NCBI GenBank assembly: GCA_046881885.1 | Contig: JBKSMP010000006.1 | Coordinates: 50,273 to 82,272 of the forward strand | Origin: Opitutales bacterium | GTDB taxonomy: Bacteria; Verrucomicrobiota; Verrucomicrobiia; Opitutales; UBA9783 | Length of the DNA stretch: 32,000 nucleotides | Reading direction: 5' to 3' | Part shown: piece after piece, positions 1 through 32,000 of the stretch | Numbering within the stretch: the first letter of the stretch is position 1 | Layout: the number at the start of each line of letters is the position of its first letter | Notes under the pieces: model-generated | What the model saw: the letters and a program-made list of their open reading frames with translations, nothing else | What the model was told of the DNA's origin: nothing | Databases searched by the model: none | Translations under genes and position numbers: made by a program

Positions 1-542
1 TGATCAAAAAAAATATTATTGGAATTCTAGCGTTAATAGCATCAAATACTATTTGTTCTGCTGACATTTATAAAGATTATCATGAAGCATCAAAAACTAT
101 TACGAAGAAGATTTTGAATGATGAAGATCTACTATCTTTTTCGAAAAGTTTTCGTATAGAAGATGTTACGAGTTTCTTTGAAAATATGATTTTAGCTTCT
201 CATGCTTTAAACAGAAAAGATAAAGCTCTATTGGATGCTGCATTAAACAATTTTGCCCCATTGTTTGAAAAACCTCATTTATTAAAAAAATGTTTTAACA
301 GTTTTTGTACATTGTTTGGGCATAGAAAATATGCTAGACATTTATCCTTAGCAGCAATACGTAGTAACGCTAAAGAAATTAATATATTTATCTATTTGTG
401 CAAGAAAATGGTAGAATCAACAATGTTAAATTTGCCTGCAAATATTGCTGTAATTATTGAAAATTACAAAAAAGATATAAAACTCTCTAAAGAATTTGGT
501 TTGGAATATGATTATGATGAGCAAATAAAAGCTTTGAATTGA
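1..542 (+). CDS. Small secreted helical protein with an acidic EYDYDE motif near the C-terminus; the 5' end lies at or just beyond the window edge
   Basis: Frame 3 is open from nt 3 to the TGA at 540-542; the ORF track lists it only from the internal TTG at 114. Translation from nt 3 reads IKKNIIGILALIASNTICSA/DIYKDY, a Sec-type signal peptide. Nt 1-2 are TG, so an A just left of the window would give ATG-ATC-AAA. No catalytic motif was recognised. Confidence 0.5.
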   Translation, partial: IKKNIIGILALIASNTICSADIYKDYHEASKTITKKILNDEDLLSFSKSFRIEDVTSFFENMILASHALNRKDKALLDAALNNFAPLFEKPHLLKKCFNSFCTLFGHRKYARHLSLAAIRSNAKEINIFIYLCKKMVESTMLNLPANIAVIIENYKKDIKLSKEFGLEYDYDEQIKALN

Positions 543-617
543 GATTTTTATAAAATCTGTATTAAAATTTAGCATTATAAAGTGAACTAAAAACCGATAT
601 GTATGCTTTTATGAGAA

Positions 618-2387
618 ATGAAAAAATTATTTTTTATCTTTGAATTATTTATTCTTCAATTTTGTTTTGCAAGCGATTGGGAAAAGCTATTTTTTTCAGA
701 TGATGAGTCTATTTTCATGGAAATAGAAGATACGGATAAAGGAGAGGAGGATAATATAAACAATTTTGTAATGCCTGTTTATCCTCTTCAATGTAATAAT
801 GACTTAGTTTTTTATTTTTTCAACACAGGACAAGGTAATTGTACTTTAGTAAAACAGGGGGACAAAGCTTTGTTAATTGATTGTGGCGGAAGCAGTGCAA
901 TAGCTTTTGATAAAACTTTTACGAAATGTTTAGGAGAAGCTCTTATTGAATGTGTCATTATTACTCATCCTCATGCTGATCATTGTAATTTTTTACAAAA
1001 AATTTCACAAGAGCATTTTTCTGAAGAGGCTTGTTTGATTATTGGTGGACCAAGTGAATGGGAAGCAGACGAAAAAGGTAAGAAGATTAAAAAAGATATA
1101 AATGTTTTTGTTAACGCTTTCGGTAACATTTTCAAAAACAAGTGTTACATTTCTGATGATGGAATAGTATATAAAGTAGGATCGCCTCTTTGTTTTTGTA
1201 TACCAAAATTAGAAAATTTTTTGAAATATTTATTCAAAGGAGTCGAATTTAATTTCCTAAGATTTGGTAATGAGTTATTCGATAAAAGTGATTTAAATTC
1301 TTATTCTTTAGTTTTTAGCATAACTTATAAAAACAATAGTATTTTATTTACAGGGGATTCCACAGGTGATGCTTTTGATAGGTTTCTAAGTAAAAAGCGA
1401 AAGAAAGTTTTTCAAAAGTATCTTGTTCAAAGAAATAAGAAAATAATTAAGAATATTAATATTTTTGTTATGCCCCATCATGGTACAGACACTGAGAGTA
1501 GTTGGTATTGGACTGTTCGTATTAATAAGATCAATCATTTTAATTTAGTTGGTGCAATTGTTTGTGTTCATCCCGCTACCTCTCCTTATGGGCATGCAAG
1601 ACGTTGGGTAAGAGACTTAAGGTTCCCTCCGTATGCGCGTATGCCTAAAGGAAATCGATTTATTGGTTATAATATAAAAGGTAAAAAAGGAAGAGGTGCT
1701 AACACTTATGATCGTTTTATAAAAGAAACTAAAAATAGACTGTATGAAACAGGGCTTTTTACTTATGGGATTGTTCTTGTTTTTTCAGAATCAGGTAAGA
1801 TTCATATTTTGAATTCTCCGAATGATACAAATCTTACACATTTGCCTAAAAATGGTGAAGAGAAAGATGATATGGGTAGCGAACCACAATATCCTATTGT
1901 TTCAGTTGGGCAAAATCATGAAACTTTTGACGTTCCCAATGATGGTAATTGTGGAGTTTGGGCTATTATGGCAAATTTAAACGATATTCATTTTAAAGAA
2001 GCAACAAATAGTATGGGATATCGTATAGCAACAGCAACCGAGAAACAATATGAGGCTATGAATGTCCTGCGCCAAGAAGTTGCAGCGCAAATTGAAGAAG
2101 AAACACAACAAAAATCGCGTATAAAGGGAGATAGTACATTTCGTAGGCAAAATACTGAAGAAACTATAAATCTTGACTATTGGCTTCAGTTGGAAGATTT
2201 CGGCATTTTTGCAAAATACTTTAACCGTCCTATTGTAATACAAATAGGAATGGGCCAGGCAATTCGGTATGAAGCAGATGGAAGTATATCAGGTTTTGCT
2301 CCATTTGATCAACTGCTTGCTGATGATTCCATTTTGATTTATTATGATGGGCAGACTCACTATCAAGCCATTAAAAGGAAAGAGTAA
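618..2387 (+). CDS. Secreted two-domain enzyme: ComEC/Rec2-type metallo-beta-lactamase-fold hydrolase fused to a C-terminal OTU-family cysteine protease (deubiquitinase-like)
   Basis: N-terminus MKKLFFIFELFILQFCFA looks like a signal peptide. MBL motifs present: FFNTGQGNCTLV, LLIDCGG, THPHADH (HxHxDH, nt 966-983), SILFTGDS, MPHHGT (nt 1470-1484). OTU motifs present: DVPNDGNCGVWA (Cys codon 1950-1952) and C-terminal YYDGQTHYQAI. Confidence 0.8.
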   Translation: MKKLFFIFELFILQFCFASDWEKLFFSDDESIFMEIEDTDKGEEDNINNFVMPVYPLQCNNDLVFYFFNTGQGNCTLVKQGDKALLIDCGGSSAIAFDKTFTKCLGEALIECVIITHPHADHCNFLQKISQEHFSEEACLIIGGPSEWEADEKGKKIKKDINVFVNAFGNIFKNKCYISDDGIVYKVGSPLCFCIPKLENFLKYLFKGVEFNFLRFGNELFDKSDLNSYSLVFSITYKNNSILFTGDSTGDAFDRFLSKKRKKVFQKYLVQRNKKIIKNINIFVMPHHGTDTESSWYWTVRINKINHFNLVGAIVCVHPATSPYGHARRWVRDLRFPPYARMPKGNRFIGYNIKGKKGRGANTYDRFIKETKNRLYETGLFTYGIVLVFSESGKIHILNSPNDTNLTHLPKNGEEKDDMGSEPQYPIVSVGQNHETFDVPNDGNCGVWAIMANLNDIHFKEATNSMGYRIATATEKQYEAMNVLRQEVAAQIEEETQQKSRIKGDSTFRRQNTEETINLDYWLQLEDFGIFAKYFNRPIVIQIGMGQAIRYEADGSISGFAPFDQLLADDSILIYYDGQTHYQAIKRKE

Positions 2388-2446
2388 AATTAATTCAAAT
2401 TAGAAATTGTTAAATTTATTATAAAACAATTTTGTATTTGATTTAA

Positions 2447-2647
2447 TCATTTCATTTTAAGTTTTTGTTGGCGAACTTAAGCATTGGTCATACGCTGATG
2501 ATATTCGATTTGGCGCAAAAGCATCAGTTAACGTTTTATGATGCATCTTATTTGGAGCTTGCAATAGAGTTAAAGCTTCCGCTTGCAACGTATGATCAAC
2601 AACTTATCGAAGCAGCAAAAGCTGAAGGCATTCCGCTTGTTGAGTAA
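2447..2647 (+). pseudogene. 5'-truncated PIN-domain (VapC-like) toxin remnant
   Basis: The translation ...MIFDLAQKHQLTFYDASYLELAIELKLPLATYDQQLIEAAKAEGIPLVE aligns with the C-terminal roughly 60 aa of the intact PIN protein at 13521-13934 (IDIFHNAQKYNLTFYDAAYLQLAIDKTLPLATYDKQLIYAAEQEGLQLLC). The N-terminal half with the first acidic residues, and any antitoxin gene, are missing. An in-frame stop lies at 2444-2446. Confidence 0.6.
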
Positions 2648-2804
2648 GTGTAGGTTTTAAATAATTCCTCTAGTCCAAGAGTTTTAAATAAGGATTAAAG
2701 ATGTCGATTTTTACAGTTAATTTCGACAAGTGCGTTTGCGTTTTGTGTACTTGTGGCATTTTCATGTGGACAAAACGTGAACATGATCACATAATTAACA
2801 TATA

Positions 2805-4103
2805 ATGGAACGATTGGCATTAAAACGATTAATTGAGTGGAAAGAGAAGAAGGAGAAAAAGCCATTGATTATTCAAGGTGCTCGCCAGGTAGGAAAAACT
2901 TGGCTTATGAAAACCTTTGGGGCTAGTTGTTACAAAAAAGTTGCTTATATTAACTTTACGAATAATCAAGAAGCACAACGCCTATTTGAAGCAAGCTATC
3001 ATGTAGAAAGAATAATTTCTGGATTAAGTTTGTTGACGGAAGTTGCGATTACCATTGAAGATACATTGATTATTTTCGATGAAATACAGGAATGCGAAAA
3101 AGCGCTTAATGCTCTAAAATTTTTTAACGAAAATGCGCCGCAATATGCGATTATCGCGGCAGGAAGCTTATTGGGAGTTGCCGTAAAACACAAAAAAATG
3201 TCTTTTCCAGTAGGACAAGTGGAATTTTTAAATCTCTATCCGTTAAGTTTTTATGAATTTTTAAAAGCACTTGGAGAAGATAAGCTTTTAGAAGTTATGC
3301 TCGATAAAAATGCAGCTTTATTGCCTGTCGTAAGTGATAAATGCATTCATTTATTAAAGCAATATTTCTATGTTGGCGGTATGCCAGAAGTAGTACAATC
3401 ATTTGTTAACGTAAGGGATTTTGAACAAGTCAGAGTCTTACAAAATCAACTCTTATTGGGGTATCAAGCTGATTTTTCAAAGTATACCGAAGGTTATGTG
3501 ATTCCCAAAATTCATGCGATTTGGGATTCTATTCCCGTTCAACTTGCCAAAGAAAACAAAAAGTTTGTGTACAAAACCTTAGGACCAACAGCACGTTCAC
3601 GAGACTATGAGTCTGCAATGGAATGGTTATTAATGTGTGGATTGGTTTATAAAGTAGCCAAAATCACGAAGCCAGCCATCCCATTGAGCGCTTACGAAGA
3701 ACCTATTTTTAAATTGTATACGATGGATTGCGGATTGCTATGCGCAAAAGCTTCATTAGACGCCAAAACAATTTTAGAAGGGAATCGTATTTTCGAAGAA
3801 TTTAAAGGCGCGCTTACTGAACAATATGTTTTGCAAACACTCAACTTATTTGAACGTTTTCATGTTTCTTATTGGGCCTCCAACCTAGCCGAAGTGGATT
3901 TTGTCATCCAGGCGCAAGGATCCATCATCCCGATAGAAGTAAAAGCCAGTACAAATTTGCGAGCCCGTAGCTTAAAATCCTATCGAGAAAAATATAACCC
4001 TACGATTGCCATTCGTACCTCTCTGTCCAATTTTGAACTCAATAACGGCCTTCATAATCTTCCGCTGTATTACTTGGAAACAAGACTAAAGGAGTTTAAG
4101 TAA
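2805..4103 (+). CDS. AAA+ ATPase of the COG1373 type (AAA_14 N-domain plus DUF4143-like C-domain)
   Basis: Walker A GARQVGKTWL and Walker B-like LIIFDEIQ are present. Length (432 aa) and layout match the paralogue at 9758-11032. The C-terminal EVDFVI...IPIEVK resembles a restriction-endonuclease-like fold motif typical of this family. Confidence 0.8.
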   Translation: MERLALKRLIEWKEKKEKKPLIIQGARQVGKTWLMKTFGASCYKKVAYINFTNNQEAQRLFEASYHVERIISGLSLLTEVAITIEDTLIIFDEIQECEKALNALKFFNENAPQYAIIAAGSLLGVAVKHKKMSFPVGQVEFLNLYPLSFYEFLKALGEDKLLEVMLDKNAALLPVVSDKCIHLLKQYFYVGGMPEVVQSFVNVRDFEQVRVLQNQLLLGYQADFSKYTEGYVIPKIHAIWDSIPVQLAKENKKFVYKTLGPTARSRDYESAMEWLLMCGLVYKVAKITKPAIPLSAYEEPIFKLYTMDCGLLCAKASLDAKTILEGNRIFEEFKGALTEQYVLQTLNLFERFHVSYWASNLAEVDFVIQAQGSIIPIEVKASTNLRARSLKSYREKYNPTIAIRTSLSNFELNNGLHNLPLYYLETRLKEFK

Positions 4104-4314
4104 ATAAGGCAAGAAACGCATATGTTATGCTTTTTGCGTCATAAGAGCGTACACGTGTCAGATTTTGTAGTTGATGTGTGTATGTTTAAAATTGCTTCTA
4201 TCTGATGCGGAGCAAAAAGGACCACGGGTTTACCCGTGGGTATCTATCTAACAGTTGTAAAGAAAACCATAGTGTTGCCTGTATTTTTCTACTTTTTGAA
4301 CCAACCTCTAAAAT

Positions 4315-4344
4315 AATGTTTGGCATTATTTAATGCCAAACATT
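4315..4344. terminator. Perfect 30-bp palindrome between convergent genes; candidate bidirectional terminator or protein-binding site
   Basis: aatgtttggcatta-tt-taatgccaaacatt has 14-bp perfect arms. It lies between the stop of 2805-4103 (+) and the stop of 4415-4909 (-). There is no long T-run, so terminator function is uncertain. Confidence 0.35.
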
Positions 4345-4414
4345 ACGAAAGAATACTCTCACTATAAAAATCGGATCGTAAAATAATACCTTTTACAATT
4401 TAAACCTCAAGTTT

Positions 4415-4909
4415 TTATTCGCAATCTTCGTCGTAATCATACTCTTCATCGTATGGATCACGTTCAAGATAAGCTAAATAATCTTCTTTTATAGTTTCTG
4501 GATTTCTACCCTCTTCTCGTAATTTTTGACAAAATTGCTCTTCTAATTTCGACCAATCAACTGCACTAGTAGTCTTTTTCTCTTCTACAAAAAATTTATA
4601 AAAATCAATACAAATGCGATACCCTTCTTCTAAGTTTTTAATAACATCATTTAAATACAACAAACATCTCACATAACATATTTTTTCTAAAAGACTTTCT
4701 TTTTTTTCCCAAGCAGGATAATTCAAAGAGAGTCCAAGTCGCTCTATTCGATGCTTTTGTTCTTTTAAAAAAGAAACTTCATTTGAAGAAAATTCCTTTT
4801 TTTCAACGAGTTCATTAATTTTTGTATAAAATTCATTTAACTCATTTGCCATTAAATAATTCATTAAACCTCCGATAAACAACACACACAAAACTTTCAT
4901 TTTTTTCAT
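4415..4909 (-). CDS. Small secreted helical protein with a C-terminal acidic EYDYDE tail
   Basis: MKKMKVLCVLFIGGLMNYLMA is a signal-peptide-like N-terminus. The rest is charged and helical in character and ends in DPYDEEYDYDEDCE. The gene is divergently abutted to the OTU gene at 4939. Confidence 0.6.
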   Translation of the reverse strand: MKKMKVLCVLFIGGLMNYLMANELNEFYTKINELVEKKEFSSNEVSFLKEQKHRIERLGLSLNYPAWEKKESLLEKICYVRCLLYLNDVIKNLEEGYRICIDFYKFFVEEKKTTSAVDWSKLEEQFCQKLREEGRNPETIKEDYLAYLERDPYDEEYDYDEDCE

Positions 4910-4938
4910 AACTTATAGGATTGCAAAAAAATTTAAAA

Positions 4939-6579
4939 ATGTCAATCCAAAGCGGTACAAATCTTGCTATACGAAGAGATGTGAAAAAATTAATCCTTCT
5001 TTTTATTTTTAAGATTTTTGTAGCATGCTACATGGGTTTAGCTTGTAAACAACCCGTTCAATTGCCGTTTGAGTGCTTAAGCGACTTACAAAAGAAAGTT
5101 CATTATTTTCTGTGTCGGCAAGCAACACAAGTCTATCATAGTCGTCTAAAAAATTATTTTACAGCAGCTCTTGTCTTTTACTTTAAAGACAATGTACAAC
5201 CGCTTGTTTTATGGATTAGCTCTGGTCAAGAAAAAGAAGATGATATAACAACAAATGGTTGTTTTATTTCTGGCCGGATAGGTACAAATGCCACAAAAGC
5301 ATTTAAAAGTCTACATAACACTTTGAATGAAGGTTTTAATGAGTCATGGACAAGTTTAAATACGTACATAAGCAGGTCCATACAGAATGTAAAAAAACAC
5401 CAAAAGGTCTTTACCAAATTTCGTCTAACAGACAGCGAAATGCAATTTTTACATACAATTACCAATCAAAGAAACACAGAAGAACAATTAGCATATTCTC
5501 ATGCAATCATACAATCAATTCAAAATTATCCAAACCTGCAATTGCATCATATAGAACTCCATGGATTTACGACGCGCGATATGTGTCCTTGTTGCTTTCA
5601 ACACCTGCAAAATTTTCTAATTCAAGCCAATACGCAACAAACAAATCCGACAACATTTTTCGGAAGTTTATTAACACAATTAAATAAAAGCAATATTCCT
5701 GTCAGTTTTTTTATCTCATCTTTAGTGGAATTAGGTCATAACGAATACGCATGTAGTCGGTATCCAAGCTATCATAATGCATGCAAAGAAAAAATTGCGA
5801 TAGCATCTGCTCCAAGTGAAAAAACAATGCATTGTATCTTTTTACGCCCAAACAGTGCTCCTTTGTTGTCACTTAAAGGGAAAGAAACACAACAAAAACA
5901 AAAAATGGTTATAAGCACTGCAAACACTATTTTTTCCGAAACTAAAAAAATACAACAAGAAAATCCAAAACCAGGTGTCGAACAAATGCAATTGGGCAAT
6001 TTTAAACTAAAAAAAGACTCGGAATGTAAAACACGTATTATCGTTATTGATTTAAGAGACATTAATTTAGGAACTCAACCTGTAAGTCAAACTCCAGAAA
6101 CACTTACAATCGCCGGCCAACAATTCAGATTGCATGATGTCCCAAAAGATGGGAATTGCGGCTTTTGGTCTATTTTAGTTGCAAAAGGAGAGATTTCACA
6201 AGAAGAATTAGATAAATTAATGAGTGTTTGGGAAAAAATAAAAAGGGGAAAAAGATACTACCCTAATTGGAGTGAGTGTTCCGAAAATTTTTTGAATGAA
6301 GAACCAGAAATTGTTGAGAAAATGGTAAATTTGCGTGCGGATTGCGAATTGAACAATCTTGGAATTTGGATGGGAAATGATAATTTACAACAAATTTCAG
6401 GAGTAATACAAAGGCCAATTATACTTGTACAAAGGATCAAAAGATCACTTGCATACACTCTTTATGATGAAAACAATGATGGTATAATTTTAAAAGTGCA
6501 AAACATTAAATATCATAATAATGCGATTTTTATTTATTATGCTGACAATCATTTTCAAGCGATAGTTCCAGAGAGGTAA
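4939..6579 (+). CDS. Secreted or membrane-anchored two-domain protein: N-terminal domain with an HxE/CPCC metal-binding-like signature plus a C-terminal OTU-family cysteine protease
   Basis: OTU motifs: HDVPKDGNCGFWSI (Cys codon 6157-6159) and C-terminal IYYADNHFQAI. The N-terminus after ATG 4939 is MSIQSGTNLAIRRDVKKLILLFIFKIFVACYMGLAC, a signal/anchor with a possible lipobox-like Cys. The track starts at TTG 4921. No good SD precedes either start, so the start is uncertain. Confidence 0.75.
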   Translation: MSIQSGTNLAIRRDVKKLILLFIFKIFVACYMGLACKQPVQLPFECLSDLQKKVHYFLCRQATQVYHSRLKNYFTAALVFYFKDNVQPLVLWISSGQEKEDDITTNGCFISGRIGTNATKAFKSLHNTLNEGFNESWTSLNTYISRSIQNVKKHQKVFTKFRLTDSEMQFLHTITNQRNTEEQLAYSHAIIQSIQNYPNLQLHHIELHGFTTRDMCPCCFQHLQNFLIQANTQQTNPTTFFGSLLTQLNKSNIPVSFFISSLVELGHNEYACSRYPSYHNACKEKIAIASAPSEKTMHCIFLRPNSAPLLSLKGKETQQKQKMVISTANTIFSETKKIQQENPKPGVEQMQLGNFKLKKDSECKTRIIVIDLRDINLGTQPVSQTPETLTIAGQQFRLHDVPKDGNCGFWSILVAKGEISQEELDKLMSVWEKIKRGKRYYPNWSECSENFLNEEPEIVEKMVNLRADCELNNLGIWMGNDNLQQISGVIQRPIILVQRIKRSLAYTLYDENNDGIILKVQNIKYHNNAIFIYYADNHFQAIVPER

Positions 6580-6600
6580 CCAAGGATAATCAACACAAGC

Positions 6601-7221
6601 TTATTCTTTATTAAGCAGCGACAAGCCTTTTTCGGTGTAACTGCCATTAGGAGTAACGTAGCTGTATAAGCAGGTGTAGCCGATGTTGTATTGTTTACAT
6701 AAGTCTTTTACGCAAACGGATCTATCTTTCATTTCGCTGGCGATGACTTTTAAGATGGGTTTGGTCATTTTTTGAGGGCGGCCACCGCAGCGACCTCGGG
6801 CTCGTGCAGCTTTTAGGCCAGCTAGAGTACGTTCACGAATAAGGTCACGTTCATATTCCGCCAACACGCTAAAGAGGTTAAACATTAATTTACCGCTTGG
6901 AGTTGTTGTGTCGATACGCCCCATGGTTGAATCTAATACTTTTAGAGCAATACGGTTATCGTTTAAATAGTTTATGATTTGATTGAGGTGCACAAGATTA
7001 CGGCCAAGTCGATCGAGTTTCCAGACAACAAGGGTGTTGCCAGGTTGTAAGGCTTTCAAGCAAGCTTCTAATCCCGGCCGATCTTCTTTTTTACCTGACG
7101 CAAAGTCTTCATAAATTCGTTTTGAGGAAACCCCTTCTTTTTGCAAAGCATCGAGTTGCAAATCTAAAAGTTGAGATCCATCATTTTTTGATACGCGCAC
7201 ATACCCAATTAAACCCTCCAT
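6601..7221 (-). CDS. Serine recombinase (resolvase/invertase family)
   Basis: N-terminal catalytic motif IGYVRVSKNDGSQ...QLDAL is present, followed by YEDFASGKKEDRPGL, LVVWKLDRLGRN and a C-terminal HTH-like region. At 206 aa the length is typical of small serine recombinases. Confidence 0.9.
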   Translation of the reverse strand: MEGLIGYVRVSKNDGSQLLDLQLDALQKEGVSSKRIYEDFASGKKEDRPGLEACLKALQPGNTLVVWKLDRLGRNLVHLNQIINYLNDNRIALKVLDSTMGRIDTTTPSGKLMFNLFSVLAEYERDLIRERTLAGLKAARARGRCGGRPQKMTKPILKVIASEMKDRSVCVKDLCKQYNIGYTCLYSYVTPNGSYTEKGLSLLNKE

Positions 7222-7329
7222 ATTTTTTTACACTAACTTAATGACGTATAGGGTCAAGCGGAAATAGATTTAAGTTAACAGAAACGAAAAGAATTTTTTA
7301 AGAATTTGCGAAAAATAGGTTTTGGGGAA

Positions 7330-7401
7330 AAGTTTTCAAAAAACGAGGGGTTTCTGAAAACTTGTTGAGGGTTCGAGGGAAGCTTTTTTCAAAAAGTTCC
7401 C
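7330..7401. promoter_or_regulatory. Two adjacent imperfect palindromes upstream of the recombinase gene; candidate recombinase-binding or crossover sites
   Basis: Site A, 7330-7363: aagttttcaaaaaac-gaggg-gtttctgaaaactt. Site B, 7377-7401: gggaagctttttt-c-aaaaagttccc. Site A loosely resembles the AAAAC-N2-GGTTTT core of hix/gix-type sites as I recall it. The half-sites do not share one consensus. Confidence 0.25.
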
Positions 7402-7771
7402 TTATAAAATGAGGCTGCTCGCTCCAAACCCCAGGCAAGAGTAGCCCTCCTGCACCGGCAGATTTTTTTTACTGCAAGTTATAAAAAGGAACATTAGGCA
7501 CGAAAAATGCTACGATAAGTGTTAGATCTTATGATGATCGAAAACATTTCGACTAGCCTAGCTAGCGTAGGCTCCACCCTAGGGGCCCTTGGATCAGATA
7601 ATAAAACTAGAATACATCCATCCTTAATGGTGCCAGCAAGTCCGTCAAGCACTTGCCTGGGTCTAATTGTAATAACATTCCTGCAAAACGTGTTCTCCAA
7701 GTTACCCTTATGCGGTATTTGGAGTTTGTAGGATCAATTTTAGTTTTAATTTTTTACTTTAAGGAGGTTTT

Positions 7772-9001
7772 ATGAGTATAGGAAGTTGGTCTGCTTCAAA
7801 AGGCATATCAAGTGGTAGAAATGCAACTGCAGATACAATGGAATGTTGTACACACTCTTTCATCGCGAATGCAGGCATAAAAGAAACAGAGTTGGTTTGG
7901 AATTTTTTCAATATGGTTGAGTTTTCAGGAGCAACTGTCAAGGGTATGAAATCTTTGGACTTTTCATCAGATTTTTCAATAAATATGCTAAAAGCTTTTG
8001 AAGAGTTTGATAATCTAGAACCTAAAGGCCTTATAACTCAACAGTTTACGGCACTTGCTCAAAAATGTGCAGATAAAGGTGTGAAGGTGTTGATTGGAGA
8101 AGATCCAAATCTTTCGAAAATATCAGGTATCTGTATTGAGAGTGGACGCTTAATAAATGATCATTATATTTTTATCAACATTTCAGAAGAATTGGTAAAA
8201 AAAGCAATGGAAAATCCTATATACGTCATTCAACAAGAAGGGGATAACATTCCTGAGATAAAAGCGATACCTTTAGGAAATCTTGTTGCAAGAACAATGG
8301 TTGCAGATTTCGATGATTCTAATTTGGTCGCTAAATGTGCTGTCTATTTATTATTTCATGAATTGTTTCATGTAAATTCCTATCATTTTGAATTTGCTGG
8401 TGACGGAACTTTAACAGATCCTGAGAATTTTGAAAAATCTCATAAATTTCCAGAAAATGTTAAAAGCGAAGATATTAATTTATTAATTGCTGGAAAATTT
8501 AGGTATGATGACCTCCGAAATGTTACAGAAGCTAAAACAGAGACAGAAATAAGGGTACCAGGAGAATATGAACTGTTACAAGCACTATATCCTAATAAAA
8601 AGATAATGCGGTTGTATGAAGGTAAATTTTTGGATTTTTCAAATCCAAAGGTTTTAGCGGCAGCTGTAAAAGTTGCAAGATTTGAAAATGACTGTTTAAA
8701 CTCAAAAAGTGATTCGCAACAACTTCTTAATAATGAAGAACTAGGTTGGGAAATTGAAACCTTTTTAAAAAAACATAAAGACAATAAAAATACATTTGAA
8801 TATAAATCCCTTGAGAAATTAAAAAATAACCTTAATAATTTTATAAAAATGCAGAAAAAACAATCTCTAGATTTTGTGCAAATTGACAATAGTGTATGGA
8901 AAGCACAAGCAGATGAGTATATGCAGGCAATGACAAAAAATTTAGAAAATACACAATTACAAAATGATATAAATAATGGAACCTATATTCCTAGCAAGTA
9001 A
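7772..9001 (+). CDS. HExxH zincin-like protein with no signal peptide; candidate metalloprotease effector
   Basis: A strong SD, AAGGAGG at 7761-7767, lies 4 nt before the ATG. HELFH is at nt 8357-8371 in the context AVYLLFHELFHVNSYH. The N-terminus MSIGSWSASKGISSGRNATADT is Ser-rich and lacks a hydrophobic signal. Confidence 0.6.
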   Translation: MSIGSWSASKGISSGRNATADTMECCTHSFIANAGIKETELVWNFFNMVEFSGATVKGMKSLDFSSDFSINMLKAFEEFDNLEPKGLITQQFTALAQKCADKGVKVLIGEDPNLSKISGICIESGRLINDHYIFINISEELVKKAMENPIYVIQQEGDNIPEIKAIPLGNLVARTMVADFDDSNLVAKCAVYLLFHELFHVNSYHFEFAGDGTLTDPENFEKSHKFPENVKSEDINLLIAGKFRYDDLRNVTEAKTETEIRVPGEYELLQALYPNKKIMRLYEGKFLDFSNPKVLAAAVKVARFENDCLNSKSDSQQLLNNEELGWEIETFLKKHKDNKNTFEYKSLEKLKNNLNNFIKMQKKQSLDFVQIDNSVWKAQADEYMQAMTKNLENTQLQNDINNGTYIPSK

Positions 9002-9038
9002 CACACAAAAGGGAAAAATATAGGCTGTATATTTTCAA

Positions 9039-9683
9039 TTATTGTAAAGAACAATTTTTTAGTTGTTGTGTGGACCTTTTTAATTTTTGATTATTTATCG
9101 TTGGCTTATGCTCAATTGCTTCAAAAATACTACCTATTTCAGTTAAATTAGGAGAATATCGGTCTTTTATTTCTTTAATGTCTCTAAAATAAGTAAATAT
9201 TTTAGCTTCACAGTCTTTAGGTTTCCAACGATATACCATGGTATATAAACTATATGTAATAGCTTCGTAACAGTCATAATAACCTAATTCGATAGGAGGA
9301 AAATTTAATTTTTCATACCAAGTCAAAAGTAAAATATAGGCAAAAAATGGATAAGTCCGAGAAAATTCAGTGCCATCTTCAGCGTGCACATGAAACATTC
9401 TAAATTTATCTAAAATAATTTCCTCATCCAGATGAATTTTTATAGAACTATTTTGACTTTTACTTAAATCATAAGGAGGGTATTTTTCAAAAACACTAGG
9501 ATCTAATGCTTCTTTAAAGTAATTTTTGTAGGTTTCATCTTTGTATTTGGTTACAATCTTTTGCAAATACTCCACCTCTTCATTAGAAAAATGCAAAACA
9601 TGAGAGCAGTTAGGGACAAGTTTAGCCATGGTATAGGAGAGCGCTAGAAAAAGCACTATTAAGCTATTAAATAGATTTTTCAC
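9039..9683 (-). CDS. Secreted hypothetical protein
   Basis: A GTG start gives MKNLFNSLIVLFLALSYTMA, a signal peptide. It is a 214-aa ORF with no competing frame and no motif I can assign. Confidence 0.5.
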   Translation of the reverse strand: MKNLFNSLIVLFLALSYTMAKLVPNCSHVLHFSNEEVEYLQKIVTKYKDETYKNYFKEALDPSVFEKYPPYDLSKSQNSSIKIHLDEEIILDKFRMFHVHAEDGTEFSRTYPFFAYILLLTWYEKLNFPPIELGYYDCYEAITYSLYTMVYRWKPKDCEAKIFTYFRDIKEIKDRYSPNLTEIGSIFEAIEHKPTINNQKLKRSTQQLKNCSLQ

Positions 9684-9757
9684 AGTAAAAGCAAATAAAA
9701 TAAATTGTAGTGTTTGTCAATAGAGTTCCTGAAAAATTGCTAGAAATTACTAAGTCT

Positions 9758-11032
9758 TTACGGTTTCAAGCAGCCAATCGGGACGATAGTAATCCCATCT
9801 AGTCGTCTATAGGCATAAGGGGTCAAGCCTGTAAGAACCATTTTGAAGGCAGGTGGAGGTATGGGGGATTGTTCAATCTGAGAAGCTAATTTTTTTAAGG
9901 ATGAAATCGCTTCTTCAATAGCACGATCACCGCCTAATTTGATTTCGATGAGGCCATATTGACCGTTTGGCAAATGAATAACAGCGTCACATTCTAAGCC
10001 ACTTTTATCACGATAATGATACACATTGCCTCCTAAATAATCCGTATAAATACGTAAATCACGTATACAAAGATTTTCAAAAAACAAGCCCATTGTATGT
10101 AAGTCTTGAATAAGGTCTTGAGGACCAAGGCCTAAGGCTGCAGTACCGATAGAAGGGTCCGTAAAATACCGCGTATTGGAAGTTCTAATCGCTGTTTGAG
10201 AACGTAAGTTAGGATTCCAGGCTTCGGCTTCTTCGATAACAAAAATCCTCTTTAGGGCCGTAATATAGGAAGCAATTGTGTCTTCCGATAAGGTTTTTAA
10301 TTCATGATTCGATAAGTTTTGGTGAATTGACCGTAAGGTTGTTTGGGAAGCAATACCTCTGGCATAAGAACGCATAAGACGCCGAGCGCGTTCCGGATTG
10401 CGCTTGACGGTGTCTGTTTTTGAAATGTCGGTATCAACAACAACCGTATAGTAATCAAAGGCCTGCATTAAGGCAATTTTATCGGAACAGTCGAGCGCTT
10501 TTGGCCACCCACCACGACAAATAAAAAACGCAAGCTGATCGATATCTATAGTGGCACTTCCATCAATCGTTGTATTGGCTTCGAAAAGCTGTTTTAAAGA
10601 TACGTTACCATTAGATTCTCCAGATTCAAATAGGCTCATGGGCCTCATTAATAATTTTGTAATACGACCGATTCCGGAATGATGAATGTTGGAAGTATCT
10701 GCTGGGACGGATGATCCGGTTAGAATAAACTGCCCAAATTCGTTGCGTTGATCGACTTCAAAACGTACTGTATCCCATAAATTGGGTGCAATTTGCCACT
10801 CATCAATTAGGCGAGGCGTTTCTCCTTCAAGTAATTTCGAAGGTTTTAATTCTGCGAGTTCCAAGTTTTGTTTAACCTTGTGAGGTTCTTGCATATATAG
10901 TATGCTTTTAGCAACTTGACTCGCTGTTGTTGTTTTCCCGCACCACTTCGCTCCTTCAATTAAAACAGCACCTTTAGCTTTTAATTTTTCTTTTAAAACT
11001 TTGTCGACAATCCTCGCTTTGTAAGCTCCCAT
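9758..11032 (-). CDS. AAA+ ATPase of the COG1373 type (AAA_14 plus DUF4143-like); paralogue of 2805-4103
   Basis: Walker A GAKWCGKTTT and Walker B-like RLIDEWQ are present, with C-terminal ECDAVI...GLIEIKLG. The architecture matches the ATPase at 2805-4103. Confidence 0.8.
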   Translation of the reverse strand: MGAYKARIVDKVLKEKLKAKGAVLIEGAKWCGKTTTASQVAKSILYMQEPHKVKQNLELAELKPSKLLEGETPRLIDEWQIAPNLWDTVRFEVDQRNEFGQFILTGSSVPADTSNIHHSGIGRITKLLMRPMSLFESGESNGNVSLKQLFEANTTIDGSATIDIDQLAFFICRGGWPKALDCSDKIALMQAFDYYTVVVDTDISKTDTVKRNPERARRLMRSYARGIASQTTLRSIHQNLSNHELKTLSEDTIASYITALKRIFVIEEAEAWNPNLRSQTAIRTSNTRYFTDPSIGTAALGLGPQDLIQDLHTMGLFFENLCIRDLRIYTDYLGGNVYHYRDKSGLECDAVIHLPNGQYGLIEIKLGGDRAIEEAISSLKKLASQIEQSPIPPPAFKMVLTGLTPYAYRRLDGITIVPIGCLKP

Positions 11033-11054
11033 ACCTCAACATACAAACATAAAA

Positions 11055-11146
11055 TCGGTGTTTTGGCAATAATTTAATCGGCATTTTGGCAGCTTTTCGC
11101 TTGGCGATTTGGCTGGTTTTTGTTTGCCTGTTTGGCAAAACCTCAA
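11055..11146. repeat. Four degenerate 23-bp tandem units, each carrying TTTGGC; iteron/operator-like array
   Basis: TTTGGC starts at 11062, 11085, 11108 and 11131, an exact 23-bp spacing. Units: tcggtgttttggcaataatttaa / tcggcattttggcagcttttcgc / ttggcgatttggctggtttttgt / ttgcctgtttggcaaaacctcaa. The array lies 23-114 bp upstream of the ATPase start at 11032. Confidence 0.4.
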
Positions 11147-11320
11147 ACTATCTTCAGTTTAATGAAGCTATTTTGTGAAATAATAAAACTTAAAGTAATT
11201 TGTTTGTTTTTGTCCTTTATCAATAAGAGATAAATCTTGTTAATTTGATAGATTTCTTGCTTCCAAAAACAGAGCAAGCCTTCCGAACGGAAGGCTTGAA
11301 AAAACTCAGATCTGTAAAGA

Positions 11321-12022
11321 TTATCTATTACGTCGTATACCGCGCATAGCTGCCATTAAGTTGTTTGCTCTTGCCTTCAAAGGCAATACGCAATCATTCC
11401 ATTCATTTTGTCCAATGTTTGCTGGTCTTACATTGCAATCAACATATTGTACATAATCCTCCAAAGCATGATTTTGTACAAAATCATAAAACGCTCTACG
11501 TTGACTTCTTATTCTAGCAATTTGATTTTGTGTGTAAAATCTTACTTTATTTATGATAGGCCTTATATCAAAAGTAATATAATCATCATTTCCTGCAGAT
11601 AATTCATTCATACATGCCTGTATTGATGTTGCTAAGTCAACGTTGGCATAATAAGGCGGCAACCATATTGTCTGTCCATGATTTTGAAAGTCAATACAAT
11701 CGAGAGCTGTAAATAAACTAAAAAGACTATCTTCGTCATATTCAAAAAAAGGAAGATAGAGATTTGAGATGGTGCTTCCCATAAATACGTCATCATTTGT
11801 ATTTGAAGAAGAACTATACTCAAAAGCTTCCAAATTAACTCCATAGAAATTGGTTGTGTCCATAGGTTCAAACGTAGCTTCTTCCCATAATACATCATGG
11901 ACACAGAAGAAATGCTTGTAGTTTGTATTTCCTAAATTTCTTACTGCAAATACAGTATTGCTTGCTGTTGCTATTGTACCAACACTTAATAATACATTTT
12001 TTAATAATTTTTTGTAATTCAT
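11321..12022 (-). CDS. Secreted hypothetical protein
   Basis: The ATG at 12022 is preceded by GGAAGG (complement of 12031-12036) and gives MNYKKLLKNVLLSVGTIATASNTVFA, a signal peptide. The track's longer start at 12070 adds an implausible FFFSFKFK leader. The protein contains FFEYDEDS. Confidence 0.55.
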   Translation of the reverse strand: MNYKKLLKNVLLSVGTIATASNTVFAVRNLGNTNYKHFFCVHDVLWEEATFEPMDTTNFYGVNLEAFEYSSSSNTNDDVFMGSTISNLYLPFFEYDEDSLFSLFTALDCIDFQNHGQTIWLPPYYANVDLATSIQACMNELSAGNDDYITFDIRPIINKVRFYTQNQIARIRSQRRAFYDFVQNHALEDYVQYVDCNVRPANIGQNEWNDCVLPLKARANNLMAAMRGIRRNR

Positions 12023-12163
12023 ATTTTTTCCTTCCTTGGTTTTAAATTTAAAAGAGAAAAAGAAGATCAATTATTTTTTATTCTGTCAATATATTTTTTA
12101 AGTTTTGAGTAAAAGACTTGCCAGAAGGAAGGTTATACTTTATGGTTATAAAATATAAGAACT

Positions 12164-13075
12164 ATGAAGTATGAAGAAACTATTATTTTAGAAAAGATAG
12201 AAGCGAGTAAAAGGAAGCTATTGGAGTTATTATCACAAAAAGAACGGGTAGAACAACTTAATGCATGGTTAAAAACTGAATTGACGTATACGTCCAATGG
12301 ACTGGAAGGAAGCACATTAACGCGACAAGAAACAATTTTAGCGATTGAAGAGCAATTAACTTCTGGGTCCAAACCGATAAAACATTATTGGGAAGCCATT
12401 AATCATGCTAAAGCTTTTTCATGGATTTACGAACAAATACGAGCGGGTATTTGTATCAATGAAGCCTTTATTTTAGAAATTCATAAAAAGATTTTAGACG
12501 GTATAGATAGTTTAAATGCTGGATTTTATCGTTCTGTACGCGTTCGTATTTTAGGCTCAAGAACCATTTTGCCAAATCCGTTAAAAATTCCAGATTTAAT
12601 GCAAGAATTTTGTGATTGGTTAGTAAAAACGAAGCAATCACCTATCGAAAAAGCATTGGAAGCTCATTACCGCTTGGTAACCATTCATCCATTCATTGAT
12701 GGCAATGGTCGCACGGCACGTTTGTTGATGAATGCCATTTTGATGCAGGCTCAATACGCACCGATGATTATACGGCGCTTGGATCGAAAACGTTATTTGT
12801 CTTCTATTGAAAAGCGGCAGGTTGATGGACAAGGTGATTATTATCGGCGTTTTATGCTACAAGCCTTGAATCGTTCTCTAAAGATGGTTATTGCCCAATT
12901 AGATGAGCCTCAAAGTCATTCAGCTTCGAAAGGATTAACGATTTCTAAATTTGCTCAAAAAGTAAATTTGCCGGTTTCTACCGTTCGCTATTGGGTCAAA
13001 ATCGGAAAATTAAAGCCAGCTGCTTATTCAGATAGCGGTTACATGCTTTTTTCTCCTGATCAGACAGTGGAATAG
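12164..13075 (+). CDS. Class II Fic-domain protein (putative AMPylase) with a C-terminal MerR-type HTH
   Basis: The canonical Fic motif HPFIDGNGRTARLLMN is at nt 12686 onward. An N-terminal inhibitory-helix motif (S/T)xxxE(G/N) appears as SNGLEG (nt 12293-12310). The C-terminus LTISKFAQKVNLPVSTVRYWVKIGKLKPAAYSDSGYMLF matches the MerR N-terminal HTH pattern. Confidence 0.85.
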   Translation: MKYEETIILEKIEASKRKLLELLSQKERVEQLNAWLKTELTYTSNGLEGSTLTRQETILAIEEQLTSGSKPIKHYWEAINHAKAFSWIYEQIRAGICINEAFILEIHKKILDGIDSLNAGFYRSVRVRILGSRTILPNPLKIPDLMQEFCDWLVKTKQSPIEKALEAHYRLVTIHPFIDGNGRTARLLMNAILMQAQYAPMIIRRLDRKRYLSSIEKRQVDGQGDYYRRFMLQALNRSLKMVIAQLDEPQSHSASKGLTISKFAQKVNLPVSTVRYWVKIGKLKPAAYSDSGYMLFSPDQTVE

Positions 13076-13147
13076 GAAAAGCGTATTTACAAAGTAGCAT
13101 AAAAAACTACAGATATTGCGGTCATTTAACGAATATTATAAGTTGCC

Positions 13148-13210
13148 TGAAGTTTAAAACAGTAAAATACTGTTAAAAACAGTTATAAATAGGATAATAA
13201 CTGTTATAAA
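13148..13210. repeat. Left flanking repeat of the TA cassette (direct segment plus hairpin)
   Basis: 13151-13176, agtttaaaacagtaaaatactgttaa, is identical to 13954-13979. It is followed by the hairpin aacagttat-aaataggata-ataactgtt (13178-13205). Confidence 0.7.
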
Positions 13211-13273
13211 CACCTTAAAACATCGAAAGTTATCCAACAAAAAAGTACTAAAATATTTAAGCATAGGACAGTA

Positions 13274-13304
13274 TTGACATTGACAAGCGTACGTATTTTA
13301 TGAT
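13274..13304 (+). promoter_or_regulatory. Candidate sigma-70-like promoter of the TA operon
   Basis: Tandem TTGACA hexamers lie at 13274-13279 and 13280-13285, followed by the AT-rich tattttatgat (TATGAT at 13299-13304) just upstream of the ATG at 13316. Spacing is non-ideal for either hexamer and no SD is present, so the transcript may be leaderless or short-leadered. Confidence 0.3.
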
Positions 13305-13315
13305 TCAATAGTACT

Positions 13316-13540
13316 ATGAATGTAATAGCCATAAGCCGATTTCGACAAAAACTTTATCAATTGGTTGCTAACATAAGGAATGAAGCTATTGTTTTTTCTT
13401 ATAAACATAAAAAATATCGCGTTATTGACGAAGAAGAGTATCAAAAGCTCGAGACGATGCAAATATGGAACAAATTTCCTAAGTTTAATATGAGTGCTGA
13501 AGCAGTAAAACAGGCTGTGAATGATGGACGTAAACATTAG
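13316..13540 (+). CDS. Phd/YefM-type antitoxin
   Basis: MNVIAISRFRQKLYQLVANIRNEAIVFSYKHKKYRVIDEEEYQKLE fits the Phd/YefM N-terminal pattern. At 74 aa, it overlaps the downstream PIN gene by 20 nt. Confidence 0.7.
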   Translation: MNVIAISRFRQKLYQLVANIRNEAIVFSYKHKKYRVIDEEEYQKLETMQIWNKFPKFNMSAEAVKQAVNDGRKH

Positions 13541-13934
13541 TGCTTTTGTCGTCGATAATTCTTGTCTTATTGAATGCATCGATAATCCCAATAAATTTCC
13601 ATTGTTTTTTGATTTGGATATTAAAAAATATACACCTCATTTGCTATTGTATGAATTAAGCAATGTGCTTTTAGGGAAAATAAAAAAGAACGTTATCGAT
13701 GCCCATAGAGCTTATGATGATATTATAGATCGTGTTGTGAAAATGCTCCATTTTGTGGATTATCCAAAAAACGAAAATGCAATTGATATTTTTCATAATG
13801 CTCAAAAATATAATTTAACGTTTTACGATGCTGCTTATTTGCAGTTAGCTATCGACAAAACTTTGCCCTTGGCGACATACGACAAACAGCTCATTTATGC
13901 AGCCGAACAAGAAGGTTTACAATTGCTTTGCTAG
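13521..13934 (+). CDS. vapC: PIN-domain toxin (VapC-like)
   Basis: 137 aa. An N-terminal acidic motif, FVVDNS, and the C-terminal LTFYDAAYLQLA...LATYDKQL are typical of PIN/VapC. The gene is coupled to an upstream antitoxin gene. Confidence 0.75.
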   Translation: MMDVNISAFVVDNSCLIECIDNPNKFPLFFDLDIKKYTPHLLLYELSNVLLGKIKKNVIDAHRAYDDIIDRVVKMLHFVDYPKNENAIDIFHNAQKYNLTFYDAAYLQLAIDKTLPLATYDKQLIYAAEQEGLQLLC

Positions 13935-13950
13935 AGATATTCTAGTTTTC

Positions 13951-14013
13951 TGCAGTTTAAAACAGTAAAATACTGTTAATAACAGTTATTATCCTATTTA
14001 TAACTGTTATTAA
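13951..14013. repeat. Right flanking repeat of the TA cassette; same direct segment, but the hairpin loop is inverted
   Basis: 13954-13979 equals 13151-13176 (26/26). The hairpin ttaataacagttat-tatcctattt-ataactgttattaa (13976-14013) has 14-bp perfect arms. Its 10-nt loop is the exact reverse complement of the loop at 13187-13196. Confidence 0.7.
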
Positions 14014-14049
14014 TAGCAAAAAACCAAAAGAATGGCTAGGTTTAATGTA

Positions 14050-14078
14050 GTTAATAACTGTTTTAAACAGTTATTAAC
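14050..14078. repeat. Perfect 29-bp palindrome built from the same AACAGTTAT/ATAACTGTT words
   Basis: gttaataactgttt-t-aaacagttattaac has 14-bp perfect arms. It lies 37 bp right of the right flanking repeat. Confidence 0.6.
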
Positions 14079-14329
14079 AGTAGAAAACCATAAACAACTT
14101 TAAAAAAGTTGTTCCAAGGGGATCGCCCTTGAGCGAGCAGAAATGAGTCATCCCTGCACCCAACGGACTTCTGCTTGTTTTTAATTTTTAAGCAAACTGC
14201 TTTCGAATGAACAAGTCGCAGAAGTTTTGTGTTGAGTTTTGGTGATTTGAATAAAACTTACGCAAAGAAAAGTAATATTTGTATGTTTTTTGATGGACAT
14301 TATTTACTGGGTTTATTTTCATTACTAGA

Positions 14330-15712
14330 ATGTTTATTCTAAATAAAGAAATAGTGAGAAAAATCTTTTCTCGTTCGATTGCTAAGGTTGTTGCTATTCT
14401 TAGTTTAACATCTCTTGTACAGGCTGCACAGTTTCATTTGCCACCTGGAACGCCGGGATTACAACATGAAAATGCTCAATCTCCCCTGAATCCTTTTATG
14501 GACTGTGTTCATATCCATATTCCCAATACAACTTGTCATTTATATTTTCCTATCGATGGTTCTCAGCCAACGACAACTGAAGCAGGACAATATTCTGGAG
14601 CAAGATTTGTTGGCCAACTTGGTGACGACTTAGTAACTGATTGGTGGGTGAGAGTGTTTGGCGGGAATAGGGCTGTGAATTGGTCTAGGCCAGATGACCA
14701 GCAATTACTAAACCAACCTCCAGATATTCCAATGGGGTTTGATATAAATGGTAATATTGCGCATATTATCAATGTAAAACACCTTTCACTTTGTGCAGGC
14801 TGGAATAGTCTTAGAATATCCTTTTGGCAGGCATTTCGCCAAATTGCTGCTGATCCTGTGGGACGGGTGCTTCTCTATCGATTGTTGATCGAAATTAGAA
14901 GGGTTGATAGTGACACCTCGACACAAGGATGTGAAGAAAAAGGAGATCGAGATAATGATGAGATTATTCGAGATGATGATATTAATAAAAAATGTCGTTC
15001 AATAAAAATTAATCAAGCAATAGAGGGTTGCTGTTTTAAAATAGGTGATAATGGTGCACAAATAGATTTTGAAGATTTAAATAGAGGTACATTTGTTTTT
15101 TACTTCGTGAAAAATCATGGTACATTGTTAACTAAAAATCAAGATCGTCCCGTTGATGTAGCTCTATTTCATGAAATGCTTCATTGGTTTCATTATTTGA
15201 GAAGATTGCAAAGAGTATTGGAAAATAAAAGTGGCAAACCTGATAGTTTTAAGTATGTTTTGCGTTGTTATTATGGAAACCAAACAGAATTGTGCGTTTG
15301 GGGACTGATTTGTAATGTGGAAGAAATTGCAACCATCCTAGGTTCACCTAATCATAATAATCAAGAGTTCATTAGATTAATGCATGAAGATGCGTTTTTG
15401 CTCGCCGGGAATCCAAATTTGATTAACAATCCCAATTTTATTATGGTCAACATAAATGGTGTTCCACAATACATTCCGTATAGCGAAAGGTTTTTAAATG
15501 GAGATGATTTGTCTGAAAATGCTTATCGTGCATCTAAAGATCTTCCTATTCGTTATGGACATGTAAATACGTCTATTAGTAGTTATAATATTTTTAATAT
15601 ACCTTCTCGTTTTATTTTAGCACATCGAGTAGCTTTTTATTGTTATTATGAAGTTACAGGACAAATTTTGAGAATGTGGAATTTTGGTCCTGGAGAAGCT
15701 ATTGCGATGTAA
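14330..15712 (+). CDS. Secreted HExxH zinc metalloprotease-like protein with an extended HExxHxxHxL signature
   Basis: The signal peptide is MFILNKEIVRKIFSRSIAKVVAILSLTSLVQAAQF. HEMLHWFHYL is at nt 15170-15199. Downstream are NVEEIATILG and LSENAYRASKDLPIRYGH. The HExxHxxHxL spacing matches my recollection of clostridial-neurotoxin and NleD/HopH1-type zincins, which is unverified. Confidence 0.65.
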   Translation: MFILNKEIVRKIFSRSIAKVVAILSLTSLVQAAQFHLPPGTPGLQHENAQSPLNPFMDCVHIHIPNTTCHLYFPIDGSQPTTTEAGQYSGARFVGQLGDDLVTDWWVRVFGGNRAVNWSRPDDQQLLNQPPDIPMGFDINGNIAHIINVKHLSLCAGWNSLRISFWQAFRQIAADPVGRVLLYRLLIEIRRVDSDTSTQGCEEKGDRDNDEIIRDDDINKKCRSIKINQAIEGCCFKIGDNGAQIDFEDLNRGTFVFYFVKNHGTLLTKNQDRPVDVALFHEMLHWFHYLRRLQRVLENKSGKPDSFKYVLRCYYGNQTELCVWGLICNVEEIATILGSPNHNNQEFIRLMHEDAFLLAGNPNLINNPNFIMVNINGVPQYIPYSERFLNGDDLSENAYRASKDLPIRYGHVNTSISSYNIFNIPSRFILAHRVAFYCYYEVTGQILRMWNFGPGEAIAM

Positions 15713-15765
15713 AATCATAAAATAAAAAACTTGATTTTTTATAAGAATAGTAATTGTTATAAGTC

Positions 15766-16164
15766 ATGAAAGTAAAAAATATAATATTGTATAGTAGTTT
15801 GTTTGTATCATCTCTTTTAAATGGGATGCCTGAAAAATTGCAAAAAGAAGCTGAAAATGCTGAAAACTCAATGTCTATTTTATTGGGCAAATTTTCAAAA
15901 ACAGATCTTGGAAATTTAAAAAAATGTTTAGAAGAAACTAAAAACAAATTGATGAAATATTCCCAAAAAGATACATCTGGAGATGCGTGGGATCATATTG
16001 CTATTCTAAAAATTGACTTATTGTTTTTAGAAGAATGTTCTGATATTTTGTTGGAAAAATCCACTTTGACACAAGATGAAAAAATGAAAAAAATGAAAAA
16101 ATGGTGTAATAAATCTTACAGATATGAAATTTACCTTGGACCAATTTTAAGAAAGCAACAATAA
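15766..16164 (+). CDS. Small secreted helical protein; tandem paralogue 1
   Basis: MKVKNIILYSSLFVSSLLNG is a signal-like N-terminus. The protein is 132 aa, charged and helical. It shares overall layout and a ...FLE/FLN...LEK...W...C motif order with the next gene. Confidence 0.55.
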   Translation: MKVKNIILYSSLFVSSLLNGMPEKLQKEAENAENSMSILLGKFSKTDLGNLKKCLEETKNKLMKYSQKDTSGDAWDHIAILKIDLLFLEECSDILLEKSTLTQDEKMKKMKKWCNKSYRYEIYLGPILRKQQ

Positions 16165-16338
16165 ATATCCTATAAAATCTTGAAAAACAATTAATAGTAA
16201 TTGATGGTAAAGAAGGATTGTTCAATTTCAATTAAAATCACATTTACCTCCATTCTAAAGAGCTCTGCAAATTTCTTGTGGGGCTCTTTTGTTTTGCCAT
16301 TCTTGACAATTTTCAAAACAATAATTAAAAGAAAAATC

Positions 16339-16710
16339 ATGAAAAATAAGTATGTATTATCAATGTGTATTGGATTAACATTAGCTTATTCTAATATGTT
16401 TGCAGGTGATCTAAAAGAAGCATTATCAAACCTAGAAGTAAGGATAACAAAGCTATCTAAAAGTTTATCTATAGAGGATATTCAACAAATACTACAAGAG
16501 GCGTATTCTTTACGAAAAAAAGCAGAATCTAGTAATATATCCGAAGAAGAAGAAACAAAAGTTCTAGAATTAGAAGAAGATTGTATGTTTCTTAATATTG
16601 CAAAACAGTATTTGGAAAAACCAACCGAAGAAAGTGCAGAAGCATTACAAGAATGGGGAGAATGTAAGCCACATTTAAAACCTATCGTAGATAAAGTCTT
16701 AGAACGATAA
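16339..16710 (+). CDS. Small secreted helical protein; tandem paralogue 2
   Basis: The ATG at 16339 gives MKNKYVLSMCIGLTLAYSNMFA, a signal peptide. The track's TTG at 16201 adds 46 aa with no support. A strong terminator follows the gene. Confidence 0.55.
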   Translation: MKNKYVLSMCIGLTLAYSNMFAGDLKEALSNLEVRITKLSKSLSIEDIQQILQEAYSLRKKAESSNISEEEETKVLELEEDCMFLNIAKQYLEKPTEESAEALQEWGECKPHLKPIVDKVLER

Positions 16711-16733
16711 TAACAAATTTTATCAATTCTAAG

Positions 16734-16766
16734 AAAACTCCACAGAAGCTTGTGGAGTTTTTTATT
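16734..16766 (+). terminator. Rho-independent terminator
   Basis: aaaactccaca-gaagct-tgtggagtttttt: a 7-11 bp stem, a 6-nt loop and a T-run, located 24 nt after the stop at 16710. Confidence 0.65.
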
Positions 16767-16861
16767 TTTGCTGATAGCTAGAGGAAATTTTGCAAACCAG
16801 CGTTTATTTCCGAGAACATTTGCCATTGACTTTAGGAGCAGAATGGGTTGAGTTAGAGAAG

Positions 16862-18619
16862 ATGGATTTTTCATTAGAGCGGTATTTGGATGAGACATTA
16901 AAAGGGTTGGCAGGAACCTTGGAAGGTTTTGGGGATGATTTTGACCCAGAAATTCGACCTGCAGATGAACGTTTTGGAGATTTTCAAGCCAATGGTGTTT
17001 TGTCCTACTTTGGGAAGCAGAAGGCTAATCCGCGTTTAGGTGCTCAAACCTTAATGGAAGCTTTTAAGGCTTTAAATACCTCTTTTGAAGTGAGTGTGGC
17101 GGGACCTGGCTTCTTAAATTTTCGATTAAAAGATGCGGGATTATTACAGTGGCTTTCGAAATTTCACACCAAAGATTCTTATAAAGGGCATTATCGTTCT
17201 ATTTTTGCCGATAAAACCGTTGTGGTAGATTATTCTTCCCCCAATACGGCTAAACGTATGCATGTTGGCCATCTGCGTTCCATGGTTATTGGAGAGGCTT
17301 TGCAACGTTTTATCCGCTTTGGCGGCGGCAAGGTGCTTCGCGATAACCATATCGGAGATTGGGGAACTCAATTTGGTATCCTGCTTGTCGAAATCAAGGC
17401 CGCAAATTACGATTTTAGCGAACCTCCTGAGCAAGCCATCGAAACCCTTGAAGGCTTATATCAGCAAGGTAGCGCTCGCATGAAGGAAGATCCACAATGG
17501 CTCGAAAAGGCTCGTCAAGAACTCGTAAAACTACAGCAAGGTGATCCTATTAACCTCGATTTGTGGAAGAAAATTAATACCATTTCCTACCAAAGCTTTG
17601 ACCTCATCTATAAACGCATGGGGGTTAGCTTCGATTATGTTTTAGGGGAATCCTTTTATCGCGATAAAGTCGAAGCCGTTTATGAGGACTTACAACGCCA
17701 TCACTTGGCCGTCCAAGACCAGGGAGCACTTGTGGTTTTCCATGAAGACCATCCTCGGTTTTGTAAGCAGCCTTTTATTGTTCGTAAGTCCGATGGTGCT
17801 TCCAATTACGCTTCTACCGATTTGGCAACCGTTAAATACCGTATTCAGGAATTAAAGGCAAATGCGCTCGTCTATGTAACGGATTGCCGTCAACGCGACC
17901 ATTTTGAACAATTGTTCCTTACGGTTGAAAAATGGTTTCAAAAAGCTCATTTACCGATTCCTGAATTGTACCACGTCTATTTCGGAACGATTTTAGATGC
18001 TAGTGGTAAGGCTATTAAAACCCGCGAAGGAAAACCTGTACAACTACAAGCCTTACTTGATGAAGCCGTCACACGTGCTTACGCACTTATTAGCGAAAAA
18101 AGTCCGGATTTATCAGAAGAAGAAAAACGTAAAGTTGCTGAAGTTGTCGGTTTAGGAGCTATTAAATACGCGGATTTATCGCAAGAACGTACCGGTAATT
18201 ACCGCTTTGAATGGAATAAAATGATCAATTTTGAAGGCAATACGGCTCCTTATTTGCTCTATGCTATCGCTCGTATTCATACGATTTTCAGAAAAATGAA
18301 CTTTGATGCTTCTACCCTAGATTCCCAAGCATTAGAATCAGTAGATGCATTTTCTACAGAAACCGAACGTGCACTCGCGCGTAAACTGATTGGTTTTCCA
18401 ATGGCTCTAACATTAGCGTTAAAGGAATTAAAACCACATTGGTTGTGTCGCTATTTATTTGAATTAGCGGGTACGTTTTCAAGTTTTTACAATGCCGATA
18501 AGGTTCGCATAGACGATATAAAAGTCCAAAATTTGCGCCTATTACTTTGTCAATCAACGTTGTCCACCTTGGAAACAGGCTTGCATTTGCTCGGCTTGGA
18601 AACAGTACAAAGGATGTAA
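16862..18619 (+). CDS. argS: Arginine--tRNA ligase
   Basis: Class I aaRS HIGH-type motif SSPNTAKRMHVGHLRS is present, with the ArgRS-typical GDWGTQFG and a C-terminal DALR-type anticodon-binding region ending ...GLETVQRM. Start chosen is ATG 16862 (MDFSLERYLDE). The track's TTG at 16790 would overlap the terminator/promoter region. Confidence 0.9.
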   Translation: MDFSLERYLDETLKGLAGTLEGFGDDFDPEIRPADERFGDFQANGVLSYFGKQKANPRLGAQTLMEAFKALNTSFEVSVAGPGFLNFRLKDAGLLQWLSKFHTKDSYKGHYRSIFADKTVVVDYSSPNTAKRMHVGHLRSMVIGEALQRFIRFGGGKVLRDNHIGDWGTQFGILLVEIKAANYDFSEPPEQAIETLEGLYQQGSARMKEDPQWLEKARQELVKLQQGDPINLDLWKKINTISYQSFDLIYKRMGVSFDYVLGESFYRDKVEAVYEDLQRHHLAVQDQGALVVFHEDHPRFCKQPFIVRKSDGASNYASTDLATVKYRIQELKANALVYVTDCRQRDHFEQLFLTVEKWFQKAHLPIPELYHVYFGTILDASGKAIKTREGKPVQLQALLDEAVTRAYALISEKSPDLSEEEKRKVAEVVGLGAIKYADLSQERTGNYRFEWNKMINFEGNTAPYLLYAIARIHTIFRKMNFDASTLDSQALESVDAFSTETERALARKLIGFPMALTLALKELKPHWLCRYLFELAGTFSSFYNADKVRIDDIKVQNLRLLLCQSTLSTLETGLHLLGLETVQRM

Positions 18620-18837
18620 TGGAAGCCTATTTTATAGCGAGTTTGTGCTTATTATTGCTACTTTATATCCTATATGAAGTGCATTTTGAAAATCGGCATG
18701 CGGAACACTATGAACAATTACAAGTAAAGCATGCGTTTTACTGTTCTAAGTGTGATGTTATTTACACGTGTTTAGAGGCTGTAGATGTTGCAGCTTGTCC
18801 CAAATGTTCTCAAGATAATACTTATATAAAATTTTAA
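18619..18837 (+). CDS. Small membrane protein with a C-terminal CxxC...CxxC zinc ribbon
   Basis: The ATG at 18619 overlaps the argS stop (TAATG). MEAYFIASLCLLLLLYILY forms a TM helix, followed by YCSKCDVIYTCLEAVDVAACPKCS. The protein is 72 aa. Confidence 0.45.
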   Translation: MEAYFIASLCLLLLLYILYEVHFENRHAEHYEQLQVKHAFYCSKCDVIYTCLEAVDVAACPKCSQDNTYIKF

Positions 18838-18841
18838 TACA

Positions 18842-19810
18842 ATGAATTTTGGTGAAATAGGAAAGCAGGTTTTAGCAGAAGAAATTGCAAGTTTGAATCG
18901 CTTGTATGAACGATTTGATGATGCGGCTTTTAGTGACGTTGTTGATTTAATCAAGAACCATACAGGAAAAGTTGTTTTTACAGGAATTGGCAAATCAGGC
19001 TATATTGCCCAAAAATTGAGTTCTACGTTTAATAGTACCGGAACACGCTCTGTCTTTTTACATCCTTCAGAAGCCTTACATGGGGATTTAGGAATTTATT
19101 CTAAAGGTGATCCTACGATCTTCTTATCACGTAGCGGAAGCACACAGGAATTATTAAATTTGATCCCTGTAATTCGCCAATTTGATTCGCCGGTAATTGC
19201 GATGGTCGGTAATCTTGTTTCGCCTTTGGCTCAAGCGGCCGATTTTGTATTAGATGCCTCAATCACGCGCGAAGCTGATCCTTTGGGATTTGTCCCTACA
19301 GCAAGTACAACCTTGGCATTAGCACTTGGCGATGCCCTTGCTTGTACGCTGATGCATGCTAAAGGTTTCCAACGCGAAGATTTCCTTAAATTTCATCCCG
19401 GTGGACAACTTGGTAAAAGCTTAGGTAATTGTGTAGGAGATTTAACCTGTCCCTTGAAAGATGTTGCTTGCGTAAAACCAAATGCAAGCTTGCGTGAAGT
19501 GGTTATTGAAATGACCTCTAAGCCTTTAGGGGGAGCTTTTGTGATGGAAGGCAACCAATTTATCGGTTTAATAACGGATGGGGATGTACGTCGTTCTTTG
19601 CAAACTTGTCAATCCATAGAAAAGGTTTTGGCAAAAGATATTATGACCGAAAATCCGATAAAAGTTTCAGCGCAATTGAATCTAGAAGAAGCCTTGCAAC
19701 TTATGGAAGATCGGCCGCAGCAATTGAATGTATTGCCAGTCTTCAATGCCGACCAAAGCTGCCGAGGTTTATTCCGATTACACGATGCTTACGCGACCTT
19801 ACATCGTTAA
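18842..19810 (+). CDS. kdsD: Arabinose-5-phosphate isomerase (KpsF/GutQ/KdsD family: SIS domain plus tandem CBS domains)
   Basis: GKVVFTGIGKSGYIAQKLSSTFNSTGTRSVFLHPSEALHGDLG is the SIS-domain signature of KpsF/KdsD. The C-terminus has two CBS-like repeats. Confidence 0.85.
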   Translation: MNFGEIGKQVLAEEIASLNRLYERFDDAAFSDVVDLIKNHTGKVVFTGIGKSGYIAQKLSSTFNSTGTRSVFLHPSEALHGDLGIYSKGDPTIFLSRSGSTQELLNLIPVIRQFDSPVIAMVGNLVSPLAQAADFVLDASITREADPLGFVPTASTTLALALGDALACTLMHAKGFQREDFLKFHPGGQLGKSLGNCVGDLTCPLKDVACVKPNASLREVVIEMTSKPLGGAFVMEGNQFIGLITDGDVRRSLQTCQSIEKVLAKDIMTENPIKVSAQLNLEEALQLMEDRPQQLNVLPVFNADQSCRGLFRLHDAYATLHR

Positions 19811-19813
19811 GGA

Positions 19814-20200
19814 TTAGTTAACAACTTTATTCTCAAATTGACGCATATATTGCATCAAAAATTGAAATACTTTGTAAAGTGTAGGTTGATCACATTGATT
19901 TTCCTTGATCCGCACAAAAAAGCCAACATCTTGATCGGTTTTAGCAATCGCTTCGACGGGAAAAGGAGTTGTATTTAAGCGGTAATTCATACTAAGGGCC
20001 GATATATAATAATTATAAGGCAAGGGGCTTAGTTCGTAAGTTTTTGTGATAAAGAAAAAAATGGTATCTTCAAATTTTTCAATATTAATATGGATATTAT
20101 TTTCGAATATAAACTTTAAGCATCCTGCATCATTTAAAGCCAGATTTTCGACACCAATGCTTCTTCCAAAATGTTCAATTTCATCATTTATCATAATCAA
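19814..20200 (-). CDS. Class I type III secretion chaperone (CesT/SycN/Scc1-like)
   Basis: 128 aa and acidic. The N-terminus IEHFGRSIGVENLALNDAGCLKFIF...INIEKFEDTIFFFI resembles SycN (ISHFCQDLGV...LQLE...) as I recall it. The gene overlaps the upstream TyeA-like gene by 4 nt (ATGA). Confidence 0.6.
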   Translation of the reverse strand: MIMINDEIEHFGRSIGVENLALNDAGCLKFIFENNIHINIEKFEDTIFFFITKTYELSPLPYNYYISALSMNYRLNTTPFPVEAIAKTDQDVGFFVRIKENQCDQPTLYKVFQFLMQYMRQFENKVVN

Positions 20201-20475
20201 TTATTCTCCTCTAATATACGTGCATCTAAACATTCTTGAATAACATTTAAAAATTGTGTTCGTAAATCCGGATTCGGGAAAATCGTATCCGGATACTTGC
20301 GTATTGCCATTGACAGGTGCGTCAAAAAGAAAATTTTCTCTTCATTGGTATTCAGCTGCAGTTTGTTATACATTTGATTAATAACTTGTGGATCAAGCCA
20401 TTCTTTTAAAATGGACTGCATAATTACTTGTGTAATGTGAAAGGAAAGTTCGGGTATATTGGGATTCTCAATCAT
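20197..20475 (-). CDS. TyeA-like type III secretion gatekeeper subunit
   Basis: 92 aa, the same length as Yersinia TyeA. EKIFFLTHLSMAIRKYPDTIFPNPDLRTQFLNVIQECLDARILEENN lines up with the remembered TyeA sequence [47 protein letters not shown]. The start lies 2 nt after the stop of the upstream gene. Confidence 0.55.
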   Translation of the reverse strand: MIENPNIPELSFHITQVIMQSILKEWLDPQVINQMYNKLQLNTNEEKIFFLTHLSMAIRKYPDTIFPNPDLRTQFLNVIQECLDARILEENN

Positions 20476-20477
20476 GA

Positions 20478-21629
20478 TTATTCGTTATTTTTGGCAAAAC
20501 TATTGGCAGTAAGATTGACAACCATTATATTTTCATTGTTAACAGCTTCTAATTTTTCAGATGCTCGACAAACATTGACAATTGCAAATGATACCTTCGT
20601 ATCTTGGCATGTTTTCAATTCATGTTTTAAGCATTCCCTTATAATAAATAAGTTGTTTTCAAAACAAGAAATGGATTCACCAATATTTTTGGCGGTTTTA
20701 TTGTTTTCAATAAAATTTTCACACAAACATTCGAATGTTTTAACCGGATCGCCATTAAGTGGCAAAACTTTGTCCAAAATAATTTCATTAAAGCTTTTAG
20801 GGGGTAGTGCAATATCATGAACCAAATTGGCAGTAACTTCACGTAATAAAGGTGCTAGTTTATAGCTATCTTCAATACGATTACCATTTTCTAACATTAA
20901 TTTATCTTGAATGCTATTAAGATTTTCAATATTACTTTCTAGTTTCTTAATTTGTTGCTGAAGCTGTTTGTAATCGTTTTCTTGCTCTTGAGATTGTGTT
21001 GAATCTTCCCCTACCGCTCTTTCTCTAGTCTCTTTTGCAAGTGTTTTTAGCCCTGTCAGTTTTCGCTCCCAAACATCTTTGGTTATCTGTAAAGCATTAT
21101 GTTGCTCTGCGACATCGTCGAATGTATTTAGCAACTCTTCAAACTCTTCTGGAGAGCTAGCTCCTTTTTCTAAAAGCGCATTAAATTTATTGCAACATTC
21201 TCGATACTTATCTTCGCTACCACTAAACAACGAATAAGAACGTTGATTGATGGTATTTTGCAAATCTTCATTTGTGTTTTTATTGATTATTTTTAAACGA
21301 ACTTCTACCTGTTTCGAAATACGTTTACCCTGTTGTTGTTGTTCATTTACATTTTCTGCGTCTTTGGTAGCATCTACTTTATTTAATTTAGCTTTTTGTT
21401 GTTCTTTGTTTGTTTTTTCTTCAAGTTCTTTCTTTGTTGTTTTTACTGCGATAATATAAGAAGCAACTTCGTCATCTTTTGTGCTAGCATCAACAATAAC
21501 TTCTATAACAACTTTTTCTCCATTAAGTTTTCCAGTTTGATTTTCTGTACTTACACCATCCGCATCGCCTATTGTATTCACGTAGGCTTGATTGGTTGCT
21601 TGCGTTTGAAGATTTACATTACCTTCCAT
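20478..21629 (-). CDS. YopN/CopN (SctW)-like type III secretion gatekeeper with a low-complexity N-terminal extension
   Basis: The call rests mainly on context: the gene order large protein, TyeA-like, SycN-like matches yopN-tyeA-sycN. The C-terminal helical region CLKHELKTCQDTKVSFAIVNVCRASEKLEAV loosely parallels the YopN C-terminus. The first roughly 130 aa are K/E/Q/N-rich. ATG at 21629; the track's TTG is at 21644. Confidence 0.45.
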   Translation of the reverse strand: MEGNVNLQTQATNQAYVNTIGDADGVSTENQTGKLNGEKVVIEVIVDASTKDDEVASYIIAVKTTKKELEEKTNKEQQKAKLNKVDATKDAENVNEQQQQGKRISKQVEVRLKIINKNTNEDLQNTINQRSYSLFSGSEDKYRECCNKFNALLEKGASSPEEFEELLNTFDDVAEQHNALQITKDVWERKLTGLKTLAKETRERAVGEDSTQSQEQENDYKQLQQQIKKLESNIENLNSIQDKLMLENGNRIEDSYKLAPLLREVTANLVHDIALPPKSFNEIILDKVLPLNGDPVKTFECLCENFIENNKTAKNIGESISCFENNLFIIRECLKHELKTCQDTKVSFAIVNVCRASEKLEAVNNENIMVVNLTANSFAKNNE

Positions 21630-21765
21630 GACATACGCTAACAAAGCATTTTTTGTTCCTAAAATTTTCCTAGGCGCACTTTCATGTCAAAGCTTTTTCA
21701 AAAAAACATTTGACTAATTTCTCCTTAAGGCTGATTTTATTTTCTTTATTACATCGTAAGAACTT

Positions 21766-23388
21766 ATGTTTGCATTTACTGAAGCTTATCGGGGTGGTTT
21801 ATTTTCTAAAAAAAATATCTTATCGAATATTTTGCCAGGAATTATTGTAGGTGTTATCGCATTACCCTTAGGAATGGCTTTTGCGATTGCTTCTGGAGTT
21901 TCACCCGAGAATGGTTTATATACCTCTATTATTGCCGGATGCTTAGTGTCGTTATTTGGAGGAAGCCGTGTTCAAATCGCAGGACCTACTGGCGCTTTTG
22001 TAGTTATTCTTTGTGCTATTACTCATAAATATGGCTTTAGTGGACTTCAATTAGCTACGTTATTGGCCGGAATTTTCTTAGTATTTATGGGGCTTTTTAA
22101 ATTGGGTTCCATCATAAAATACATTCCAGAACCTGTTATTGTTGGCTTTACCTCAGGTGTTGCTTTAACCATATGTGTTGGGCAATGGAAAAACTTCTTT
22201 GGACTTACGGTACAGTTTCAAGGTACGTCTATGGGGTCGAAATTGATGGATTTATTCCATGCATTTCCAACACTTGATAGCACAACAACGCTGATTTCAG
22301 TTGTAAGCTTATGCATCATCATCTTTACCAACAAGTACTTAAAACCGCTTCCAGGCTTTCTTGTAGCCCTTATTATTGCTACAGTCGTACAGTATAGTTT
22401 TAATTTCAGTTCGCTTGCTACGATCGGATCTGCTTTTGGTGGAATTCCGCAAACACTTCCTGCATTTAAGCTTCCTTTAGTCCCATTACACCTCATTCCT
22501 GAACTGATTGGTCCTGCGTTTACCATTGCCTTATTGTGTGCTATCGAATCATTGCTTTCGGCTGCTGTTGCAGATAGTATGATGGGAACGCACCACAATT
22601 CCAATCAAGAATTGATCGGACAAGGCCTTGCAAATATCGTTGCGCCTTTATTCGGTGGATTTGCTGCAACTGGAGCCATTGCAAGAACTGCTGCAAATAT
22701 AAAAAGTGGCGGAAATTCTCCGATATCTGGTATTGTCCATTGTATAACGCTTATCTTGTTTATACTTGTACTCGCACCACTTTCTGTCTATATTCCCATT
22801 GCAGTATTATCAGCCATTTTATTTGTTGTATCCTATAACATGAGTGATTATCGCCGCTTTTTTAGAATTTTAACGACAGCCCCAAAATCGGACTGTTTTG
22901 TCCTTATTATTACCTTTTTATTAACGGTTTGTGTCGATCTTGTCGTTGCTGTCAATATTGGTGTTGTACTTTCCACTTTGTTCTTTATGCGACGCATGTC
23001 TAAAACCGTGCAAATTGAACATAATTCAAACATCGAGCTGTTGCACAAACAATTGCATATCGATGTTCCCCAAGACGTAAGTATTTACTCTATTGAAGGT
23101 CCTTTCTTCTTTGGTGCTATCGAAACATTTCAATCGAAATTGTCCAGTGTCAATAAAGACATCCATACCATTATTATTCGCCTACATCACGTTCCTTTTA
23201 TTGATGTAAGTGCTATCGACTCTTTGCGATTCTTCGTTGCTTCTTTAAAGGAGAAGAATGTAAATGTTATCTTTTGTGAAGCCAATGAGCTTGTCTGCTT
23301 CCGTATGCAAAAATCACGCTTGGATGATGCTTGTCACGATAATTTGTTCAGCAAATCCTTAACTCAAGCGATCGAAATCTTACATTAA
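21766..23388 (+). CDS. SulP-family anion transporter with a C-terminal STAS domain
   Basis: A multi-TM body carries SulP-typical segments (GIIVGVIALPLGMAFAIASGV, QELIGQGLANIVAPLFGGFAATGAIARTA). The C-terminus YSIEGPFFFGAIETF...FIDVSAIDSL is STAS-like. Confidence 0.85.
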   Translation: MFAFTEAYRGGLFSKKNILSNILPGIIVGVIALPLGMAFAIASGVSPENGLYTSIIAGCLVSLFGGSRVQIAGPTGAFVVILCAITHKYGFSGLQLATLLAGIFLVFMGLFKLGSIIKYIPEPVIVGFTSGVALTICVGQWKNFFGLTVQFQGTSMGSKLMDLFHAFPTLDSTTTLISVVSLCIIIFTNKYLKPLPGFLVALIIATVVQYSFNFSSLATIGSAFGGIPQTLPAFKLPLVPLHLIPELIGPAFTIALLCAIESLLSAAVADSMMGTHHNSNQELIGQGLANIVAPLFGGFAATGAIARTAANIKSGGNSPISGIVHCITLILFILVLAPLSVYIPIAVLSAILFVVSYNMSDYRRFFRILTTAPKSDCFVLIITFLLTVCVDLVVAVNIGVVLSTLFFMRRMSKTVQIEHNSNIELLHKQLHIDVPQDVSIYSIEGPFFFGAIETFQSKLSSVNKDIHTIIIRLHHVPFIDVSAIDSLRFFVASLKEKNVNVIFCEANELVCFRMQKSRLDDACHDNLFSKSLTQAIEILH

Positions 23389-23637
23389 CCTTTAATCAAG
23401 GCTGAAGGATACTTTAAAAAAGTTCATTAGTCTTACCATTTTCGTAATACATTAAGAGGCATATTTATCAACAATTTCTTGCAAAGAAGCCAGCAATAAA
23501 AAGTTTATTAGACAATCCCCATACTGGGTGTCTCAAAGATTTTTTCTTTTTACAGGTTATTTACTAAGTAAAGATTTCAGTAAAATAAGGATTGCATAAA
23601 AGCTTGTGGCGACTTTTAATAAAAAGCATTTATAAAT

Positions 23638-25143
23638 ATGGAATCTCAATTGTGCATGAAGGATTTGGTTGCGTTTTGTAAGCGCAAGGGCTTTATATTT
23701 CTCTCGTCTGATATTTATGGTGGTCTCAATGGTTTTTTTGATTATGGACCGTTGGGCGTTGAATTAAAGCGAAACATCAAAGCGCTTTGGTGGAAAAACA
23801 TGGTCCATGATCGCGAAGATGTGGTTGGTTTGGACAGTTCGATTATTTTGCATCCAAACGTCTGGAAGGCTTCTGGTCACGTCGATGGATTTTCAGACCC
23901 TATGGTAGATTGCAAGGTCACTAAAAATCGTTACAGAGCGGATAATTTGCTTTTTAGTCCTGTCTCAATTAAAGGAGAGGTCATTGGTTATGTTTGTGTT
24001 ATTGATAGTGAAGATCGTGATGCAGACCTTGCCAAGAAAGTCAAAGCACTTCTAAAAGCCTGTCAAAAAGCAAACGAGACAATCGATCCTTTAAATTTAA
24101 AGCCATTAACGGAGGCTTTGCCGGAAGAATATGATAAAATTCCTTCGCCTGCAACCGATCAACCTGGAGATTTAACACCGCCGAGAGACTTCAATCTGAT
24201 GTTCCAAACTCAAGTTGGAGCGGTTGCTGCAGAATCTAATGTTGCGTATTTGCGTCCAGAAACAGCTCAGGGAATTTTTATCCATTTTAAAAATGTTGTA
24301 GATTCCACACGCGTTAAATTGCCGTTTGGTATTGCTCAAATCGGTAAAGCGTTTCGTAACGAAATTACACCAAGAAACTTCATCTTCCGTTCGCGCGAGT
24401 TTGAGCAAATGGAAATTGAGTATTTCTTGCCTGCAGATGATAGCCTCTGGCCAGAACTCCATCAAAAATGGATTGAAGCCCGTTATCAATGGCATTGTTC
24501 GATTGGAATTAAGAAGGAATGGCTTAGCTTGGATGTGCATGCTACGGAGGATTTGGCCCATTACGCAAAAGCGTGTACGGACATTATGTTTAAGTATCCT
24601 TTTGGCGTACAAGAGCTTGAAGGTATTGCAGTGCGTGGTAATTTCGATCTTACACAACATCAAACTGCAAGTGGTAAACCGCTCGAATTCTTTGATGAAG
24701 CGCGACAAGAAAAGTATCTTCCTTACGTTATAGAACCGTCTGTTGGTGTTGATCGTACGCTATTGGCCCTTCTTGTTTCGGCCTACGATGAAGACGAAAT
24801 TAATGGAGAAAAGAGAACTGTTCTACGTTTTAAGCCAGAAGTTGCGCCTATAAAAATCGCTGTTTTCCCTTTGGTCAAAAACAAGCCTGAAATCGTTGCA
24901 AAAGCACGCGAATTATTTGCAAAACTTCAAAAACGCTGGTACACAACTTACGACGAAGCAGGCGCTATTGGACGCCGATATCGTCGTATGGATGAAATTG
25001 GAACCCCTTGGTGTATTACAGTTGACTTTGATTCTTTGGAAAATGGTACCTATACCTTGCGGGATCGTGATACGACGCAACAGCAGCGCTTGAGCGAATC
25101 TGAACTTCTGCAATTCTTTGAACAAAACCTTTCTCGAATCTAG
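23638..25143 (+). CDS. glyQS: Glycine--tRNA ligase, single-chain (alpha2 dimer) type
   Basis: KRKGFIFLSSDIYGGLNGFFDYGPLGVELKRNIKALWW, FRNEITPRNFIFRSREFEQMEIEYF (class II motif 2) and YVIEPSVGVDRTLLA (motif 3) are present, plus a C-terminal anticodon-binding domain. Confidence 0.9.
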   Translation: MESQLCMKDLVAFCKRKGFIFLSSDIYGGLNGFFDYGPLGVELKRNIKALWWKNMVHDREDVVGLDSSIILHPNVWKASGHVDGFSDPMVDCKVTKNRYRADNLLFSPVSIKGEVIGYVCVIDSEDRDADLAKKVKALLKACQKANETIDPLNLKPLTEALPEEYDKIPSPATDQPGDLTPPRDFNLMFQTQVGAVAAESNVAYLRPETAQGIFIHFKNVVDSTRVKLPFGIAQIGKAFRNEITPRNFIFRSREFEQMEIEYFLPADDSLWPELHQKWIEARYQWHCSIGIKKEWLSLDVHATEDLAHYAKACTDIMFKYPFGVQELEGIAVRGNFDLTQHQTASGKPLEFFDEARQEKYLPYVIEPSVGVDRTLLALLVSAYDEDEINGEKRTVLRFKPEVAPIKIAVFPLVKNKPEIVAKARELFAKLQKRWYTTYDEAGAIGRRYRRMDEIGTPWCITVDFDSLENGTYTLRDRDTTQQQRLSESELLQFFEQNLSRI

Positions 25144-25146
25144 AAA

Positions 25147-26289
25147 ATGCGACATATTCCTTATTCTCGACAAACGATTGACGATTCCGATATCCGTGCA
25201 GTTACAGAAACCTTGACGAATGATTTCCTTACACAAGGTCCACAAATTACAGCATTTGAAGAGGCGCTTAAGCGGTATTTGAACGTAAAAGATGCAATCT
25301 TAGTTTCCAATGGAACGGCTGCTTTACACCTAAGCTATCTGGCTTTGGATCTTCAAGGTGCAACAGTGTTTACAACGCCAATTACCTTTGCTGCGACGGC
25401 TAATATGCTGCAAGTTATTGGCGCAAACATTCGATTTGTTGATGTCGATCCACTTACGGGTATTATGTCTGTTGAAGCTTTAGAAAAAGCACTTCAGCAA
25501 GATACGAGTTCTTCTCAAAAAGCAATTGTTCCTGTATCTCTACAAGGAATCCCAGCAGATCTGCCAGCCATACAGGCTTTGGCTAAAACGTATGGAGCTT
25601 TTGTAGTAGAAGATGCCGCACATAGCTTGGGTGGTGACTATTGTTATGGGAATAAGACCTATAAAAGTGCTTCTTGTGCGCATACGGACCTTGCAACTCT
25701 TAGCTTTCATCCGCTTAAAACGATTTGTTGTGCAGAAGGTGGCGCCATTACAACGAATAATTTAGAATTAGCTGAAAAGATTCGTTTATTACGTAATCAC
25801 GGTCTAAAAGCAGTCCCCAATTCTTATTTAAGAAAACAGTGCTATTGGGGTTACAATTATCGTATGACGGATTTACAAGCTGCTTTGGGGGTTTCTCAGC
25901 TTAAGCGTATTTCTTACTTTTTAGGGAAACGGCGTTCTTTAGCGCATCGTTATGCGGAAATTTTATCTAAACCATCGTATACAGATCATATTACGATTAC
26001 GCCTTTATATGACGCAAGTGCTTATCATTTGTTTGTTATTCACTTCAAAAATGCAGCTAAGCGTGATTTTGCTTATCATTTCTTAAAGAATCATGGTATT
26101 GAAACTCAAGTACACTATGTGCCGCTTTACAAGTTTGAATTGTATCGTGAGTTGCTTGGCGATGTATCATTACCAGGTGCTGAAGCTTACTATCAAGGGT
26201 GCTTAAGTATTCCCATTTATCCACATTTAACGCAAGATGACCAGGATTACGTTCTGGACATTTTGGCTCAATGCTGTCAACAATTATAA
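25147..26289 (+). CDS. DegT/DnrJ/EryC1/StrS-family PLP-dependent sugar aminotransferase (PseC-like)
   Basis: IPYSRQTIDDSDIRAVTETLTNDFLTQGPQITAFEEAL and SFHPLKTICCAEGGAI (PLP-lysine context) are typical of the family. The N-terminus resembles PseC-type enzymes as I recall them. Confidence 0.8.
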   Translation: MRHIPYSRQTIDDSDIRAVTETLTNDFLTQGPQITAFEEALKRYLNVKDAILVSNGTAALHLSYLALDLQGATVFTTPITFAATANMLQVIGANIRFVDVDPLTGIMSVEALEKALQQDTSSSQKAIVPVSLQGIPADLPAIQALAKTYGAFVVEDAAHSLGGDYCYGNKTYKSASCAHTDLATLSFHPLKTICCAEGGAITTNNLELAEKIRLLRNHGLKAVPNSYLRKQCYWGYNYRMTDLQAALGVSQLKRISYFLGKRRSLAHRYAEILSKPSYTDHITITPLYDASAYHLFVIHFKNAAKRDFAYHFLKNHGIETQVHYVPLYKFELYRELLGDVSLPGAEAYYQGCLSIPIYPHLTQDDQDYVLDILAQCCQQL

Positions 26290-26292
26290 ATC

Positions 26293-27609
26293 ATGTCAAA
26301 CGTTAGAGTAAGATTTGCCCCGAGTCCAACCGGTTATTTTCATATTGGTGGTGCACGAACAGCGCTATTCAACTGGTTATACGCCAAACACACACAAGGT
26401 ACCTTTGTGTTGCGTATAGAAGATTCAGATACAGAAAGAAATACAAAGGAATCGCTTAATTCCTTGTTGGAAAATTTGCGTTGGCTTGGTTTTAACTGGG
26501 ATGAGGGACCTGAAGTTGGAGGAGCTTATGGACCCTATTTTCAAAGCGAGCGTAATGAAATTTATAAGCATTATCTTCAAATATTACGTGATAAAGGTCT
26601 TGCTTACGAAAAAGAAGGTGCTATTTGGCTGAAAATCTCCGGAGAAACGCAAATCATTGACGACGTTATTCATGGGCCTGTACACCGCAAAGAAGAAAAA
26701 GATTTCGTTATTTATCGGTCGAATGGGACTCCTGTTTTCCATTTTGTTAATGTTGTGGATGATATTGCCATGAAGATTACGCATGTCATTCGCGGCGAGG
26801 ACCATTTGTCAAATACCAGCAAACATATGGAACTCTATCAAGCTTTTGGCGCAGAAGCTCCTAAGTTTGCCCACATACCACTTATTTTAAAAACGGATGG
26901 ACCCGGTAAAATGAGTAAACGTGATCGTGGTTCTTTGGTTGAAGAATATCGCGATAAATATTTCCTTCCTGAAGCCGTTATTAATTATTTATCCTTACTC
27001 GGATGGTCCCCTAAAAATGATCAAGAATTGCTTTCGGTAGAAGAAATTATTGCAGCTTTTGATCTTCCGGGAATTAATAAAACACATGCTCGTTTTGATG
27101 AAAAAAAGATGAGCTTTATTAATACGGAACATTTGCGAAACTTATCCAAAGAAGCTTTTTTTGAAAAATCCATAATTGTTCTGGGAAAGAGTGGTTGTGG
27201 ACATTGCTTGCAAGATAAAGGATTTTTACAAAAAGTTTTAGAGATTTCTCAAGAAAAATTGCGTTCTTTTGAGGAATTACCAAACTTTATCGCTTATTTT
27301 TTTGATGCTGATTACGCTTTTGATCCAGATGTTTTAAAAAAGATCCAAAAGCATAATCCTAAAGAGCGATTGGAAGAATTGCAGGTGTTGCTTTCGAATA
27401 CAAGTTTAGAGTTCAATTGCGAGTCCATCGAAACGGCCCTCAAAGCCTTAAGTGCGGAAAAAGAACTTTCTACAGGTGCCTATATTCATACACTACGCTT
27501 TGCAGTATCTGGAAGAGGTGTTGGTCCTAGTCTTTATCATATGTTGGTGGTTTTAGGTCGAGAAGAAGTCTTAAAACGCATTCAACGTTGTTTAATGACT
27601 TTATCTTAA
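26293..27609 (+). CDS. gltX: Glutamate--tRNA ligase (short, 438 aa)
   Basis: RVRFAPSPTGYFHIGGARTALFNWLYAK (HIGH region), VIRGEDHLSNT and KMSKRD (KMSKS) are present. Confidence 0.9.
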   Translation: MSNVRVRFAPSPTGYFHIGGARTALFNWLYAKHTQGTFVLRIEDSDTERNTKESLNSLLENLRWLGFNWDEGPEVGGAYGPYFQSERNEIYKHYLQILRDKGLAYEKEGAIWLKISGETQIIDDVIHGPVHRKEEKDFVIYRSNGTPVFHFVNVVDDIAMKITHVIRGEDHLSNTSKHMELYQAFGAEAPKFAHIPLILKTDGPGKMSKRDRGSLVEEYRDKYFLPEAVINYLSLLGWSPKNDQELLSVEEIIAAFDLPGINKTHARFDEKKMSFINTEHLRNLSKEAFFEKSIIVLGKSGCGHCLQDKGFLQKVLEISQEKLRSFEELPNFIAYFFDADYAFDPDVLKKIQKHNPKERLEELQVLLSNTSLEFNCESIETALKALSAEKELSTGAYIHTLRFAVSGRGVGPSLYHMLVVLGREEVLKRIQRCLMTLS

Positions 27610-28199
27610 TGCGTATTACTGGTGGAGCAGCTCGTGGAATTCAGCTGGACGTTCCCCAACAAGATGTTCGTCCAGCAACGGATTACATGCGTGAATCTGT
27701 TTTTAATCGGCTTGGTGGTGCTATCGTCGATAAAGTTGTATTGGATTGTTTTGCAGGCACGGGTGCTTATGGTTTAGAAGCTTTAAGTCGAGGCGCTCAA
27801 ACCTGTTATTTTTTAGAAAAAAACCCTAAAGTTATTGCAAATCTGAAAAAGAATTGTGAACGTGTTTTAAAAAGCGCTCAACGAGATATCCTTACTGCAA
27901 AAATTATTTCTACAGATTTGTTTTGTTTTTCTCCCTCAAAAATAGGTTCTGTTGATTACGTCTTTTTTGATCCACCCTATCCTTATTGGACGGAAAAATT
28001 GTTAGAGGTACTTTCGGTTTTGGAAATGATAGCGCGTACCTATCCTCAATCCCTTTTTATAATAGAACATCCTGCGCAGCTAAAATGGCCATCAGAGCAC
28101 CCGTTGAGCCCTATAGATCCCCTCAAACCTTCTAAAAAGAAAAACACTCCCTCAGTCCATTTTTTCAAGACCGATAAAGAGCGTCTTTTGCATCCATAG
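27609..28199 (+). CDS. rsmD: 16S rRNA (guanine-N2)-methyltransferase RsmD-like
   Basis: The ATG at 27609 overlaps the gltX stop (TAATG). MRITGGAARGIQLDVP..RPATDYMRESVFNRLG, LDCFAGTGAYGLEALSRGA and FFDPPY are RsmD signatures. The track's TTG at 27588 is unlikely. Confidence 0.8.
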   Translation: MRITGGAARGIQLDVPQQDVRPATDYMRESVFNRLGGAIVDKVVLDCFAGTGAYGLEALSRGAQTCYFLEKNPKVIANLKKNCERVLKSAQRDILTAKIISTDLFCFSPSKIGSVDYVFFDPPYPYWTEKLLEVLSVLEMIARTYPQSLFIIEHPAQLKWPSEHPLSPIDPLKPSKKKNTPSVHFFKTDKERLLHP

Positions 28200-28202
28200 T
28201 TA

Positions 28203-29330
28203 TTATAGCTTCTTATGCCAATAAAGTGTTTTAGCATTGGCATAGCAAGTGGGGCCATAAGTTGGTTCCTGGTTAAAAAAGGCAAAAGCCTTTATGTCTT
28301 GATAGACGGATTCTGAAGCGTTTTTGCATTTGTAAAGTTCAAATCCTTTGCTTTTTGGACAACATTCAGTTAGCATCATATTTAAGAAGGGTGGAAAATA
28401 ATCCACAAAGAGATTGGGATAAATAATTCGGCCACCTCTTTTTAGCATAGCTCCTAAAGCAATCCAAACATCAGAAGTAATGTATTCTACAGTTTGTCCC
28501 CCAATAATAATTGAGTCAAAAAAGTTGTAAAGTTGCGGATTGGCTTCTAAAAATTTATTAATTTTGCAAAAACAGAATTTGATGGCATTATGGTCATCAT
28601 CCGGTCGTTTGCCCCATAAACTCCAAAATAAGCTTCGCGTATAGCCAGGTGTATCATAAAAAATCTCAGAACCCTCTGTTTCTTCTCCTTGATCAAATCC
28701 TATAAACAAAATAGCCTTATCATTGGGATTACCTGTTACTATTCGATCTACTATCGCTAGATCTAATTCAGAAAAATCACAAGGTTCATTTTGATCTTTA
28801 CAGCGTAAAGAACGTGTGAAAAAGTTTCCTATTTTGTCCTCAAAAATTTCTTTGCTTGATTTATGACAAAGATCGTTTTCAATTTCCTCATCTACCGGGA
28901 AAAGCACATCTGGAAAAGGTTCTCCTCTTAAAAGGTTGTTTTGATTTGCGTAACTTAAAATAAACATGCCCGTATTTTTATCTCTGCAACCTTTTGCATC
29001 ATCAATTAAAATTGAATATTGTATAGCTAAATCGGATATTGCGGGTTGAAAGTAAGATTTTGTTTTTTTGAAAAATTCTGTAGCAAATTGGCTTAAATTC
29101 TCATAAATAGGTTTACCTTTCTCCGATAATACGTAAGCATTTTTTTGATTATCATAGGTAAACATTTCGTTAACAAGCCATTTTTGGTAAACGTACCGCA
29201 TTTGTTTTTCCGATGGAAACGCGTCACAAATAAAATTACGTTCCTTGCCTATTGCCCCTAAGTATATGCTTAATCCTGCATATAACGACACAAAATAAGT
29301 TTTTTTATTCATGCCATAACTGTATAGCAT
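28203..29330 (-). CDS. Hypothetical protein from an AT-rich orphan gene; N-terminal hydrophobic segment and a weak SAM-methyltransferase-like C-terminal motif
   Basis: The ATG at 29330 is preceded by AAGGA 6-7 nt upstream. The 375-aa ORF is unbroken. FDSIIIGGQTVEYITSDVWIALGAMLKRGGRIIYP resembles the post-II/III region of class I methyltransferases, but no clear GxGxG motif was seen. Confidence 0.5.
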   Translation of the reverse strand: MLYSYGMNKKTYFVSLYAGLSIYLGAIGKERNFICDAFPSEKQMRYVYQKWLVNEMFTYDNQKNAYVLSEKGKPIYENLSQFATEFFKKTKSYFQPAISDLAIQYSILIDDAKGCRDKNTGMFILSYANQNNLLRGEPFPDVLFPVDEEIENDLCHKSSKEIFEDKIGNFFTRSLRCKDQNEPCDFSELDLAIVDRIVTGNPNDKAILFIGFDQGEETEGSEIFYDTPGYTRSLFWSLWGKRPDDDHNAIKFCFCKINKFLEANPQLYNFFDSIIIGGQTVEYITSDVWIALGAMLKRGGRIIYPNLFVDYFPPFLNMMLTECCPKSKGFELYKCKNASESVYQDIKAFAFFNQEPTYGPTCYANAKTLYWHKKL

Positions 29331-29491
29331 ATTTTATTCCTTATAATTAAAAAAAAATTAAAACAAATTGTATGAAAAAATAATTTTTGCCTTTAAAAAT
29401 CACTGAATTTTAAAATTTAATCGTTCTCATAAGCAATGTGATTAAATTTTGATTGTTTATGTATTTATGACAAGCAATTGTAAGACCTTTT

Positions 29492-30826
29492 TTATTCCAA
29501 CCCTTTATCAAAAAGTGGCAACATTTTGCCGTTGCGGAATAAAGAGACTTGATTGGTACTAGAGGAGATCGTAATGGCAATACAATCTACGGCTTTAGAA
29601 ATAGCTACAGCTGCAGCGTGTCTTGTTCCTAAGCCTCCCGGCAAGGAAACTTGATCCGATGCATGAATAAGTGTTCCGGCGCTTTCAACTACGCCATCAC
29701 CGCTAATGACAAACGCACCATCTAAGAGGGAATATTCCTTTATGGTTTCATCGATAAAAGGATTGAGCAAATTACGATCTTCGGAACTATATCCATAAAA
29801 CGGATTTAAGATTAATGGGTGCATATAAGGCTCTAATGCTTTCACATCGCCCAATACGAAAAGACATCCAACCGATTTGCCTTCGCGACCTTCTACAGCC
29901 AATTGGGTTGCGATGGTTAGTAGGCGTTCAAAAACTTCTGGTAAGACGCTTGGAGGTAAGATATCTGTTTGTTGCGAAAATACAGATTGGATTTCTCGAT
30001 TTGCTTCTGTAATAACAACAGTATCAATACGATTGCTATGCGGCAATCCTCCAATACAGCAAATCTTTTCGTTATATTTGATACACTTATGAATAAGGGC
30101 TAGCAAAATGGCACTACGTAATTGTGCCAAACGACCATTTGCAAAAAGCTGTATCGGTAAGGTATACGTGTTTCCTTTTTGAGAAATTTCGGGTGCACGT
30201 TGTGAAATGATAATAGTTTTTAGATCTGTATCTAAGGTATTAATTTCTTGAGTTTGATTTAAAAAAGTATCTTGGAATAAAAAAACAGAAGAGCAATTGC
30301 CTGCTTTGGCTATTTTTATCGATTCACGTAACATTAAACGATTAAAAGAGTTGGTACGTGTTGCTTGTTTCGTAGGAATTGTTTTAAAGGCTTGCAGAAC
30401 TTTTGCACGAAATTCTTCTAAGGGTAATTGTGTTAAATCGTTACTTAATTTAATTGTTTGAAAGATTTTTGCTAAAGAGCTTAGCATGGTTACACAATTA
30501 TCAACTTTTTCAGAGACTAGCAGCAAGATAATCAAACGTATTTTGTCGCTATCGTGTACAGAAGCATCTTGAAGCGGTTTGCGAATGCGGCCTAATGCAA
30601 ATAGATAGGACTTTCGCATGCGAACTTTGATGTGCGGTAAGCAAATTCCTTGCCCTAAATAGCTCGAAACGGTACCTTCGCGAGTGATTAAGTCATCTAA
30701 AAGTTCTGAACGTTTTTGTATTTTGTTTAATGGACAACACTCGAGCAATTCTTCCAAAGCGCCGCGAAACGTTGTACTTTTCACGTCTACGATGAAACTA
30801 TTCTCGATATAATGCCCCATTTGCAT
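29492..30826 (-). CDS. PTS EIIA (type 2, Ntr-like) domain fused through a central domain to a diadenylate cyclase (DAC/DisA_N) domain
   Basis: N-terminus: REGTVSSYLGQGICLPHIKV is the EIIA-2 phosphohistidine context. C-terminus: GKSVGCLFVLGD, LLDGAFVISGDG (DGA motif) and LGTRHAAAVAISKAVDCIAITISSSTNQVSLFRNG (DAC core with RHA in place of RHR). Confidence 0.8.
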   Translation of the reverse strand: MQMGHYIENSFIVDVKSTTFRGALEELLECCPLNKIQKRSELLDDLITREGTVSSYLGQGICLPHIKVRMRKSYLFALGRIRKPLQDASVHDSDKIRLIILLLVSEKVDNCVTMLSSLAKIFQTIKLSNDLTQLPLEEFRAKVLQAFKTIPTKQATRTNSFNRLMLRESIKIAKAGNCSSVFLFQDTFLNQTQEINTLDTDLKTIIISQRAPEISQKGNTYTLPIQLFANGRLAQLRSAILLALIHKCIKYNEKICCIGGLPHSNRIDTVVITEANREIQSVFSQQTDILPPSVLPEVFERLLTIATQLAVEGREGKSVGCLFVLGDVKALEPYMHPLILNPFYGYSSEDRNLLNPFIDETIKEYSLLDGAFVISGDGVVESAGTLIHASDQVSLPGGLGTRHAAAVAISKAVDCIAITISSSTNQVSLFRNGKMLPLFDKGLE

Positions 30827-30830
30827 AGCT

Positions 30831-31607
30831 TTAACGATTGTAAGAATTTTCCAAAAACTCAGGTGTTAAGATGCTTTGAAGGTATTGCGACGCTTCATCA
30901 ACATCATCAAACAATTTGAATAAATCTAAATCTTCCGGATTAATCAAGCCCCAATCTAATAATTGTTTAAAATTAATCAATGGTTTCCAAAAATCACTTC
31001 CAAAAAGAATAATGGGGAATTTTGCAACTTTTTTGGTTTGAATGAGGGTGAAAATTTCAAACAGTTCATCCAAAGTCCCAATACCGCCAGGAAATGCAAC
31101 AAATGCACGTGTTCTGAGTAATAACCAAAGTTTGCGCATAAAAAAGTAATGAAATTGCATACTCGCTTCAAGCGTACAATACTCATTTAGTCCTTGTTCA
31201 TGGGGCAAACTAATGGTCATTCCTAATGAAATTCCTCCTGCTTCTTTGGCTCCACGATTTCCAGCTTCCATAATACCAGGACCTCCGCCTGTAATTAAAT
31301 ACGGTCGTGTGTTTTCAGGAATTTTTAATGTCCATGTTGTAATTTTTTTAGCTAATTCTCGTGCTTTTTCATAATAAACAACTGCATTTTTAGCTTCCTT
31401 AGCGGATAAAAAATTCTTTCTACCAATTCCTTTTTCTAAATCTTCAGGTGATGCAATACGTGCAGAACCAAAAAAAACAATGGTGTGATGTATATTAAAT
31501 TGTTCCAAGCGTTGTGCAGGCCCCATGTATTCACTCAAAATTCTCAATGCTCTCGCACTTGGATGCTCCAAAAAACTTAAGTCATTATAAAATGTAGGCG
31601 TATTCAT
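30831..31607 (-). CDS. LOG-family (TIGR00730-type) nucleotide N-glycosidase-like protein
   Basis: TIVFFGSAR, ITGGGPGIMEAGNRGA and FPGGIGTLDELFE are LOG-family signatures. The gene lies 4 nt upstream of the EIIA-DAC gene on the same strand. Confidence 0.85.
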   Translation of the reverse strand: MNTPTFYNDLSFLEHPSARALRILSEYMGPAQRLEQFNIHHTIVFFGSARIASPEDLEKGIGRKNFLSAKEAKNAVVYYEKARELAKKITTWTLKIPENTRPYLITGGGPGIMEAGNRGAKEAGGISLGMTISLPHEQGLNEYCTLEASMQFHYFFMRKLWLLLRTRAFVAFPGGIGTLDELFEIFTLIQTKKVAKFPIILFGSDFWKPLINFKQLLDWGLINPEDLDLFKLFDDVDEASQYLQSILTPEFLENSYNR

Positions 31608-31610
31608 AGA

Positions 31611-31850
31611 TTAATTTCTTAACTTGTTAATTTTATCGCAAAATCCATCGTTTGACAAGCATTTTAAATAGGTTTCCTGCAAAAGTCGGAGATAAAAAAG
31701 TTTGCTATACTGTATGAATAATGACCAAAATGGTTGTTTAAAAAATTGATACTCCCCATGGATACTTAATTTACTAACGACTTTTGAAGAAAGTCTATTA
31801 AATCGTTTAAAAAAATTTAAGTTTTGAGGCTTTTTAATTTGTTTCTTCAA
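31611..31850 (-). CDS. Small basic hypothetical protein (doubtful)
   Basis: This 79-aa ORF is packed between the LOG gene (3-nt gap) and an upstream partial ORF (17-nt overlap). It has no motif support. Confidence 0.3.
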   Translation of the reverse strand: MKKQIKKPQNLNFFKRFNRLSSKVVSKLSIHGEYQFFKQPFWSLFIQYSKLFYLRLLQETYLKCLSNDGFCDKINKLRN

Positions 31851-32000
31851 TTGCTGGCGCTTCTATACTTTCAGACTGAATTTTCTTAATAATTTCTTTA
31901 ACCTTTTGTTTTAAAATTAGTACTTGATTCCATTCTTCATTGGAAAGTTCCTCGGGTTTATTTTTTATATTTACATATCCGGACAAGTGTATGACATTTT
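31834..32000 (-). CDS. 3' end of an unidentified gene continuing beyond the right edge
   Basis: The minus-strand frame is open from 32000 down to the TAA at 31834-31836. It encodes ...NVIHLSGYVNIKNKPEELSNEEWNQVLILKQKVKEIIKKIQSESIEAPAIEETN. It is absent from the ORF track because no start lies inside the window. Confidence 0.35.
   Translation of the reverse strand, partial: NVIHLSGYVNIKNKPEELSNEEWNQVLILKQKVKEIIKKIQSESIEAPAIEETN

Follow-up and report, generated by a model that had tools for sequence, protein, structure and literature searches.

The 32,000-nt stretch of DNA that was analysed (the window) comes from an uncultured, low-GC gut Opitutales (Verrucomicrobiota) bacterium, whose kindred contigs, referred to below by lineage number (L), come from gut metagenome MAGs. 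The window carries a variable conflict/effector island that also contains resolvase, PIN, Fic and PDC-S01 ATPase genes. Many further small secreted ORFs lie within this island. The region described here is made up of two independent two-gene cassettes (Table 1), each encoding an enzyme and an accessory protein of ~150–220 aa, both exported by Sec. In cassette 1, the accessory gene sp1 is followed by a gene encoding a ComEC-type MBL phosphodiesterase/nuclease-like head; in cassette 2, sp2 is divergent from a gene for a deaminase-like head that had not been classified before (D-S-E ... C-P-C-C).

Table 1 Features of the two cassettes and of the adjoining recombinase gene
Feature	Position (nt)	Strand	Description
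sp1	1..542 (ORF 3-542)	+	180-aa Sec-signal small protein; upstream of MBL-OTU gene; EYDYDE at nt 504-521
MBL-OTU protein	618..2387	+	589 aa; Pfam Lactamase_B, E 2.9e-12; AF2 and Foldseek
sp2	4415..4909	-	164-aa Sec-signal small protein; divergent from deaminase-like head gene; EYDYDE at nt 4427-4444
sp2/deaminase-like-OTU intergenic region	4910..4980	.	71 nt, divergent; presumed shared promoter region
Deaminase-like-OTU protein	4981..6579	+	532 aa; GTG start (most likely); signal peptide; deaminase-like head aa ~21-290; OTU tail aa ~375-532
Serine recombinase (resolvase/invertase)	6601..7221	-	Pfam Resolvase, E 2.6e-43

The sp1 ORF represents the 3′ part of its gene, of which the Met codon alone falls outside the window, as seen in L001. 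The signal peptides that the original prediction had placed on both small proteins were confirmed, with a cleavage-type N-terminus MIKKNIIGILALIASNTICSA followed by D in sp1 (C-terminus ...EFGLEYDYDEQIKALN) and MKKMKVLCVLFIGGLMNYLMA followed by N in sp2, which has an acidic, Tyr-rich C-terminus (...DPYDEEYDYDEDCE). Translation of the second large gene most likely begins at GTG 4981, as judged from the NCBI model (532 aa; product name ‘OTU domain-containing protein’) and from the orthologues, all of which begin MKKLI. The divergent gap is therefore 71 nt, and not the 29 nt between ATG codons that had been reported; orthologous gaps are of similar length (73 nt in L004). A strong sigma-70 consensus match was looked for in this region and none was found. 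The serine recombinase gene is convergent with the deaminase-like-OTU gene, whose 3′ end is 22 nt away, and a convergent resolvase lies beside the deaminase-like-OTU gene in L004 too.

Heads and OTU tails of the two large proteins

The MBL-OTU protein consists of a signal peptide (aa 1–18), an acidic linker, an MBL head (aa ~60–400) and an OTU tail (aa ~430–589). Its head belongs to the metallo-beta-lactamase superfamily, on the ComEC/RNase J/Z side, as seen in its motifs (HxHxDH, TGD and HHG, the metal motif reading HPHADH at aa 117–122, nt 966–983) and in its fold. When the AF2 model (pLDDT 82.8) was searched with Foldseek, the best match to the head was the ComEC MBL domain 9ic4 (E 2.6e-9, TM 0.68 on target), with phosphorylcholine esterase Pce and RNase J/Z next, and NCBIfam returned weak ComEC and RNase Z matches. 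Although the C-terminal MBL domain of ComEC is the closest structure to this head, it forms part of a membrane DNA-uptake channel, whereas the window protein is soluble and secreted.

For the head of the second large protein, three weak yet concordant signals suggest a deaminase-like identity, and the assignment is a weak one. Foldseek with the AF2 model (pLDDT 54 overall, core 70–87) gave 28 top matches that were all APOBEC/AID and all weak (E 0.03–0.1), the Pfam Toxin-deaminase match was sub-threshold (E 0.24), and hhalign against AID gave E 0.036 at a probability of only 1.4%, placing LHGFTTRDMCPCC..FL on AID’s VTWFTSWSPCYDC..FL. The head profile had no match among PDB sequences. Because none of the matches is significant, membership of the deaminase superfamily is unproven. 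The invariant motifs of the head are RLxDSE (nt 5431–5445), ELHGFTTRDMCPCC (CPCC at nt 5584–5595), ISSLVEL and HCIFLR; a CxxC is present (C202..C205), Glu153 is invariant and the first ligand position is held by an invariant Asp (DSE). The head resembles AID/APOBEC and bacterial toxin deaminases (BURPS668_1122 family, PF14424) in its predicted beta-alpha-beta-alpha-beta fold, in which ‘xSE’ and ‘CxxC’ each begin one of two consecutive helices, but differs from them in the Asp that replaces the His/Cys zinc ligand (DSE, not [HC]xE) and in a motif spacing of ~50 residues, which is long compared with ~25–35.

As had been claimed, the two large proteins have a C-terminal OTU module in common and differ in their heads, the similarity being confined to the C-terminal ~170 aa (25% identity, E 8e-9). 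DGNCG and H[YF]Q recur in every one of 9 aligned OTU tails. The corresponding predicted catalytic positions are Cys445 (within nt 1941–1955) and His581 (within nt 2358–2372) in the MBL-OTU protein, and Cys393 (within nt 6148–6162) and His524 (within nt 6550–6564) in the deaminase-like-OTU protein; in the MBL-OTU model (pLDDT 83), Cys445 opens helix 445–453, and the last strand (E582–587) has His581 at its edge. A profile search with the OTU tails found OTUD3 (E 1.3e-3) and, lower down, nairovirus L OTU, OTUD7B and EschOTU. Family members matched Pfam OTU (E 3.9e-4) and Otubain (E 6.8e-4), both window tails themselves being sub-threshold. Against BFVD, Foldseek for the MBL-OTU protein found a CCHFV L OTU fragment (E 1.2e-3, TM 0.60 on target) and further OTU matches in iridovirus, CeV and tenuivirus proteins. 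The A20 OTU was among the structural matches for the deaminase-like-OTU protein, from the weaker model. Taken together, these profiles and models indicate that the OTU cysteine-protease domain (PF02338, clan CA) at the C-terminus of both large proteins is genuine.

OTU tails were found on varied heads (MBL, deaminase-like, HExxH and others) and are mutually 24–54% identical. Heads and tails diverge to different degrees: identity is 67% between MBL heads and 39% between their tails, and the L003 tail shares 54% with the window’s other OTU tail, that of the deaminase-like-OTU protein. As these values show, recombination has exchanged OTU modules among heads. The original image of variable heads on a constant OTU tail is thus right about the heads, but the tail is neither constant nor fixed to its head.

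The small proteins and their common hexapeptide

In 6 lineages, including that of the MBL-only protein P0041, a member of the sp1 family (25–40% identity) directly precedes an MBL gene. Homologues stand 5′ of MBL genes in L003, L013, L016, L023 and L024, the genes being separated by 4 nt or overlapping in related lineages; in L016 the two genes overlap start-stop, and in L023 the neighbour is an MBL-only protein, without OTU. A small ORF beside an OTU-less MBL paralogue in L004 had no detectable homology to sp1 (E 0.15), and sp1 itself had no match in Pfam, NCBIfam, PADLOC or PHROG. Homologues of sp2 were found beside head genes in L002, L004, L005–8, L009, L010–12 (partial), L020, L021 and L026. 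This family is divergent from the deaminase-like head in 8 lineages, 4 of which are head-only, and it adjoins OTU-less head proteins in L005–8, L009, L010–12 and L020. Tails of sp2 are acidic and Tyr-rich in most lineages, with varying sequence (EEYDEDYE, PPDDYYDY, EWPYDDDGGY), those of L009 and L021 being without strong acidity, and sp1 tails are neutral to basic. Such an acidic, Tyr-rich tail is typical of sp2 only, and not of sp1.

Within the window, both small proteins contain EYDYDE, encoded as GAA TAT GAT TAT GAT GAG in sp1 (nt 504–521) and as GAG TAT GAT TAC GAC GAA in sp2 (nt 4444–4427, minus strand). The codons are as originally described, and no DNA repeat linking the two loci was found. 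The genes are not the duplicated pair that they had been taken for: sp1 and sp2 gave no BLASTP match, and hhalign profile–profile comparison reached a probability of 0.6%, with the 10-residue tail alone aligned, as for non-homologous proteins. Nor did conservation of the motif at the peptide level hold up. Orthologues of sp1 at 93, 91 and 83% identity read ESDYNK or EFDYNK where EYDYDE stands, distant members of the family all lack the motif together with the whole C-terminal extension, and the relatives of sp2 keep the character of the tail but not its sequence. The original prediction had itself named absence of the tail from orthologues as evidence against it, and for the sp1 gene this is what was found.

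Sharing of hexapeptides was also frequent by chance. Among the 29 proteins of the window, 4 hexapeptides are common to non-homologous proteins, compared with 1.9 ± 1.5 in shuffled proteomes, and at least one was present in 82% of the latter. That the match falls in both tails is a rarer event (local shuffling of tails, 1.6e-4), in a test made after the fact. The occurrence of EYDYDE in both sp1 and sp2 is a coincidence. In sp1 the motif originated in a few point substitutions within a clade-specific C-terminal extension, and in sp2 it is one variant of the family-typical tail.

These data bear on the proposal that sp1 and sp2 represent one OTU-specific partner (an inhibitor, chaperone or co-effector) with a functional EYDYDE tail, perhaps sulfated or phosphorylated by a host. 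The identical hexapeptide in different codons, the position of both small genes against OTU-containing genes and the tail-shuffling P of about 1.6e-4 are all in its favour, but it would require homology that was not found, a motif that is missing from the 83–93% sp1 orthologues (and an extension missing from distant members), and an OTU domain that is lacking from several heads which the partners adjoin, while chance hexapeptide sharing is expected in the window. A single OTU-specific EYDYDE partner family, largely refuted by the non-homology, the motif loss and the OTU-less neighbours, is thus very improbable.

Accessory families and head types

Across the 6 and 8 lineages, sp1 was found with MBL heads only and sp2 with deaminase-like heads only, and all partners carry SPase-I-type signal peptides. 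Each accessory family keeps to its own type of head, with or without an OTU tail. Since each large enzyme has a conserved small secreted neighbour, the idea of an effector plus a cognate small partner is reasonable and survives from the original prediction, without the single OTU-linked small family, as the partner tracks the head. The best explanation, to which we assign a probability of about 0.5, is that these are two head-specific cassettes in which the accessory protein acts in the periplasm, as an inhibitor- or immunity-like partner that binds an effector or toxin exported through Sec. The accessory protein would attach to its cognate head there and neutralise it until release of the enzyme; the acidic sp2 tail may mimic nucleic acid for the deaminase-like head, and the OTU tail might serve as a deubiquitinase or protease in the target, or else in processing. 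Counting against this explanation, the partner genes are upstream or divergent and their products are exported, and an inhibitor located in the periplasm would not obviously protect the cell from a nuclease or deaminase of its own.

Export of the partners would suit co-secretion better than cytoplasmic self-protection, and the same genetics (head-specific, tightly linked, both proteins exported) would be expected if the small proteins were head-specific helpers, either periplasmic folding/export chaperones or co-secreted subunits, such as the delivery or receptor-binding part of a binary toxin/effector, that leave with the enzyme. The position of sp1, upstream and translationally coupled through a 4-nt gap or overlap, likewise suits stoichiometric co-production. 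However, no likeness to known chaperone, usher or B-subunit families was seen in Pfam, NCBIfam, PADLOC or PHROG, and we consider helpers of this kind possible but rather unlikely.

Part of the adjacency could reflect synteny by descent, since the related contigs are mostly short and their sources, gut Opitutales, are close relatives. If the small ORFs were independent secreted proteins or effectors, functionally uncoupled from their neighbours and co-inherited or co-mobilised as cassettes in a resolvase-associated island, one could account for the origin of nearly all examples in one narrow Opitutales MAG clade, for the numerous other small secreted ORFs of the island and for the resolvases that flank the cassettes. 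Yet adjacency is kept down to 20–35% identity despite altered neighbourhoods (a SIS/CBS-domain, KdsD-like gene in L009 and L026, flagellar genes in L020, rpsT in L016), each family keeps its own orientation and spacing, and the genes overlap start-stop in L016, all of which make uncoupled passengers improbable.

The preferred reading, a head-specific binding partner, has parallels among known systems. Classical polymorphic toxin genes are followed by their immunity gene, and toxins that attack nucleic acids have an immunity protein that stays in the cytoplasm. The present families resemble these in that each partner family is specific to one toxin-domain family (6 and 8 lineages), but here there is no constant N-terminal trafficking region, variable heads come straight after the signal peptide, an OTU at the C-terminus may be present or absent and is itself shuffled, and neither partner gene is downstream, sp1 being upstream on the same strand and sp2 divergent upstream. 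Pairs of the colicin E–Im and DddA–DddI type also comprise a small cognate protein specific for one nucleic-acid-enzyme domain, and colicin Im proteins are acidic and exit the cell bound to the toxin; in such pairs, unlike here, the immunity gene is normally downstream, its product cytoplasmic and the toxin domain C-terminal.

Tox-OTU effectors (Zhang et al. 2012, PMC3482391) carry an OTU papain-like peptidase at the extreme C-terminus of multidomain proteins with Sec/T2SS-type export, joined to other toxin domains; their genes occur in mobile conflict islands of host-associated bacteria, sometimes with an adjacent partner (immunity) gene. The window proteins are alike in their C-terminal OTU, Sec-type export, combined toxin domains and conflict island. 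They differ in that the variable enzymatic domains are N-terminal heads, that the partner gene is upstream or divergent with a product that is itself exported, that partner specificity tracks the head and not the C-terminal domain, and that the bacteria are gut Opitutales and not amoeba or arthropod endosymbionts. In Wolbachia CifA–CifB (CidA–CidB), the product of the upstream partner complexes with a downstream nuclease-fold enzyme fused to a deubiquitinase module, and these modules (Ulp1, OTU, PL-OTU) have been swapped repeatedly in mobile contexts (PMC11342252). The two-gene arrangement, the swapping of DUB-type modules and the mobile context are similar here, but the sequences are unrelated, the CifB core has a PD-(D/E)xK nuclease fold where the window heads are MBL or deaminase-like, Cif proteins act inside host cells and lack Sec signal peptides, and CifA is large where the window partners are secreted proteins of ~150 aa.

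The statement that no such system had been described applies to the families themselves, but not to a C-terminal OTU on Sec/T2SS-exported toxin-like proteins or to the logic of a partner, both of which have been described (PMC3482391). The head-specific sp1 and sp2 pairs are accordingly previously undescribed families on an already known toxin-plus-partner theme. A third head type, the HExxH-OTU of L025, has a divergent small secreted neighbour as well, and this pair is likewise flanked by a resolvase.

Pairing of two small-protein families with enzyme heads

The ORFs, signal-peptide-like N-termini, tails and codons of the two gene pairs proved to be as originally described, and the sp1 gene was found to lack only its Met codon inside the window, as shown by Logan contig L001. 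The divergent gap beside sp2, first read as 29 nt, becomes 71 nt with the probable start at GTG 4981, which is used in the NCBI model and in all orthologues. The pairing of small and large genes is real and specific to the N-terminal enzyme part (the head) of the large protein, sp1 and sp2 representing two unrelated, tightly linked accessory families. In six lineages, sp1 homologues directly precede MBL genes and share their strand (for example, window versus related locus L024, E 1e-11; L013 versus L023, E 1e-24), with gaps down to 4 nt or with the genes overlapping, and one such pairing involves an MBL-only protein without OTU. The deaminase-like head gene has a divergent sp2 homologue as its neighbour in eight lineages; in four of these the head has no OTU tail, and in one it has a different C-terminal region. 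A partner specific for the OTU module is thus not supported, since both families also adjoin heads without OTU; the more general proposal of an effector with a cognate small partner stands as linked, conserved pairs in which the partner follows the head and not the tail. Mere co-inheritance of a small gene with an enzyme gene is, in our judgement, decidedly unlikely. A third head type, the HExxH zincin of the zincin-OTU protein P0131 (from a related contig), also has a divergent small secreted neighbour. This neighbour carries 'IWSKLEKSV', which resembles the sp2 motif DWSKLEEQF at a BLASTP E of only 0.29.

The hexapeptide EYDYDE, present in both small-protein tails, had been taken as conserved at the peptide level within a duplicated pair, and neither claim survived. 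BLASTP found no similarity between sp1 and sp2, and hhalign gave a probability of 0.6% with the tail alone aligned, so that homology was rejected. That the tails arose by gene conversion or by a recent duplication of DNA was likewise rejected, as there are no repeats and the sp1 tail differs from that of an orthologue by a few point substitutions at the DNA level. The sp1 orthologues (93, 91 and 83% identity) end in ...EFGLESDYNKQVKALN or ...EFGLEFDYNKQVKALN, and distant family members (...ENYKQDLCLETSY, ...LGYNEQLRSL, ...QSYNRQMRAYHEGV, ...EKYIRQMKS) lack the C-terminal extension and have neutral to basic tails. Such coincidences are expected by chance: four hexapeptides were common to unrelated proteins among the 29 of the window, versus 1.9 +/- 1.5 in shuffled sets, 82% of which had at least one. 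C-termini of the sp2 family are recurrently acidic and usually Tyr-rich (DPYDEEYDYDEDCE, DPYDEEYDEDYE, ...PPDDYYDY, ...EWPYDDDGGYTVEDFLNDEDEE..., ...EYPDSDTDESS...), more weakly so in two lineages. Because sp1 relatives lose the motif or the extension while sp2 relatives keep an acidic tail, an acidic-Tyr tail characterises sp2 alone, and the identity of the two EYDYDE motifs is a coincidence; as a caution, a hexapeptide common to both tails was here no evidence of common function, even though its codons differ. Neither small protein had a credible match in Pfam, NCBIfam, PADLOC or PHROGs, the comparison of sp2 with PADLOC PDC-S26 being sub-threshold (E 0.0087).

Enzyme heads and the exchange of OTU tails

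As first described, the two large proteins share a C-terminal module, and only this: their last ~170 residues align (25% identity, E 8e-9) and nothing else does. Both tails belong to the OTU domains: the motifs DGNCG and H[YF]Q do not vary, Pfam OTU matches members of the tail family, the tail profile matches viral OTUs and OTUD3 (the latter at E 1.3e-3), nairovirus and iridovirus OTUs are among the structural matches, and Cys445 lies at a helix N-terminus in the AF2 model of the MBL-OTU protein (36-sequence alignment, pLDDT 82.8). In the PDB the MBL head best matches the ComEC MBL domain (E 2.6e-9), with phosphorylcholine esterase Pce and RNase J/Z next; in agreement with weak PADLOC and NCBIfam matches to nuclease-type MBLs, this places the head on the phosphodiesterase/nuclease side of the superfamily. 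A literature search found no description of an MBL-OTU architecture.

The other head gave nothing credible in Pfam, NCBIfam, PADLOC or PHROGs and no match in a PDB profile search. Its homologues (27-70% identity) carry invariant RLxDSE, ELHGFTTRDMCPCC, ISSLVEL and HCIFLR motifs, and in its AF2 model, which is modest (pLDDT 54; core 70-87), the core folds as beta-alpha-beta-alpha-beta, with DSE and CPCC each at the N-terminus of a helix. All 28 best PDB matches of this low-pLDDT model were APOBEC/AID (E 0.03-0.1), hhalign placed the CPCC strand-helix on SWSPCYDC of AID, and the comparison with Pfam PF14424 Toxin-deaminase was sub-threshold (E 0.24). We call the head deaminase-like, a probable assignment: with no significant score and with Asp in place of the first zinc ligand, its membership is unproven. 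Should the pairing be functional, the head probably defines a new and very divergent family of deaminase-like enzymes among gut-associated MAGs of Opitutales.

Between the window and related locus L003, the MBL heads are 67% identical and the OTU tails attached to them 39%, and the tail in L003 has 54% identity to the second OTU tail of the window; similarly, the deaminase-like heads of the window and of P0007 (a related-contig protein) are 69% identical and their tails 38%. These discordant identities indicate that OTU modules have been shuffled among heads, and that the small genes remain with the heads. In the deaminase-like-OTU orthologues P0007/P0008 (L004 1023-2666), the OTU tails have an extra acidic, Trp-rich end, ...GIGNWEDWEDSDEK, absent from the window protein. 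A serine recombinase lies beside OTU-fusion cassettes in three contexts, mobility or tail exchange being its candidate roles. Invertase-driven, shufflon-like tail switching, suggested by the resolvase abutting the OTU end, was unsupported, no inverted or direct crossover repeats being found in window 1-9000. What is new here, namely two head-specific partner families and a probable deaminase-like family on shuffled OTU modules, is real but modest; a functional pairing would further show that secreted enzymes beyond those of classical intracellular pathogens carry OTU protease modules as mobile add-ons.

Candidate roles of the partner proteins

All four products (sp1, sp2 and both enzymes) carry SPase-I-type signals, and each accessory protein may bind its head in the periplasm, where the acidic sp2 tail could act as a mimic of nucleic acid. 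We put the probability of a neutralising, immunity or inhibitor-like role at roughly 40-50%, and favour it because specificity tracks the catalytic domain, both heads look like toxin domains that act on nucleic acids, and the genes belong to a conflict island. Immunity is argued against by the unusual order of the genes and by the difficulty of explaining why an inhibitor would be exported when the likely substrates of the enzymes are cytoplasmic. That the accessory protein is instead a chaperone or co-secreted subunit seems rather unlikely. Taken jointly, it is also an unlikely reading that sp1 and sp2 found new Sec-exported, head-specific inhibitor (immunity-like) families accompanying secreted nuclease- and deaminase-like OTU fusion effectors in gut Verrucomicrobia, that the acidic Tyr-rich sp2 tail, mimicking nucleic acid, plugs a new deaminase-fold enzyme with an Asp-Cys-Cys metal site, and that heads, OTU tails and partners are reshuffled by resolvase-linked cassettes.

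C-terminal OTU domains on exported toxin-like proteins, with T2SS delivery and adjacent immunity genes, have been described (PMC3482391). The window cassettes depart from the defining layout of polymorphic toxins, since they place variable heads at the N-terminus and the partner gene upstream or divergently; the sole likeness is the domain-specific partner logic. The closest analogue of their layout is Wolbachia CifA-CifB, in which a binding partner is encoded upstream of a nuclease-fold enzyme whose DUB modules have been swapped (PMC11342252). Of two candidate targets, the ubiquitin system of a host or protist and rival bacteria, the OTU domains and injectisome genes hint at the eukaryotic one; the Sec signals argue against T3SS delivery. 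In this uncultured gut bacterium, the enzymes are candidate effectors against a host or competitors; a functional pairing would define two new partner-protein families, and may yield a new nucleic-acid-modifying enzyme and its natural inhibitor.

The variable island and its surroundings

The window, low in GC (27-43%), has an identical counterpart in an 82-kb contig of an NCBI MAG that bears the label 'Opitutales bacterium', where two of the four genes are named 'MBL fold metallo-hydrolase' (MFQ6722948.1) and 'OTU domain-containing protein' (MFQ6722952.1). Nearly all related loci are from MAGs labelled 'uncultured Opitutales', among them one obtained from a Hadza gut metagenome. Close cassette orthologues also occur in L018 and L019, binned as Muribaculaceae and Staphylococcaceae MAGs, labels that are probably binning errors because every other match is Opitutales. 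A metagenome scan gained one extra locus, and the deaminase-like head had no match in viral contigs, hence no sign of phage carriage.

Features of the window and of related contigs
Feature	Position	Strand	Details
sp1	window 1-542	+	small Sec-signal protein
MBL-OTU	window 618-2387	+	signal peptide, acidic linker, MBL domain (Pfam E 2.9e-12; HPHADH), OTU tail
PIN fragment	window 2465-2647	+	60 aa, C-terminal
AAA_14/DUF4143 ATPases	window 2805-4103; window 9758-11032; L001 2-1024	+; -; 	three within ~12 kb
Palindrome	window 4314-4345		perfect, 15 bp, TAATGTTTGGCATTA tt TAATGCCAAACATTA; between ATPase gene and sp2 3' end
sp2	window 4415-4909	-	small Sec-signal protein
Deaminase-like-OTU	window 4981-6579	+	
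Serine recombinase	window 6601-7221; L004 2687-3307; L025 172-729	-;; 	beside OTU-fusion cassettes
Further secreted proteins	window 7772-9001; 9039-9683; 11321-12070; 14330-15712; 15766-16164; 16336-16710	+; -; -; +; +; +	
Fic	window 12164-13075	+	C-terminal MerR-type HTH
PIN	window 13521-13934	+	full gene
SycN-like chaperone, TyeA gatekeeper subunit	window 19814-21644	-	E 8.9e-10; E 2.3e-7
Diadenylate cyclase (DAC)	window 29492-30826	-	with N-terminal PTS EIIA-2 and DacZ_P sensor domain, one protein
P0131, HExxH zincin-OTU	L025 852-2898		divergent 169-aa secreted neighbour, adjacent resolvase

The island occupies the first 16.7 kb and holds a resolvase, three AAA_14/DUF4143 ATPases, Fic, a PIN gene and fragment, and several family-less secreted proteins; downstream of it are housekeeping genes and injectisome genes. 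The ATPase at 2805-4103, the sole one tested, matched PADLOC phage-defence candidate PDC-S01 (E 1e-171), and in L004 a gene of this type precedes a small-ORF/MBL pair; the ATPase may be a cassette component or an island marker. The further secreted proteins had no family match, nor could similarity to sp1, to sp2 or to the P0131 head be detected. Two carry HExxH (HEMLH, HELFH) and are adjoined by small secreted ORFs, and may represent the same theme of an enzyme with a small secreted neighbour.

A 388-aa ORF beside the SycN-like and TyeA genes had no family match; from its position, we would guess at a YopN/CopN-like gatekeeper. Flagellar rod genes were assigned by eye in L020, a related MAG contig. 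L002 likewise has a Fic/RhuM gene, close to its sp2 orthologue. The PIN fragment has LPLATYD in common with the full PIN gene, which lies 11 kb from it; the fragment is probably what remains of a decayed toxin-antitoxin system, and contig L004 ends in a comparable fragment. The palindrome may serve either as a bidirectional terminator or in protein binding.
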